Assembly (NCBI GenBank): GCA_046292385.1
Contig: JBKBRF010000005.1
Coordinates: 71,744-135,743 of the forward strand
Reading direction: 5' to 3'
Source of the DNA: Armatimonadota bacterium
GTDB lineage: Bacteria > Armatimonadota > SYMT01
Length of the DNA: 64,000 nt
Shown: in pieces, positions 1-64,000 of the stretch
Layout: each line of letters begins with the position of its first letter
Numbering within the stretch: position 1 is the stretch's first letter
Position numbers and translations under genes: made by a program
The notes under the pieces: model-generated
Seen by the model: only the letters and a program-made list of their open reading frames with translations
Database searches by the model: none
Told to the model about the DNA's origin: nothing

Positions 1-44
1 TCCCCCGAGGCTGTCTCTTCGCCCCCGATGCCCGTGCGGACTAC

Positions 45-563
45 TTAGTTCTTGACGGTTCCCTGGACGTAGAGCGCCTTCTGGCCCTCCACTTCCGAGT
101 AGGTCCCGTTCACCTTTACGACGTGCGCCATGTGGTCCACGAGCTGCTGGCGGAGGGTGGTGAGACCGTCCCGGCGAGGATCGTGCTCCTCGTCGATCAG
201 CATGTAGAGCGTGCCGTCGCTCAGGAGCAGGCCGGCCGGCTGCCCGTTGCGGACGCACTTCTGGCCGCAGTCGCGGTGCTTCTCTCCGTGCTTGCCCACC
301 TGGAGGTAGCAGGAGATGTCGACCACCTCTCCGACCGCGGTCACGGGCTTGCCCTTCAGCGGCTTGTCGATGGCGGAGGTAATCGTCGTCACCGTCCACG
401 GCGAATCGGCGGACGGCTTCTGACCCAGCTCGGCCACGGGCGCCTGGTAGGTGCCCTGCGGCTTGGACCAATCGGGATAGAGGATGCCTTTGCCCTTCGC
501 CACGGCCACAGATCCAGCGATCAGCGTTACCGCTCCGAGGGCGAGGATGGTTTTCCGAGTCAT
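45..563 (-). CDS. Secreted hypothetical protein with Cys/His cluster
   Basis: Signal-peptide-like N-terminus (MTRKTILALGAVTLIAGSVAVA); motif GEVVDISCYL...H...H..C..KC. Confidence 0.75.
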   Translation of the reverse strand: MTRKTILALGAVTLIAGSVAVAKGKGILYPDWSKPQGTYQAPVAELGQKPSADSPWTVTTITSAIDKPLKGKPVTAVGEVVDISCYLQVGKHGEKHRDCGQKCVRNGQPAGLLLSDGTLYMLIDEEHDPRRDGLTTLRQQLVDHMAHVVKVNGTYSEVEGQKALYVQGTVKN

Positions 564-901
564 CGGGTTCTCCTGTTGTAAAGGGTTCGCAGCTTCCGCC
601 GCGTAAGCCCTGCGCGCGGCTTCGCCGCCGCGGGAGACGGAACAGGCGCGCGGGATGGGGACGCGGGCGCGTCCCTCTCTATTTTATACCGGCGGGGCAA
701 GCGACCTGTCTCCGAGATGGGCTGGTTGGGTTTCCGTGACGAACCGGTTCGCCGACCGCCCCTTCGTATTCGGGCCGGTGCGGAGTGAACTCCGCGGTCG
801 GTCGCGCCGGCAGTCAACTGCCGGCGATCTTTAGGTACGTCTTCGACGGATGGCATCGGAACCCCTGATCCCGGGTCCCTGAGGCCTGACCCCTGAAACC
901 C

Positions 902-2446
902 CTACGCGTTCTTCAACCACGGAGCGTCTTCGTCGGCGGTCTCGTAGACCTCCGCGGAGAGCGGCGCGGGGCGGTATCCGAGCACGTCCTCGCAGAGCTC
1001 CGGCCACCAGTCCCGCTGCTCGGTCTGTTCCGCGCCCTCCAGGCCGTGCCGGCGCCGGATCGCCATGACGCGAGAGAACGCGTCGCCGCCCAGCCGCTCC
1101 GCCTCTTCCCGGGAGCCAAGCTCCTTCACCAGCCAGCGGCGGCCGATGTGGACGTGCAGCACCTCGTCGGCCCAGTCGTAGTCCATGAAGAGGGTCGCCA
1201 GCGGATCGGCGGACTCCCGCGCGGTGCGCCACTCGTACGCCTTGCCGGTGGTGCGCGGCATCAGTCCCTGTTCGATCCACCAGAGCGCCGCGTGGGCCTC
1301 CGTCGGGGTGGCGAGAGTGTTCAGCCCGAGGGAGAAGCCGACGTTGAGCGGCACGCGGGTGAAGTCGATTCCCTGGCCCGCCAGCCATGCCTCGCCGAGC
1401 ATGCTGTGCCGGGCTTCGTCCCACACCTGGCGGCACATGTCGGCGGTGTAGCCCCACGGCTTCGGCTGCCCGGCGGCGAGCGCCTCTTCCCGCGTCTTCC
1501 AGATGATCGCCGCCATCATCTCCGGCACGTCCATCTCCAGGAGCCGCTTGCAGACGAGGGCGAGCATCCGCTCGTCGGCGGGGCGGTCTCGCTGGGCGTA
1601 GACCCAGTGCGGCGGGAAGAAGTAGTTGTAGCTCTCGAAACGAGAATCCCGGCGCGGAAGCCACGACGGCTGCAGTGGACGGGTGGACCGCCGCTCCGGC
1701 TGGGACACCGGCGCCGGCGAAGCGGACGCATCCCCGCGCGACTCCGGCGAGCCGGCTGCCGGCACCTCGCTCTCCGGGGCGGCTTCCAGGCTCTCCAGCA
1801 CGCGCATCCCGGGCATCGCCTCCAGGTGCGCCTGCCAGTCCGCGGAGCGCTGCCGCGCCTCGTCCGTGGTCAGCAGCGCCTGCAAGGCGGCCTCGCCCCA
1901 CTCGATGCTCTCCTCTTCCTCCAGCAGCACGAAGCGAAGGATGCGGCGGGTGGGGTGGTCGACCAGCGGATTCGTCCGTTCCCGGTGCGCGCGGTAGGCC
2001 CGCGCCAGCGCCGGCTTGATGACCCGGTAGACGGCGGTCAGCAGCTCGATCGTGTCCTCGGAGCGCAGCGCCTCCTGCAGCCACTCCTCCAGCGCCTCGT
2101 CCGGCGGGCGGTGGAAGTTGTGCGGCGGGTGCCGCATCTCCGAGACGCGCTCCTGCAGCCACTTCGCGTGCTCCGCGTCCTGCCAGACGTGCAGGCAGAG
2201 CCCGCCCTTCACCTCCCACTCCGGGGTGGCGTTGAGCTGCGTCAGGAAGAGGTCGGTCAGGCGCGCCTCCACCCAGTTGTACCGCTTCAGCAGCGCGACG
2301 TTCTCGTCGACGCCGAGCCCGGGCTTCCCCGCTTCCGCGTAGGTGCACACCCCCGCCAGCTCCGGCACCCCCAGCCGCGGATGCGCCGGCGCCGCTCCCG
2401 GCTGCGAAACAGAGCCCTTCTTCGCGCTCCCGTTGCTACCTGCCAT
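902..2446 (-). CDS. Ferritin-like (DUF455-like) di-iron domain protein, probably two helical domains
   Basis: Acid/His motifs WQDAEH, VWDEARH, DWADEVLH; low-complexity linker mid-protein. Confidence 0.65.
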   Translation of the reverse strand: MAGSNGSAKKGSVSQPGAAPAHPRLGVPELAGVCTYAEAGKPGLGVDENVALLKRYNWVEARLTDLFLTQLNATPEWEVKGGLCLHVWQDAEHAKWLQERVSEMRHPPHNFHRPPDEALEEWLQEALRSEDTIELLTAVYRVIKPALARAYRAHRERTNPLVDHPTRRILRFVLLEEEESIEWGEAALQALLTTDEARQRSADWQAHLEAMPGMRVLESLEAAPESEVPAAGSPESRGDASASPAPVSQPERRSTRPLQPSWLPRRDSRFESYNYFFPPHWVYAQRDRPADERMLALVCKRLLEMDVPEMMAAIIWKTREEALAAGQPKPWGYTADMCRQVWDEARHSMLGEAWLAGQGIDFTRVPLNVGFSLGLNTLATPTEAHAALWWIEQGLMPRTTGKAYEWRTARESADPLATLFMDYDWADEVLHVHIGRRWLVKELGSREEAERLGGDAFSRVMAIRRRHGLEGAEQTEQRDWWPELCEDVLGYRPAPLSAEVYETADEDAPWLKNA

Positions 2447-2457
2447 AGGTCATTCCC

Positions 2458-2849
2458 CTATCGGATAAACGGCTTCGCATGGTTGACGACCCACGCAGTC
2501 AGATCTTCTCGACTTACCCGTCCCGCAGCCAACGAGAGGATTAGTTGTTCCTGCTCATCCACGCCAGCTTCCAGGCGAAGGCCGTTGCGGACGAGAAAAA
2601 CTTCCATCGCGGCGTGCCCGACTCGCTTGTTCCATCGATGAACGGGTGGTCCATCACAATCGAGAAGCAGAGCGCAGCCGCTTTCTCCGGGAGCGTCTCG
2701 TACAGGTCAACTCCACTGAAAGTCATCTGGGGCTGTGCGAGGGCCGCGTCCAGCATCTCCGGAGCACGAATTCCATACGCACCACCCGAGCGATCGATCA
2801 GGCGGCGATGCAATTCGAGCACCTCTACCAGAGAGAGAAAGCGGGTCAC
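2458..2849 (-). pseudogene. doc: Fic/Doc (death-on-curing) toxin, frameshifted in the Fic motif
   Basis: HPFIDG then a frameshift near 2630; adding one A restores HPFIDGNKRVGHAAMEVFL... running to TAG at 2458-2460. Confidence 0.8.
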
Positions 2850-3043
2850 GCGAGACGCCGGTAGAGCTCGCGGTTCTTTTCAAGCACGTAATCGGCCGCG
2901 TCTTCAAAGTCCTGCGCGAATGCGCGGGTCTCGCTGGTGATGCGTTCGACGATGATCTCTTCGATGGTCCGCTTCGACTGCTCCGCTTCACTGCGCAGTT
3001 CATTGACCACGTGTTCCGGAAGCTCGACCGTAATTGCCGGCAT
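2846..3043 (-). CDS. Putative antitoxin / small DNA-binding protein
   Basis: 65 aa MPAITVELPE...NRELYRRLA, overlaps the doc start by 4 nt; typical type II toxin-antitoxin layout. Confidence 0.7.
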   Translation of the reverse strand: MPAITVELPEHVVNELRSEAEQSKRTIEEIIVERITSETRAFAQDFEDAADYVLEKNRELYRRLA

Positions 3044-3227
3044 ATTCAACCCTCCGAAATCATGATGCCCAAATCCTGGCACGCGTGCCTACCCCAACGA
3101 GGAGCACCAAGTAGCCGCGGGATTCCGAGCTTGAGTATGAGTATGAGTAAGTAAGAGTAAGTGTCTGGGTTCGGAAGGCCGAAGGCCATCCCCATTATCT
3201 CCAGTTCGATCCCCCCATCCCCTCTTC

Positions 3228-4046
3228 TTACACTCCCACTCGCATGCGTGGCCGCTCCGGGTCGAGGCTCGGGATGGCGGAGAGCAATCGCCGCGTGTAG
3301 GCTTCTTTCGGCGCGTCGAAGATCTCCTCGACCGTGCCCTGCTCCACGATGCGGCCGCGCTCCATGACGCAGACCTCGTCCGCCAGGTACTCCACCACGC
3401 CGAGATTGTGGGTGATGAAGAGGTAGGTGAGCCCTTCCTCGCGCTGTAAGCCCCGGAGCAGGTTGAGGATTTGGCTCTGCACGGAGACGTCGAGGGCGCT
3501 GGTCGGCTCGTCGCAGACGATGAACTTTGGCTTCAGGCTGAGGGCGCGGGCGATGGCGATCCGCTGGCGCTGGCCGCCGCTGAACTCGTGCGGGTAGCGC
3601 TCCAGCGCGGTGCGGGCGAGGCCGACCCGCTCCAGCAGGTCGCCGGCCAGCTGCGCGCGCTCGGCGGCGTCCGAGCCGAGCCGGTGGACCCGCATCCCTT
3701 CCGTCATGATCTCCAGGATGCTCATCCGCGCGTTGAGCGAGGAGTAGGGGTCCTGGAAGACGACCTGCATCTCTCGCCGCAGGGAAAGCCACTCCGCGCC
3801 CCGGCGGCGGGTGACGGGGCGGCCGCGGTAGAGTACCTCGCCGGCCGTTGGCTGGAGCAGGTCGAGGATCATCAGGCCGACCGTGCTCTTGCCCGAGCCG
3901 GACTCCCCCACCAGCGCCAGCGTCTTGCCCTCTCCGATGCGGAAGCTGACGCCGTCGACCGCCCGCTTGTAGTCGCGGCCGAACAGCCCCTTCCGGTACG
4001 GGAAGTACATCTTGAGGTCGCGGACCTCCAGCAGCGGCTGGCTCAT
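3228..4046 (-). CDS. Oligo/dipeptide ABC transporter ATP-binding subunit (OppF/DppF-like)
   Basis: GESGSGKS Walker A, FSGGQRQR, CDEPTSALD; start taken at [11 protein letters not shown]. Confidence 0.92.
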   Translation of the reverse strand: MSQPLLEVRDLKMYFPYRKGLFGRDYKRAVDGVSFRIGEGKTLALVGESGSGKSTVGLMILDLLQPTAGEVLYRGRPVTRRRGAEWLSLRREMQVVFQDPYSSLNARMSILEIMTEGMRVHRLGSDAAERAQLAGDLLERVGLARTALERYPHEFSGGQRQRIAIARALSLKPKFIVCDEPTSALDVSVQSQILNLLRGLQREEGLTYLFITHNLGVVEYLADEVCVMERGRIVEQGTVEEIFDAPKEAYTRRLLSAIPSLDPERPRMRVGV

Positions 4047-5089
4047 CGCGAGCCCTCCCCCGGCACCGCGGCCGGGAAGCACTCCGGATGGAGCAGGCAG
4101 CGGGCCTCGTGTCCGGGCCGCACCTCCGCCAGCTGCGGCGGGGTGGTGGGGCATGGCTCGAAGCGCTCGGGGCAGCGGTCGGCGAAGCGGCAGCCCGGCG
4201 GCCAGGCGGTTGCGTCGGGCACGCGGCCCTCGATCGTCATCAGGTCCTGCCCGCGAGATTGGCGCGACGGCAGGCTGGCGAAGAGCGCCCGGGTGTAGGG
4301 GTGCTGGGGCGCGCGGTAGAGCTCCCGGGCGGGGGCGGTCTCCACCATCTGCCCGGCGTACATCACCGCCACGTCGTCCGCCATCTCCGCCACGATGCCG
4401 AGGTCGTGCGTGATCAGCAGCATCGCCATGCCGAGCTCCCGCTGCAGCTCCGCCAGGAGCGCGAGGATCTGCGCCTGGACCGTGACGTCGAGGGCGGTGG
4501 TCGGTTCGTCGGCGATCAGGAGGTCGGGACTGCACGCCAGGGCGCCGGCGATCATCACTCGCTGGCGCATGCCGCCGGAAAGCTCGTGCGGGTAGCGGTT
4601 CATCACCATCGCCGGCTCCTGGATGCCGACGCGGTCGAGCAGCTCCACCGCGCGGCTCCACGCCTGCTTGCCGCGGGCGATGCCGTGGACCTCCATCCCT
4701 TCGATCACCTGTCGCCCGATGGTGAAGACCGGATTGAGGCTGGTCATCGGCTCCTGGAAGACCATGCCGATGCGGCGGCCGCGGTAGGCGCGGATCTGCT
4801 CCCGGGAGAGCGCCAGGAGGTCCTGGCCGTCGAACCAGACCTCCCCGCTCTCCACGTAGCCGGCCGGCTCCGCCAGCAGCTGGATGATCGAGAGCGCCGT
4901 CACGCTCTTGCCGCAGCCCGACTCGCCGACGATGGCGAGCGTCTTGCCCGCCTCGACCGAGAAGCTGACGCCGTCGACCGCCTTCGCGATGCCGCGCGGC
5001 GTGTGGAAATAGGTGCGGAGGTCCCGCACCGAGAGGAGCGGCTGCGCGGCGCGGGGCTCGACCTTGCGAACGGCGGGGGCAGTGCTCAC
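4043..5089 (-). CDS. Oligo/dipeptide ABC transporter ATP-binding subunit (OppD/DppD-like)
   Basis: [26 protein letters not shown]-terminal GCRFADRC. Confidence 0.92.
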
Positions 5090-6108
5090 GAGCGGAGCCT
5101 CGGGTTGAGCGCGTCCTGCAGCGCGTCGGTGAAGAGGTTGAACGCCAGCACCAGGATGAAGAGCGCGGTGCTCGCCGCGGCGAGGTTCCACCAGACCACC
5201 GGCTCCCGTGCCAGCTCCAGCCGCGCCGAGTCGATCATGTTCCCCCAGCTCCCGATTTCCGTCCCGACGCCCAGCCCCAGGTAGGCCAGGATCGCCTCGG
5301 TCATCACGATTACCGTGAAGGAGAGGGTCAGGTTGATCACCACCAGGTGCATCAGGTTCGGCAGGATGTGCTTGAAGAGGATGGTGGTGTGGCTCACGCC
5401 CATCGCGCGGGCCGCCCGCACGAACTCCTTCTCCCGCAGCCGCAGCGTCTCGCCGCGCACGATGCGGCAGAGCCCCACCCAGCCGGCGATGCCGAGCGCC
5501 AGGCAGAGCTGGAGCAGCCCGCGGCCGAGCACCATGATCAGGCTGACCAGGAGCAGGATGGAAGGGATCGAGTCGATCACCGTGTAGCCGTACTGGATGC
5601 CGTCGTCGACCCGCTTGCCGAAATAGCCGGCCAGCAGCCCGAAGACCAGCGCGAGCGGGGCCATGATCAGGAGCGTGAGGCCGCCGATGATCAGCGCCGT
5701 CCGCGCGCCCCGGAGCGTCATGAAGAGGACGTCGTTCCCCACCGCGTCGGTGCCGAGGAGGTGCGTGCCGCTCAGGGGGCGGCGGTCGGTCTCCGGCGTG
5801 GTGGTGCGGGCGAGCGGGGCGGAGTAGGAGTACTCCTGGGGGCGCTCGGCGATCCGCTGGAGCACGGTGCGGAAGTCGGCGTTGCGGTTCTCGCGCCAGC
5901 CGACGCTGTCGAGCAGCGCCACGCCGACGTAGAGCCCGATGACGGCGAGCGCCGCGAGCGCGGAGGGGCTGCGGCGGAGGCGGCGGAAGGCGTCCGCCCA
6001 GAGCGGCTCCTTTCGGGCGCGCGCGAAGAGCCAGATCCCGAGGAGGACCAGCCCCACGGGAACCAGGTTCCCCGCCAGATCACGAAGCCACCAGGGGGCG
6101 CTTCCCAT
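5086..6108 (-). CDS. Peptide ABC transporter permease (OppC-like)
   Basis: HLLGTD, EFVRAARAMG..HILPN permease signature, several TM helices. Confidence 0.92.
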   Translation of the reverse strand: MGSAPWWLRDLAGNLVPVGLVLLGIWLFARARKEPLWADAFRRLRRSPSALAALAVIGLYVGVALLDSVGWRENRNADFRTVLQRIAERPQEYSYSAPLARTTTPETDRRPLSGTHLLGTDAVGNDVLFMTLRGARTALIIGGLTLLIMAPLALVFGLLAGYFGKRVDDGIQYGYTVIDSIPSILLLVSLIMVLGRGLLQLCLALGIAGWVGLCRIVRGETLRLREKEFVRAARAMGVSHTTILFKHILPNLMHLVVINLTLSFTVIVMTEAILAYLGLGVGTEIGSWGNMIDSARLELAREPVVWWNLAAASTALFILVLAFNLFTDALQDALNPRLRS

Positions 6109-6115
6109 CGAGCCG

Positions 6116-7054
6116 TTACTCCAGCCTCACGCGCGGGTTCACCAGCGCGTAGCTCACGTCGGTCAGGATATTGCCGGCGATGTAGGCGAGGGTGCCGAGG
6201 AAGACCATCGCCCGCACCACCGCGAAGTCGCCGCTGTTGATCGCGTCTACCGTCATCGATCCGAGCCCCGGAATGCCGAAGAACGACTCGAGCAGCAGGT
6301 TGCCCATGAAGAGGAACGGGATGCTCAGCACGAGCGAGGTGAGGATCGGGGTGGCGGCGTTCTTCAGCACGTGGGTGAAGAGGATCTTGGCTTCCGCCAC
6401 GCCCTTGGAGCGGGCGGTGCGGACGTAGTCCTGGTGCATCTCCTCCAGGAACGCCGCGCGGTTGTACCGGATGGCGCCGCCCAGGCCGGCGACCACGCCG
6501 ACCAGCCCGGGCAGCGCGACGAACCGCAGCGCGTCCCAGCCCTGCGCGTAGCCCGCCAGCGGATAGATCCGGAGCAGGCGCGCGAAGATGTACTGTCCGG
6601 CGACGAAGTAGAGCACGTAGTTGATGCTCATCAGGAGCACGCAGAAGAAGACCCCCCAGTAGTCGAGGTAGGTCCCCCGGAAGTACGCCGCGAAGAGCGC
6701 CAGCGAGACCGCCGCCAGCGCCGACGCGAAGAACATCGGCACCGCGAGCGCGAGGGACGGCCCCGCGCCATTGCCGATCTTGTCCCACACCCTCTCGTCC
6801 GAGGTGTCCGACTTCCCGAACTTCAGCATCAGCAGCTCGCCGATATGCTTCCGCGCCTGCTCCCCCAGCGGCTTGTCGTAGCCGTGCTCCTGGAGCCAGA
6901 CCTGGACCTGCTCGTCAGTCGGGTTCTTCCCCAGGTTCTGCTTGGCGAGCTGCCGGGGCGACTTCACCATGTAGAACATGCCGAAGGTAAGGATCGAGAC
7001 CCCGATCAGGATCGGGACGGCGTAGAGCAGGCGCCGCAGGAGGTACGAAAGCAT
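6116..7054 (-). CDS. Peptide ABC transporter permease (OppB-like)
   Basis: MLSYLLRRLL start; QDYVRTARSKG, ESFFGIPGLG, YALVNPRVR. Confidence 0.92.
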   Translation of the reverse strand: MLSYLLRRLLYAVPILIGVSILTFGMFYMVKSPRQLAKQNLGKNPTDEQVQVWLQEHGYDKPLGEQARKHIGELLMLKFGKSDTSDERVWDKIGNGAGPSLALAVPMFFASALAAVSLALFAAYFRGTYLDYWGVFFCVLLMSINYVLYFVAGQYIFARLLRIYPLAGYAQGWDALRFVALPGLVGVVAGLGGAIRYNRAAFLEEMHQDYVRTARSKGVAEAKILFTHVLKNAATPILTSLVLSIPFLFMGNLLLESFFGIPGLGSMTVDAINSGDFAVVRAMVFLGTLAYIAGNILTDVSYALVNPRVRLE

Positions 7055-9060
7055 CAGCGGCTCCTCCGGGCGCTCTGCCGGCGGCGCCGGCTCGCCGTCA
7101 CGACCGCGGGGATCGTGGCGGCGATCAGCCCCAGCGCGATCGGAACCAGCGGCCAGTAGTTCGGGCGGTTCCACTCGGCGCGAAGCTGGGCCCGGCGCTC
7201 CGGATCGACCTTACGGTACTTGAAGTAATCGAGCGCGATCGGGTGCGCCTTCTCGTTGCTCACCCAGCCGTTCGCCAGCTTCAGCTCTTCGTCGTGGTAG
7301 GTGTAGATGTGGGGGCAGTCTTCCACCGCGATGTCCCGCATCCGGTTCATGATGGCGGTCCGCTCCAGACCGTCGTCCATCGCCTGCATCTGCTCGAACA
7401 GTCGGTTGTACTCCGCGTTGTCATAGGCCGGCGTGTTCGGGCCGGGCCGCTCGTTAGGCCCGTAGAGCAGAAAGATGAAGTTCTCCGCGTCCGGGTAGTC
7501 GGCCAGCCAGCCGTAGTCGTAGAGCTGGAACTGTCCCTTCTCCAGCCGCTCGTCCCACGCCTCGTACCGCCAGGAGCGAGAGATCAGCTTCACGCCGATC
7601 TGCGCGAACTGCTTCTCCGTGTAGGCGACCTGCTGCCGGCCCTGCGCCGTGGTGTGGCGGTTGTCGTAGTAGATCTCCAGCCGGTCGCCGGTCTTCTCGC
7701 TGATCCCACCGGGATAACCCGCCTCCGCCAGCAGCTGCTTGGCGCGGGCCAGGTTCCGCTGCCGGTACGGGTTCTTGTAGTCCGGATCGTACCCGTAGAT
7801 GCCGGGCGGCACCAGCCACTGGGCGGGGGTGCCGAGGCCCGCGTTGAAGAGCTGAATCTCGCCCGCCGCGTCCCACGCGAGCGCCATCGCCTGTCGCAGC
7901 TTGCGGTGCTGCTCGTCGTAGCCGCCGACTACCGGGTCTTTCATGTTGAAGGCGATGTAGTTGAACGCGAGGAGCGGGGCGCGGACCAGGTAGACGCCCT
8001 TGCGGTCCATCTCCGGGGTGATGTTGCCGGCACGGGCCACCACCTGCGCCTTGTTCTCCGGGTAGACCGCAAAGACGTCGAGATAGCCCTGCTGGAAGAA
8101 GTTCCAGGCGGTGAGCCGCTCCTTCAGCACCGTCAGCACGATGCCCTTGTTGAGCGGCAGGCGCGCCCCGGCGTCCTTCAGCAGCCCGGCCTCCACGTCT
8201 TCCCGCTCGCCCTCGGTCGGATAGAGGTCGTCCTGCCGGTAATTCGGGTTCGGGCGCAGGGTCAGGCGCTGCTTCGGCTTCCACTCCGTCAGCATGTACG
8301 GCCCCTGTCCCACCGGGTGCCGGGAGAGCCCCACGCCGTACTTGCTGGTCGCCTCGTGCGCCAGCGGCGTGGTGAAGTACATCGCCATCATGTAGCGGAG
8401 CTGCGGGTACGGGCGGTTCAGCAGGATCCGAAAGACGTACGGGTCGTTCGGATCGGTCTGCAGGCCCTCCACGGGGAAGCCGTAGTCGACCGGCTGTCCG
8501 TCCTTCGCCCGCGCGACCTGGTGCTTGCGGAACGCGTCGAGCCCCTCGATCTTGTCCTGCATGAACGGCAGCACCGGACAGGGAATCGCCGGGTCGGCCA
8601 TCCGCTTGAACGAGTGGAGGAAGTCGTCCCCCACGATCTCCCGCCCCTTACCGCCGGGAAAGCAGGGGTCGTCCTGAAACCGGAGCCCCTTCTTGATGCG
8701 GAAGGTCCAGCGCTCCCCCTCCACCCGCCGCGGCTTCCCGCCGCTGCGGCTCACGTAGGAGACCTTCTCCCGGACCGGCTCCGCCGCCCCCAGCGCCAGC
8801 TCCAGCTCGAACGGGTCCCGCTTCAGGTAGTGGTACTGGTAGTAGCTGACGTAGATCGCGTTCGCCACCGCGCCGTCGGTGACGTTGTAGACCTCGGTCG
8901 GGTCCAGCGTCTTCGGATCGTCGGACAGGTAGCTGTAGACGAACGCCTCCCGGTGCTCCGCCGTGGGGTACGGATTGTTCCCGCACCCCGCCAGGAGCGC
9001 GCCGGCCGCCGCCAGGAGTGCGGCTGTTAGGAGGCGGTATGGTCTAGCGGTGATGGGCAT
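7054..9060 (-). CDS. Peptide ABC transporter substrate-binding lipoprotein (family 5)
   Basis: Lipobox LLAGC, DPKTLDP, PVGQGPY, GWLADYPD; C-terminal hydrophobic segment. Confidence 0.9.
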   Translation of the reverse strand: MPITARPYRLLTAALLAAAGALLAGCGNNPYPTAEHREAFVYSYLSDDPKTLDPTEVYNVTDGAVANAIYVSYYQYHYLKRDPFELELALGAAEPVREKVSYVSRSGGKPRRVEGERWTFRIKKGLRFQDDPCFPGGKGREIVGDDFLHSFKRMADPAIPCPVLPFMQDKIEGLDAFRKHQVARAKDGQPVDYGFPVEGLQTDPNDPYVFRILLNRPYPQLRYMMAMYFTTPLAHEATSKYGVGLSRHPVGQGPYMLTEWKPKQRLTLRPNPNYRQDDLYPTEGEREDVEAGLLKDAGARLPLNKGIVLTVLKERLTAWNFFQQGYLDVFAVYPENKAQVVARAGNITPEMDRKGVYLVRAPLLAFNYIAFNMKDPVVGGYDEQHRKLRQAMALAWDAAGEIQLFNAGLGTPAQWLVPPGIYGYDPDYKNPYRQRNLARAKQLLAEAGYPGGISEKTGDRLEIYYDNRHTTAQGRQQVAYTEKQFAQIGVKLISRSWRYEAWDERLEKGQFQLYDYGWLADYPDAENFIFLLYGPNERPGPNTPAYDNAEYNRLFEQMQAMDDGLERTAIMNRMRDIAVEDCPHIYTYHDEELKLANGWVSNEKAHPIALDYFKYRKVDPERRAQLRAEWNRPNYWPLVPIALGLIAATIPAVVTASRRRRQSARRSR

Positions 9061-9066
9061 TGGGGT

Positions 9067-9290
9067 GTATTGCGTATTTCGTATTGCGTAGCGGAGGGCC
9101 TGGCTCGTTTCTCGTTGACGTACTGTCGGGTGAAGCGCCGTTCGGAGCTCTCCGCCCGGCACGACGCCTCGCCAGGAGGTGAGAGCGATTCACTACGCAA
9201 TACGGAATACGAGATACGCACTCCGCCCGGCACGACGTAGTCCCGAGAACTGATAGCGATACGCTACGCAATACGAAATACTCGATACGC
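9067..9290. repeat. GTATT(G/C/T)C-heptamer inverted-repeat element, copy 1 (extra right arm)
   Basis: Left GTATTTCGTATTGCGTAGCG pairs with CGCTACGCAATACGAAATAC (9262-9281); CTCCGCCCGGCACGA occurs twice inside. Confidence 0.85.
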
Positions 9291-9366
9291 TCTACTCCGC
9301 CGGAGCGCTCGCTTCCTCCAACGGCGCAAACCCGGCAGCGATCGCCGGCTCCATAAGAGAACGCCG

Positions 9367-10047
9367 ATGCCCGCCCAACCCGAGATCTTACGCACGACCG
9401 AAGGCGACTTCCCGCTGCAGGAGTTCCACCTGCCGCTCGCCGGGCGCGAATGGACCGTGCTGCACACCGAGGTGATCCTCGACCGCGCCGATGAGGAGCG
9501 GTTCTTCCGGGAGCGTCTGGAGCGGGTGCCGTACGGCGTGGCGCTCTGGCCCGCCGCCATCGCGCTGGCATACGAGCTCTCCCACCGCGGAGAGCAGTTG
9601 GCCGGCAGAACAGTCCTGGAGCTGGGCGCCGGTACGGGGCTCCCGGGGATCGTGGCCGCGTCGCTCGGGGCGCGAGTCGCGCAGACCGACCGCCACGAGC
9701 TGGCGCTCCACGTCTGCCGCCTGAACGGCGAGCGGAACGGCGTCCGCGGGGTCGAGCATCGGCAGGTCGACTGGACGGAGTGGACCGACCCGGAGCGCTA
9801 CGACTTCATCATCGGCTCAGACATCCTCTACGCGGAGCGCATCCACCCGGCGCTGCGCAGGATCTTCGAGTCGAACCTCGCGCAGGGAGGCCGGGTGCTG
9901 CTGGCCGACCCCCTCCGCGCCCCTTGCATCCGGTTCATGGAAGGGCTGGAGGCGGACGGCTGGGAAGTGCGGATGACCCGCTGGGATCTCGGCGACGAAG
10001 AGCGCACCCGGGTCTGCGGCGTGTTTGAGGTGGGGCGCGGTACGTAG
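9367..10047 (+). CDS. SAM-dependent methyltransferase (protein-lysine MTase-like, Methyltransf_16 type)
   Basis: PYGVALWPAA, VLELGAGTGLPG, IIGSDILY. Confidence 0.88.
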   Translation: MPAQPEILRTTEGDFPLQEFHLPLAGREWTVLHTEVILDRADEERFFRERLERVPYGVALWPAAIALAYELSHRGEQLAGRTVLELGAGTGLPGIVAASLGARVAQTDRHELALHVCRLNGERNGVRGVEHRQVDWTEWTDPERYDFIIGSDILYAERIHPALRRIFESNLAQGGRVLLADPLRAPCIRFMEGLEADGWEVRMTRWDLGDEERTRVCGVFEVGRGT

Positions 10048-10066
10048 TCCACATTGCGGAGCCTGA

Positions 10067-10214
10067 TATTGCGTATCGCGTATTCCGTAGCGGTGCGCTG
10101 ATCCCGCTGTTCAGAACGTCGTGCCGAGCGAGCAGCTAAAAGGCGCTCCGCCCGGCACGACGTCCTGGAAAGCGCACCAAGCACGTCGCTACGGAATACG
10201 CGATACGCAATACG
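10067..10214. repeat. Heptamer inverted-repeat element, copy 2
   Basis: Perfect 26-bp arms TATTGCGTATCGCGTATTCCGTAGCG / CGCTACGGAATACGCGATACGCAATA; inner CGTCGTGCCG...CGGCACGACG. Confidence 0.9.
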
Positions 10215-11682
10215 CCAGGAGCGCGAGGGCCTGCCGGGCTCCGGAAGCTTCGGGAGAGGAGAGCGCCTCCGTCAGGGCGGCACGGGCGGCCTCGGACTGG
10301 CCGGAAAGTGCGAGATGGAGGCCGCGAAAGTAGGCGACCTCCGGTCGGAATTCCGGCTGTGCGTCGACCAACCCTGCGGCTTTGTCCAGAAGAGAGCCGG
10401 CAAGAGCGTCGCCGCCGGGGTCCTGGGGATGCTTCAACGCGAGGGCCGCCCGGGTGAGGAGCAGCGCCAGGTCGTTCGGCTCCGCGCGCAGGGCCTCGTC
10501 GAGCCGGGAAGCCGCTTCCGCACAGCGGCCGGCCTGGCTGTAGGCGAAGGCGGCAATCAGGCGAAGGCGGACGCTGTCCTTCCCGCGGGACCACGCCTCG
10601 CTGCACGCGGCGAGCTCATCCCACTGCTCCTCGACGCCGTAGATGTGGAGGATCATCTCGCGCGCATCCTGCCGTGACGGGTCCCGGCGAAGGGCTGCGC
10701 GGAGCGCCGAGAGAGAGCCAGTGACGTCGTGTTGGAGCTCGTAGCGCACGAAGCCAAGAGCGGTGAGCGCCTTGCCCGCTACGGTCGAGTCGCTGTGTCG
10801 GCAGAGGCGCTGCAATCGCTCCGTGGTGCGAGAGATCGCTTCGCGGGCGGACGGAGAGAGGGCGGCCCAGGTCGTATCGAGGGCTAGCTGACCACCGGTG
10901 ACGGGTGCGGCGGCGGCGCCCTCCATCCATGGAGCGAGCGCAAGGGCATAGGGGTCGTCCCGGCCCAGCTCTCCCGCGCGGTGGTAGTCGTCCAGCGCTT
11001 CCCTCTCACGCGCCCTACCGAAGCGAAAGTTCGCGCGCGCTGCATAGACGTCCGGATTCCGAGGCGCTAAAGCCACCGCCGCGTCGAAGACCCGCTCGGC
11101 CTCGTGGAGGCTCTCAGGCGTGCCCGCGATACTCAGCGACAGGCCGAGTGCGATGCGTGTGCTGCGGCGCCCCGGCCAGCGCTCGACGGCGGTACGGAGC
11201 GTCACCGCCGCCGCAGCAGGGTCACCGGACGCCAGCTGCGCTCGCGCGAGGAGCTCCGCGGCCTGGGGGTCGTCGGGGCGGCGCTCCGCCGCGGCGAGCG
11301 CCAGCCGGACCGCGTGAGATAAGGCCTCGGCCGCCTCCTGCGGACGTCTATCCGCCCGGAGCAGCAAGCCGAGGCGATACCAGCTCCCGGCGTCGTTCCG
11401 CTGGCGATCGGCCCTCGCGTGGGCACGCCGGATCGCCTCCGGATCCACCGCCATGGACCGGAAGGCGAACCCCTCCCCCGCGATGTAACCGAGCCCCAGC
11501 GTCAGGCCCATCCGGTGATCGAGGATGCCGAACGGCAGGGACACTAGCTGCCGAACCGCCGCGGGATCGGGCGTGTTCGCCGCGAGGGGACTGCTGCTCG
11601 CCGCGGGAGCCGCCAGGACGAGACCGGCCGCCAGAACCACGCAGGCGAGGCGGGAGAATGAAGAAAGGCAGAGTTGGCGCAT
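10189..11682 (-). CDS. Tetratricopeptide repeat protein, probably exported
   Basis: Repeated TPR-like helices (WYRLGLLL, ALTALGFVRY, YFRGLHLA); hydrophobic N-terminus; start uncertain. Confidence 0.75.
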   Translation of the reverse strand: MRQLCLSSFSRLACVVLAAGLVLAAPAASSSPLAANTPDPAAVRQLVSLPFGILDHRMGLTLGLGYIAGEGFAFRSMAVDPEAIRRAHARADRQRNDAGSWYRLGLLLRADRRPQEAAEALSHAVRLALAAAERRPDDPQAAELLARAQLASGDPAAAAVTLRTAVERWPGRRSTRIALGLSLSIAGTPESLHEAERVFDAAVALAPRNPDVYAARANFRFGRAREREALDDYHRAGELGRDDPYALALAPWMEGAAAAPVTGGQLALDTTWAALSPSAREAISRTTERLQRLCRHSDSTVAGKALTALGFVRYELQHDVTGSLSALRAALRRDPSRQDAREMILHIYGVEEQWDELAACSEAWSRGKDSVRLRLIAAFAYSQAGRCAEAASRLDEALRAEPNDLALLLTRAALALKHPQDPGGDALAGSLLDKAAGLVDAQPEFRPEVAYFRGLHLALSGQSEAARAALTEALSSPEASGARQALALLAYCVSRIP

Positions 11683-11772
11683 TGTCGTTAGCTTCAACGC
11701 GTCGCGGCGAGATCACCTGCGCTCCACCGCGCTCCAACCCGGACGCGGACAAGGCTGCTCAGAGGGCCCTGC

Positions 11773-11866
11773 CTGCCGGGCGAGAAACGGAAGAGCGCTC
11801 CGCCCGGCACGATCGTTCGCGGAGCCGTAGAGGCGATCCGCTACGCAATACGCGATACGGAATACG
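11773..11866. repeat. Heptamer element, right-half copy
   Basis: CTCCGCCCGGCACGA...CGCTACGCAATACGCGATACGGAATACG. Confidence 0.8.
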
Positions 11867-11945
11867 CCCCTCTCGACTAACGTCCAACCGTCCCGGGGAC
11901 AATCCTGCCGAGTTAAGGAATGGGAACGGAAGGGAGTGAGGAGCG

Positions 11946-13076
11946 ATGGCCTATCGACGACCACTGCGGATTGGATTGGACGCCTGGCAGCCCCTGGTGC
12001 TGGGCCTGGCGCTGCACGGGGCATTGGGGCTGGCCTATTCGGCCTCGAATCCGGAGCCGGTTTCCGCCGCGCCGGACGCTCCCACCCCGGGCCACTCCGC
12101 GCCGCGCCCCGCGCACCCGTCGCCGCACGGCGGGAGTGAGGGCGTCGATCTGGCCGAGCTGGGACGGCGGCTGCAGGCGGACGGCTTGAAAGGGACGATC
12201 CACGGCGCCGACCCGACCACCGGCGCGTACGTCTTCACCTGGTGGAATCCGGAGAGCTTCTTTGAGAGCGTGCGGTTCAGCATGGTCCCGGCCAGCCGGG
12301 AGGTAGCGGCGCAGCTCGCTCCGCTGGAGCGCCACCAGGAGGTGACGCTGCGGGGCCGGCTGTTGGAAGTGCCGGGGACGCAGCCGCACCTCCGCGTGGA
12401 GTCGCTTCAGCCGGGGAAGAAGTGGGACCCCGGCGTGCGCGCTACCGTCCGCGCGCCGGAGCCGCCGCCGCTGGAGCGCGCGCTGGCGGGCAAGTCGGAG
12501 ATCCACGCGCTGGTCCACGCGGTCGATCCCGCGGGCGGCATGCTGCTGCTGGAGTACGCGGGACACGTGGTGCCGGTGCGGGTGCCGGAGCAGGACAGCC
12601 TGAAGGCGCAAGCCGGCAAGCTCTACCGTGGCGACCGCGTCCGCGCGCGCTTCCGCATCGCGGAGACCCCGAGCCGCCCGCTCCACCTGATCCTCGATCC
12701 GCAGGGCGGAGAGGCGCTGCGCGTCACCGATCGAATCGCGGAGCAGCACCGCAAGCAGCGGACGCTGGAAGGCCGGCTGGTCCTCTTCCCGCGCAGCCCG
12801 GTGCTGAACCGGAGCATCTGGGGCGTGGAAGTGCCGGGTCCGGACGGCCTCAACCGCTACTACACGCTCTTCAACCTGGAAGACCTGAAGGACCAGGACC
12901 GCACCGATGCCAAGCTGCAGAGCGCCTGGCGCGGCACGGAAGGCGTGGAAGACGCCCGGAACAAGTACCTCCACACCCGGGTGCGCGTGCGAGCCCGCGG
13001 GACGGTCCAGAACCCGGACCCCAACCAGGCGAACCCGACGCTCGTGGTGCGCTCCGATCAGGTGGAAGTGAAGTAG
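11946..13076 (+). CDS. Hypothetical exported beta-rich protein
   Basis: 376 aa, GAGGAG RBS, hydrophobic N-terminal segment, strong GC3 bias; no family recognised. Confidence 0.7.
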   Translation: MAYRRPLRIGLDAWQPLVLGLALHGALGLAYSASNPEPVSAAPDAPTPGHSAPRPAHPSPHGGSEGVDLAELGRRLQADGLKGTIHGADPTTGAYVFTWWNPESFFESVRFSMVPASREVAAQLAPLERHQEVTLRGRLLEVPGTQPHLRVESLQPGKKWDPGVRATVRAPEPPPLERALAGKSEIHALVHAVDPAGGMLLLEYAGHVVPVRVPEQDSLKAQAGKLYRGDRVRARFRIAETPSRPLHLILDPQGGEALRVTDRIAEQHRKQRTLEGRLVLFPRSPVLNRSIWGVEVPGPDGLNRYYTLFNLEDLKDQDRTDAKLQSAWRGTEGVEDARNKYLHTRVRVRARGTVQNPDPNQANPTLVVRSDQVEVK

Positions 13077-13078
13077 GG

Positions 13079-13230
13079 GTATTCCGTAGTGCGTATTCCG
13101 TAGCGACGCGCTGGTACCGCTTTGCGAAAGATCCTGCCGGGCGAGGCGTCTTGAGGAGCCCCTCGCCCGGCACGCCGTTCCGTGAAGCGAAGAGAGCACA
13201 CCGCTACGCGATACGCACTACGGAATACGC
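13079..13230. repeat. Heptamer inverted-repeat element, copy 4
   Basis: GTATTCCGTAGTGCGTATTCCGTAGCG / CGCTACGCGATACGCACTACGGAATAC; inner TGCCGGGCGAGG...CCTCGCCCGGCA. Confidence 0.9.
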
Positions 13231-13829
13231 ACAATCGTTCTCCCGCCCGGCGGCGGGGGCGGGTCGGCGAGGCCGAGGAGTCGGAGGGCGGCGTCCTGCA
13301 GGTCGACCCGGTAGCGCATTCCCATCGTTCCCCAGGCAAGCATCGCGGGGCGATACCGCTCGACCATCTCGGTGACGGTAGCCAGGCGCGCCTCCGCAAT
13401 CTCCCGGCGGTCGAGCGGGTCGAGCGTGCCGCCCGTGGCGCGGGCGAGGAACAGGTGCGTGCTCCACTTCAGGACGCTGCCGCCGCGGCTGAACTCCACC
13501 TCCGTTCGGAGCAGGTAGCGCTCAAGCCGGATCTCGAGACCGGTTTCCTCCCGCGCCTCGCGAGCGGCACCCGCCTCCACCGCCTCTCCCGGCTCCACGC
13601 CGCCGCTGGGCGGCCGGAACACCTCCGGAGGGTAGCTCGGCTTGCGGATCACGGCAAAGCGGCCCTCCGCATCGCGGATCATCAGCGTCACGTCGTGTTG
13701 CCGCCCGTGCCGGTGGCTCCCGGCGACGAGGTCGAACTCGCGGGCGTCGAACTCCATCCGGCCCACCGCCACCTCGGGGATTCCGAAGCGCTCCTCCAGT
13801 TCCCGCAGGACTGCCGCCGTCACGTGCAT
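13218..13829 (-). CDS. NUDIX hydrolase
   Basis: Nudix box GGVEPGEAVEAGAAREAREETGL. Confidence 0.9.
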   Translation of the reverse strand: MHVTAAVLRELEERFGIPEVAVGRMEFDAREFDLVAGSHRHGRQHDVTLMIRDAEGRFAVIRKPSYPPEVFRPPSGGVEPGEAVEAGAAREAREETGLEIRLERYLLRTEVEFSRGGSVLKWSTHLFLARATGGTLDPLDRREIAEARLATVTEMVERYRPAMLAWGTMGMRYRVDLQDAALRLLGLADPPPPPGGRTIVRIP

Positions 13830-13889
13830 GGGGCCGTCCGAACCGCGCGGGCTCCTGCCCACCGCCGAAAAATGCATCGTCCGCTTGCT

Positions 13890-13918
13890 TTGACGGGAGT
13901 CCGAATCGCCGGTAACAT
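13890..13918 (+). promoter_or_regulatory. Sigma70-type promoter
   Basis: TTGACG (13890-13895) - 17 bp - TAACAT (13913-13918). Confidence 0.7.
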
Positions 13919-13924
13919 ACTCTC

Positions 13925-14060
13925 AGACTAAAGGAGGTGATGACTTCATGGTAAGTGGAAGTCGAGGTGGCTGTAGGGGGTGACCCCGGCCACGGGGGGC
14001 ATCACCCCCTAATCCACAACAGTCCACCGGCGGGGGATCGAGTCATCGGTCCCCCGTTTT
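13925..14060 (+). ncRNA. Candidate structured small RNA / sORF transcript
   Basis: Lies between the promoter and a terminator; AAAGGAGGTGA, ATG at 13948 (11-aa ORF), three hairpins. Confidence 0.5.
14030..14060 (+). terminator. Rho-independent terminator
   Basis: GCGGGGGATCGA-GTCA-TCGGTCCCCCGT followed by a short T run. Confidence 0.7.
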
Positions 14061-14082
14061 CACGTTTCTGGCTCCGAATGTT

Positions 14083-14362
14083 ACTCACCACAGAGCGCAC
14101 AGAGCACACAGAGAGGAACCAGGGGGACGGGCTTGTACCGCTTTGCGATCCCCGGCTGCGGCCACGGTCCGAACCGGAATTCACCGCAGAGGCCGCGGAG
14201 GGCGCAGAGGCAACGCAGAGGGGGAACAAGAGGGATGGGCCTGGTTCGCCTGTCGAGTGCCGTGCAGCGGCGCCGGAAATGCGCCTCTTGTTCCTCTCTT
14301 TGCGTCCTTGGCGTTCTTGGCGGTTAGTTCGGTTCGGGTTCTCTCTGTGTGCTCTGTGGTTA
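14083..14362. repeat. CACAGAG/CGCAGAG composite inverted-repeat element, gene-less copy A
   Basis: CACCACAGAGCGCACAGAGCACACAGAG...CTCTCTGTGTGCTCTGTGGT; colinear with the reverse complement of 57961-58267. Confidence 0.88.
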
Positions 14363-14402
14363 AAAACGAAGCAGGCGTCCCCCGCCCCCGGGAGACGCCT
14401 GC
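14362..14402 (-). terminator. Terminator of the sigma factor gene
   Basis: On minus strand GCAGGCGTC...GACGCCTGC then TTCGTTTTT. Confidence 0.55.
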
Positions 14403-14429
14403 CGTTCGAGACCTGGCTTCTTTAAAGGC

Positions 14430-15164
14430 TTACGCGGCGCAGACCGCGTTTGCTTCGGCCCAATCGCCGAGGCGCTCGCGGAGGCGGCGGACGGCGCGGC
14501 TCTGGATCTGCTCGATCCGCTGGCGGCTGCAGCCCTGCTCCTGGGCGATGTGCGAGGTCGCGCGGCCTCGCAGCACGTTCTGCAGGATCTCCCGCTCCCG
14601 CTCCGGCAGCTCCTGGATCGCCTGGTGCAGCGAGTCCGAGAGGTGGCTCTGGCAGACCTGCTCGTCCAGCACCACGTCCGGATCGGGCAGAAGATCCATG
14701 AAGCTGTCCTCCTCCGTCTCACCCACCGGCGCGCTCAGGCTCACGAGCTGGGGGCGCAGGGTCTGCCGGTTGCGGTTCAGCCGGCAAACGCGGAGCAGCC
14801 AGTTGTGGATGGCGGTGCGGGCGTAGGTGGAGAAGGCGCCCCGATCCGGATCCCAGGCGCGCGCCGCGTGACAGAGCGCCAGCCGCGCCTCGCTGATCAG
14901 GTCCTCGCGCTCCAGCCCCAGGCCTTTCGGCACGTGGAAGCGGCGGAGGAACCAGTCTACGCCCACCTGTGCCAGCCGGTCGTTCGCGGCCACCAGCGAC
15001 TGGATGTTGCGAGAGCTGGTGCCGGTCAGGCTCGCTTCGGTGGCGGAGCCCAGCGGCGCCAGGCGGCAAGTGCCGGTGGTGCTGGTGGTCAGAGAGGAGC
15101 GGTTCTCGTGGGGGAAGCGCCGCGGGGCTCTCTCGGCGGTGGGGGCGGTGAGCGGAGTGACCAT
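14430..15164 (-). CDS. Sigma-70 family RNA polymerase sigma factor (alternative)
   Basis: Region 2 EDLISEARLALCHAARAWDPDRGAFSTYA; region 4 HTH IAQEQGCSRQRIEQIQSRAVRRLR; start uncertain. Confidence 0.88.
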   Translation of the reverse strand: MVTPLTAPTAERAPRRFPHENRSSLTTSTTGTCRLAPLGSATEASLTGTSSRNIQSLVAANDRLAQVGVDWFLRRFHVPKGLGLEREDLISEARLALCHAARAWDPDRGAFSTYARTAIHNWLLRVCRLNRNRQTLRPQLVSLSAPVGETEEDSFMDLLPDPDVVLDEQVCQSHLSDSLHQAIQELPEREREILQNVLRGRATSHIAQEQGCSRQRIEQIQSRAVRRLRERLGDWAEANAVCAA

Positions 15165-15266
15165 TGAGCTGTCTGTACCGTTCTGCGCGGGTCTCGATCG
15201 CGCGTTTGTAAAACTTGGTTTCGTTCCGGGCCCACCGGGCAAGCGCCAGTGGGTCATCCGCTTACA

Positions 15267-15323
15267 CTTATACCCGGGGCCCGATGACAGCGGGATAGAC
15301 GCCCCATGACAGTTTCATGTCAG
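15267..15323 (-). promoter_or_regulatory. Pho-box-like 11-bp-period direct repeats and -10 element upstream of the sigma gene
   Basis: Minus strand: CTGACAT-N4-CTGTCAT-N4-CGTCTAT-N4-CTGTCAT-N11-TATAAG. Confidence 0.6.
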
Positions 15324-15620
15324 CGGCCCGTCATCGATGACATGAATGCCTGGCTGCCGGCCTTGCAACCGTGAAAACCCCGGTCTCCGGGCCGCGGCGG
15401 CGGTCCCCGCGGCGGTGGGAAACGCGGGTTCAGCTGGGGTATCGCGGGGGCGCGCGGACGCCGAGAATCGATATCGAGAGAACGCCGTTTAAAGGGTGAT
15501 CGGTGCCGACAGGGATTGCGCCGGCAGCTCTCCCGACCTATCTGTGTATGGCCGGTTGGTGGGTGGCCGGCTGTCTGGCCTGGCCCCAGCGTCCCGGCAG
15601 GCGACAGGGTTTTTGACCGG

Positions 15621-17897
15621 GTGCGTACCAAGCAACCATCCCACTATTCCTCGGTACTGCTGTTCTCCGTGATCGCGCTCACGGTTGGCGGCGTGTCCCT
15701 GCAGGTTTGGAGCTCACCGGATCTCCTGCGGATCGCTCTCGTCGGCGTCACCGTCGCCGCGGCTCTCGTCTTCCCCCGTCCGGCGTACGTACTGGTCACC
15801 ATCGCGTTCACCACCCTCCAGGCCTCGCTCGCGAGCGGACGCTGGGACGAGACCTCCCAGCTGGCCGCGCAGGTGGTGCTGCCGGGGATCGGGCTTCTCT
15901 CGCTCGGCGAGTTCGTCTTCCAGATGAACGCGGAGCATCGCCGCAGCGAGGCGGTGCTCTCCAAGAGCGAAGAGCGGTTCAGCTCCATCTTCGACGCCTC
16001 GGCGATGGCGATCGCGATTCTGGACCGCGAGGGGCGCCACGTCACTCCGAACCGGGCCATGGTGCGCATGTTCGCCCGGAGCGAGGTGCCGCTCGCCGAA
16101 TCTCGCTTCTACGAGATGATGCACCCGGAGGATTCGGCCGCCAACCAGGAAGCGTTCGAAGAGCTGATGGCGGGCCGGCAGAACTATTTCCAGCGGGAGA
16201 ACCGCTACCGGCTGCGGGGACATCAGCTGCTCTGGGGCCGGTTGAGCGTCTCGCTGGTGCGGAACGCGGAAGGGCAGCCGGATTACGCCGTCTCGATCCT
16301 GGAAGACATCACTTCGCGCAAGCTGGCGGAAGAGGCGCTCCGCAAGAGCGAGGCGCGCTTCCGCGCGATTTTCGAGGGCGCGGCGATCGGCGTGGCGCTC
16401 GTCAACCAGGACGGCCGGGTGATCGAGAGCAACCCGGCGCTCCAGACGATGCTCGGCTACTCGCCGGAGCAGCTCGTCAGCATGTCGCTCTCGGAGTACA
16501 CCTACCGCCAGGATTCGAAGCGCGATCTCAAGCTGTTCCAGCGGATGATGGAGGGGGAGATCGATCACTACCAGATCGAGAAGCGGCTCATCCGCCGGGA
16601 CGGAGAGCTGATCTGGGCGCGGTTCACCGGCTCGCTGCTGCGCGATGCCGCGGGCGAGCCGCAGTACGGGATCGGGATGATCGAGGATATCACCGAGCGC
16701 CGGCGCGCCGAGGACGCGCTCCGGGAGACGGAGCAGCGCTATCGCTCGGTGGTCGACAACATCAAGGAAGTGATCTTCCAGACCTCGCCGGACGGAATCC
16801 TGACCCTGCTCAACCCCGCCTGGTTCGACCTGACCGGCTTCGAAGTGGAGGAGAGCCTCCGGTCCAACCTGCTGGAATTCATCCACCCGGACGACCGGCA
16901 GTTCTTTCTCCAGAGCATCCTGCCGGTGGTGTGGCGGCAGATGGAGTGGCAGCGGTTCAAGGTCCGCTGTGTCAACCGGGACGGGGACTCCCGCTGGGTG
17001 GAGACGTTCTACCAGCTCACGCTGAACGGCGAGGGCAACATCGTCGGCGCCTCCGGGACGATGTACGACATCACGGAGCGGATGCGCGAAGAGGCGGAGC
17101 GTCGCCGCCTGAACGAGCAGCGCGAGAACATGATCGCCACCGTCTCTCACGAGCTCCGCGCGCCGATCGCGGCGATGATCCTGAACTTCGACCTGCTGGC
17201 CGACGGAACCCTCGGCGACCTGAGCGAGGAGCAGCAGCAGTTCGTCCAGGCCTCGATCACCAGCATCCTGGACCTGGCCAAGACGGTGGACGACCTGCTG
17301 GCGGTCTCTCGCCTCCACGACGGGCGCGTCAAGCTTCACCTCGACCGCGTGGGGGTGGAGAAGCTGGTCGGGCAGGTCCACGACCGCATGCTGCCGCGGG
17401 CCCGCGGCCACCACGTGCTGCTGGAGATGGAGGTGGAGCCCGGCCTTCCGCTGGTGGAGACCGACGCCCAGCAGCTAGCCCACGTGGTCACGGAGCTGGT
17501 GGAGAACGGGATCAAGTACTCCGGGCACGTGGGCCGCGACGGGGGACGCGTTCAGGTGCGGGCGCGGCGAGGCCCGGACGGGGTGCTGATCTCCGTCAGC
17601 GACACCGGACCCGGCATCCCCGACCACGAAAAGTCCCACGTCTTCGAGCCGTTCTACCGGAGTCCCAGCGCCATGAAGGACCAGGTGCCGGGCACCGGCC
17701 TGGGGCTCCACATCGTCAAGCAGATCGCCGAGCTCATGCATCTGCAGATCCAGGCCACCGATACCCCGGGAGGCGGCGTGACATTCGAAGTGCTCGTTTC
17801 GGAGAAGTTTCCGCAGCCCCGCCCCGTGCTGCAGCAGGCCCTGACCGACCGGCACATGGCGCTCCCGGAAGCGCGGAGGGAGGGTCTCAATGGCTGA
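15621..17897 (+). CDS. Membrane-bound multi-PAS sensor histidine kinase
   Basis: N-terminal TM helices, three PAS/PAC repeats (EDIT.R), H-box VSHELRAP, ENGIKY, DTGPGI, GTGLGL; start uncertain. Confidence 0.92.
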   Translation: MRTKQPSHYSSVLLFSVIALTVGGVSLQVWSSPDLLRIALVGVTVAAALVFPRPAYVLVTIAFTTLQASLASGRWDETSQLAAQVVLPGIGLLSLGEFVFQMNAEHRRSEAVLSKSEERFSSIFDASAMAIAILDREGRHVTPNRAMVRMFARSEVPLAESRFYEMMHPEDSAANQEAFEELMAGRQNYFQRENRYRLRGHQLLWGRLSVSLVRNAEGQPDYAVSILEDITSRKLAEEALRKSEARFRAIFEGAAIGVALVNQDGRVIESNPALQTMLGYSPEQLVSMSLSEYTYRQDSKRDLKLFQRMMEGEIDHYQIEKRLIRRDGELIWARFTGSLLRDAAGEPQYGIGMIEDITERRRAEDALRETEQRYRSVVDNIKEVIFQTSPDGILTLLNPAWFDLTGFEVEESLRSNLLEFIHPDDRQFFLQSILPVVWRQMEWQRFKVRCVNRDGDSRWVETFYQLTLNGEGNIVGASGTMYDITERMREEAERRRLNEQRENMIATVSHELRAPIAAMILNFDLLADGTLGDLSEEQQQFVQASITSILDLAKTVDDLLAVSRLHDGRVKLHLDRVGVEKLVGQVHDRMLPRARGHHVLLEMEVEPGLPLVETDAQQLAHVVTELVENGIKYSGHVGRDGGRVQVRARRGPDGVLISVSDTGPGIPDHEKSHVFEPFYRSPSAMKDQVPGTGLGLHIVKQIAELMHLQIQATDTPGGGVTFEVLVSEKFPQPRPVLQQALTDRHMALPEARREGLNG

Positions 17898-18579
17898 GCC
17901 GACCGTGCTGGTGGTGGACGACCAGCCGCAGATCTTGATTCCCCTCAAGCGCAAGTTCGAGGCGGAAGGTTTTCACGTCTACACCGCTTCCAACGGCGCG
18001 CAGGCGCTGGAAGTCTTTAAGGAGAAGCGGCCGGACGTGGTGACGCTGGACATCATGATGCCGGAGATCGACGGGTTGACGGTGGTCAAGCGGATCCGCG
18101 AGATGTCCCAGGTGCCGATCATCATGCTCTCCGCCAAGTCCGAAGAATCGGACGTGGTGCTGGGGCTGGAGCTCGGCGCGGACGACTACCTGACCAAGCC
18201 GTTCCGGATCAACGAGCTCGTCTCCCGGGTGCGGGCGCTGCTGCGGCGCCCCGCCCTGGGCGGCGCCCAGAAGGCCGAGCCGGCGACGGTCGGCACCGAG
18301 CGTCTCCGACTCTCTCCGGACACGCACGAAGTGCACTTCGACGGCAGCCTGGTCACCCTCTCCCCCACCGAGTTCCGCCTCCTCGAAGTGATGCTCCAGC
18401 GGCCGGGGCATGTCTTCAGCCGGCAGAACCTGCTGGAAGCGGTCTGGGGCTATCACGGGTACGACGACAACCTGATCAACACCTACATCAAGCGGCTGCG
18501 GGAGAAGCTGGAGAAGGACCCCGCCAACCCGGAGATCGTCCTGACGGTCCGCGGCTTCGGCTACAAGGTCGCCACGTAG
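17890..18579 (+). CDS. OmpR/PhoB family response regulator
   Basis: VLVVDD, LDIMMP, GADDYLTKPF, winged helix ending TVRGFGY; overlaps the kinase stop. Confidence 0.95.
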   Translation: MAEPTVLVVDDQPQILIPLKRKFEAEGFHVYTASNGAQALEVFKEKRPDVVTLDIMMPEIDGLTVVKRIREMSQVPIIMLSAKSEESDVVLGLELGADDYLTKPFRINELVSRVRALLRRPALGGAQKAEPATVGTERLRLSPDTHEVHFDGSLVTLSPTEFRLLEVMLQRPGHVFSRQNLLEAVWGYHGYDDNLINTYIKRLREKLEKDPANPEIVLTVRGFGYKVAT

Positions 18580-18617
18580 AGATCGCGGCCCGCTCCCACC
18601 GGCGCCGGCAGCGCCGT

Positions 18618-19298
18618 TTAGTCCAGCCGCCTGATCAGCAGCTTCCGGTAGGCCACCGTGCCGTCGATGTTCTGGAACCCCAGACGACCCCGGCGCGGCC
18701 GCTCAGCCAGCGGCACGCCCCGGCTTCGTTTGCTTGTCTCCTTCGAGAGGTCCGCGTCGACGGCGGGCTTGCCGTTGAGCAGTACGGTCAGGCGAGGCCC
18801 GCGGCAGGTAATCTCCAGCGCATTCCACTCGCCCGACGGCCGGGCGGTCACCGCGGGGACGAGCTCGTCGTAAACCGCTCCGGTCTTGTCCGCCGGCCCG
18901 ATCGATTTGTGGATCTCGGCGTCCGCGTCGATCACCTGGACCTCCATCCCGCGGTAGGCCGGGTCGCCCTCTACCGGAAACCGGATGGCGATACCGCCGT
19001 TTGCTCCGGGAGCGACCTTCGCCTCGAGCTGCAGGACAAAGTCGCCGTACTCCTCCGGGGAGTAGAGCCACGTGCCGCTCGCGGCCGACGTCAACTCCCC
19101 GTCTTTAAGGGTCCAGCGCCCCTCCACGCCTCCCGGCGAGCGGGCTACGTCGTTCCAGTTGCCGACGCGCCAGCCGCGGAGACTGTCTCCCGGGAAGAGC
19201 GGCGCCAGGCGATTCTGATCCGGCGGCGCGGGTGCAGCGATCGCGATGGCGGCCGTGCCCAGCAAGACCACCAGTGCGGAAAATGAATACCTCGTCAT
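18618..19298 (-). CDS. DUF1080 / 3-keto-disaccharide hydrolase family exported protein
   Basis: Signal peptide; YGDFVLQLE, EVQVID, GEWNALEI, GRLGFQ. Confidence 0.85.
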   Translation of the reverse strand: MTRYSFSALVVLLGTAAIAIAAPAPPDQNRLAPLFPGDSLRGWRVGNWNDVARSPGGVEGRWTLKDGELTSAASGTWLYSPEEYGDFVLQLEAKVAPGANGGIAIRFPVEGDPAYRGMEVQVIDADAEIHKSIGPADKTGAVYDELVPAVTARPSGEWNALEITCRGPRLTVLLNGKPAVDADLSKETSKRSRGVPLAERPRRGRLGFQNIDGTVAYRKLLIRRLD

Positions 19299-19308
19299 GC
19301 CAATCCCC

Positions 19309-19980
19309 CTATGGGCTCGGTGACGCCTGAGCCGCACCGGCGTTAGGCGAATGCGGCGGGCATTCCTCGATCCACCCCGCGTAATAGGGACGCAGCTCCG
19401 CCGGGAGCGGACTGCGACCATAGTCGTAGTACTCCAGCAGCCGCACGTGGCACTCGTCCGGCGAGCGGCGGTCCCGGTACCCCGCCAGCCAGTGGTCGAG
19501 GCTCCGGGTGAGCTGGGGATCCCGCGCTTCCAGCTCTGCCAGTACTCGCGGAAACCCGCCGCGCAGTGCCGGGGAGAGGTGCGGCCAGATCACGTGTGCC
19601 AGCTCGTGCGCCACCACCCGCGGCGTGAGCGCCCGAGCCACCCCGGCGATCAGCGGCAGCGGATGCAGACAGGCGGCGCCCACCCACGGCGTGCTCGGCA
19701 GTGCCCCGGCCCGCGGCACCCAGCGCGGCACCGCCTGCGAGAGCAGCGCGCCCACCCAGGCCAGCCCGCTCGGAACCACCACGATGCCGTAGTGGTCGAA
19801 TACCGCCCGGGCCGCCGGGGTGAAGCGCGCCAGGCCGTACGCCTCCTTCCGCAGCTCCGGCCGCGTGCCGCGCCACCCCAGCCAGAACCGGAGCGCGCCT
19901 TCCCGCGCCAGGTCTGCTCTTGCCGCGTCTCTCCAGCTCAAGCGCCCCACTCCCCACTCGGTTGCCCAACGAACATGCAA
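19309..19980 (-). CDS. Hypothetical protein with zincin-like HExxH motif
   Basis: VVAHELAHVIW plus a downstream DE; start uncertain. Confidence 0.5.
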   Translation of the reverse strand: MHVRWATEWGVGRLSWRDAARADLAREGALRFWLGWRGTRPELRKEAYGLARFTPAARAVFDHYGIVVVPSGLAWVGALLSQAVPRWVPRAGALPSTPWVGAACLHPLPLIAGVARALTPRVVAHELAHVIWPHLSPALRGGFPRVLAELEARDPQLTRSLDHWLAGYRDRRSPDECHVRLLEYYDYGRSPLPAELRPYYAGWIEECPPHSPNAGAAQASPSP

Positions 19981-20200
19981 ACAGAAGCTGACGATTCAGG
20001 GAACGCGATGCGCTTGAGCGGCGTCCTTAGAAACAGAAGCCCGTCCCAGGAGAAGGAGCACACCACGGGGCAAGTTGCCCGCTAGTTTAGGAGACTCCCT
20101 CCCCGGGGACAAGGCGACTAGAAGAGTATAGCGAACGGGCTTACGCGCGAATGGCGACATCCGGGCGAAGCATTAACCGACTAATGAAAGGTGGTAGGGT

Positions 20201-20488
20201 ATGGCTAAGGACAGTGGGGACATGACTGTCCGCGAAGCGGGCCGGCTGGGCGGTGACAAGCGCAAGAAGGCGCTTGGCGCGGAAGGCTACAGCGAGCTCG
20301 GGAAGAAGGGCGGGAACACCACGAAGGAGCGTCACGGGGCCGAGTTCTACAGCGAAATCGGCCGCAAGGGCGGCGAGGTGGTTCGCCGCGAGCGCGGGCC
20401 GGAGTTCTTCAGCCAGATCGGCCGGAAGGGCGGGCAGCGCGTGCGGGAGCTGATCGAAAAAGGGAAGAAGAACGCCAGCGAAGAGTGA
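20201..20488 (+). CDS. General stress protein (KGG-repeat, GsiB/Em-like)
   Basis: MTVREAGRLGG and repeated EFYSEIGRKGG. Confidence 0.9.
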   Translation: MAKDSGDMTVREAGRLGGDKRKKALGAEGYSELGKKGGNTTKERHGAEFYSEIGRKGGEVVRRERGPEFFSQIGRKGGQRVRELIEKGKKNASEE

Positions 20489-20554
20489 TGGCGTTTACAT
20501 AGACTGAAGCGCAGGGCGCCCCACCGCGGGCGCCCTCGTTACGTACCGGCGGGC

Positions 20555-21664
20555 CTATGCGCCGACGACGGCGCGGCGGACCGCCGCCCGCTCCACCCGT
20601 TCCCGCACCGGTCGGTACGGCGTTCCCGGCACCGTCGAGAGATCGAAAGTGCAGTCCGGGTTCAGGACGAGCTCCGGCTCCGTCAGGTCCTCCCGGTAGA
20701 AGAAGCTCGACGGGAAGAGATCGGCCGGGTAGGTGAAGTTCTCCAGGCCCGCCAGCTCGATACTCAGCCCGGCGCCCACCCCGCTCTCCAGCATGCCGCC
20801 GACCCAGCACGGGATGCCGGCGTCTCGTGCCCGGTCATGGAGTGCCCTGGCAGCCGACAGCCCTCCCACCCGGCCGATCTTGATGTTGAGATAGCGGCAG
20901 GAGCCGAGCTGCAGGGCCAGGTCGAAGTCGCGGAGCGAGGTGATCGACTCGTCGAGGCAGATCGGCGTCTCCAGTTGCCGCTGCAGCTCCGCGTGCTCGT
21001 GCAGGTCCCGGTGGAACAACGGCTGCTCGATCATCGCCAGGCCCAGGCGGTCGACCTCTTGGAAGAATGGAAGGTCGTCCAGCGAGTAGCCGGAGTTGCA
21101 GTCGATGTGGAACGTGTGCCGGGGGAAGGCGGCGCGGACCACCCGCAGCATCTCCAGGTCCCACCCCGGGCGGACCTTCAGCTTGGTCCGCTTGAAGCCC
21201 CGATCGACCGCCCCCTGGATCTTCTCGAGGAGCATGTCGAGGCTGTCCTGCACGCCGAAATCCGACCCCGCCTCCACGCGGCGCCGCTCCGCCCCCAGCA
21301 GCCGCCCCAGCGGCACCCCTTCCACGCGCGCCTTCAGGTCCCACCAGGCGGTTTCCGGCCCCGCCTTCGCGAACGGGTTGCCCTTGAAGTGCCGCAGCAG
21401 GCCCAGGAGCTCCTCCGCGCTCTCGATCTCCCGCCCCACCAGGAGCGGGCAGAAGACTTCCTGGTTCAAGAAGAAGACCGTCGTCGCCGTCTCCGGAGAG
21501 TAGGTCGGCGCGAAGAAAGGCGTCGTCTCCCCCCACCCCTCCTGATCCCCGGAGACCATCCGGAACAAGACGGAGTGGATGTCGGCGTCTTCGCCGTACG
21601 CCGTCTTCCACGGATAGATCAGTGGCAGCCGGACGTGGAAGATCTCGATCCGATCGATACGCAT
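20555..21664 (-). CDS. menC: o-Succinylbenzoate synthase / N-acylamino acid racemase (enolase superfamily)
   Basis: KLKV, IDCN, MIEQP, CLDES, NIKIGRVGG, WVGGMLESG. Confidence 0.85.
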   Translation of the reverse strand: MRIDRIEIFHVRLPLIYPWKTAYGEDADIHSVLFRMVSGDQEGWGETTPFFAPTYSPETATTVFFLNQEVFCPLLVGREIESAEELLGLLRHFKGNPFAKAGPETAWWDLKARVEGVPLGRLLGAERRRVEAGSDFGVQDSLDMLLEKIQGAVDRGFKRTKLKVRPGWDLEMLRVVRAAFPRHTFHIDCNSGYSLDDLPFFQEVDRLGLAMIEQPLFHRDLHEHAELQRQLETPICLDESITSLRDFDLALQLGSCRYLNIKIGRVGGLSAARALHDRARDAGIPCWVGGMLESGVGAGLSIELAGLENFTYPADLFPSSFFYREDLTEPELVLNPDCTFDLSTVPGTPYRPVRERVERAAVRRAVVGA

Positions 21665-21696
21665 TGCGGGTAGCACTCCCGGGGTTATTCCGAACC

Positions 21697-21937
21697 TGAT
21701 TCACCACAGAGGGCACCGAGACTTCGAACTGGAATTCACCACGGAGACGCAGAGAGCGCGGAGAGAACCGGAACCAGCCTTTACCGCCAAGAGCGCCAAG
21801 CTCGCCAAGAGGAATAGGCCGGTTGCGCGTCTCGAGTCTCGTACAGCGGCCCCGGAGTTTCTCCTTCTGATTCCCCTCTCTGCGTCCTTTGCGCTCTCCG
21901 CGGTTCAATCCCGATTCGGTCCCCTCTTTGCGGTGAA
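21697..21937. repeat. CACAGAG/CGCAGAG/CGCCAAG composite element, gene-less copy B
   Basis: TTCACCACAGAG, ACCGCCAAGAGCGCCAAG; shares core GTACAGCGGCCCCGGAGTTTCT and CTCTCTGCG.CCTTTGCGCTCTC with the 58-kb copy. Confidence 0.85.
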
Positions 21938-21943
21938 GGCGGG

Positions 21944-22639
21944 CTACGACCCCGAGAGCACTCGCTGCAGGGCGGGCATCAGCTCCTGGGCGGAGACGGC
22001 TACCGTCTGGATGCGGAGGCCGGTCGCTTCCCGCAGCTCTTCGATCGCGAACGGGTTGCTCGGATCGGTCATCGCCACGACGAGGGTGTCGGCGGAACGG
22101 GCCACGGGTAGGCAGGCGTGCTTCCGCAGGAGGGAGAGCGGCACGAGCGCGATGGCGTTCGGGTCGACCGGCCGACCCATCAGCGTGATCTCCGGGGCGG
22201 CGGTGGGGCTCACCGCCTGCAGGAGCGGGAGTCCGGTCTCCGGATGCGCCGTGTGAGTCCAGCGGGTGCTGCCGGCGCGGAGCAGGACCAGCTCCACGGA
22301 GTGGAGCACCCGGTTACCGGGCATCGCCTTGCCGCCGAAGACCTCGCCCCGCTTGCTGACCGAGAGGAACAGCTCTACCTCTCCGTTGGCGACGTGGCCC
22401 TGGGCAGAGACGATCTGGCCCGGGCCCTGCCGCTCCACGGCGTAAACGGTCGGCGGCCAGAGCAGGTTGGCGGGCGTCTCCAGGCGGATCTGCTCCAGCG
22501 TGCCGGTCCCGGAGAGCACCGCGCCGGCCGTCAGGCGCAGCTCCGACACGACCCGGCTCAGCGACTCGAGCAGGTCCTCGCCGGCGTCGAGCCGTACGGC
22601 GACGATCTCGTGTGCAGTGGCGCCTCGGAAGTACTGCAT
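21944..22639 (-). CDS. PPC/DUF296 domain fused to a T2SSE-N-like domain
   Basis: AVRLDAGEDLLESL...GTGTL (PPC); C-terminal ALVPLSLLRKHACLPV...LVVAMTDPSN..IEELREATG. Confidence 0.7.
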   Translation of the reverse strand: MQYFRGATAHEIVAVRLDAGEDLLESLSRVVSELRLTAGAVLSGTGTLEQIRLETPANLLWPPTVYAVERQGPGQIVSAQGHVANGEVELFLSVSKRGEVFGGKAMPGNRVLHSVELVLLRAGSTRWTHTAHPETGLPLLQAVSPTAAPEITLMGRPVDPNAIALVPLSLLRKHACLPVARSADTLVVAMTDPSNPFAIEELREATGLRIQTVAVSAQELMPALQRVLSGS

Positions 22640-22735
22640 CGGGAAGAGCTCCGGTCTCGCGGAGCGGCGGGCTCGTCCGGAGCCGGCGCCGCTCCCTCAA
22701 CCTCTCGGCAGAAGGAGCGGCGCCTACCGGCAGCC

Positions 22736-24313
22736 CTACTCCTTCTTTGCTTCCCGGCTCCTGAGGAGAGCATACTCGACGCTGTCCGCCAGCGCCTGCC
22801 AGGAAGCCTTGATGATGTTGGTCGAGACGCCGACGGTGCTCCAGCTCCCGTGCTCGTCCGCGCTCTCCACCAGGACGCGGACTTTCGCCGCGGTCCCCTC
22901 CTGCGCGTCGACCACCCGGACCTTGTAGTCGGTCAGCCGCACCTGCCGCAGCTCCGGGTAGAACGGCAGGAGCGCCTTGCGCAGCGCCTGGTCGAGCGCG
23001 TGCACCGGTCCGTCCCCGTCGGCTGCCACGTGCATCTCCTCGCCGTTGACCGAGAGCTTCACCACCGCCTCGGTGATCGGCTCCGGGTCGATGATCCGGT
23101 TGGAGAGGTTCACGCGGAACCGGAGGAGATCGAATGCCTTCCGGTACTCGCCCAGCTCCTTCTTCACCAGGAGCTCGAACGAGGCTTCCGCGCCCTCGAA
23201 GACGTAGCCCTCCGCCTCCAGGGCCGCGACCCGCTCCAGGATCCGCCGCGTGGCTGGCGACTTCTTATCGAGCTGGATGCCCCGCTCCTCGGCCTTCCAG
23301 ACGATGGTGCTGCCGCCGGATAGCTCGGAGACGAGGATGCGGCGCTGGTTACCGACCAGCGTCGGGTCGATATGCTCGCAGGTGCGGGGGTTCTTCCGCA
23401 CGGCGTCCGCATGGGTGCCCGCCTTGTGTGCAAAGGCGGAGCGGCCGACGAACGGCTGGTGCTCGTCCGGCGGCATGTTCGCCAGCTCGTCCACCAGCGC
23501 CGAAGTATCCGCCAGCCGGGCGAGCTGCTCGTCGGAGATGCAGTCGAGCCCCATCTTCAGCTTGAGCACCGGGATGATGGAGGTGAGATTGGCGTTGCCG
23601 GTCCGCTCGCCGAACCCGTTCATCGTCCCCTGCACGTGGGTGGCGCCGGCCTGCACCGCCGCGACGGCGGTGGCGACTCCCATCTCGCAGTCGTTGTGCG
23701 TGTGGATGCCGATGCGGCCGGTGAACTTCTCCCGCACGTGACCGATGATGCGGGCGATCTCCCAGGGCATCGTGCCGCCGTTGGTGTCGCACGGGACCAG
23801 CACGTCGGCGCCGGCCAGGTGGGCCGCCTCGAAGGTGGCGAGGGCGTAGCCCGCGTCGTCCTTGTAGCCGTCGAAGAAGTGCTCGCCGTCGTAGATCACT
23901 TCCAGGCCGCGCGACTTCAGGTAGCGCACGGTGTCGGCGATCATCTCCAGGTTCTCTTCGGGAGCGACGTTGAGCACCTCGCGGACGTGGAGCAGCCACG
24001 ACTTGCCGAAGATGGTCACCACCGGCGCGCCGCTCTCCGCGAGCTGGATCACCAGCGAGTCCTCGGAGGCGCGCATGCCCTTGCGGCGGGTGCTGCCGAA
24101 GGCGCAGAGGCGCGCGTGCTGGAGCTGGAGCCGCTCCCGGGCCGCCTCGAAGAACTGGATGTCCTTCGGATTGGAGCCGGGCCAGCCTCCCTCGATGTAG
24201 TGCACTCCCAGCTCGTCCAGGCGCCGCGCCACGCGCAGCTTGTCCGGAACCGTAAAGCTGACTCCCTCTCCCTGGCTCCCGTCCCGGAGCGTCGTATCGT
24301 AAAGCTCGATCAT
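22736..24313 (-). CDS. cimA: Citramalate synthase
   Basis: YDTTLRDGSQGE, IEGGWPGSNPKD, YDGEHFFDGY, CDTNGG, DYKVRV. Confidence 0.93.
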   Translation of the reverse strand: MIELYDTTLRDGSQGEGVSFTVPDKLRVARRLDELGVHYIEGGWPGSNPKDIQFFEAARERLQLQHARLCAFGSTRRKGMRASEDSLVIQLAESGAPVVTIFGKSWLLHVREVLNVAPEENLEMIADTVRYLKSRGLEVIYDGEHFFDGYKDDAGYALATFEAAHLAGADVLVPCDTNGGTMPWEIARIIGHVREKFTGRIGIHTHNDCEMGVATAVAAVQAGATHVQGTMNGFGERTGNANLTSIIPVLKLKMGLDCISDEQLARLADTSALVDELANMPPDEHQPFVGRSAFAHKAGTHADAVRKNPRTCEHIDPTLVGNQRRILVSELSGGSTIVWKAEERGIQLDKKSPATRRILERVAALEAEGYVFEGAEASFELLVKKELGEYRKAFDLLRFRVNLSNRIIDPEPITEAVVKLSVNGEEMHVAADGDGPVHALDQALRKALLPFYPELRQVRLTDYKVRVVDAQEGTAAKVRVLVESADEHGSWSTVGVSTNIIKASWQALADSVEYALLRSREAKKE

Positions 24314-24439
24314 TGCAAACCGTTCTTCCAAAAGCTGACTGACTGAGAGCTTATCCTGCGAAGGACCAACTCTCAAGAGGACCGCCCGGACCGGGTGCCC
24401 GCGGGGGCGTACTGCGTGCGCTCCGGGCGGTCGTGCCGT

Positions 24440-25534
24440 CTACGCTCGGATACGGTCCGCAATCTGACTGCCCATCTCGGATGTCGAGATGGGCTGACCT
24501 CCAGGGCCTACGATATCGGCGGTGCGGTGCCCCGCCGCGAGCACTTCGCTGACGGCGCGCTCGATGGCGTCCGCCTCGGTGTGCATGTCGAACGAGTGCC
24601 GGAGCATCATCGCCGCGGTGAGGATGGCGGCGATCGGGTTGGCGATCCCCTTGCCGGCGATGTCCGGCGCGGAGCCGTGGATCGGCTCGTAGAACGGGGT
24701 CACGTCACCGTCGCCCAGGCAGGCGGACGGAAGCATCCCCATCGAGCCGGCGAGCATGCTCGCCTCGTCGCTCAGGATGTCGCCGAAAGTGTTCTCCGTC
24801 AGGATCACGTCGAACGACGAGGGGTTCCGGATCAGCTGCATGGCGCAGTTGTCGACGTAGAGGTGGGTCAGCTCCACGTCCGGGAACTCTTCCTTGCCCA
24901 CGCGCGCCACCACTTCCCGCCAGAGCTGGGAGCAGGCGAGGATGTTCGCCTTATCGACGGAGCAGAGGCGGTTCTTCCGGCCCTGCGCCGCCTTGAAGGC
25001 GACCCGGGCGATCCGCTCGATCTCCGGCGTGGTGTAGACCATCGTGTCGACCGCGCGGTAGCCGCCCTCGATCTCTTCGCGGCCCTTCGGCTGCCCGTAG
25101 TAGAGGCCGCCGGTGAGCTCGCGGATGATGAGGATGTCGACCCCGTCCTTCACGATCTCCGGCCGCAGCGGGCAGGTGTCGCGGAGCGCGGGGCTCAGGA
25201 TCGCCGGGCGCAGGTTGGCGTAGAGCCCCTTGCGGAGGCCCAGCAGCGCCAGCGGCTCCGGCCGCTCCCGCGGCGGCAGCGTGGCGTCGCGCGCCGGATC
25301 GCCCACGGCGCCGAAGTAGATGGCGTCGCTCTCCCGGCAGAGGCGCACCGTCTCATCCGGCAGCGCGCTGCCGACCGCGTCGATCGCGGCCCAGCCGATC
25401 GGCGCCTCCTCGAACTCGAAGCGGTGCCCGAACACTTCGGCCACCCGCTCCAGCACCTTCCGGCCCTCGAGGAGAACCTCCACCCCGATGCCGTCACCCG
25501 GCAGCACGGCGATCTTTGGCGTGCGTTCGCTCAA
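24440..25534 (-). CDS. leuB: 3-Isopropylmalate dehydrogenase
   Basis: LPGDGIG, RELTGGLYYG, SVDKAN, FGDILSDEAS, EPIHGSAPDIAG. Confidence 0.96.
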   Translation of the reverse strand: MSERTPKIAVLPGDGIGVEVLLEGRKVLERVAEVFGHRFEFEEAPIGWAAIDAVGSALPDETVRLCRESDAIYFGAVGDPARDATLPPRERPEPLALLGLRKGLYANLRPAILSPALRDTCPLRPEIVKDGVDILIIRELTGGLYYGQPKGREEIEGGYRAVDTMVYTTPEIERIARVAFKAAQGRKNRLCSVDKANILACSQLWREVVARVGKEEFPDVELTHLYVDNCAMQLIRNPSSFDVILTENTFGDILSDEASMLAGSMGMLPSACLGDGDVTPFYEPIHGSAPDIAGKGIANPIAAILTAAMMLRHSFDMHTEADAIERAVSEVLAAGHRTADIVGPGGQPISTSEMGSQIADRIRA

Positions 25535-25628
25535 CGTCTAACTCCCTCTCTCATCACAACGTGATAACCAACGGCGACTGGCTTTCTACCCGCCGTGGCG
25601 CGCTCGGCCGCACCCGCTTCTCACCCCA

Positions 25629-25783
25629 GTCATCCTGAACGCAGTGAAGGATCTACGTAGCCTGGGCTTCGCCGAAGCGCAGGCTCTCCGTTCGGGAGAT
25701 GCCCGCAGGGAGGACGCGCATCACCCCCATGCCTACTCCGTCCCAGACCAGCTGCCGAGATTCTTCACTGCGTTTAGAATGAC
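25629..25783. repeat. REP-like inverted repeat (GTCAT.CT..ACGCAGTGAAG.ATCT)
   Basis: GTCATCCTGAACGCAGTGAAGGATCT...AGATTCTTCACTGCGTTTAGAATGAC, 23/26 complementary. Confidence 0.85.
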
Positions 25784-25817
25784 TTCTAACGTGCGCCCCG
25801 TGTATCCTTAGGGCAGG

Positions 25818-27368
25818 TCAGATCTCCTGCGCCGCCAGGCGCTCGGTGGCACTCCGCCGCTCCCCGTAGTAGAGCAGCTTGTTCATCGCCTGCAGGTACG
25901 CCTTGGCGCTCGCTTCGATCACGTCGAGGTCGGCGCTGCGGCCGGAGAAGACCTGCTCTCCCCGCCCCAGGCGCACCGTCACCTCCGCCAGGGCGTCCGT
26001 TCCTCCGGTCACGGCGCTCACGATGTAGTCGATCAGCTCGTGCGGTACCGGGATCAGCTTGTCGATCGTGCGGTAGACCGCGTCCACGCTGCCGACCCCG
26101 GTTCCCACCTCCGTGAGGTGATCGTCGCCGCACTTCAGGCGCACGGTAGCGGTCGGCACGCCCTCCAGGCTGGTCATCACCGTCATGTAGACCAGCTCGT
26201 ACTGGCGGTCGTGCAGCCCTTCGGCCTCCGCCATCAAGGCGACCAGGTCCTCGTCGTAGACGACCTTCTTCTTGTCGGCCACTTCCAGGAAGCGCTGGTA
26301 CGCGCGGTTCAGCTCCTCGCCGTCCACCTCGTAGCCGAGCGCCGCCATCCGCACCTTGAAGGCGTGGCGACCGCTGCGGCTGGAGAGGACCAGCTTGCTG
26401 CTGTCCAGGCCCACGTCTTCCGGCCGCATGATCTCGTAGGTGGTCTGCTCTTTCAGGAAGCCGTCCTGGTGGATTCCGGCTGCATGCGCAAAGGCGTTGG
26501 CCCCGACGATCGCCTTGTTCGGCTGCACCAGGAAACCACTCGCTCTGCTGACCAGCCGGCTGGCGCGGAAGATCTCCTGCGTGGAGACATTCGTGTCGGC
26601 CTGGAAGTAGTCGCGCCGCGTGCGCAGCGCCATCACTACCTCTTCCAGCGCGGTGTTCCCCGCTCGCTCGCCGATCCCATTCATGGTGCACTCGATCTGG
26701 CCCGCTCCTGCCTGCACGGCGGCCAGGGAATTGGCGACGGCCATCCCGAGGTCATTGTGGCAGTGGCAGGAGAAGGTGACGTTCTCCGCGCCGGGCACCC
26801 GGTCGATCAGCGTGCTGAAGATGTGGGCGAATTGCTCCGGCACGGCGTAGCCGACGGTGTCCGGAATGTTGATCGTCGTCGCGCCGGCCTTGATCACCGC
26901 CTCGACCACTTGGCAGAGGTAGTCCAGATCGGAGCGCGCGGCGTCCTCCGGCGAGAACTCCACGTCTTCCACCCAGTTGCGGGCGCGTTTGACGGCCGCC
27001 ACTGCCATCTCCAGCACCTCTTCCCGGCTCTTGCGGAGCTTGTGGCGCAGGTGGATGTCCGAGGTGGCGATGAAGGTGTGGATCCGGCCCCGCTCCGCGT
27101 CCTGGAGCGCCTCGCCGGCACGGTCGATATCCTTCTCCACGGCCCGGGCCAGGCCGCAGATCACCGGCCCCTGCACTTCGCGAGCGATCTGGCGGACCGA
27201 CTCGAAGTCACCGGGAGAGGAGATCGGAAACCCGGCTTCGATAACGTCGACGCGCAGCCGGGCGAGCTGGTGTGCGACTTCCAGCTTCTGCGCGGCGGTC
27301 ATGCTCGCGCCGGGACACTGCTCCCCGTCTCGCAGGGTCGTGTCGAAGATCTTGATGGTACGGCTCAT
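25818..27368 (-). CDS. leuA: 2-Isopropylmalate synthase
   Basis: FDTTLRDGEQCPG, IEAGFP, HCHNDLG, GIGERAGN, GIHQDG. Confidence 0.96.
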   Translation of the reverse strand: MSRTIKIFDTTLRDGEQCPGASMTAAQKLEVAHQLARLRVDVIEAGFPISSPGDFESVRQIAREVQGPVICGLARAVEKDIDRAGEALQDAERGRIHTFIATSDIHLRHKLRKSREEVLEMAVAAVKRARNWVEDVEFSPEDAARSDLDYLCQVVEAVIKAGATTINIPDTVGYAVPEQFAHIFSTLIDRVPGAENVTFSCHCHNDLGMAVANSLAAVQAGAGQIECTMNGIGERAGNTALEEVVMALRTRRDYFQADTNVSTQEIFRASRLVSRASGFLVQPNKAIVGANAFAHAAGIHQDGFLKEQTTYEIMRPEDVGLDSSKLVLSSRSGRHAFKVRMAALGYEVDGEELNRAYQRFLEVADKKKVVYDEDLVALMAEAEGLHDRQYELVYMTVMTSLEGVPTATVRLKCGDDHLTEVGTGVGSVDAVYRTIDKLIPVPHELIDYIVSAVTGGTDALAEVTVRLGRGEQVFSGRSADLDVIEASAKAYLQAMNKLLYYGERRSATERLAAQEI

Positions 27369-27568
27369 ACGGTAAACCTCTTCAGAGAATACGTGCTGGA
27401 AAGACTCCGGCGTTCAACCGGAGCGCGACCGCGCCTCCGCAGCGGTCGCGCGAGCTCCCGTTCAGGAAAGCTCGCCCCGGAGCACGCGCCGGGCCGGACC
27501 CCGTCCGAATTCGGACAGGTGCCCCGGCACCGGCGTTCCCCCTCGCTTCATCTCGATCTTCATGTCCA

Positions 27569-28144
27569 TTACTTCTTGCGAGCCCTAGGTGGCCAGAGCT
27601 CCGCCAGCGGCAGCCGGAATCCCGGAACAACGTCTTCGCCGTCGAGCGAGTCGTCGCCCGAGAGCACACGCGGCTCGCGCTCCGGTCGGTAGGCGGTCAC
27701 CGTCCGAGTCGGCGGATCGATGATCCAGACCATCCGCACCCCGCACTCCAGGTAGTCCCGGATTTTCCGGTCCAGCTCCGAACGTCGGTCGTCCGGGGAG
27801 ACGACCTCTACCGCCAAGTCCGGCGCTACCTCCCAGTAGCCCTTCTCGGCCCCTTCCGCAGCTTCGATCCGTTCGTTCGATACGAACGCCTGATCCGGGG
27901 CGCGCACGAGATCCCGGCGCAGGACGAAACCGGAGTTGGAGACCACGTCGCCCAGCGAATGGCTCCTGACAAACGCCGCCAGGGGAACACCCACCCGCGA
28001 ATCAATTCGTCCGTGGTGGGGTCCTGGTGGGGACATCGTGACGACCATCCCATCCACCAGCTCGCGCCGGTAGGGATCATCCGCATACAGCCGGTAGAAC
28101 TCTTCCGGGGTTAGAACGTCGGCTCGATCCTGAACGCTGGACAT
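27569..28144 (-). CDS. Uma2 family endonuclease-fold protein
   Basis: ELVDG, RAPDQAFV, APDLAVEVVSP, YLECGVRMVWIIDP, VVPGFRLPL. Confidence 0.92.
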   Translation of the reverse strand: MSSVQDRADVLTPEEFYRLYADDPYRRELVDGMVVTMSPPGPHHGRIDSRVGVPLAAFVRSHSLGDVVSNSGFVLRRDLVRAPDQAFVSNERIEAAEGAEKGYWEVAPDLAVEVVSPDDRRSELDRKIRDYLECGVRMVWIIDPPTRTVTAYRPEREPRVLSGDDSLDGEDVVPGFRLPLAELWPPRARKK

Positions 28145-28214
28145 CGCCTCTCCCCCGTGCCGGACTGGTCCGCGGCGGCTCCGGTGACGAACCCGAGCCG
28201 CCGCGGACCGGCGA

Positions 28215-29276
<1,062 letters not shown>

Positions 29277-29331
29277 CTAGGGTCCCTCCTGTAATCAGTC
29301 CGTGCTTGGCCGCCCGGCATCGGGCGAGAAA

Positions 29332-29700
29332 TCAGTCGATCGTGCTGCCGGGCTCCGACGCGCCCGCGTGAGCGGGGACGTTCTCGGAGGGCCCGGCCGG
29401 CCAGAAGCGCCGCAGCGCCAGGCCGAGCCCTGCCCCAACCAGGGCGAACAGTATCACGTTGACGGCCAGCCCGGCGACGCTGTCGAGGCCGAGCCAGTCC
29501 ATGATCGCGTTGTAAACGAGCCAGAGCGGAAAGAGCAGCACCGACGCGGCGGCGACGAGCGCCACCTGCCCCGCCAGCGGGGAGCGAGTCCCCTTCCAGC
29601 GGGCCCCCGCGATCACGGCGAGCACCAGCGCCAGCGCGGAGAGCAGCGCCAGCGCCGTCCCGGCCTGTTCAGCGGTCACCAGCTCACGCGGCTCGCCCAT
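29332..29700 (-). CDS. Small membrane protein (about 3 TM helices)
   Basis: GAGGAG RBS; hydrophobic segments; lies in the operon between ilvN and ilvC. Confidence 0.7.
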   Translation of the reverse strand: MGEPRELVTAEQAGTALALLSALALVLAVIAGARWKGTRSPLAGQVALVAAASVLLFPLWLVYNAIMDWLGLDSVAGLAVNVILFALVGAGLGLALRRFWPAGPSENVPAHAGASEPGSTID

Positions 29701-29760
29701 TCTGCTCCTCGCATTGCGGCGGCCGCGCGCTTGGCCGCAGGGGATCCTAGATCCCGGGCG

Positions 29761-30267
29761 CTACTGGCTGCCTCGCAGCTCCGCGGTGGCGCGGGCCCCG
29801 CGGGCGAGCGCGATCTTGCCGGTCCGCACCAGCTCCTTGATGCCGTAGCCGGAGACCAGGCTCTGGAAGGCGTCGACCTTGTCTCCCGGTCCGGTCAGCT
29901 CGATGGTGAGGGTCCGCTCGCTCACGTCGACGATCTTGCCGCGGAAGATGTCCGCGATCTGCATGATCTCCGCGCGGCGGTCCGGCGGCGCCTGGATCTT
30001 GATCAGCGCCAGCTCCCGCTCCACGGCGGCGGTGTTGGTGTAGTCGTAGACCTTGATCACCTCGACCAGCTTGTTCAACTGCTTCTCGATCTGCTCCAGG
30101 GTGCGCTCGTCGCCGCCGACGACGATCGTCATCCGGGAGACGGTGGGGTCATCCGTGATGCTGACTGCGAGCGATTCGATATTGAAGCCCCGGCGCGCGA
30201 AAAGTCCCGCTACGCGCGCCAGCACTCCGGGCGTGTTCTCTACCAGTGCGGTAATGGTGTGCTGCAC
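29761..30267 (-). CDS. ilvN: Acetolactate synthase small subunit
   Basis: ENTPGVLARVAGLFARRGFNIESL, ERELALIK, ELVRTG. Confidence 0.96.
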   Translation of the reverse strand: MQHTITALVENTPGVLARVAGLFARRGFNIESLAVSITDDPTVSRMTIVVGGDERTLEQIEKQLNKLVEVIKVYDYTNTAAVERELALIKIQAPPDRRAEIMQIADIFRGKIVDVSERTLTIELTGPGDKVDAFQSLVSGYGIKELVRTGKIALARGARATAELRGSQ

Positions 30268-30282
30268 TCTGTTTCCTGAAAT

Positions 30283-30460
30283 CGCCCCCGGTGGTCTCCA
30301 CCGGGGGCGGGTCGAGCCGTCTGCGGGTGGACCGAATGAACGGTGCGCCGTGCCGTCTGGCGAAGCCAGAGTGGGAGAGTGGGCGAGCCGGAGAGCGTGA
30401 GAAGTTCTTACGGGAGCTGCTCTCCCATTCCCCCACTCTCCCTTGCGCCCACTCCCACCC
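30283..30460. repeat. Intergenic palindrome plus GAGTGGGA-octamer inverted repeat
   Basis: GCCCCCGGTGG.TCT.CCACCGGGGGC; GAGTGGGAGAGTGGGCGAG...CCCACTCTCCC...CGCCCACTCCCAC. Confidence 0.65.
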
Positions 30461-30486
30461 GGACGACGTGCGCACTCTACGGAAAG

Positions 30487-32175
30487 TTACTCCTCGGACT
30501 TGGGTCCAAGCACGAGGTCGTTGTAGGTCTGGCCGGAAGGGATCATCGGGTAGACGTTCTCCTGCGGAGCCACGCGCACGTCGATCACCACCGGCACGTT
30601 CCGGATCTGGTCGCTCTGGTCCAGCACGTCCCGGATGTCTTCCGGACGGGTGGCGCGCAGGCCGACGCAGCCGTAGGCTTCCGCCAGCCGCACGAAGTCC
30701 GGGTAGTCGCCCAGGTCGACGGCGCTGTACCGGTTGTTCCAGAAGAGCTGCTGCCACTGGCGGACCATCCCGAGGCTGCGGTTGTTGATGATCGCCACCT
30801 TGACGCAGACCCCCTCCGCGGCGGCGGTCATCAGCTCCTTCAGGGTCATCTGGAAGCTGCCGTCCCCGGTGATGAGCCACACGTCCTTATCGGGGCGTCC
30901 GAGCTTGGCGCCGATCGCGGCCGGCAGGCCGAAGCCCATCGTGCCGAGGCCGCCGGAAGTCACGAACTGCCGCTCGAAGTCGGTTTTGTAGTACTGCGCG
31001 GCCCACATCTGGTGCTGGCCCACGTCGGTCGCCACGATCGCCTCGCCGCGGGTGTGGCGGTAGATCTCCTCGATCACCCACTGCGGAGAGAGCACGCCGT
31101 CGCTCGTGTCGTACCGCAGCGGGTACTGCGCGCGCCGGGCGATCAGCTCTTCGGCCCAGGCGTCGCGCGACCGCGGCTTCACGTGCTTCAGCAGCTCCTG
31201 CAGCACCATCTTGGCGTCTCCCACGATCGGGATGTGCGCCACGACGTTCTTGCTGATCTCCGCCGGGTCGATGTCGATGTGGATCACCTTCGCGTTCGGG
31301 GCGAACGCGGAGAGCTTTCCGGTCACGCGGTCATCGAACCGGGCTCCGACAGCGATTAGCAGATCGCTGTGGTGCACGGCGTAGTTGGAGTACTCCGTCC
31401 CGTGCATGCCGAGCATGTGGAGCGAGAGCTCGTGGGTCTCCGGGAAGGCGCCCTTGCCGAGCAGCGTGGTGGTGACCGGGATGTTCGCCCGCTCCGCCAG
31501 CTCTACCAGCTCCTTCTGCGCGCCGGAGTAGACGGCGCCGCCGCCCACGTACAGGACCGGCTGCTTCGCCTCTTCGATGGCGCGCGCCGCCTTCACGATC
31601 TGGAGCGGGTGGCCCTTGTAGGTCGGCTTGTAGCTGCGCAGCTCGATGTGGTTGATCGGCTTGTAGTCGATCTCCGCGCTCTGCAGGTCGCTCGGGATGT
31701 CGACCAGCACGGGCCCGGGGCGCCCGGTGGAGGCGATGTAGAACGCCTCCGCGATCGCTTCCGGGATCTCCTCGGCGCGCTTCAGGAGCCGGTTGTGCTT
31801 GGTGATCGGCATGGTGATGCCGGTGATGTCCGCTTCCTGGAAGGCGTCGGTGCCGATGGCGGCGGTGTTCACCTGGCCGGTGATGCAGACGATCGGCACG
31901 TTGTCCATGTAGGCGTCGGCGATCGGGGTGACCAGGTTGGTAGCGCCGGGACCGGAGGTGGCGATACAGACGCCGACCTTACCAGTGACCTTCGCGTACC
32001 CCTCCGCCATGTGGCCCGCGTCCTGCTCGTGGCGGACGAGGATGTGGCGGATGTCCTCTTCCTCGTAGATCGCGTCGTAAAGCGGGATCACCCGGCCGCC
32101 GGGATACCCGAACATCACCTGCACGCCGTGGAGCTTCAACTGCTCCAGAATGGCCTTGCTGCCCTTCATCTTCAT
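30487..32175 (-). CDS. ilvB: Acetolactate synthase large subunit
   Basis: [45 protein letters not shown]. Confidence 0.96.
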
Positions 32176-32273
32176 CGTGCGCCGTCCTCTCCCGTACACC
32201 CTACGGAGAACGCCTCGTTTTGCTGCGGAGCGTGCCACGCTGCACGCGCGGGCCGGGATCGCTCTTCCCAACC

Positions 32274-32578
32274 CCAAAAACACAAAAGCCCCTCATCCTA
32301 GGGACGAGAGGCGCTGCCTTCGCGGTACCACCCTGGTTCCGGCCGGAGTCGCGGGCATGGGTCACGGAAAGTGACCCCGCCGCGGTGCTCGCGGTCGCTC
32401 AAGAGCGTGATAACGGTCGCTAACCGGGTCCCCCTACTGCGGCGTCGCAATGCGCGGCAGCCGGTTCAGGGTCCAGCTCGGAGGTGAGTTTCAACGGGGG
32501 TCGGTGCCGCCCTCCCAGCCCCGGGGCAGCTCTCTGGGACGCGACCGTTCCGTTTACTGGTCCTCGTCGTCGCCTTTC
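32274..32578 (-). promoter_or_regulatory. T-box riboswitch, probable Leu (CUC) specifier, with terminator
   Basis: Minus strand: AGTA and AGAGA stem I motifs, GAAA-CTC-A specifier (32486-32488), AGGGTGGTACCGCG T-box (32321-32334), GCCTCTCGTCC...GGATGAGGGGC plus T-rich tail. Confidence 0.92.
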
Positions 32579-32676
32579 ACCTTACTAGATTTCCTTAGTA
32601 TGTATCAGAATGACGCCCGCCGGTCAACCGAATCGGGCGTCCGAGAACGACCGGACGAGTCCGAATTTCGCTGCGC

Positions 32677-33954
32677 TCAGGGTCGCACGGCGGCCGAGAC
32701 CATCTCCACCACCCGCCGCAACCCATCGTCGCCGCCCATGCTCCCCTCGTGGAACGGGGTTCGCGGGATCGGCTTCCAGTTGTCGCGCGAGGTGTCCGGC
32801 GGCGGCGGCTGCGGGATGCGGGTCAGGGCCGGGTCGTACTGGCCGTTGTTGCCGCCCAGCTTGTAGATCACCAGGTCGAGCGACGGCACGACGAACAGCC
32901 CGAACCCACCCGCGCCGGACTTGTAGAAAGCGTCGCGCGGAGCCCCGGCCACGTGCCCGTCCGCGTTGTGCTCGAACTGAAGGCTGAACGGCGTGTGCCG
33001 GTTGTACGCGGATGGCTGGTGGCATTTCTCGATGTACTCCGCGGGCACCAGCTGCTTCTCTTTCCACCGCCCTTCCCGGAGCAGACAGTACCCGAACCGG
33101 AGCGCGTCGGTGGCGCGGACCGCGATACTCCCGGCACCGTTCGCGTGCGGCATCTTGTAGTCGCCGCGGTAGAGACAGTAGCCCCACGGCCCCCACCCCA
33201 TCGGCTTTGCCAGGCGCTGGTCGATGTAGTCCTGCAGCTCCATTCCGGTAACGCGGCGCAGCACCATCGAAGCCACGTGCGGCGAAGGAGAAGAGTAGGA
33301 GTAGCCGCCGCCCGGCTCGACCCAGAGCGGCGTCCGCAGCGAGGACTGATCGAGGTCTCGGATGTTTTGGCCGGGAACCGGCTGCAGCGGGACCACGCGC
33401 CCCTCGATCACGCCCGGGCTGGAGCCCTCCCCGTGATACCCGGCGCTCATGCAGAGGAGCTGTCCCAGGGTAATCTCGGCCTTGCGCGGATCGTCGAGCG
33501 GAAACGCCTCCGGCAAGTACTCCTTCGTGAAGACCTTCTGATCCAGACCGTCCGGAATCTTGTCCCGATGCTCGGCCAGCATGATCCCGCAGGCAATGCT
33601 GGTGTAGGCCTTTCCGGTAGAGGCCATGTCCGGATTCGCGTCCCGCTGCGCCCGCCCGAAGTACTTCTCGTAGACCAGGTAACCGCGGCGCACCACCAGC
33701 AGCCCGCCGTTCTGGCTGCAGCGCTGCGTGAGCTCGAACGCCTGGTCCAACCGGGAGAGCTCCATGCCGGCGCGCTTTCGGATCGCCGCGGCGTCGTGGA
33801 GCGTACGCCAGCCGCCCTGGCTGTCCGGCGGCGGGAAATAGCTGTCGGCTGCCGCCCGAGTGCGGGCAGGCACCGCACGCGCTGCGGCCGGAGCGGCGAA
33901 GCCGGCGGCGATCAGCGCGCGCCGGGAAAGTCTTACGGACACGGGCGGGGTCAT
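32677..33954 (-). CDS. Serine hydrolase, beta-lactamase/AmpC family, Tat-like leader
   Basis: SRRALI leader, SxxK (ASTGK), YSYS, KSGAGG. Confidence 0.85.
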   Translation of the reverse strand: MTPPVSVRLSRRALIAAGFAAPAAARAVPARTRAAADSYFPPPDSQGGWRTLHDAAAIRKRAGMELSRLDQAFELTQRCSQNGGLLVVRRGYLVYEKYFGRAQRDANPDMASTGKAYTSIACGIMLAEHRDKIPDGLDQKVFTKEYLPEAFPLDDPRKAEITLGQLLCMSAGYHGEGSSPGVIEGRVVPLQPVPGQNIRDLDQSSLRTPLWVEPGGGYSYSSPSPHVASMVLRRVTGMELQDYIDQRLAKPMGWGPWGYCLYRGDYKMPHANGAGSIAVRATDALRFGYCLLREGRWKEKQLVPAEYIEKCHQPSAYNRHTPFSLQFEHNADGHVAGAPRDAFYKSGAGGFGLFVVPSLDLVIYKLGGNNGQYDPALTRIPQPPPPDTSRDNWKPIPRTPFHEGSMGGDDGLRRVVEMVSAAVRP

Positions 33955-34089
33955 GGGGTGAGATCCGGACAAAGGCGCGCCTCCGCTCGCCAGGGGCAGC
34001 GCCGGAGTCGGCGCGGCTCGGCGGCGCGGCGCATATCTATCCGCCGGCAGCCGGCAAGATTCCTCGGGCCGAGAGCCTTCGCGGACCCG

Positions 34090-34746
34090 TCACTCCCAGC
34101 GCACCTCGGTGACGCCCGGAAGCTGGCCCAGGTAGCGGGTGCAGGCGTCCTGCTCGGCGGAGTTGCGCAGCCGCAGCTCCAGGCTCACCCGGCTCTCTCC
34201 GGTGTCCCGGCCGACCTCCAGCCAGCGGACGGCGCGGATCTCTACCCGGTGCGCCTCCAGCTCGCCGAGCACCCGGGCCAGCCCGTCGGTGCCTTGGCGC
34301 AGTCCCACCACGAGGGTCCAGTTGGTGCGAAGGTAAAGGTTCTCCAGGTCTCGCACCCAGCGGTTCAGAGCGTAGACGAGCAGCGCCGCGAAGACCGCTA
34401 GGATCATCATCGAGCCGCCGAGCGCCACCCCCATCCCGATGGCGGCGACCACCCAGAGGCCGGCGGCGGTGGTCAACCCGCGCACGCCGGTATCGGAGCG
34501 GAAAATCGTTCCCGCGCCCAGGAAGCCGATTCCGGAGACGATCTGCGCCGCGATCCGCCCCGGGTCCGCAGGTCCGTCCGCGCCCGCGGTCAGCAGCGAC
34601 GCGTAGGTGAAGAGGGTGCTGCCCATGCAGACCAGAATATGGGTGCGCAGGCCCGCGGGGCGGTCCTGGCGCTCCCGCTCCAGTCCCACCAGGGCTCCCG
34701 CCAGGATCGAGAGCAGCAGCCTTAAGCCCATGTCGAGGAGAAACAT
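34090..34746 (-). CDS. MgtC/SapB family membrane protein
   Basis: GLERE...AGLRTH, DPGRIAAQIVSGIGFLGAG, GLTTAA. Confidence 0.93.
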   Translation of the reverse strand: MFLLDMGLRLLLSILAGALVGLERERQDRPAGLRTHILVCMGSTLFTYASLLTAGADGPADPGRIAAQIVSGIGFLGAGTIFRSDTGVRGLTTAAGLWVVAAIGMGVALGGSMMILAVFAALLVYALNRWVRDLENLYLRTNWTLVVGLRQGTDGLARVLGELEAHRVEIRAVRWLEVGRDTGESRVSLELRLRNSAEQDACTRYLGQLPGVTEVRWE

Positions 34747-34971
34747 TGGTACCGAGTCTTAACACGAGGGGCCGGCTGCGGCTGCATCGTGATTCCGTCC
34801 CCGCGGGGCCGGACCTGCACACGCGGAAAACGGCGTGATACAACCGTTGCGCCACCGCGTTTCCGACCGGTGCGCCGAGCCCGCATCTCTGGAAGGAAGG
34901 CGTCCTCTGCGGCGCGAAGTCTACACCTCTCGTCTCAACCTGTCCTCTGTCTGGCGTGAGAGCAGTTCACC

Positions 34972-35730
34972 ATGAGCGACGACATCACCCGCCTCCTTCA
35001 CGGCTGGCCGCACGACGGGGACGGAGAGCTCCAGGTGCGCCGCCTTCGCGGTGAAGACGGCGCCCTCAAGCTGCAGGTCCGCCTCGACCTCGGTGTGATG
35101 CAGATGGAGACGACCGGCCGCCCGGACGGGCGCCGGCCGTACGGATTCGATACCCTGCTGGAGTACTTCAGCCACCGGGCGGAAGAGTACCGCAGCGAGC
35201 ACGGCTGGTACGAGGGCTTCGAGCTCACGCCGGAGGAGTGCGCCGATATCCAGCGCGAGGCGATGCAGTTCTACCACCGGCGCACCGCCTGCCTGGCGCT
35301 GCAGGACTACGAGCCGGTTATCGAGGATGCGGACCACAACCTCGCCATCCTGGACCTGCTCAAGGCGTTCGCCCGGGACCGGGACGACTGGCTCGCGTCG
35401 GAGCAGTTCCGCGCCTTCATCCAGTGCCACCGCGTCCAGGCGCAGGCACTCCTTCACCTGGCCCGCGGAGAGGTGAAGGAAGCGGTGCTGGAGGTCGACC
35501 GCGGCCTCCGCATGGTGCGGGAGATCCTGGCGGAGCAGGAGCGCCTGGACGAGCTGGAAGACTGCCCGGAGTACCTGCACCTGCTGGAGCTCCGGCGCAA
35601 GCTGGAAGCCCGCTACCACGTGGGGCACCGCCGGCGTCTCCAGATCCTGCTCGATGAAGCCCTCCGCCGAGAGGACCCGGACCAGGCCGCCTCCCTGCGC
35701 GCGCAGCTCCGGGACCTCGGGGAGGAGTGA
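34972..35730 (+). CDS. Conserved hypothetical protein with C-terminal UVR (UvrB/C)-like motif
   Basis: QVRLDLGVMQMETTGRPDG; C-terminal LDEALRREDPDQAASLRAQL. Confidence 0.75.
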   Translation: MSDDITRLLHGWPHDGDGELQVRRLRGEDGALKLQVRLDLGVMQMETTGRPDGRRPYGFDTLLEYFSHRAEEYRSEHGWYEGFELTPEECADIQREAMQFYHRRTACLALQDYEPVIEDADHNLAILDLLKAFARDRDDWLASEQFRAFIQCHRVQAQALLHLARGEVKEAVLEVDRGLRMVREILAEQERLDELEDCPEYLHLLELRRKLEARYHVGHRRRLQILLDEALRREDPDQAASLRAQLRDLGEE

Positions 35731-35734
35731 GGGA

Positions 35735-35807
35735 GTATTCCGTGCCGAGTATTGCGTAGCGGCGAGCTCGCAGCGCTTTACGAAGACCTCGTGCCGGGCG
35801 GAGCGCC
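35735..35807. repeat. Heptamer element, left-half copy
   Basis: GTATTCCGTGCCGAGTATTGCGTAGCG...TCGTGCCGGGCGGAGCG. Confidence 0.75.
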
Positions 35808-35899
35808 GTCAGGACGCCGAAACGAGGACTGCCGGCGGTGAATACCGCCGGCAGTCCCTACACCCTATCCCCTGGCCCCTGAACCCTGGCCCGAAGGGC

Positions 35900-37558
35900 C
35901 TACCGGGCGGCCGAGAACCGCTGGTTGACCTGGCCGCAGACCTCCTCGAAGTAGCTGAGGCGCTCCGCGTCCCCGTCTCCGAGGACTTCCACCACGACCT
36001 GGTGATCGACCATTCCGACCATCTCGGAGATCATCCGGACCAGGCCGGTATCGCAGCGGCGGATCACCTCGTCGGCGGTCTCCATCGCGCTGGTCCACTT
36101 GGTCGGCCGGTCCCAGAGCGGCACGTCGTCCTCCGCCTCGCCGAACTCGAAGCAGTAGGTCCAGAACAGGTGGTAGACGACGTTGTTGACGCTCTCCCAC
36201 GGCACCGCGGGGTGGTTCTCCTCGAACCACTCGTGGAGCCGGTCCTTCGCTTCTTTGAGCGAGGGCTCCTCCCCCGCCTCTCGCGCCTGCTCGAAGATGC
36301 GGCAGAGGCCGCGGATCACCGCGTAGCGCTCCTCCATCGGCACATGGCGGATGCGGCGACTCCGCAGCGCCCCCATGTACCGCTGGGCCGGGGTCTGCAC
36401 CCAGCCGGTCGTTACAGTGCCGGGCGACGGCTCCGGCAGCCCCGCGATGCAGAGCTCGGCCGGGCTCTCCCGCTCCGCTACCAGCATCTCCCCCTTCACT
36501 TCGGCACGGGCCACCCGGAACCGGTCCCGCATGCCGAGCAGGAAGTCGAGGAACGAGTTGTAGCCGTACGCGCTCTCTTCGAAGCCGGGCAGCTCCTCCA
36601 TCAGCTTGCCGCGGAGCTGGAGGCCGCGCACCGGCGTGCGCTGGGGCAGCTCCACGTCGCCGTCCGGCGAGCCGAGCAGGCGCAAGGAGCGCCGGATCGC
36701 GGCGACCACCTGATCCCGCGGAAGCGGCTCCGAGGGCTCGCTCGGCTGGGACGACTGCGAGAACTCCAGCATCCGCTGGAGGTTCGCCTCCGCCACCGTG
36801 CCTCGCTCCGCCAGGAAGAACTCTCCGTTGCCCGGGCGCCCGCAGAGCAGGGCGTCGCTATTGGCTTCCAGGAACTCCACGAACGAGGAGTACCCCTCGA
36901 ACTGCTCCTCCCAGGCGGGATCCAGCCGGCGCATCGCCGCCTTCACCGCCATCGCCTTCAGCGGGGTTCCGGGCGGCGGCATACCGGGCAGCCCCTGCCG
37001 GTCCGACATCCGCCGCACGGTGCTGAGTAGCAGCGAGCGGCCGTCCCGACGCGCGTGTCCGTTGTTCTCGTGCTCGTCCTCGATCCAGTCCGCGATGTCC
37101 TCGTAGAAGACGTAGTGGTCGCAGCTCTTCACCAGGTACTGGCTGCTGCTGCTTTTCAACCCGACGCCCCAGACCGTCTTTCCATTCTCGCGCAGCCGGT
37201 TTACGAGCGAGAGGAAGTCGCTGTCTCCGGAGACGAGCACGAAATCGGTGATCTCCGGGAAGCGGTAGGTCGCTTCGATCGCGTCGATCGCAATCCGGAT
37301 ATCGGCCCCGTTCTTCCAACCTTCGCGGTCCCGCGCCGCCGCAAACACCTGCACCGGCTCGATGCCGTGCTGCAGCAGGTCGCTCCGGTAGTCTTTGAAA
37401 TAACCCCAGTCCGCGTAGGCCCGCTTGACCAGGATTCGCCCCTTCTCTTCTAATTCCCCCAGGATCGCCCGGAGGTCTACCCGCTCTTCCAAATGGCGCT
37501 GACGCACGCCACGTGCAATGTTCTCGAAGTCAATGAACAACGCCAGACGACATTCCAT
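35900..37558 (-). CDS. NYN-domain (PIN-like) ribonuclease with OST-HTH/LOTUS-like domains
   Basis: LFIDFEN, RAYADW, KNGADI, LVSGDSDF; LOTUS-like FEESAYGYNSFLDFL and FEGYSSFVEFLE. Confidence 0.85.
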   Translation of the reverse strand: MECRLALFIDFENIARGVRQRHLEERVDLRAILGELEEKGRILVKRAYADWGYFKDYRSDLLQHGIEPVQVFAAARDREGWKNGADIRIAIDAIEATYRFPEITDFVLVSGDSDFLSLVNRLRENGKTVWGVGLKSSSSQYLVKSCDHYVFYEDIADWIEDEHENNGHARRDGRSLLLSTVRRMSDRQGLPGMPPPGTPLKAMAVKAAMRRLDPAWEEQFEGYSSFVEFLEANSDALLCGRPGNGEFFLAERGTVAEANLQRMLEFSQSSQPSEPSEPLPRDQVVAAIRRSLRLLGSPDGDVELPQRTPVRGLQLRGKLMEELPGFEESAYGYNSFLDFLLGMRDRFRVARAEVKGEMLVAERESPAELCIAGLPEPSPGTVTTGWVQTPAQRYMGALRSRRIRHVPMEERYAVIRGLCRIFEQAREAGEEPSLKEAKDRLHEWFEENHPAVPWESVNNVVYHLFWTYCFEFGEAEDDVPLWDRPTKWTSAMETADEVIRRCDTGLVRMISEMVGMVDHQVVVEVLGDGDAERLSYFEEVCGQVNQRFSAAR

Positions 37559-37832
37559 CTATCGGCTTCTTTCAAGCATGCTTTACGCGACCAGATGACG
37601 AGTGTGGGGACTCGCTCGCCCCACCAACGGCTTATTATTGCAGACGAGTGACACCCGCGCGTGCTCTACGGCGAATGACTCACGAAGGCTACGCCCGTAA
37701 GCCCCCCCGTACGTTCCCGAGGAGCGCCTTCTTCTTTTATTCCTCCCAAACGGGGTGGGAGCGCCGGTTGCTCCGCGGCGCGGAGGGAGTTGCCTGCTTA
37801 CTTTCCAACGTCTCGGCGGAGGCGCAAGCGTA

Positions 37833-39164
37833 ATGTCGGTGCTCGATCAGTACTTCCAGCTCAAAGCGCGAGGAAGCTCGGTCTCGCGAGAGGCTCGCGG
37901 GGCGGTGGCCACGTTTATGACGATGGCCTACATCCTCTTCCTGAACCCGCAGATCCTCGCCGCGGCCGGAGTGCCGCAGCAGTCCGCGGTCGCCTGCACC
38001 GCAGCCGCGGCCGGCCTTTGCTGCATCCTGATGGGACTCATGTCGAACCTGCCGATCGCGGTGGCGAGCGGCATGGGGTTGAACGCCATCGTCGCATTCC
38101 AGATCAGCGCCGCCGCCGGCTCCTGGCAGACCGCGATGGGAATCGTGGTCCTGGACGGCCTTCTGATCCTGCTGCTGGTGTTGATAGGGCTCCGGGAGGC
38201 GGTGATGGAGGCGATCCCGGTCGACCTCCGCCGGGCCATTGGCGCCGGGATCGGGCTCTTCGTCGCCTTCATCGGCCTGGTGAACGCGCAGATCGTGATC
38301 GTGCCGCCGGGCACCGTCGCCGTCCTCGGCAAGGATCCCACGCAAGTCCTGCCGCCCGTGACCTTCGGCAGCCTGGCCCACCTGCCGACCGCGGTCGCCG
38401 TGATCGGGCTGGTCTTTACCGCGTTCCTGGCGGCCAGGCGGGTCACCGGCGCGCTCGTGCTCGGCATCCTCGGAACGACCGCCCTGGCGCTGGCGCTGGG
38501 CGTGAGCCGTCTTCCCAGCAGCTTCTCCGCCCCCAGTTTCGAAGCGGCGCTCCAGGCCGACGTGCTCGGCGCGCTCTCCCTCAAGTACGTCCCGCTGCTC
38601 CTCTCGCTGATGATGGTCGACTTCTTCGACACCCTCGGCACCGCTACCGCCATCGCGGAGCAGGCCGACCTGAAGGACGAGCGGGGGAAGATCCCCGGCC
38701 TGCGAGGGCTGCTGGTGGTCGACTCGCTCAGCGCTTCGATCGGCGGGCTGTTCGGCGCCAGTTCGGTCACGTCGTACATCGAGTCGGCGGCCGGGGTGGC
38801 GGAGGGGGCGCGGACCGGCCTGCACACCGTTTTCGTCGGGATCCTCTTCCTCCTGGCGATCTTCGCCGCGCCGATCGCCGGGATCGTGCCCGCCGCCGCC
38901 ACCGCTCCCGCGCTGATCCTGGTCGGCTTCCTGATGGTCGCACAGATGGTGAAGATCGACTTCGAAGAGCTGGAGACCGCCATCCCCGCCTTCGTGACGC
39001 TGATCGCGGTGCCGCTCACCTACTCGATCTCGCACGGGATCGGTTACGGCTTCATCACCTACACCGCGATGAAGCTGCTCGGCGGCAAGTTCCGGGAGGT
39101 CCACCCGCTGATGTACGTCACCTCCGCCGCCTTCGCCGCGTACTTCATCTGGGGCGCGGCTTGA
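37833..39164 (+). CDS. NCS2 family (AzgA-like) purine permease
   Basis: TFMTMAYILFLNPQIL, GMGLNA, DFFDTLGT, TSYIESAAG, PLTYSI. Confidence 0.93.
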   Translation: MSVLDQYFQLKARGSSVSREARGAVATFMTMAYILFLNPQILAAAGVPQQSAVACTAAAAGLCCILMGLMSNLPIAVASGMGLNAIVAFQISAAAGSWQTAMGIVVLDGLLILLLVLIGLREAVMEAIPVDLRRAIGAGIGLFVAFIGLVNAQIVIVPPGTVAVLGKDPTQVLPPVTFGSLAHLPTAVAVIGLVFTAFLAARRVTGALVLGILGTTALALALGVSRLPSSFSAPSFEAALQADVLGALSLKYVPLLLSLMMVDFFDTLGTATAIAEQADLKDERGKIPGLRGLLVVDSLSASIGGLFGASSVTSYIESAAGVAEGARTGLHTVFVGILFLLAIFAAPIAGIVPAAATAPALILVGFLMVAQMVKIDFEELETAIPAFVTLIAVPLTYSISHGIGYGFITYTAMKLLGGKFREVHPLMYVTSAAFAAYFIWGAA

Positions 39165-39171
39165 AGAGCGA

Positions 39172-39509
39172 TCCGAACTGGACGCGAAGGCGCGAAGGGA
39201 GGGAAGGACGCGAAAGGAAGCCGGAAGCATCTCATAGCCGCCGGGCGGTTGAAACCGCGGCAACCACGGCACGAAGTTTTATCCCCCGGATGGGGGACCC
39301 CCTGCGGGGACTCAGCTGAGCCGGGTTTGGAGCGTCCGGAGGACGCGTGGCCGTTTACCCCGGAGACTTTCGGGGCAGGCCTGCTAGCGAGGTATTCCAA
39401 TGCCTCGCGGCCCCCCGGATGCTCCGCCTGGTTACCCAGCAGGCCCAGCCTGGCCCTTCAGGTTCTCTTCGCGTTCTTCGCGTGAACTTCGCGCCTTCGC
39501 GTTCGTTCG
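39172..39509. repeat. Nested repeat mosaic (CGCGAAG arms enclosing two other repeated modules)
   Basis: CGCGAAGGCGCGAAG...CTTCGCGCCTTCGCG; inner modules recur near 60920 and 63784; arm recurs near 53151. Confidence 0.8.
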
Positions 39510-39523
39510 AAAGACACCCGGCG

Positions 39524-40675
39524 TCACGCGCGGCGGAGGGTGGCAACGGCGTGGGCGGACATGCCTTCTTCGCGGCCGACGAAGCCAAGGCGCTCGTTGG
39601 TGGTTGCCTTGATGCTGACGCGGTCCGGCTCGATCCGCAGCGCCTCCGCGATGTGGGCGCGCATCGTGGCGACGTGCGGACCGATCTTGGGGCGCTCGGC
39701 CAGGAGCATCGCGTCGACGTTCACCACGTCCCAGCCCTGCTCCCGCACCCGCTCCCCCACCACCCGCAGCAGCACCAGGCTGCTGGCGCCGCGGTACTGC
39801 TCGTCGGTGTTGGGAAAGTGGAGCCCGATGTCGCCGAGAGCGGCGGCGCCGAGGAGGGCGTCGGAGATGGCGTGCAGCAGCACGTCGGCATCGGAGTGGC
39901 CTTCCAGCCCCAGCCCTTCCGGGTGCTGCAGCTCCACTCCCCCCAGTACCAGCGGCCGACCCGGCTCCAGCCGGTGCACGTCGTACCCGAACCCGGTCCG
40001 CGTCTCCCCACCCAGCAGCGCTTCCGCCATCCGCAAGTCCTCGGCTACCGTAATCTTCAGGTTCCGCCGCTCGCCCGGGACCAGCGTTACCGGATGTCCC
40101 AACTGCTCCACGTAGCTCGCGTCGTCGGTCCCGGTAAAGTCGCTCTCGCGCGCGCTCCGATAGGCCGTCACCAGCAGGTCGTACCGGAAGACCTGCGGCG
40201 TCTGGACCCCGTAGAGCGCGCGGCGGTCGACCGTCTCCCGCGTCGTCTCACCGTCATCGGAGCGCTTCACGGTGTCCGCCACCGGAGTGGCCGGCAGGGC
40301 GGCCCCGGACTCCCGCGCGGCGGCGACGCAGGCGTCGATCAGCCGGGGCGTGGCGAGCGGGCGGGCGCCGTCGTGCACCGCCACCAGCTCCGTGCCTGCG
40401 GGAACGTGGGCCAGGGCGTTCTGGATGCTGTCGTACCGCTCCGCGCCGCCCTGGCAGACAGTGTGCGTCTTCGGGAATCCCGCCGCGATCTCCCGCACCC
40501 GCTCCAGGTCTTCCTCCGCGGTGACGACGATGATCGCGTCGATCCCGGCTGCGGTCTGGAGTGCCTGAAGGGTCCACGCGAGGACCGGGCGGCCGGCGAG
40601 GGCGGCGAAGACCTTGTTCTCCGGCGCTCCGAAGCGCCGGCCGCGTCCCGCCGCGGCTACGATAGCTGTCACCAT
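39524..40675 (-). CDS. ispDF: Bifunctional IspD/IspF
   Basis: AAAGRGRRFG, HDGARP, VQTPQ, NLKIT; GYDVH, GHSDADVLLHA, KATTNE. Confidence 0.95.
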   Translation of the reverse strand: MVTAIVAAAGRGRRFGAPENKVFAALAGRPVLAWTLQALQTAAGIDAIIVVTAEEDLERVREIAAGFPKTHTVCQGGAERYDSIQNALAHVPAGTELVAVHDGARPLATPRLIDACVAAARESGAALPATPVADTVKRSDDGETTRETVDRRALYGVQTPQVFRYDLLVTAYRSARESDFTGTDDASYVEQLGHPVTLVPGERRNLKITVAEDLRMAEALLGGETRTGFGYDVHRLEPGRPLVLGGVELQHPEGLGLEGHSDADVLLHAISDALLGAAALGDIGLHFPNTDEQYRGASSLVLLRVVGERVREQGWDVVNVDAMLLAERPKIGPHVATMRAHIAEALRIEPDRVSIKATTNERLGFVGREEGMSAHAVATLRRA

Positions 40676-40680
40676 TTCTT

Positions 40681-40795
40681 GAAGGCAAAAGTCAGAAGGC
40701 TAAAGGCAAAAGAAGAACGCTGGCACGAGCAGGGGCTCGGAGCATTTGCCTTCTGCCCCCGATCGGGGGGTGGACCTTAAGCCTTCTACCTTAGC
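40681..40795. repeat. AAGGC(A/T)A-heptamer inverted repeat
   Basis: AAGGCAA AAGTCAG AAGGCTA AAGGCAA...TTTGCCTTCTGCC...AGCCTTCTACCTT. Confidence 0.65.
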
Positions 40796-41955
40796 TAGTG
40801 GCTTCTGCCACCCCGGCGGGGGCGTTCGGGGCGGTAGTAGCTGCGGAGGTTGCGGTCCATCAGCTCCTGCTCCTCCTCCGCCACTTCCTTCAGGTTCCCG
40901 AAGATCATCTTTCCGGCCACGGTCTGCAGCACGCTGGTGACCACCGCCACGACGGTCTCGCCGACGCGGGAGCGGGCGTGCTCGACCACTACCATCGTGC
41001 CGTCGTCCAGGTAAGCGATGCCCTGGCCGGGCTCCTTGCCCTCTTTGATGACGTGGACGGTCAGCTCTTCCCCGGGTAGGACCACCGGCTTGAGAGAGTT
41101 GGCGAGCTGGTTCACGTTCAGGACGGAGACTCCCTGCAGCTCGGCCACCTTGTTCAGGTTGAAGTCGTTCGTCACGATGGAGCCGTTCATCTCCTTCGCC
41201 AGCCGCACCAGCTTGCTATCCACCGGCTCGTGCTCGCCGCCCTTGACCAGGTGGTCGTAGGTGCGGACGATCAGGCTGAACTCCTTCTGCATGTCGTTCA
41301 GGATATCGAGCCCCCGCCGGCCGCGGGCGCGCTTGAGGGAGTCGCTCGAGTCGGCGATCGTCTGGAGCTCGTCCAGCACGAAGCCGGGCACGTAGAGCGT
41401 GCCCTCGATGAAGCCGGTCCGGCAGATCTCTGAGATGCGGCCATCGATGATGATGTTCGTATCGAGGATCTTCACCTGTTCCAGTGCCGAGCGGTCTTCC
41501 GCCACGGCCCCGTACGGCGGCAGCAGCTTGCGGAGCTCATCCCGCATGCTCATGGCCCCCTGGGTGGCGAGGAAGACCATCGTAAACAGGAGCCCGATCC
41601 CCAGCGTGATCCGGAGCAGCGGCTCGGTGATCTGATTCAGCAGCGGCACCAGGAGGAAGGTCAGCAGCAGGCCGATGACGGCCCCGACGCAGAGGGCGAT
41701 CTTGTCATTGGCCGGCATCTCGCGCAGGTTCTCGGCGAGATGGGTGATGTAGTAGCTGACCTTGGAGTAGGCGAAGATGCCGGCGAGGATGCCGATTACG
41801 GTGAAACCGATCCGGCTCAGGTTGCGCAGGTTCGGAATGTCCCCGATGTACGCGTCGATGGTCGGGATGCTGGTATACCAGATCCCGACGCGGTACCCCA
41901 GGTAAGCGCCAACTACAGAGAGGACGAGCAGCAGAACGGCGCGGACGATAGCCAC
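40795..41955 (-). CDS. PIN/TRAM domain membrane protein (YacL-like)
   Basis: ILDTNIIIDGRI, RGRRGLDIL, TNDFNLNKVA, YLDDGTMVVVE; upstream of ispDF as in Firmicutes. Confidence 0.92.
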   Translation of the reverse strand: MAIVRAVLLLVLSVVGAYLGYRVGIWYTSIPTIDAYIGDIPNLRNLSRIGFTVIGILAGIFAYSKVSYYITHLAENLREMPANDKIALCVGAVIGLLLTFLLVPLLNQITEPLLRITLGIGLLFTMVFLATQGAMSMRDELRKLLPPYGAVAEDRSALEQVKILDTNIIIDGRISEICRTGFIEGTLYVPGFVLDELQTIADSSDSLKRARGRRGLDILNDMQKEFSLIVRTYDHLVKGGEHEPVDSKLVRLAKEMNGSIVTNDFNLNKVAELQGVSVLNVNQLANSLKPVVLPGEELTVHVIKEGKEPGQGIAYLDDGTMVVVEHARSRVGETVVAVVTSVLQTVAGKMIFGNLKEVAEEEQELMDRNLRSYYRPERPRRGGRSH

Positions 41956-42232
41956 AACGATTTTCTCCTGGCCGCATCACGTCCGGCGGTGGCGCGTGGC
42001 GGACCCGGAAGTTGATTGATAGGGCGGCATCTCAGCGCCCGGGCGAGGGGCTCCGGCTTGCTGTCCGGAGGCCGTCACGTCACAGTCTGAGAAGCCGCAG
42101 CTCGATCGGCGGGTTGTCTGAATAACCGACAAGCTGCCGGTAGAGCACACTCAGGACCGCCATACGGTCTTTGTTCCGGCAGAGCCTCCCGCTGTCCTCT
42201 TTTCGCGTCGAAGGGCGCCGAAACCCGCCCCG

Positions 42233-43150
42233 CTAGCGCGCAGCCCGGTGCCGCAGCACGCCCCGGCGCGGGGCCGAGACCGGCGCGGACTGACGTGCTG
42301 ATTCTACCGCCATTTGCATCTCCGCGTGGTAAAGCCGCGGAAGCGCTCCGTATTCCAGGTAGAGCGACTGCTGCTCGATGAGGAAGTAGCGACGGCCGAG
42401 GCGCATCGCGGCCTCCGCCGTGGTGCCGGTGCCTCCGAACGGGTCGAGCACCAGGTCTCCGGGCCGGGTGCAGGCGGAGACGATCCGCTGTAGCAGCGGC
42501 AGCGGCTTCTCCGTGCTGTGCAGCTTCTTGCCGTCGCCGCCCTTCTTACGGGCGTCGCCGTTGCAGATCGGGAAGCGCCAGACGCTGCGCATCTGCTTGC
42601 CGCCGTTCGCCTGCTTCAGGTCGTGGTAGTTAAAGGTGTAGCCGCGCGCGTACCGCTCCCCCTTGGCCGCCCAGATCATCTCCTCGTGCGCGTTGCAGAA
42701 GCGCACGCCCCGGAAGTGCGGCGTGGGGTTCGTCTTCTCCCAGATCACGCTGTTCAGCATCCAGTAGCCGAGGTCTTGCATCAGCGTGCCGATCCGGAAG
42801 ATGTTGTGGTAGCTGCCGATCACCCAGAGCGTGCCGGTGTCTTTCAGCACCCGCTGGCACTGGGTCAGCCACTCCCGGCAGAAGCGATCGTACTCCGCCC
42901 AGTCCGCAAACTGGTCCCACGCGTCGTCCACCGCGTCTACCACCGTGTTGTTGGGCCGGCGCAGCTCGTTCTGGAGCTGCAGGAAATAGGGCGGGTCCGC
43001 GAAGATGAGGTCCACGCTCCGGTCCGGCAGGTCGCTCAACACCCGGCAGCAGTCGCCCTGCACCACCCAGCTGCGGCTCAGGTCGTACACCTGCTCCGGC
43101 ACGTGGCGGATGAACCGGGGGGTGAGTTGCGAGAGAGCGGATCGATCCAT
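42233..43150 (-). CDS. Orphan N6-adenine/N4-cytosine DNA methyltransferase, CcrM/M.HinfI-like (beta class)
   Basis: IFADPPY, VDAVDDAWDQF, WVIGSYHNIFRIG, HSTEKP, LDPFGGTGTT. Confidence 0.88.
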   Translation of the reverse strand: MDRSALSQLTPRFIRHVPEQVYDLSRSWVVQGDCCRVLSDLPDRSVDLIFADPPYFLQLQNELRRPNNTVVDAVDDAWDQFADWAEYDRFCREWLTQCQRVLKDTGTLWVIGSYHNIFRIGTLMQDLGYWMLNSVIWEKTNPTPHFRGVRFCNAHEEMIWAAKGERYARGYTFNYHDLKQANGGKQMRSVWRFPICNGDARKKGGDGKKLHSTEKPLPLLQRIVSACTRPGDLVLDPFGGTGTTAEAAMRLGRRYFLIEQQSLYLEYGALPRLYHAEMQMAVESARQSAPVSAPRRGVLRHRAAR

Positions 43151-43398
43151 GTGGGGGAACCTCCGGGGCCGACTTTTGTATTCCTGTGCGGGAATCTAGA
43201 TAAACTCGCGGATTCCAACGACTATGTCGGCTGCGCCCTCGCGGCGGCACAGGGCTGCTCGCTTGCTGGCCCCGGATGCGGGGCGGAGAGGCAGACATTC
43301 GGCGGGGCTGCCGCCCCTCCACAGGCCCCCTTGTGATACCGTTTACGGATTGATCCAACCAACTTTAAGCAAGCGAGCTGTGAAGGAGTGGCCTCTCG

Positions 43399-44457
43399 AT
43401 GGAGAGCGAGTCTTTTGAGTTTCTTCGGGCCCTGGTAGAGACCGGCGGGCCCTCCGGCTACGAGCAGCCGGTGCAGGCGGTCTACCGGCGGCAGGCAGAA
43501 GCTTATGGGGCGAGCGTGGAGATCGACGTGCTGGGGAACGCGATCGCCACGATCAACGCCGGCGGCGCTCCCCGCGTGATGCTCGCCGGACACGCGGACG
43601 AAATCGGGTTCCTGGTCCGTCACATCGACGACGACGGCTACATCTACTTCGGGCCGGTCGGCGGCTGGGATGCCGAGATCGTGGTGGGCCAGCGGGTGAC
43701 GGTCCACACGGAGAACGGCCCGGTCTGCGGCGTGATCGGCAAGCGGGCGATCCACCTGATGGACGAGGAAGACCGCCGGAAGAAGAGCGAGCTCTACAAG
43801 CTCTGGATCGATCTCGGCGTCACCTGCAGGGCCGACGCGGAGGCGCTGGTCACCATCGGCGATCCGGTGACGATGCGCCAGCCGCTGGAGCGCCTCCACG
43901 GAGACATGGTCGCGGCCAAGAGCTTCGACAACCGGATGGCGGTCTGGGTGTGCGCGGAGACGCTGCGCCTGCTGCGCGGTGCGGAGCTGAAGGCGGCGGT
44001 CTACAGCGTCTCCACCGTCCAGGAGGAGATCGGCCTCCGCGGCGCGCGGACTTCTTCGTTCGGCATCAATCCGCAGGTCGGCATTGCGCTCGACGTCTGC
44101 CACTCCACCGACTATCCCGAGGCCGACAAGCGGAAAGTGGGCGACATTCGCCTCGGCCGCGGCCCGGTGATCTCGCGCGGCGCGAACATCAACCCGCGCG
44201 TCTTCGAGCTGCTGGTCCGCACCGCCCGCGAAGACGGCATCCCCTACCAGGTCGAGGCCGCCCCCGCCGGCACCGGCACGGATGCCAACGCCATGCAGCT
44301 GAACCAGGCCGGCATGGCGACCGGCCTCGTCTCGGTCCCGCTCCGGTACATGCACACCCCGTGCGAGATGCTCTCGCTCGCCGACCTGGAAAACGCCGCC
44401 CGCCTCTGCGCCGGCTTCATCCGCCGCATCAGCGGCGACGAGAGCTGGATCCCGTAG
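43399..44457 (+). CDS. M42 family metallo-aminopeptidase
   Basis: GPSGYE, GHADEIG, FDNR, VQEEIG, GTDA, RYMHTP. Confidence 0.93.
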   Translation: MESESFEFLRALVETGGPSGYEQPVQAVYRRQAEAYGASVEIDVLGNAIATINAGGAPRVMLAGHADEIGFLVRHIDDDGYIYFGPVGGWDAEIVVGQRVTVHTENGPVCGVIGKRAIHLMDEEDRRKKSELYKLWIDLGVTCRADAEALVTIGDPVTMRQPLERLHGDMVAAKSFDNRMAVWVCAETLRLLRGAELKAAVYSVSTVQEEIGLRGARTSSFGINPQVGIALDVCHSTDYPEADKRKVGDIRLGRGPVISRGANINPRVFELLVRTAREDGIPYQVEAAPAGTGTDANAMQLNQAGMATGLVSVPLRYMHTPCEMLSLADLENAARLCAGFIRRISGDESWIP

Positions 44458-44470
44458 CGCTGCGCGGCTT

Positions 44471-44638
44471 GACGGAGAGATAGAGGGACCTTCCGGGACG
44501 GAGAGACAGAGCGACGGAGAGACGGGGTGAATCCGAACCCCTGAATGCGCAAAGCGGACTCTGCCCGTCGCAGACAGCTCTCCCCGTCCCTCTGTCTCTC
44601 CGTCTCTCCGTCTCTCTGTCCCCGAAGGTCTCTCCGTC
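44471..44638. repeat. GAC(G/A)GAG(A/G)-octamer inverted repeat
   Basis: GACGGAGA GACAGAGC GACGGAGA GACGGGG...CCCCGTC CCTCTGTC TCTCCGTC TCTCCGTC TCTCTGTC. Confidence 0.85.
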
Positions 44639-44710
44639 TTCGTCGTCCGTAGCGCCTCGGCTTCGGAAAAGAGGGAGAGGCTGCTGCGGATCGCCGGGGC
44701 AGGGTCCGAC

Positions 44711-45460
44711 ATGGAGAGTGTGATCGACGGCATACCCTTCAAGATGGGCGAGACCCCGATGGTCGAGCTGGTGGACGTCACGCTCCGCCACCGGGAGAAG
44801 AACCTCGCGCTGCAGAACGTGTGCTGCCGGGTGTCCCGCGGCGAGCTCGTCTTTGTCGTCGGCCACACCGGCAGCGGGAAGTCTTCCCTCCTCCGCCTGC
44901 TCAACCGCGAGCTGCGGCCCACCTCCGGGCAGGTCTGGGTCGACGGGCAGGACGTCACCCGGCTCCGCCCGCGCGACATCCCCGCGCTGCGGCGCAAGAT
45001 CGGCGTCGTCTTCCAGGATTTCCGGCTGCTGCCGGACCGCACCATCGAGGAGAACGTCGCCTTCGCGCTGCGGGTGATCGGCGTGCACGGAAAGGCGCTC
45101 CGCGGCCGCACTTTCGACGCGCTCCAGTGCGTGGGGCTGATGTCGAAAGGCAAGATGTATCCGCACCAGGTCTCCGGCGGGGAGCAGCAGCGGGCCGCGC
45201 TGGCCCGCGCCATCGTCAACTCCCCGCAGCTCCTCATCGCCGACGAGCCGACCGGAAACCTCGACCCTGAGACCTCGCACGGGATCATGCAGCTCCTGGA
45301 GCAGATCAACGCCACCGGCACCACCGTGCTGGTAGCGACCCACGACCAGCAGATCGTCGACTCGATGCAGAAGCGCGTCCTCGCCCTGCACGAAGGGCGT
45401 CTCGTCCGCGACTCGACCGGAGGCTACACCCCCACCCCACCCCCGCTCATCCTTCGTTAG
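44711..45460 (+). CDS. ftsE: Cell division ATP-binding protein FtsE
   Basis: GHTGSGKS, LRRKIGVVFQDFRLL, SGGEQQR, ADEPTGNLD; precedes ftsX; true start may be 44760. Confidence 0.93.
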   Translation: MESVIDGIPFKMGETPMVELVDVTLRHREKNLALQNVCCRVSRGELVFVVGHTGSGKSSLLRLLNRELRPTSGQVWVDGQDVTRLRPRDIPALRRKIGVVFQDFRLLPDRTIEENVAFALRVIGVHGKALRGRTFDALQCVGLMSKGKMYPHQVSGGEQQRAALARAIVNSPQLLIADEPTGNLDPETSHGIMQLLEQINATGTTVLVATHDQQIVDSMQKRVLALHEGRLVRDSTGGYTPTPPPLILR

Positions 45461-45481
45461 CGGGTTCGGCTGGGGACCCGT

Positions 45482-45933
45482 TTCACCGCAGAGAGCGCAG
45501 AGGACGCAGAGATGAGGGACCGGCTCAATCAACTCAGCGAGTCGATCATCGGAGCGGCGATCCGAGTCCATCAGGAGCTCGGCCCCGGTCTGTTGGAGAG
45601 CACCTACGAGGCCTGCCTCGCCTTCGAGCTCCGCGAGCTGGGGTTGGAGGTGGAAACGCAGAAGGCACTCCCGGTTGTCTACCGGGGCGTACGGCTGGAC
45701 TGCGGGTACCGGCTCGATCTGCTGGTGGAAGAGCGGGTGGTGGTGGAGATAAAGGCGGTCGATGCGCTGGCCGCGATCCACGAGGCTCAGGTCCTATCCT
45801 ATCTGCGCCACTCGGGATGTTGTCTCGGATTGTTGATCAACTTCAACGTAGAGCGGCTACACACCGGTGTTCGCCGGCTGGTCCATCAGTTCCCCTCATA
45901 ATCCTCTCTGCGCCCTTTGCGGCCTCTGCGGTT
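45482..45933. mobile_element. Candidate inverted-repeat-bounded GxxExxY cassette inserted between ftsE and ftsX
   Basis: Left arm ACCGCAGAGAGCGCAGAGGACGCAGAGA abuts the ATG; right arm TCTCTGCGCCCTTTGCGGCCTCTGCGGT begins 3 nt after the stop; 24/28 complementary. Confidence 0.6.
45512..45901 (+). CDS. GxxExxY protein (PD-(D/E)xK nuclease fold)
   Basis: LGPGLLESTYE, RLDLLVEERVVVEIK, HEAQVLSYL, GLLINFN; 129 aa. Confidence 0.95.
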   Translation: MRDRLNQLSESIIGAAIRVHQELGPGLLESTYEACLAFELRELGLEVETQKALPVVYRGVRLDCGYRLDLLVEERVVVEIKAVDALAAIHEAQVLSYLRHSGCCLGLLINFNVERLHTGVRRLVHQFPS

Positions 45934-45947
45934 AGACACCCAAACCC

Positions 45948-46829
45948 ATGTTCAGCAGTCTCTGGTTTCTCATCGGTGAGTGTGCTCGGAACCTCCGCCG
46001 GCAGGGGTTGATGACGCTCGCTTCGATCAGCACCACCGCCATCGCGCTGACGATCATGGGGGTGGCGGGGCTGGTCGGCTGGCAGGTGTTCGCGGTGCTG
46101 GACGGCGCGCCGCGGCGGATGGAGATCCACGCCTTCTTCCGGACCGGTCTGCCGCGCACGGAGGCGCTGGAAGTGGTGCGGCAGGTGGAGCAGCTCCCCG
46201 GGGTGATCCGGGTGCACCTGGTGACGCGGGAGCAGGCCTGGACCGAGTTCCGCAAGAGTCACCTCCACCGGGACGTGCTGGAAGGCTTCAAGGAGAACCC
46301 CCTGCCGGACAAGCTCCACGTGGTGGCCCAGAGCCCGGAGCTGACGCTGCAGGTGGCGGACCGCATCCGCCAGATGCCGGGGATCGACGCGGTAAACGAG
46401 GGTAAGCAGGTGCTGAGCCAGCTCCTGCGGCTGATGTATATCGCGCGCACCGTGGGGCTGATCCTGGGCGGCGTGATGCTGATCGGGACGGCGGTCCTGG
46501 TGAGCAACGCGATCCGGATGACGCTCTACGCCCGGCGGCGGGACATCCGGGTGATGCAGCTCGTCGGCGCGACCAACGGCTTCATCCGCCTGCCGTTCCT
46601 GATGGAGGGGCTGGTGGAGGGCACGCTGGGCGGCGCCCTGGCCTGCGGCGCGCTGCTGGCGGCATTCCAGTACTACAGCTCCACCCTGCTGCCGCGGGTC
46701 CCGCTGCTCAACCAGTTCGACATGGCCCTGGAGCTGCCGCTCCTCTGCGGGGCGCTCCTGGCGGCCGGCGGCTGCATCGGCCTGCTGGGCAGCCTCGTCT
46801 CTCTTCGTCGCTTCCTGCAGCCCGCCTGA
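45948..46829 (+). CDS. ftsX: Cell division permease FtsX
   Basis: ENPLP, SNAIRMTLYARRRDIRVMQLVGATNGFIRLPFLMEG. Confidence 0.93.
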   Translation: MFSSLWFLIGECARNLRRQGLMTLASISTTAIALTIMGVAGLVGWQVFAVLDGAPRRMEIHAFFRTGLPRTEALEVVRQVEQLPGVIRVHLVTREQAWTEFRKSHLHRDVLEGFKENPLPDKLHVVAQSPELTLQVADRIRQMPGIDAVNEGKQVLSQLLRLMYIARTVGLILGGVMLIGTAVLVSNAIRMTLYARRRDIRVMQLVGATNGFIRLPFLMEGLVEGTLGGALACGALLAAFQYYSSTLLPRVPLLNQFDMALELPLLCGALLAAGGCIGLLGSLVSLRRFLQPA

Positions 46830-46913
46830 CCCGGCCGGTCTGTTCGTTCGCACCGGCCGCCGCTCCGCCCGTCCCGTCGGGTAAAGCGCGGCCGGTTCCG
46901 GAGTCCTTCTGCG

Positions 46914-48101
46914 ATGCCGTCTTCCCCACGCCCCCCTGCCAGCGCGAACCCGGCCCTGAAGTGGGTGGCCGCCGGCGCCGTGCTCCTCACCCTCGGCACG
47001 GTCCTCACCTCGGAGGCGGCGAAGCCGAGTAAGAAGGCGCGGATCCAGGCGCTCCGGCAGCGGCTTAAGTCGCTCTCGCAAAAGAAGGCGGACCAGCGCC
47101 AGGAGCTGCGGGAGACGAAGCGCACCCAGGGACGCTTGGCGGACCAGATCCAGGCCAGCTACGAAGATCTGGAGCGCGCCACCGAGGCGCTGCAGGCGTC
47201 CGAGCGGCGCCTGGAAGCGGCGGAAGCCGAGGTAGCCGAGACGACCGAGCGACTCCGGGTGGCCGAGGAGCGCCTCCGGGAGCAGCAGCGTCTCTTTGGG
47301 AAGCGGATCGCCTACTACTATAAGGAAGGGTCCACTTCCTACCTCGACGTGCTGCTGCAGGCGCGAGACATCGGCGACTTCCTGGACCGGCAGTACTACA
47401 TGGACCGGATCATGGACCAGGACGCCGCCCTGGTGTCCGGGCTCCGGCGCACCCAGGAAGAAGTGCGGCAGCAGCGGCTCCGGCTGCTCGAGCGCAAGGC
47501 GAAGCTGGCGCAGGCGCATGAGGAGAACGCGCAGCGGGTGCAGCTCGTGAGCGACCAGACGCTCAAGCTGGAGCGGTTCATGAAGTCGATCCAGAAAGAA
47601 CGCGCCCTGCAGGAACAGCGGCTGATCGAGATGGAAGAGGATTCGCGGGGCGTGGAGCGCTCGCTCGCGGCGGAGCTGAGCCGCAGATCCGCAAATCCGG
47701 GGAAGTACCGGAACCTTCCGAAGTGGTCCGGTCGCCTATACATGCCGGCAAGGGGCCCGATCACCTCTCGATTCGGTTACCGCACGCACCCGGTACTCAG
47801 GTACCGCAGGCTGCACTCGGGGGTCGATATCGGGGCCGGGACCGGCTCTCCAGTCTACGCCGCGGCGGACGGCGAGGTCTTCTTCGCGTCTTGGCGTGGC
47901 GGATATGGCAAGTGTATAATCCTGCTACATGGCGGGGGAGTATCCACTCTGTATGGACATCTCTCCCGCATCGATGTTCGATCCGGGCAGGACGTGCGAA
48001 GAGGGCAGCGGATTGGCGCTGTGGGAAGCACCGGTCTTAGCACCGGCCCGCACCTCCATTTCGAGGTGCGCCGGAATGGGGTGCCGGTAAACCCGCTTTG
48101 A
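46914..48101 (+). CDS. Coiled-coil M23 peptidase (EnvC-like)
   Basis: Long coiled coil; ITSRFGYR, HSGVDI, YGHLS, TGPHLHFEVR. Confidence 0.92.
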   Translation: MPSSPRPPASANPALKWVAAGAVLLTLGTVLTSEAAKPSKKARIQALRQRLKSLSQKKADQRQELRETKRTQGRLADQIQASYEDLERATEALQASERRLEAAEAEVAETTERLRVAEERLREQQRLFGKRIAYYYKEGSTSYLDVLLQARDIGDFLDRQYYMDRIMDQDAALVSGLRRTQEEVRQQRLRLLERKAKLAQAHEENAQRVQLVSDQTLKLERFMKSIQKERALQEQRLIEMEEDSRGVERSLAAELSRRSANPGKYRNLPKWSGRLYMPARGPITSRFGYRTHPVLRYRRLHSGVDIGAGTGSPVYAAADGEVFFASWRGGYGKCIILLHGGGVSTLYGHLSRIDVRSGQDVRRGQRIGAVGSTGLSTGPHLHFEVRRNGVPVNPL

Positions 48102-48127
48102 TCTGTTCTGCGGAGATCAGAAGTATT

Positions 48128-49594
48128 ATGCGACAAAGAGAACCAATCTGGTGGGTAGGCGCGACCGTCGCGGTACTGGCCGGTTTTTCCTTCTTCTCCG
48201 GCCTCGGTATCCGCGGCCTTTACGCTCAGGTCGCCTCCGGCCGGGAGGACGTCTCCAATCTCCCCAAGCTGGCGTCCACCGCGCCCCGGGTTCCCGATCC
48301 GGATCTCCGCCCGGCCGAGCTCTACTGGGACGTGCTCCATAAGCTGCAGCTCTATTACGTGGAGCCGCTTCCCCCCAAGTCGAAGCTCGCGTACGGCGCG
48401 ATCGACACCATGCTCAACCAGCTCAAGGACCCCAACACGCGTCTCTTGAGCCCGGAAGAAATGTCTGCCCTGAAGGGCGTGGGCGAGGGCCGCTTCACCG
48501 GTCTCGGCGCCGTGCTGACGGTCCGCCGCTACAACAACCGCCCGGACGCCGCGATGCCGGTGGATGAAGAGGGCGGCAACGCGGACGAGGCGAGCCGCGG
48601 CGTCCGCACGATCACGGTGGTGAGCGTGCCGCCGGGCACTCCGGCCGATAAGGCCGGGCTGCAGCCGGGCGACCGCATCACGGAGATCGACGGCAAGTGG
48701 GTGGCGCCGATCCACCTCTCCTACCGCGTGCTGACCCAGCTCACCGATCCCGCGGGCCCGCAGGACGGCCAGCCGGATAGCCCGCACGAGGATCCCGAGC
48801 GGCCCGAGCCGGATCCGAAGCGCGAGCAGCTCCGCAAAGAAGCCGAAGAGGAAGCCAAGCGCTGGAAGACGGCGACCGACCTGGCCAGCGGAATGACGCT
48901 CCTCGCCAGCACCGCCGGCGAGCACGAGCTGACGGTCGAGCGCGGCACGCCGGCCAAGACCGTGAAGGTCCGCGTTAACCTCGCCGACACGCAGGTTCCG
49001 CTGGTCAGCGCCCGCAAGTTGAACGGCGCCAACGGCTACCTGCAGGTGCTGGCGTTCGACGCCGCCACGGTGAAGAAGGCGGGCGAAGAGCTGGCCGCGC
49101 TGAAGAAGCAGGGCGTGAAGCACCTGGTGCTCGACCTGCGGCAGAACGCCGGCGGCAGCCTGGAAGCCACGCGCGACCTCGCCGGAATGCTGATGGGCGA
49201 CGGCAAGTTTGCCACCGTGAAGGAATATGTCACCCAGGCGGACGGCAGCCGCAAGCTGACGGACCGGCCGCTGGTGATCAAGGGCGTCACGCCGGTGCTC
49301 AAGCCGGCATCTCTTAGCGTGCTGGTGAACGGCGGCACGGCCGGCACGGCCGAGCTGCTCGCCGCCTCGCTGCGGGACGGGCTGAGCGCCAAGCTGGTCG
49401 GATCCGAGACGTTCGGCGCCGGCACCATTCAGGAAGTGCATCCCCTCCCCAACGGCGCGGGCGTCAGCATTACCCGCGCCAAGGTGTTGACGGCCCGGGG
49501 CATCGACTTCGATGCGAAGGGTCTCAAGGCTGACGTTGCTCCCCAGGGCGACCCGGTCGAAGCCGCGGTCAAGGCCCTGTCGGCCGGCGCCTAG
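48128..49594 (+). CDS. S41 (CtpA-like) PDZ protease homologue lacking the catalytic Ser/Lys
   Basis: DPNTR, PDZ GTPADKAGLQPGD, LDLRQNAGG; TAGTAE and TFGAG in place of SASASE and TFGKG. Confidence 0.8.
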   Translation: MRQREPIWWVGATVAVLAGFSFFSGLGIRGLYAQVASGREDVSNLPKLASTAPRVPDPDLRPAELYWDVLHKLQLYYVEPLPPKSKLAYGAIDTMLNQLKDPNTRLLSPEEMSALKGVGEGRFTGLGAVLTVRRYNNRPDAAMPVDEEGGNADEASRGVRTITVVSVPPGTPADKAGLQPGDRITEIDGKWVAPIHLSYRVLTQLTDPAGPQDGQPDSPHEDPERPEPDPKREQLRKEAEEEAKRWKTATDLASGMTLLASTAGEHELTVERGTPAKTVKVRVNLADTQVPLVSARKLNGANGYLQVLAFDAATVKKAGEELAALKKQGVKHLVLDLRQNAGGSLEATRDLAGMLMGDGKFATVKEYVTQADGSRKLTDRPLVIKGVTPVLKPASLSVLVNGGTAGTAELLAASLRDGLSAKLVGSETFGAGTIQEVHPLPNGAGVSITRAKVLTARGIDFDAKGLKADVAPQGDPVEAAVKALSAGA

Positions 49595-49644
49595 CCCCGG
49601 CAGGAACCTCTAAAGCGGCATCCAAGGCTTCCGAAGGACACGCA

Positions 49645-50928
49645 ATGAAACGCAAGGCAATTCTTACCGCCTTTATGGCGACCGTGATCGCGGGGTCGTT
49701 CCTGGCCGGCATCTTCGAACCGGAGCTGCGCGCCCAGAGCGGCCTGCCCGCGAGCATCTTCAGCCTGAAGCCGGGCAGCGAGCAGAAGGAGCTCGACCCG
49801 GTTAATACCTATAGCAAGGTCCTCCAGCTCGTGAACGAGCGCTTCTACGGCGAGACGCCCGGCGCGAAGGAGATGACCTACTACGCCATCCGCGGGATGC
49901 TGAACTCGCTGGATGACCCGTACACGCGCTTCCTCGACCCGGAAGAGTACCGGGAGCTCCGGGAAGACAACCTGGGCGAGTTCGAAGGGATCGGCGCGAC
50001 GCTGGGCGGCACGCCGACGAAGGAAGGCTACGTCCGCGTGGTGCGCCCCATCCCCGGCGGCCCGGCGGACAAGGCCGGCCTGAAGAAGGGCGACCTGATC
50101 ACGAAGGTCGACGGCAAGTCCGTCCAGGGCATGAGCGTCAACCAGGCGGTCAAGATCATCCGCGGCAAGTCGCGCTCCATCGTGCGCCTCACCGTGAAGC
50201 GCTCCGGCGTGGACAAGCCGCTCGACATCTCGATCGAGCGCGCCCCGGTGGAATACCCGATCGTGGAGTACGTGATGAAGGAAGGGAACATCGGCTACGT
50301 CTCCCTCTCCCAGTTCAACGAGCTCTCCGATCAGAAGATGACCCAGGCGATCCAGGATCTGGAAGCGAAGGGCATGAAGGGCCTGATCCTCGACCTCCGC
50401 GGCAACCCCGGCGGGCTTCTGGATGCGGCGATCGACATCTCCAGCCGTTTCGTGGAGCCGGGCAAGGGCGTGGTCTACATCGTCGAGTCGGGCGAGCGCC
50501 CCGACCTGCGCCGGACCAACGCGCGGAAGCACCTGAGCCGCGACTGGCCGCTGGTGGTGCTGGTGAACCGCACCAGCGCTTCCGCCTCGGAGATCGTGGC
50601 GGGCGCCGTGAAGGACAATCAGGCCGGCACCGTGATGGGCACCACCACCTTCGGGAAGGGCCTGGTCCAGACCGTGATGCCGCTCGAGGGCAACAGCGCG
50701 GCGATGATCACCACGCACAAGTACCTCACGCCGTCCGGTAAGGACATCAACCGCGGACGCGACCAGCGGGGCGGCGTGCACCCCGACATCGAGGTCGACG
50801 TGACCGAGGAAGACTGGCTGAAGGGCAAGGATCCGCAGCTCACCCGGGCGCTGGAGTTCCTGCACCAGAAGGTCGGTTACAAGGCCCCGGCCAAGCCGCA
50901 GGCGGGAGCCGCCAGCGCGAAGCCGTAG
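49645..50928 (+). CDS. ctpA: Carboxyl-terminal processing protease (S41)
   Basis: DPYTRF, GGPADKAGL, LDLRGNPGG, SASASEI, TFGKG, PDIEV. Confidence 0.93.
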   Translation: MKRKAILTAFMATVIAGSFLAGIFEPELRAQSGLPASIFSLKPGSEQKELDPVNTYSKVLQLVNERFYGETPGAKEMTYYAIRGMLNSLDDPYTRFLDPEEYRELREDNLGEFEGIGATLGGTPTKEGYVRVVRPIPGGPADKAGLKKGDLITKVDGKSVQGMSVNQAVKIIRGKSRSIVRLTVKRSGVDKPLDISIERAPVEYPIVEYVMKEGNIGYVSLSQFNELSDQKMTQAIQDLEAKGMKGLILDLRGNPGGLLDAAIDISSRFVEPGKGVVYIVESGERPDLRRTNARKHLSRDWPLVVLVNRTSASASEIVAGAVKDNQAGTVMGTTTFGKGLVQTVMPLEGNSAAMITTHKYLTPSGKDINRGRDQRGGVHPDIEVDVTEEDWLKGKDPQLTRALEFLHQKVGYKAPAKPQAGAASAKP

Positions 50929-50968
50929 CGGACTGCGGTAACGGCTTCGGCCGGCCCGTCCGATAATC

Positions 50969-51003
50969 AGAGAGGGACCGCCCACCGGTGGTCCCTCTCT
51001 TTT
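50969..51003 (+). terminator. Rho-independent terminator after ctpA
   Basis: AGAGAGGGACC...GGTCCCTCTCT followed by TTT. Confidence 0.7.
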
Positions 51004-51022
51004 CGTCTGTCGCTGCCGCAGT

Positions 51023-52057
51023 ATGCCCCCCAAGACGTCCCGTCCACGGAAGCCGACCGCCTCTCCCAGCCGCTCCGGCTCTCGTCCCGCCTCCCGTCCT
51101 CCCGGGAGCTCCGGGGGCGGCATCGGCGGCACCCTGGCCCTCGGCCTCGCCGTCGCCGTTCTCGGGAGCACCGCCGGCGTGCTCGCCCAGCGCTGGGTCT
51201 CCCCCAGCCCGGCGGTGAAGAAGGCGGGCGGCCCCGTAGAGCGCTCCCGCACTGCCTCTCGCGAGACGCGCCGGGCCGCGGCCGAGCGGCCGGCGGTGGG
51301 GCGCCGCACCGAACCCAATCCGAAGCCGGCGGAGAAGCCGGCCGAGCCGGAAGCCAAAACACCGGAGGCTCAGCAACCGGAGAGCCCGGCGGAAGCTCCC
51401 GCCCGTAAGGAAGAGGCTTCCCTCCTCCCCGCCGCGGCGCCGACCGAGTACCCCGCGATGGAGATCGAGCGCGGCGCGGGAGCGCGGCCGGAGGTGGCAC
51501 TGACCTTCGACGCCGGGGCCGACTGGAAGCCGGCGAAGCAGATCCTGGATACCCTGGCGGCCGAAGGGGTGAAGACGACTTTCTTCCTCACGGGAGAGTG
51601 GGTGCGCCAGAACCCGAAGACTTCGCAGCGAATTGCCGACGAAGGTCATGAGATCGGAAACCACTCCTGGGACCATCCGGCGTTCACCAAGCTGACCGAG
51701 GAGCAGATCCGGGACCAGCTTGCCCGCACGGAGACGCAGATCCAGCAGGCAACCGGCCGCACTAGCCGGCCCTACTTCCGCCCGCCGCTCGGCGCGCGGG
51801 ACCGGCGGGTGCTGCGGGAAGTGGGCAAGTCCGGCTACCTCTCGATCTATTGGACCCTCGACTCGCGCGACTCGGTCGACCGTGGTATCACCGCGGCACA
51901 GATCCGCGACCGGGTGCTGGGCAAGATCGGACCCGGCAGCATCGTGCTGCTCCACTGCGGCAGCCAGGCCTCCGCGGACGCCCTGCCGGAGATCCTGCGG
52001 GGACTAAGAGAGCGCGGCCTGAAGCCGGTGACGGTGGGGCGGCTGCTGGCCGATTGA
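51023..52057 (+). CDS. Polysaccharide deacetylase (NodB/CE4), membrane anchored
   Basis: ALTFDAG, TFFLTG, HEIGNHSWDH, YFRPPLG, IVLLH. Confidence 0.92.
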   Translation: MPPKTSRPRKPTASPSRSGSRPASRPPGSSGGGIGGTLALGLAVAVLGSTAGVLAQRWVSPSPAVKKAGGPVERSRTASRETRRAAAERPAVGRRTEPNPKPAEKPAEPEAKTPEAQQPESPAEAPARKEEASLLPAAAPTEYPAMEIERGAGARPEVALTFDAGADWKPAKQILDTLAAEGVKTTFFLTGEWVRQNPKTSQRIADEGHEIGNHSWDHPAFTKLTEEQIRDQLARTETQIQQATGRTSRPYFRPPLGARDRRVLREVGKSGYLSIYWTLDSRDSVDRGITAAQIRDRVLGKIGPGSIVLLHCGSQASADALPEILRGLRERGLKPVTVGRLLAD

Positions 52058-52065
52058 ACTAAGTG

Positions 52066-52112
52066 GGAGAGCCTTCGGGGACGGAGAGACAGAGCGACCG
52101 AGGGACGGGGAG
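52066..52112. repeat. Octamer repeat, single arm
   Basis: CCTTCGGGGACGGAGAGACAGAGCGACCGAGGGACGGGGAGA resembles the arm at 44580-44638 (reverse complement). Confidence 0.75.
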
Positions 52113-52131
52113 AACTGCCGGAGACCAGAAG

Positions 52132-53142
52132 ATGTGGGAGCCAACTGCGGATAATGAAGTGCAGTCTCTGCGCCGGCGCCTCTGGATCGAGCGCGGGGTG
52201 TTTGCCACGGTGATCGTGGCGGGCGCGCTGGCCGTCTGGAGACCCTCGCTGCCGGCGCTGCCCGGGCTGCAGCCGCAGAAGTGGGCGGTCTACGTGGGCG
52301 ACAAGCCGGTCGCTGCCCTCGCTACCCGGGAGGCGGCGCAGGCGGCGCTGGAGCAGGCGAAGCGGTCTGAGGACCCGACCGGCGCCGCCAGCTTCGCGGA
52401 GCCGGTCAAGGTGGCGCCGCTCGGGAAAGCCGACCTGCCGGTGCTCGCCGGCGATGCCGCCGCCGATAAGCTGGCCGAGGCGGTGAAGCTGACCGCCGAG
52501 CGCGGCGTCGTCTACATCGACGGGATGGCCGTCGTCGCGCTTCCGACCGAGCGGGAAGCGCACGAGGTGCTGGAAGCGATCAAGCAGGGCTTCGCCGGCA
52601 AGCTCCAGGGGGTAGACGCCGCCCCGACCTTCAAGGAGCAGGTGGAGGTCCGCACCGAGCCCGCCACGGACGACCTCTGGGCCGACAAAGAGACCGCGCT
52701 CGGGCTCCTGCGCGGCGAAGGTGCGGAAGAGGAAGGCTCCTACAAGGTGGTGAGCGGCGACAGCGGCTGGATTGTCGCCAGGAAGCACGACATGTCGCTG
52801 GACCAGCTCCAGAAGCGCAATCCCGGCGTGCGGCTCGACCGCCTGAGCGTGGGCCAGACCCTGCGCGTCGGAGAGACGGCGGAGCCGATCCTCACCGTGG
52901 TGACCGAAGGCCGCGTCCAGCGCACCGTCTCCTCGTCCTTCTCCATCCGGATCCAGCGCTCCCCGAAGATGTACGTCGGCAAGCGCATGCTGGTGCAGCC
53001 GGGCCGACCCGGCCGAGACCGCGTGACCTACAAGGTCCGCTGCGAGAACGGCCGCGTGGTTCACGAGGAGCCGCTCAAGCGGGAGACGCTGGCGCCCCCG
53101 TCGCACCAGGTCGTCGTCCTCGGCGCCAAGCCCCGGCGCTGA
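52132..53142 (+). CDS. LysM + G5 domain membrane-anchored protein
   Basis: LysM YKVVSGDSGWIVARKH...NPG...LSVGQTL; G5-like QPGRPG...ENG...VVVLG. Confidence 0.8.
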   Translation: MWEPTADNEVQSLRRRLWIERGVFATVIVAGALAVWRPSLPALPGLQPQKWAVYVGDKPVAALATREAAQAALEQAKRSEDPTGAASFAEPVKVAPLGKADLPVLAGDAAADKLAEAVKLTAERGVVYIDGMAVVALPTEREAHEVLEAIKQGFAGKLQGVDAAPTFKEQVEVRTEPATDDLWADKETALGLLRGEGAEEEGSYKVVSGDSGWIVARKHDMSLDQLQKRNPGVRLDRLSVGQTLRVGETAEPILTVVTEGRVQRTVSSSFSIRIQRSPKMYVGKRMLVQPGRPGRDRVTYKVRCENGRVVHEEPLKRETLAPPSHQVVVLGAKPRR

Positions 53143-53150
53143 CTAGCGCG

Positions 53151-53210
53151 CCGAACGATCGCGAAGTCGCGAAGCTCGGGAAGGACGCGAAGGGAACCTG
53201 AAGGGACCAG
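53151..53210. repeat. CGCGAAG repeat, single arm
   Basis: CGAACGATCGCGAAGTCGCGAAG...GACGCGAAGGGAACCTGAAGGG; homologous to the reverse complement of 39453-39509. Confidence 0.75.
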
Positions 53211-53433
53211 CGAACGCGCTTCGGGTCCCTGGGTTCCAGCCCCGAAGGCTTTTCGGGGCTGCGCTCCTGGTAGCGCCGAGTTTACTCGCGCGCGGGCTGG
53301 CGATCGACGCTGTTTCAGGGCATCCAGCCCGGCCGCCGCGGCCACCTGGTCGCAAGCGCGTACGCGGAAAGCCCCGCTGGTGAGGCGGGGCTGCGATCCG
53401 ATGCCGTCCACCGCAGGGGCGGTGGCGTGAGCG

Positions 53434-53796
53434 TTAGTTCAGCACCTTCTCCCGGACCAGGTAGGCCGGAGACGGGCTCGTCTCTCGCGGGAGATCGTCA
53501 AGATCGCTGATGCCGCCTTCCGCGGCGGCCCGCGCGGCGCCGCTCAGCACCGTGGCCAGGCCGACGGCCAGCAGCTCCGCCACCACTTCGTCCTGGTCCA
53601 GGCCCCGCGACTCCTCCAGGATGGCGCTGGCGACCTGGAACTGCACCGCACCCTCGTCCTGCAGCCGGAAACGCGCGTCGATGTCCAGCGCGAGGCTCTG
53701 TCCGTGCCGCTCTCGTTCCCGGGCGGACTCCATGATGTCTTCTACCCGGCGCATGATCCGCTGCGCCGCCGCCTCCGCGTACTCCGATCTGAACAT
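53434..53796 (-). CDS. Hypothetical protein
   Basis: GGAGGAGG RBS, 120 aa, high GC3. Confidence 0.6.
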   Translation of the reverse strand: MFRSEYAEAAAQRIMRRVEDIMESARERERHGQSLALDIDARFRLQDEGAVQFQVASAILEESRGLDQDEVVAELLAVGLATVLSGAARAAAEGGISDLDDLPRETSPSPAYLVREKVLN

Positions 53797-53920
53797 CTCG
53801 CGCCTCCTCCGGCTCGCCTCCCCCTACCGGCCCGCATTCCCGGAGCGCACGCCGGGTACGGTGCTTATCCCCAGATGCGGGAAAGGCCAACCCCGTCCCG
53901 ATCCGGCGGGGGGCGCCCGA

Positions 53921-55303
53921 TCAGTAGAGGCGGAGGAGCGGCTCTCCGCTCGAGAGGGGGAAGGGGCGGGAGAGGCGGTCGGTGATCTCTAGGTGACGGT
54001 CGATGCCGAGCGCGTGGTAGATGGTGGCGGTCAGGTCGGCGGGGCTCACCGGATCGCTGGCAGGGTAGGCGGCGGTCTCGTCGGAGCTGCCGAGCACCTG
54101 GCCCCCCTGGACGCCCGCGCCGGCGAGGAGGGCGCAGCCGCAGTGGCCCCAGTGGTCGCGCCCGCCGGCCGGGTTGATCTTCGGCGTGCGGCCGAACTCC
54201 CCGACCCACACCACGAGCGTCTCGTCCAGCAGGCCGCGATCGTGCAGGTCCCGGAAGAGCTGCGCGTGCGGCTGGTCGGTCTGGGGCATTAGCCGGTCCT
54301 TCAACTCTTTGAAGTTGTTGGCGTGGGTGTCCCAGGTGGTGTCGATGTCCGGCCGCTCCCGGTGCCAGTAGACGCAGATGAACGGCACCCCGGCCTCCAC
54401 CAGGCGGCGCGCCACCAGCACCGCCTGGCCGTGCCGGTGCATGCCGTACGCCTCCCTCACCTTCGGCGGCTCCGCGGTCACGTCGAAGGCGCGCCGCGTG
54501 GCTGGAGAGGTGAGCATGTCGAGCGCGCGCTCGTAGAAGACGTCCTGGCCCTGTCCCGGCAGGCTTTCCGCAAGGTGCTTCGCGCCCGCCGCCTCGAGCA
54601 GGGCGCGGCGGCGGAGCAGGCGGCGAGGATCGACGTCGCCCGGCAGCGCGATGTCCGGCACGCGGAAGCCGGGGCTGCTGAAGTCGCCGTCGATGCGGAA
54701 CGGGTCGTATCTCGGCCCCATGAAGCCGCCGGTCTGCCCGGGGAAGTCGGGCGCGCCGCCGGTGATGTACGCCTTTTCCGGCAGCGCGACGAACGGCGGG
54801 ACCGGATTCTCCGGACGGCGGAACCGGCTCACCACGGCGCCGACGTGGGGGAAGTCGTCCGGGCCGGGGTCGCGCCGCTCGCCCGGATTCGGGTGCCGGT
54901 GACCGGTCAGCACTTCGTAGGCGCTGGTGCTGTGGTCGATGCCCGGGTGACTGAGCGACCGGACGATCGCGTAGCGGTCTGCCACCTGCGCGAGCCGCGG
55001 ATAATGCTCGGAGATCCGGATGCCCGAGACGTTCGTCTCGATCGGCTTGAACTCGCCGCGCACCTCCGCCGGGGCGTCGGGCTTCAGGTCGAAGGTGTCC
55101 TGGTGCGGGGGACCGCCGGTCATGAAGAGCATGATCACGGAGCGGGCGCGGCCGAACCCATTCGACTTCCCCGCCGCCGCGGAAGCAGCGCGCAGGCGCA
55201 GCAATTCCGGCAGCGAGAGCCCCAGGGCTCCGATCCCGCCCCTCTGCAGCAGCCGCCGGCGGGAATACCCGCTCCGTCCGTTTCCACCATCCATCCGGTT
55301 CAT
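53921..55303 (-). CDS. DUF1501 family protein (Tat-like leader)
   Basis: SRRRLL, GGPPHQDTFDLKP, ARRLVEAGV, WDTH, GEFGRTP, GRDHW. Confidence 0.93.
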   Translation of the reverse strand: MNRMDGGNGRSGYSRRRLLQRGGIGALGLSLPELLRLRAASAAAGKSNGFGRARSVIMLFMTGGPPHQDTFDLKPDAPAEVRGEFKPIETNVSGIRISEHYPRLAQVADRYAIVRSLSHPGIDHSTSAYEVLTGHRHPNPGERRDPGPDDFPHVGAVVSRFRRPENPVPPFVALPEKAYITGGAPDFPGQTGGFMGPRYDPFRIDGDFSSPGFRVPDIALPGDVDPRRLLRRRALLEAAGAKHLAESLPGQGQDVFYERALDMLTSPATRRAFDVTAEPPKVREAYGMHRHGQAVLVARRLVEAGVPFICVYWHRERPDIDTTWDTHANNFKELKDRLMPQTDQPHAQLFRDLHDRGLLDETLVVWVGEFGRTPKINPAGGRDHWGHCGCALLAGAGVQGGQVLGSSDETAAYPASDPVSPADLTATIYHALGIDRHLEITDRLSRPFPLSSGEPLLRLY

Positions 55304-55450
55304 CTTTCAGGTGAGAGTACGGGGAGAGAGAACGGTTTCACGACGGTCCGCGGCGGGGTGGTTCCTGCTGGCGGGCTTCCTTGCCCGGCGGCAGCTTGAT
55401 CGGTATACTCTGTTTGACCCGCTCTAATCTTCCGTCTCTCTTTAGACGCC

Positions 55451-57949
55451 ATGACTACTCGCCGCCCGTTCGTCTTTCTCATGTTGTGCCTGGCGCTCTC
55501 CCTCGCCGGGCTCGCGCGAGTCTCCAGTAGTGAGATCTCGGGCACGCCGGAGCACCCCGGCATCCAGCTTCCGTTCCCGGTCCGCGGGGTCGAGGCGATC
55601 CGCGCCCTGGGTCCCCGGCTCGCCGACGTGGCGCTGCACAATCGCATGACGCCCGCGGCGCTGCAGTCCGCCTTCCTCCACAACCAGGACCTCTGGGTGG
55701 ATACTGGCGGGCGGCTCGTCTACTCCTGCCGCACCCCGGCGGAGCTCGCGGCGCGCGGCATCATCCCCCCGGTGCACCGGCTGCTTCCGCGCGGCACCCG
55801 GGAGCCCGCGCCGCCCTTCCCCACCAGCCAGACGTTCCTACTCCACAGCCGGCCCGCTTCGAACAAGAAGATCTACCTCGACGTTGACGGTCACGTGACG
55901 ACCGGCACCGGGTGGAACAACGGGGGCACCGTCAATTCGGTACCGTGGGACCTCGACGGGAGCCCGGCCACCTGGAGCACGGGAGAGCACGAGGCGATCC
56001 AGAAGGTGTGGCAGCGGGTGGCGGAAGACTTCGCCCCGTTCGATATCGACGTAACCACCGAAGATCCCGGAATCGAAGCGCTGCGGCGCCTGAGCGACGA
56101 TGCCTACGGGATCCGGGTCGTGATCTCCCCCACCGACGACTGGTTCGGGGGAGCGGGCGGCGTGGCGTACATCGGCTCGTTCAACTGGGACAGCGACACG
56201 CCGTGCTTCGTTTTTACCGATAACGTCGCGAACTCGGAGAAGTTCGTGGCGGACGCCGCGTCGCATGAAGTCGGCCACTCGCTCGGCCTCCTCCACGACG
56301 GACAGACCGGCGGCGTGGAGTATTACGGCGGGCAGGGCCAGTGGGGGCCGATCATGGGCGCTCCCTACGGCGTGCCGATCACCCACTGGTCGAACGGCGA
56401 TTACCGGAACGCCAACAACCAGGAGAACGACGTGGTGATCTTCGCCAGCTTCGGCGGCGTAGTCGCCGCCGACGAGGCCGGCGACACCCTGGCGACGGCG
56501 GTCACCCTGAACGGAACCAATCCCACGGTAAGCGGAGTGATCAACACCCGGACGGACGTCGACCTCTACCGCTTCACCACCGGGAACGGTCCGGTGAACC
56601 TGGTCGCCACTCCCTGGGTCTTCAGCCCGAACCTCGACATCAAGCTGGAGCTGCTCTCCCAGACCGGCACCGTGCTTGCGTCGGCGGACCCGGCCGGCTT
56701 CAGTGCGTCGATCACCCACACCCTCGGCGCCGGTACGTACTACGTGCGCATCGACGGCGTGGGCGCGGGCGACCCGCTCCAGACCGGGTATTCCGACTAC
56801 GGCAGCCTCGGCGCCTATTACCTGAACCTGAGCCTGCAGACCGGGACGCTCCCGATCGCGCCGACCAACGTGCAGGCGCGCGCCACCTCCAGCACCACGA
56901 TCGACCTCACCTGGTTCGACAACGCGCACAACGAGGCGGCGTACGAAGTCGAGCGGAAGACGGCCAACACGGGATTCACCCGGATCGCCACCGTAGCGAG
57001 CAACGCCACGAGCTTCCAGGACGACACCGTCTCCAGCGGGATCACCTACACTTACCGCCTGCGCGCGACCAACGCTGCGGGTCCCTCGGAGTACTCCAAC
57101 ACGCCCTCGGCGACGCCGCCGTTCTCACCGCCCGGCACGCCGATCCTCGTTGCCGTCACCCTGAACGGCTTCACCGACCTCGACATCTCCTGGGTGGCGG
57201 GCGTCGGCAGCATCGACAGATTCGAGCTGCAGCACCGCGAGGGCGCCACCGGCGAGTTCTCGCTGCTGGCGGAGCTTTCGCCGCAGACCGTCACCTACAA
57301 GCACCAGGGTCTGGCGCCGAACAGCCTGCATACCTACCGGGTGCGGGCCACCGGCCCCGGCGGGACTTCGGACTGGTCGACCACGCTCGAGGGGCGGATG
57401 CCGCCGTCGACGCCGACCAACCTGGTCGCCACCGGCTCCGGCGGAAAGATCAAGCTCACCTGGAGCCACGAAGGAGGCGTCGGGTTCAAAGTCGAGCGGA
57501 AGATCGAGAGTGCGCCGTGGGTGGAGATCGCGCAGATCCACAGCGGCGCGCTGGAGTACACCGACTCCAGCCTGCTCACCGGCGTCACCGCTTCCTACCG
57601 GGTCCGCGCCTTCACGTCGCTGCACACCTCCAACTACAGCAACGTCGCCACCGCCACCACCTCCGCCGGTACGCTCACCTCGCTGAGCGTACCGAAGAAG
57701 GCGAAGGGCGGCAGCACCGTGAACGGCACGGTCAAGCTCTCCCCGGCGGCGCCGAGCGGCGGCGTGGTGGTGCAGCTCAGCACCAACTCCAAGCTCGTCA
57801 AAGTGCCGAAGACCGTCACCATCCCCTCCGGCAAGACCTCCGCGACTTTCAAGATCAAGACGAAAAAGTCGAAAGGCACCACTACCGTCCTGATCACCGC
57901 CAGCTACGCGGGGACGAGCCGGGAAGCGTCGATGAAGGTCAAGAAGTAG
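55451..57949 (+). CDS. Secreted metzincin-type zinc protease with PPC-like and fibronectin III domains
   Basis: Signal peptide; HEVGHSLGLLH, Met-turn PIMG; three FN3-like repeats (YRLRATN, YRVRATG, YRVRAFT). Confidence 0.88.
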   Translation: MTTRRPFVFLMLCLALSLAGLARVSSSEISGTPEHPGIQLPFPVRGVEAIRALGPRLADVALHNRMTPAALQSAFLHNQDLWVDTGGRLVYSCRTPAELAARGIIPPVHRLLPRGTREPAPPFPTSQTFLLHSRPASNKKIYLDVDGHVTTGTGWNNGGTVNSVPWDLDGSPATWSTGEHEAIQKVWQRVAEDFAPFDIDVTTEDPGIEALRRLSDDAYGIRVVISPTDDWFGGAGGVAYIGSFNWDSDTPCFVFTDNVANSEKFVADAASHEVGHSLGLLHDGQTGGVEYYGGQGQWGPIMGAPYGVPITHWSNGDYRNANNQENDVVIFASFGGVVAADEAGDTLATAVTLNGTNPTVSGVINTRTDVDLYRFTTGNGPVNLVATPWVFSPNLDIKLELLSQTGTVLASADPAGFSASITHTLGAGTYYVRIDGVGAGDPLQTGYSDYGSLGAYYLNLSLQTGTLPIAPTNVQARATSSTTIDLTWFDNAHNEAAYEVERKTANTGFTRIATVASNATSFQDDTVSSGITYTYRLRATNAAGPSEYSNTPSATPPFSPPGTPILVAVTLNGFTDLDISWVAGVGSIDRFELQHREGATGEFSLLAELSPQTVTYKHQGLAPNSLHTYRVRATGPGGTSDWSTTLEGRMPPSTPTNLVATGSGGKIKLTWSHEGGVGFKVERKIESAPWVEIAQIHSGALEYTDSSLLTGVTASYRVRAFTSLHTSNYSNVATATTSAGTLTSLSVPKKAKGGSTVNGTVKLSPAAPSGGVVVQLSTNSKLVKVPKTVTIPSGKTSATFKIKTKKSKGTTTVLITASYAGTSREASMKVKK

Positions 57950-57960
57950 CGTTCCGGACC

Positions 57961-58267
57961 GTGATTCACCACAGAGAACACAGAGGGCACAGAGAGGAAC
58001 CGGAACGGGAATTCACCGCAGAGAGCGCAAAGGGCGCAGAGAGGCGAACCAGAAGGAAGAAACTCCGGGGCCGCTGTACGGAGTTCGTGAAGCGGATCAG
58101 GCCCCTCCCGCTTCTCCTCTGGTTCCCCTCTGCGTCCCCTCTGCGCTCTCCGCGTCCTCTGCGGTGAGTCCGGTTCGGATTGGGGCCGCAGTACGGCTGA
58201 CGTGAAGCGAATCAGTCCCGTCCCCCTGGTTCCTCTCTGTGTCCTCTGTGCGCTCTGTGGTGAGTCA
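57961..58267. repeat. CACAGAG/CGCAGAG composite element, gene-less copy C
   Basis: Outer CACCACAGAG...CTCTGTGGTG and inner CACCGCAGAG...CTCTGCGGTG inverted repeats. Confidence 0.9.
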
Positions 58268-58283
58268 GGTCCGGAGTAGCCCG

Positions 58284-58487
58284 TCAGGACTTGGTCTCGT
58301 GGAGACCGAGCTGGCTCGCCATCGCCTGGTTCAGGGGCTGGTCGGTGTGGTACTGGTGGTGGTGCTGCGGGCAGGTACACTCCTCACCCCGGGAGCACGG
58401 CTCGCAGCAGTACTCGAAGCCCTGCTTCTCCACCCCCTCCCAGTCGAACTCCATCCCGCACGCCTCGCACAATCGCATCTCGGCCAT
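58284..58487 (-). CDS. Small Cys/His-rich metallothionein-like protein
   Basis: GAGGAG RBS; CEAC...YCCEPC...CTC..HHH..H in 67 aa. Confidence 0.7.
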   Translation of the reverse strand: MAEMRLCEACGMEFDWEGVEKQGFEYCCEPCSRGEECTCPQHHHQYHTDQPLNQAMASQLGLHETKS

Positions 58488-58666
58488 CGTCTCTCCTCCT
58501 CTCGGCACGCTCCGCCACCTTCCATCTTCCCGGCGCTCCCGCTCGCTAACCGCGGTTGAAGAGCGGCACAATGCGCTTGCGGTCGGCGCACTCTTTTGGG
58601 TAAGGTACAGGCAAGCTGGCGGGGAGCAGTGCCCCGCCGCGTGCTGCGAGGGGAGCGCTGGCGTTC

Positions 58667-59845
58667 GTGCCTAGGAAGTTAGTCGAGACGCAGAAGGAGA
58701 CGGAGCGCGCCATCCTGGTGGCGGTGGAGCGCCCCCGGGAAGACCTGGAGCGGGACCTGGAGGAGCTGAAGGAGCTCGTCCGGACCGCCGGCGGCGATAC
58801 GGTAGAAGTGATCGTCCAGAAGCGCCAGGCGCCGAGCCCCAGCACCTACCTGGGGAGCGGCAAGGTGCTGGAGCTCAAGGAGGCGCTCGGCTATCACCAC
58901 GCGGACCTGGTGGTGGTCGACGACGAGCTGACGCCGGTGCAGCAGCGCAACCTGAACGAGGCGCTGGAGCGCCGCGTGCTCGACCGCACGCAGCTCATCC
59001 TCGACATCTTCGCGCAGCGGGCGCACACGCGAGAAGGTAAGCTCCAGGTGGAGCTGGCGCAGCTCAGCTACCTGCTGCCCCGCATCTCCGGCCTCTACAC
59101 CAAGTTCGAGCGCCAGGCGGGTGGTATCGGCCTGCGCGGCCCCGGTGAAACGAAGCTGGAGGCCGACCGGCGCCGGATCCGCCAGCGGATCTCCGACCTC
59201 AAGCGCCAGCTCAGCGACGTGCAGCGCCACCGCCGCGTGCAGCGCAGCAGCCGGGAAGCGCAGGGCTTTCCCACCGTAGCGCTCGTCGGCTACACCAGCG
59301 CGGGCAAGTCGACGCTCCTGAACGCCATGTCCGGCGCGGAGGTCTACACCGACCCGAAGCTCTTCGCCACGCTCGACCCCACCACCCGCCGCGTCTCCCT
59401 GCCGGGTGGAAAGCCGGTCCTGGTGACTGATACGGTCGGCTTCATCCGCCGCCTCCCGCACGGCCTGGTGGCGGCGTTCCGGGCGACGCTGGAGGAGACG
59501 ACCGAGGCCGACATCCTGCTCCACGTGGTCGACGCGAGCAGTCCGGACATGGAAGCGCAGATGGAGGCGGTGATCGACGTCCTCACCGACCTGCACATCC
59601 AGGACAAGCCGATCGTGACGGTGCTGAACAAGATCGACCTGGTGAAGGACACCTACAAGCTGCGCGAGCTGGTGGCGAGCCAGCCGAATACCGTCTACAT
59701 CTCCGCCCTGAGCGGCGACGGGATGCCGCAGCTCATGCTCACGATCGAGCGGACGCTGGCGCACGCGGAGCGCCGCCGCCGCGAGGAAGCGGCCGAAGCG
59801 CGGGAACGAGAGCTGGAACAGCGGCGTGCGCTTAGAACTCTTTGA
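58667..59845 (+). CDS. hflX: GTPase HflX
   Basis: LILDIFAQRAHTREGKLQVELAQL, GPGETKLE, GYTSAGKS, DTVGF, NKID. Confidence 0.96.
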   Translation: MPRKLVETQKETERAILVAVERPREDLERDLEELKELVRTAGGDTVEVIVQKRQAPSPSTYLGSGKVLELKEALGYHHADLVVVDDELTPVQQRNLNEALERRVLDRTQLILDIFAQRAHTREGKLQVELAQLSYLLPRISGLYTKFERQAGGIGLRGPGETKLEADRRRIRQRISDLKRQLSDVQRHRRVQRSSREAQGFPTVALVGYTSAGKSTLLNAMSGAEVYTDPKLFATLDPTTRRVSLPGGKPVLVTDTVGFIRRLPHGLVAAFRATLEETTEADILLHVVDASSPDMEAQMEAVIDVLTDLHIQDKPIVTVLNKIDLVKDTYKLRELVASQPNTVYISALSGDGMPQLMLTIERTLAHAERRRREEAAEARERELEQRRALRTL

Positions 59846-60914
59846 CTACCCGCTTCCGCCGGAACGGATCGCCCAGACCCCGATCGAGCCGCGAGACGCC
59901 TCCCGGCTCCTGGTGCTCCACGCGGACGGCACCCGGGAGCACCGCCGGTTCCTCGATCTCCCGGAGCTGCTGAGCCCGGGAGATCTGCTCGTCTTCAACG
60001 ACACGCGAGTCCTCCCCGCCCGCCTCTTCGGACGGAAGGAGACCGGCGCCAGCGTGGAGCTCCTCCTCCTGCAGCGGCACCGCGCCGGCGTATGGGAAGG
60101 CCTGGTCTATCCCGGCAGGCGGCTGAAAGAGGGCGCGCGCATCCTCTTCGGCGGCACCGGCACGGAGGAGGCGCCGGCGCTGGTGGCCGAGGTAACCGGC
60201 CGCGGGGAGGAAGGCACCCGCATCCTCCAGTTCTCCCTTCCGAACGGCGGCGACGGGGAGGCGGTGGACGAGCTGCTCCACCTCCTGGGCCGGGTTCCGC
60301 TGCCGCCGTACATCCACGAGCAGCTCGACGACCCGGAGCGCTACCAGACGCTCTATGCCCGGGAAGAGGGCAGCGCCGCCGCGCCGACCGCCGGCCTGCA
60401 CTTCACGGAGCGAGTCTTCCAGGCGCTCGAGGCGAAGGGAGTGGGGACCGCCTTCGTGACGCTGCACGTCGGGATCGGCACCTTTCGCCCGGTGAAGACC
60501 GAGATCGTCGAAGAGCACGAGATGCACGCGGAGTGGTACCACGTGCCGGAGGAGACCGCGCGGGCGGTGCGCGAATGCCGGAGACGCGTGGTGGCGGTCG
60601 GCACCACCACCCTCCGCGCGCTGGAGAGCGCCGCCGTGGGGCCGCGCGAGCTGCGAAGCGGCGGCGGCCTCACCCGTCTTTACTGCACGCCCGGCTACCG
60701 GTTCCAGATCGCCGACGCGCTGCTCACCAACTTCCACATGCCGTGCAGCAGCCTCCTGATCCTGGTGAGCGCCTTCGCCGGCCTGGAGCCGATCCGCGCT
60801 GCCTACCAGGAGGCGCTGGAGACCGGCTACCGGTTCCTCAGCTTCGGCGACGCGATGCTGATGGAGCGGGCTCACGGAGACGGAGAGACGGAGCGGCACG
60901 GGGACGGAGCGTGA
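59826..60914 (+). CDS. queA: S-adenosylmethionine:tRNA ribosyltransferase-isomerase
   Basis: FDYPLPPERIAQ, PLPPYI, AAPTAGLHFT, VGTTT, TNFH, YRFLSFGDAM. Confidence 0.96.
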   Translation: MRLELFDYPLPPERIAQTPIEPRDASRLLVLHADGTREHRRFLDLPELLSPGDLLVFNDTRVLPARLFGRKETGASVELLLLQRHRAGVWEGLVYPGRRLKEGARILFGGTGTEEAPALVAEVTGRGEEGTRILQFSLPNGGDGEAVDELLHLLGRVPLPPYIHEQLDDPERYQTLYAREEGSAAAPTAGLHFTERVFQALEAKGVGTAFVTLHVGIGTFRPVKTEIVEEHEMHAEWYHVPEETARAVRECRRRVVAVGTTTLRALESAAVGPRELRSGGGLTRLYCTPGYRFQIADALLTNFHMPCSSLLILVSAFAGLEPIRAAYQEALETGYRFLSFGDAMLMERAHGDGETERHGDGA

Positions 60915-60918
60915 CCGT

Positions 60919-61295
60919 GCCGGGGGATTGAAACCGCGGCTGCGAGTCCTTCTATCGCGGCCTCACCCCCGACCCCTCTCCTGAAAGGAGAGGGGAGCTA
61001 CGGGTGGCAGGCAAGCTGACTCCCCCTTCCACTCCAGGGAAGGCTTGTCCCCCGAACGGGGGAGGGCTGGGGTGTTAGGCCGCGCCGAAGTGCCAACCTT
61101 CCGTCGTCCCTCAGCCTGGTCCTTCAGAGGCCGGCGTCCGAGCTGGAACAGTTGAACGGCCTGTCACTCGTGTTGGCGACTCCGTGCCGGAGAACCGGAG
61201 GTCGCCAGCGAGCAGGAGCAAGAGTAAGAGCAGGAGCAGGAACGTCCGTGCACGGAGGGTTCGGATTCATCCCTCATCCCTCATCGTTCATCCCT
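60919..61295. repeat. Intergenic repeat mosaic
   Basis: GCCGGGGGATTGAAACCGCGGC; CCCCTCTCC-TGAAA-GGAGAGGGG; GAGCAG/GAGTAA hexamers; TCATCCC heptamers. Confidence 0.7.
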
Positions 61296-61722
61296 CGTCT
61301 TCGTCCTCCCCCTCCTCCAGCACCACCGTGAATCGCCGGCTGGCGAGCGGCTGACCGCCGAGAGCTACGCCGACCCGGTACTCCCCCTCTTCCGGCAGCG
61401 GCAGGCCGCGTACTTCCACCACCACGTCTTGGACCGCGAGCGGATCGTCGAAGTGCAGGTCCCCCTCCGCCTTGAAGAGCTGCTCGCCGGACGGCGCCTC
61501 GATCTCCAGCGTCAGCGGCCAGTGGCCGCGGCCGTCGGTGAGGGAGACCATCAGGAACATCCGGGGATGCGTGGCGGGCAGCTCCGGAGCGCCGATGCTG
61601 TTGAACAGGCTGATCAGCGTCTTGTTGTTCGTCCACTTGTCCTCGATGATCTCGTTGCAGACGATCACCGAGAGACAGGACGGGCGCTCCATTCCCAGGG
61701 GCGGGGTTGATTCGTGCATCAT
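61288..61722 (-). CDS. Conserved hypothetical beta-sandwich protein (DUF6941-like)
   Basis: VIVCNEIIED...KTLISLF...LTDGRG...GEYRV; family name tentative. Confidence 0.65.
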   Translation of the reverse strand: MMHESTPPLGMERPSCLSVIVCNEIIEDKWTNNKTLISLFNSIGAPELPATHPRMFLMVSLTDGRGHWPLTLEIEAPSGEQLFKAEGDLHFDDPLAVQDVVVEVRGLPLPEEGEYRVGVALGGQPLASRRFTVVLEEGEDEDEG

Positions 61723-62091
61723 TTGTTCTTGGTTCTGCTTCTCCCGATGCGAGGGGTGTGAGGCCCAACGCTTGCCTGGGATGACTATCCGCACCCGGAG
61801 CGCGAGCGTGTGCTCCGCGGAGGACACGGGGGGCGTTCCGCTGCAATGCTGGAAAAGCTCTCGAATCGCATGGGCCCGTCCGAGTGGAGGACGAGGCCAT
61901 CCGGTGCTGCCGGAGTGACGCGCTCGCGCGGCCCTTCTATCGCGGTGAAGTCGCTGCCGTGGAGCACGCTGCGCCCCCGTGGGAGGCCCCGGACGCTACC
62001 GGATCTGTTCTTCAATTCCCATCAATCAGGCCAGATAAAAGTAAAGCCCGCCGGCGCGGGCGGGGATCTTCATTCTAACCGATCCAACGTG

Positions 62092-63063
62092 CTACCGCTT
62101 TCCCGGGGGGCGCTGCGGAGGGGCCTGGAAGAACTGCTCCCACTGGTTCACCTGCGACTTCGAAAGGCCGCCCTGCCCGCCGGGGAGAACCGTCGGCTCC
62201 GCCGGCTCGGGGATACGCTGGACCAGCCAGCTCACTGCCCGCGCGCGCACCCCGGTGTCCTTGGCGCGGCGCTGGAGATCCAGGTCGTCGGTCACCAGCA
62301 CGCAGCGGCTCCGGTCTCGCGTGGAGAGCGCGCGCAGGTAGTCGATCATCACGTCGTCCGCCGGGCGACGGCCGCTGGTGACGTGCTCTTCCACCCCAGC
62401 CGTCACGCGGCGGCTGGCGCGCTGCCCGTCGAAGAAGACGACCACCCGGTGCGACGGGTGCCGGTGCGAGTACTCCTGGAGCCGCAGCAGCAGCCGGTCG
62501 CGGCTGGCGTCGTCTCCGAGTGAATAGTCCGGCGCGCGGCCCAGGAAATTGCAGCCGTCGACCACCAGCACTTCACCCGGACCCTCCGCACGGGCGGGCG
62601 GCGCCGGGGGTCGCGGGGGACGGGCGGCCGCCGCCGGCTGCGAGACCGAGACGGGAGGGGGCGCCGCAGCCGGCTGGGGCGTCCCGGCGGGAGCCCGCGG
62701 TGCGGAGGGAGGAGCCTCGGGTTCCGGGGAGAGCTCGTCGAGAGCCTGCCGGAGCGCCGCCGCCCGCTCGACCGCGGGCGCCGCCTGGCGGGCGGAGAGG
62801 ACGGAGACCCGGCGCGTCAGCTCCAGCTCGGTTTCGATGCGAGCGAGCTCCCGCTGGGCCTCCGCCAGGCGCTCCGGGTCCTCACCCCGGGAGAGCGCGT
62901 CGGAGAGGAGCGCCGGAAGCTCGACCGCGCTCCGGGCCATCCGGTCCGCCAGCAGCCGTCCGTGGGGAGCCTCGATCAACGTGGCCGCCCGGTACAGCTC
63001 GACACCCAGCTCCATGGCGGCGAGCCAGAGCGGCGAGCTGGTGGGGGAAGTTCGGTCCGGCAA
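62092..63063 (-). CDS. Four-helix-bundle-like domain fused to a YacP-like NYN ribonuclease domain
   Basis: LWLAAMELGVELYRA...RMARSAVELP; Pro/Ala linker; VVDGCN, VFFDG, ADD, VTDD. Confidence 0.7.
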   Translation of the reverse strand: MPDRTSPTSSPLWLAAMELGVELYRAATLIEAPHGRLLADRMARSAVELPALLSDALSRGEDPERLAEAQRELARIETELELTRRVSVLSARQAAPAVERAAALRQALDELSPEPEAPPSAPRAPAGTPQPAAAPPPVSVSQPAAAARPPRPPAPPARAEGPGEVLVVDGCNFLGRAPDYSLGDDASRDRLLLRLQEYSHRHPSHRVVVFFDGQRASRRVTAGVEEHVTSGRRPADDVMIDYLRALSTRDRSRCVLVTDDLDLQRRAKDTGVRARAVSWLVQRIPEPAEPTVLPGGQGGLSKSQVNQWEQFFQAPPQRPPGKR

Positions 63064-63070
63064 GTTCGTG

Positions 63071-63637
63071 CTATCCGATCGTTTCGCGCCGCCGGCGGAG
63101 CGGCAGGCGGTGAGAGAGCTTCACGGCAGGCTGCCGCTTCTCCAGCAGGTCGTGCCAGAGCGGAACGGCTCCCGCCGGGAGCGGGCGGCGCCGCGGGAAG
63201 CGCTCCGAAAGCTCTTCCACGCGGGCGGCGACATTAAGACGAGCGCGGGTGCGCGAGGCCGGAGCGATCAGGTTGAGCCGGTCGATCAGGCGGTTCATCT
63301 CGCCGAAGGCGCGGGCGGCATCGCAGAGGAAGTTCTCCCGCTGCCGGTCGAGATGCTCCGAGCCGGCCTCCCCTTCGGCAAGGCTGCGCCGCGCGGCAAA
63401 GCGTGCCAGGCGGTCGTCCCAGCGGGTTTCCAGCGCGCGCAGCTCCTTCTCCATCTGGATCCAGTCCGGCAGGAGCTTCGCTTCCTTCATCAGCCGGTAC
63501 GCGGCGCGCTGCTCCGGCGGCACCCGGGGGTCGAAGTCGAGGCGCAGCGGCTGCCCCTGCCCCTCCAGGTTGTCGAACTTGCCCTCTTCCTGGGCGTCGC
63601 GGATCTTCCGGTCCGCAATCAGCTCAATCCAGGACAT
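63071..63637 (-). CDS. DUF1992 (DnaJ-associated conserved domain) protein
   Basis: IADRKIRDAQEEGKFDNLEGQGQPL...LLPDWI. Confidence 0.85.
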   Translation of the reverse strand: MSWIELIADRKIRDAQEEGKFDNLEGQGQPLRLDFDPRVPPEQRAAYRLMKEAKLLPDWIQMEKELRALETRWDDRLARFAARRSLAEGEAGSEHLDRQRENFLCDAARAFGEMNRLIDRLNLIAPASRTRARLNVAARVEELSERFPRRRPLPAGAVPLWHDLLEKRQPAVKLSHRLPLRRRRETIG

Positions 63638-63725
63638 CGCCCCGGTACTCCCGTCTACTGCAGCGGCGCTCCGCTTGAAGACACGACGCCAGTTTACCGG
63701 ATTCGCGCGCGCCCGTCGCCCTGCT

Positions 63726-63848
63726 GGGAGACAGAGGGACAGAGAGACAGAGGGACAGAGGGACAGAGGGACAGAGGTGACTGGCGTCCGGAGGACGCGT
63801 GGCCGGAGGCCGACGAGCGAGGTATTTCCAATGCCTCGCGACCTCCGG
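63726..63848. repeat. Tandem GACAGAG(G/A) octamers followed by a conserved hairpin module
   Basis: Six GACAGAG(G/A) units; GCGTCCGGAGGACGCGTGGCCG...GCGAGGTATTTCCAATGCCTCGCG also found at 39332-39409. Confidence 0.8.
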
Positions 63849-63902
63849 CAGAACGCGTTACCCGCATGATCACCTGCGCGCCCTGAGGACGGGTGAGCCG
63901 CC

Positions 63903-64000
63903 TCAGACCTTGTTCGGCTCCGGGTGGACCCACGGCTTGCGGTAGGGGCGGCGGAGGAGGCGGTTCGCCTCGTCGTCGCCGATGACCCGCTGCTTCACCG
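63903..64000 (-). CDS. 3' end of a probable Gfo/Idh/MocA oxidoreductase (truncated by the window edge)
   Basis: VKQRVIGDDEANRLLRRPYRKPWVHPEPNKV* resembles the C-terminal tail of this family. Confidence 0.5.
   Translation of the reverse strand, partial: VKQRVIGDDEANRLLRRPYRKPWVHPEPNKV

Follow-up and report, generated by a model that had tools for sequence, protein, structure and literature searches.

Why should a small gene of the GxxExxY family, enclosed by periodic inverted repeats, lie between ftsE and ftsX, and do gene and repeats form one unit that moves? The locus belongs to a 64,000-nt stretch (the window) of the 7.04-Mb genome of an Armatimonadota bacterium (G000; other G numbers denote comparison genomes, and L numbers GxxExxY loci). 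An earlier note on this DNA had placed a GxxExxY reading frame and its two arms between ftsE and ftsX, and this arrangement is confirmed by coordinates and by profile matches:

44711-45460, + strand: ftsE (PF00005), the upstream host gene, with a short Pro-rich C-terminal tail
45461-45480, + strand: local palindrome CGGGT...ACCCG, containing GGTTCGG
45482-45511, + strand: left arm, ACC plus three CGCAGAG units with linkers AG/GA; its last base adjoins the ATG
45512-45901, + strand: GxxExxY gene (PF13366/TIGR04256), 129 aa, stop TAA
45905-45933, - strand: right arm, inverted, three-unit, with linkers GC/GG; it begins 3 nt past the TAA
45948-46829, + strand: ftsX (PF18075/PF02687), the downstream host gene

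The whole cassette (left arm, gene and right arm) spans ~450 bp and begins 21 nt past the ftsE stop, and the ftsX start lies 14 nt 3' of the right arm, no Shine-Dalgarno (SD) sequence being visible in that interval. An SD-like AGAGGA is found within the left arm, immediately 5' of the GxxExxY ATG. The complementarity of the arms at 24/28 positions, as described previously, can be read directly off the sequence (45485-45512 pairs with 45905-45932, with CGCAGAG units at a 9-nt period), and over a wider span 25/31 positions are complementary. Among the gene-less copies described below, the left-arm type with AG/GA linkers is the commonest left arm (25/35), and the GC/GG-linker right-arm type accounts for 4/35 right arms and 0/35 left arms. 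The GC3 of the GxxExxY gene is 0.79 versus 0.93/0.94 for ftsE/ftsX. The motif GGTTCGG borders many gene-less elements in G000, and the palindrome at 45461-45480 may have been left by an older element. A contig from another study (run X2) spans 45548-46398 with 0 differences, so the junction of gene, right arm and ftsX is no assembly artefact; no cassette-skipping joint was found among the 15 listed of 86 obtained when contigs of 4 runs were compared with 39600-59500. Nearby, a solitary DNA methyltransferase-like reading frame with a DPPY motif occupies 42233-43150 on the minus strand, and a gene-less hairpin of another periodic family, built of GGAGAGAC units, lies just 5' of ftsE at 44470-44640; the latter family has 78 arm matches across G000, and the search gave no cognate gene.

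The occupancy of the site was compared among relatives. Thirty ftsX loci were taken from 41 genomes, of which one is G000 and one lacks ftsE on its contig, leaving 28. The two genes are contiguous in 26/28 (estimated gap -29 to +21 nt), which shows the empty site and bears out the view that ftsE and ftsX are normally adjacent; in 1/28, an 88-nt gap holds another palindrome. In G006, the gap of 524 nt holds a GxxExxY gene with 64% identity, enclosed by similar arms, and in its congener G001 the site is empty. The FtsE+FtsX tree, (G005 empty,(G000 filled,(G006 filled, G001 empty))), together with this occupancy implies two gains, or else a single gain followed by clean loss in G001. The insertion point lies 10 residues past a conserved Tyr of the FtsE tail in G000 and 4 residues past it in G006, and the tail measures 11 residues in G001. 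Monophyly of the G000 and G006 proteins from this junction gave p-AU 0.62, an uninformative test in which a single origin is not rejected; as a single old insertion with loss in G001 is compatible with this value, recent movement at ftsE-ftsX is not established. Family-level ftsE-ftsX junctions were too diverged for exact breakpoints, and a search of metagenome contigs with FtsX found no relative. At the same junction, a distant relative (G020, L015) carries a different palindrome, of GTCATGCTGAGC type.

Other junctions are likewise occupied. In Mucilaginibacter, a cassette is present at 6/30 loci upstream of one gene, which from its motifs we take to be topoisomerase subunit A, and a seventh was located by coordinates among 81 genomes; four cassettes lie immediately 5' of the start codon and two farther upstream (start positions are approximate), the junctions being too diverged for exact breakpoints. 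Cassettes in three genomes (L004 in G000, L050 in G004 and L047 in G036) lie immediately 5' of the same type of gene, argG-like as we judge from a motif, and this recurrence reflects either an old insertion or a hot spot. Across GxxExxY loci, the median distance from the upstream stop to the arm is 12.5 nt, and from the arm to the next start 19 nt. The cassettes sit at tight gene junctions, and come and go at one site among relatives.

The 129-aa protein matches PF13366 (148 bits, cut-off 22) and TIGR04256 (151 bits, cut-off 35), its only profile matches. In an alignment of 98 proteins (17/115 were left out because the extracted slice contained a stop or was short), the motif residues G26, E29 and Y32 are present in 98/98, the catalytic residues D69, E79 and K81 in 98/98, 97/98 and 97/98, respectively, and E29, D69, E79, K81, Q93 and Y97 are conserved in 94-98. 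The pattern D-x9-E-x-K plus QxxxY presumably merits a RecB-family label. The structure model (pLDDT 94.9) presents a minimal PD-(D/E)XK fold, and the protein is a putative nuclease; in agreement with the motif assigned earlier, D69/E79/K81 are intact and the top fold matches are of PD-(D/E)XK type. The top Foldseek row is a Cas4/RecB-type nuclease (SSO0001, 4ic1; E 1e-3; Z 8.1 with an rmsd of 3.9 for 102 residues), and 3ijm and 3s1s score equally well. The best matches at Z about 8 (3ijm, BpuSI and Cas4 SSO0001) may indicate a common fold only, none being significant and none standing out; tRNA-splicing endonucleases occur among the weak matches of the model (Z about 5). A PDB sequence search with the protein gave no match, a conserved cysteine set is absent from the alignment, PADLOC had no match for the protein (and only four weak single-member matches among 26), and no DUF559 gene was found in G000.

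The highest identities cross phyla, with 72% to an archaeal protein and 68% to one from Chloroflexota. The G000 and G006 proteins from the ftsE-ftsX junction each score higher against proteins of other phyla than against one another (72% to an archaeal protein and 69% to an Anaerolineae one). Matching database records include only 7 from plasmids and 0 from phages; among viral contigs, one search gave 0 GxxExxY loci and a later search 4. Three viral contigs of 57-102 kb (L146-L148) carry divergent GxxExxY genes (38-41%) within AT-rich inverted arms that lack CRCNRAG. PDDEXK_3 is listed as a family of unknown function with multiple transfers (PMC3424549).

Arms were scored by local alignment (score >=30) of the upstream flank against the reverse-complemented downstream flank, two duplicates and one stop-containing match having been removed before counting. 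By this measure arms flank 30/31 loci within the phylum, 58/80 across phyla (the best 80 of 600 matches to the profile near the 129-aa protein, and hence biased to its subfamily) and 3/4 viral loci, as against 1/212 shifted controls. When loci with two units on both sides are also admitted, arms are present at 101/115 loci versus 1/212 controls, and 14/115 fail. Arms are a trait of the GxxExxY family, as had been anticipated for other members of it. CRCNRAG units at an 8-11-nt period are common to 72/115 loci, the arm sequences varying between loci; each arm is a tandem trimer, with ends TT(A/C)AC-CRC. Within a locus, the degenerate positions of the left arm co-vary with those of the right (0.84 versus 0.51), as does linker length (0.74 versus 0.31). 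A second layout differs from that of a gene inside one split hairpin: at L307, L310, L311, L312 and L314 (G261), and also at L045, L048 and L064, the gene is flanked by two complete hairpins or by arms that face outward, and at L311 a DNA methyltransferase motif apparently follows.

The presence of the gene is patchy (19/41 genomes), and repeat abundance follows it, as the earlier note had suggested: at least 15 arm-pattern matches occur in 14/19 genomes with the gene versus 0/22 without it, although related genomes are not independent and kinship causes p-values to be overstated. Five of the 19 gene-bearing genomes have few arms. Three findings named beforehand as telling against the proposal were looked for and not encountered, namely a gene conserved at this site across the lineage without arms, other GxxExxY genes without such flanks, and a repeat equally frequent in genomes lacking the gene.

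The three-unit arm pattern identifies 207 arms in 76 clusters of G000 as against 0, 1 and 2 in three shuffles; 52/76 clusters have the left arm or arms followed by the right, and the remaining 24 have a single orientation. Gene-less relatives had been noticed elsewhere in the window, and three are located there:

14087-14360, no strand: nested hairpin without a gene, arm family as in the ftsE-ftsX cassette, by arm pattern
21703-21904, no strand: nested hairpin without a gene, same arm family, by arm pattern
57968-58261, no strand: two-layer hairpin without a gene, same arm family, lying 19 nt past a stop between convergent genes

The gene-less elements are not single arms; they consist of two or three nested layers, at the centre of which is a conserved, oriented spacer. 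Of the suggestion that they are non-autonomous derivatives, the common arm family stands; descent from a gene-bearing copy calls for caution, as no GxxExxY gene remnant was found in the gene-less spacers. When copies are oriented by the spacer, left and right arms are of distinct types, the cassette having the same polarity, and fewer arm pairs are near-identical than expected at random (2 versus 6.4 of 51, p 0.03). Most elements lie within about 20 nt of a stop codon and, as judged with a crude gene caller on 52 of them, 26/52 are between co-directional, 22/52 between convergent and 4/52 between divergent genes, against a background of 70/15/15%. A GTAG-foot reading was rejected, TAG stops beside the elements being only mildly enriched (29/55 versus 38%, p 0.03). 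In 35 aligned copies, pairwise distances in one half correlate with those in the other at -0.04, versus 0.59 for interleaved positions, and linkage falls from r2 0.25 to 0.05 with distance (0/1000 permutations as extreme), although local indels and small spacer hairpins may inflate its short-range values. Because the halves are uncorrelated and linkage decays, the copies are recombinant mosaics and not clonal transposed copies. No flanking direct repeats above shuffle, as expected of target duplication, were found in four families (p 0.09-0.6), the ends of which may be old.

G000 holds four GxxExxY paralogs, and the arms of each differ in sequence. The four arm families comprise 121, 86, 48 and 30 sites, with 36, 20, 14 and 9 inward pairs and 0, 1, 0 and 0 outward pairs, respectively, and the reversed-arm control gave 7 matches in total for all four; there is one paralog per dispersed gene-less hairpin family in G000. 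One member of another family lies in the window:

39174-39509, no strand: gene-less hairpin of the arm family of the L003 paralog (on contig C16), by arm-family match

Gene-less arms of the L002 and L003 families occur in the window at 3217-3233, 39174-39509 and 53152-53174. The arms of L002 follow a different grammar, their motif is present in 2/201 genomes of the phylum, and no relative of L002 above 54% was found in phylum genomes. A metagenome search by the L002 arm motif alone gave at least 123 loci, 52 of which extend for 500 nt or more on the inner side and 69 on the outer side. Among the loci listed, 4 carry a GxxExxY gene, in each case on the inner side, and 4/4 are closest to L002 among 98 proteins; three are full-length (64-69% to L002 versus at most 51% to others), and the fourth is a fragment. 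One of these cassettes is flanked by gene-less hairpins within a tandem array. Every enzyme subtype has an arm type and gene-less copies of its own, and gene and cognate arms travel as one unit; that the enzyme reads the arms would be a step beyond such co-travel.

Longer relatives of the protein are in agreement with insertion at gene ends. These number 108, with 38 tandem double domains and 69 bearing long extensions, many of the latter fused to about 20 unrelated housekeeping domains. An arm-like peptide is present at the fusion joint in 31/69 versus 2/198 control windows, the peptide patterns having been derived from the arms themselves and so not being blind. As judged from sequence, the fusions are probably the footprint of insertion at gene ends followed by read-through; if the cassette model is true, the odd database fusions of GxxExxY to housekeeping enzymes would be products of read-through at insertion sites.

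Taken together, we favour, at even odds (a probability of about 0.5), a selfish unit of REP/RAYT-like type whose enzyme is a hydrolytic PD-(D/E)XK nuclease and which spreads by cutting and gene conversion; in it, the ~450-bp cassette looks like the gene-bearing master copy of the gene-less hairpin family. The GxxExxY protein would recognise the CRCNRAG units arrayed in threes within an arm, in DNA that is most likely hairpin, cruciform or single-stranded, and would nick or cut there. To our knowledge, the PD-(D/E)XK fold forms no covalent intermediate, and the break would therefore be repaired by host recombination copying another family member. Copies arising in this way would be nested mosaics and would lack target duplications, and the gene would move when the donor is a gene-bearing copy. 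New insertions would survive only where the sequence can be dispensed with, as at stop-codon junctions or in the low-complexity tail of FtsE. In the ftsE-ftsX transcript, pairing of the arms would bury the SD and AUG of the nuclease and keep its expression low, and folding out of the cassette may bring the incidental benefit of weaker polarity on ftsX. Down-regulation of the same kind has been proposed for RAYT (PMC3733652). Against this explanation, co-inheritance of gene and arms is equally expected of passive cargo, and of the original idea of a compact unit analogous to RAYT/REPIN with a different enzyme, the analogy of one gene per repeat family holds up, and GxxExxY is a candidate for the mover.

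Passive cargo is the most direct challenge: hairpins spread by other machinery (RAYT, host recombination or replication template switching) may capture small genes, GxxExxY among them. All 8/8 four-helix-bundle (TIGR02436) genes of G000, for which we know of no nuclease role, sit in inverted periodic arms of several grammars (6-8-nt), at the following positions:

C25:42125, C49:40807, C47:9270 and C43:45921: four-helix-bundle genes of G000
C1:245981, C7:141181, C34:61865 and C10:107689: four-helix-bundle genes of G000, continued

Because these genes share the layout, a position between arms is not sufficient to identify GxxExxY as the mobiliser. GIY-YIG-like and RAYT-like reading frames in inverted repeats of G000 (the former at C43:28720-29455 in TGTCATCCTGAAC-type palindromes, the latter, RAYT/IS200-like, at C51:25843-26414 in another palindrome; both families judged from translations) also suit such capture, as do the gene-less spacers free of gene remnants, and CGTC repeats without a dedicated transposase are described in PMC3733652. 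What makes passive capture unlikely is that different cargoes go with different arm grammars (0/8 four-helix-bundle genes have CRCNRA unit pairs on both sides), that abundant repeats require the gene (0/22 genomes without it), that in unrelated metagenomes the enzyme subtype can be predicted from an arm motif, and that the catalytic residues are near-invariant.

Alternatively, the selected form could be RNA, as in an rRNA intervening sequence moved into mRNA, with the stem looped or cut out by RNase III or by the cargo, and with ftsE-ftsX coupling kept or transcript stability tuned as the effect. The arm stem is indeed predicted at p about 1 (-50.6 kcal/mol) and covers the SD-like AGAGGA and the AUG of the GxxExxY gene; the short stop-to-arm and arm-to-start distances, the gene-less copies that abut stops and are enriched between convergent genes (22/52 versus 15%), and the tRNA-splicing endonucleases among the weak fold matches would fit as well. 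Yet the duplex is equally stable on the opposite strand (-51.7 versus -50.6), the gene strand has no G.U excess (G.U- versus A.C-type mismatches, 124 versus 129 and 87 versus 77), spacer orientation is independent of transcription (13 versus 9), the heptamer sequence is conserved beyond the needs of pairing, and Rfam had no match in the window. The mRNA is so not singled out as the selected form, because of the missing G.U bias, the equal strand stability and the indifference of the spacer to transcription; the proposal that the arms loop the cargo out of the mRNA is not supported as a selected function, although the stem is predicted, and we rate an RNA-level element as quite unlikely. Least probable, and in our view improbable, is a nuclease that has been domesticated or that serves the host in defence, addiction or repair, its arms acting as operators or decoys and its movement being rare and incidental. 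A single copy for each arm family, as in RAYT systems, a fold near Cas4, the scarcity of plasmid and phage records (7 and 0) and the filling of the same junctions across genera (ftsE-ftsX in G000/G006, and one that we take from motifs to be argF-argG-like in G000/G004) speak for it, and it is opposed by the absence of a PADLOC match for the 129-aa protein, by neighbours and fusion partners that are unrelated housekeeping genes, and by patchy presence (19/41) with nearest relatives in other phyla.

If the cut-and-convert unit is real, a repeat system would rely on a purely hydrolytic nuclease, implying that cutting and host recombination are enough for spread. GxxExxY is a widespread family for which the arms give a concrete candidate substrate, and the four enzyme/arm pairs of G000 are built-in specificity controls. 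How intergenic palindromic repeats spread, especially families without a tyrosine transposase, is a question stated in PMC8266576 and PMC3733652. More tentatively, and with the balance tipping against it, GxxExxY cassettes might form a distinct class of mobile DNA in bacteria and archaea, in which subtypes of a minimal 129-aa hydrolytic nuclease would read different periodic arm codes, spread themselves and tens of gene-less hairpins by cutting and conversion, and land at junctions without target duplication, as one branch of a wider gene-in-a-periodic-hairpin class that includes the four-helix-bundle cargo. Many natural nuclease/recognition-code pairs could then be drawn from them.

A full-text search, with subscription journals outside its scope, gave no description of a GxxExxY gene-plus-arm system. 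Small repeats of cyanobacteria were reportedly treated by Elhai et al. 2008, and overlap with the GxxExxY arm families is possible. The relevant passages of a heptamer-repeat paper on Beggiatoaceae (PMC4679880) make no mention of GxxExxY. Among the systems compared, Cas4/RecB-type nucleases share the PD-(D/E)XK fold match, but the conserved cysteine set and, here, a CRISPR context are lacking. The cassette has terminal inverted repeats like an IS or MITE, whereas the unit holds no strand-transfer transposase and the copies are mosaics instead of near-identical clones. Free-standing homing endonucleases are hydrolytic nucleases that spread by break-induced gene conversion without target duplication, as in the model proposed here, and mosaicism fits conversion; unlike them, GxxExxY involves no intron or intein, its presumed targets are dispersed repeats and not one allelic site, and gene-less copies dominate.

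The intervening sequences of 23S rRNA with an S23/four-helix-bundle reading frame (PMC4990558) are similar selfish units of ~430-450 nt with the frame in a stem, and that cargo class sits in similar arms in G000; the present cassette differs in its location at an mRNA gene junction, its nuclease-fold cargo, its dispersed gene-less copies and the lack of any sign of RNA-strand selection. TIRtrons (TIRYT; PMC3733652) also enclose an enzyme gene in long inverted repeats that recur as dispersed families, but with a tyrosine transposase and TIRs carrying GGGGWSAS in place of periodic CRCNRAG arms. From REPtron/REPIN-RAYT systems (PMC8266576, PMC3733652), the cassettes differ in having a PD-(D/E)XK protein instead of an HUH/Y1 transposase (profile and fold differ), in lacking a GTAG/CGTC foot and a self-palindromic REP, the arms being non-palindromic tandem trimers whose hairpin, unlike that of REP, forms only between arms and encloses the gene, and in having their closest relatives in other phyla, whereas tnpA-REP is without evidence of mobility. 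Shared with those systems are a single-copy enzyme gene with cognate flanking repeats, many intergenic gene-less inverted doublets, several repeat-specific systems per genome with abundance tied to gene presence, heterodimeric doublets, ends near stop codons and mosaic arrays like BIMEs.
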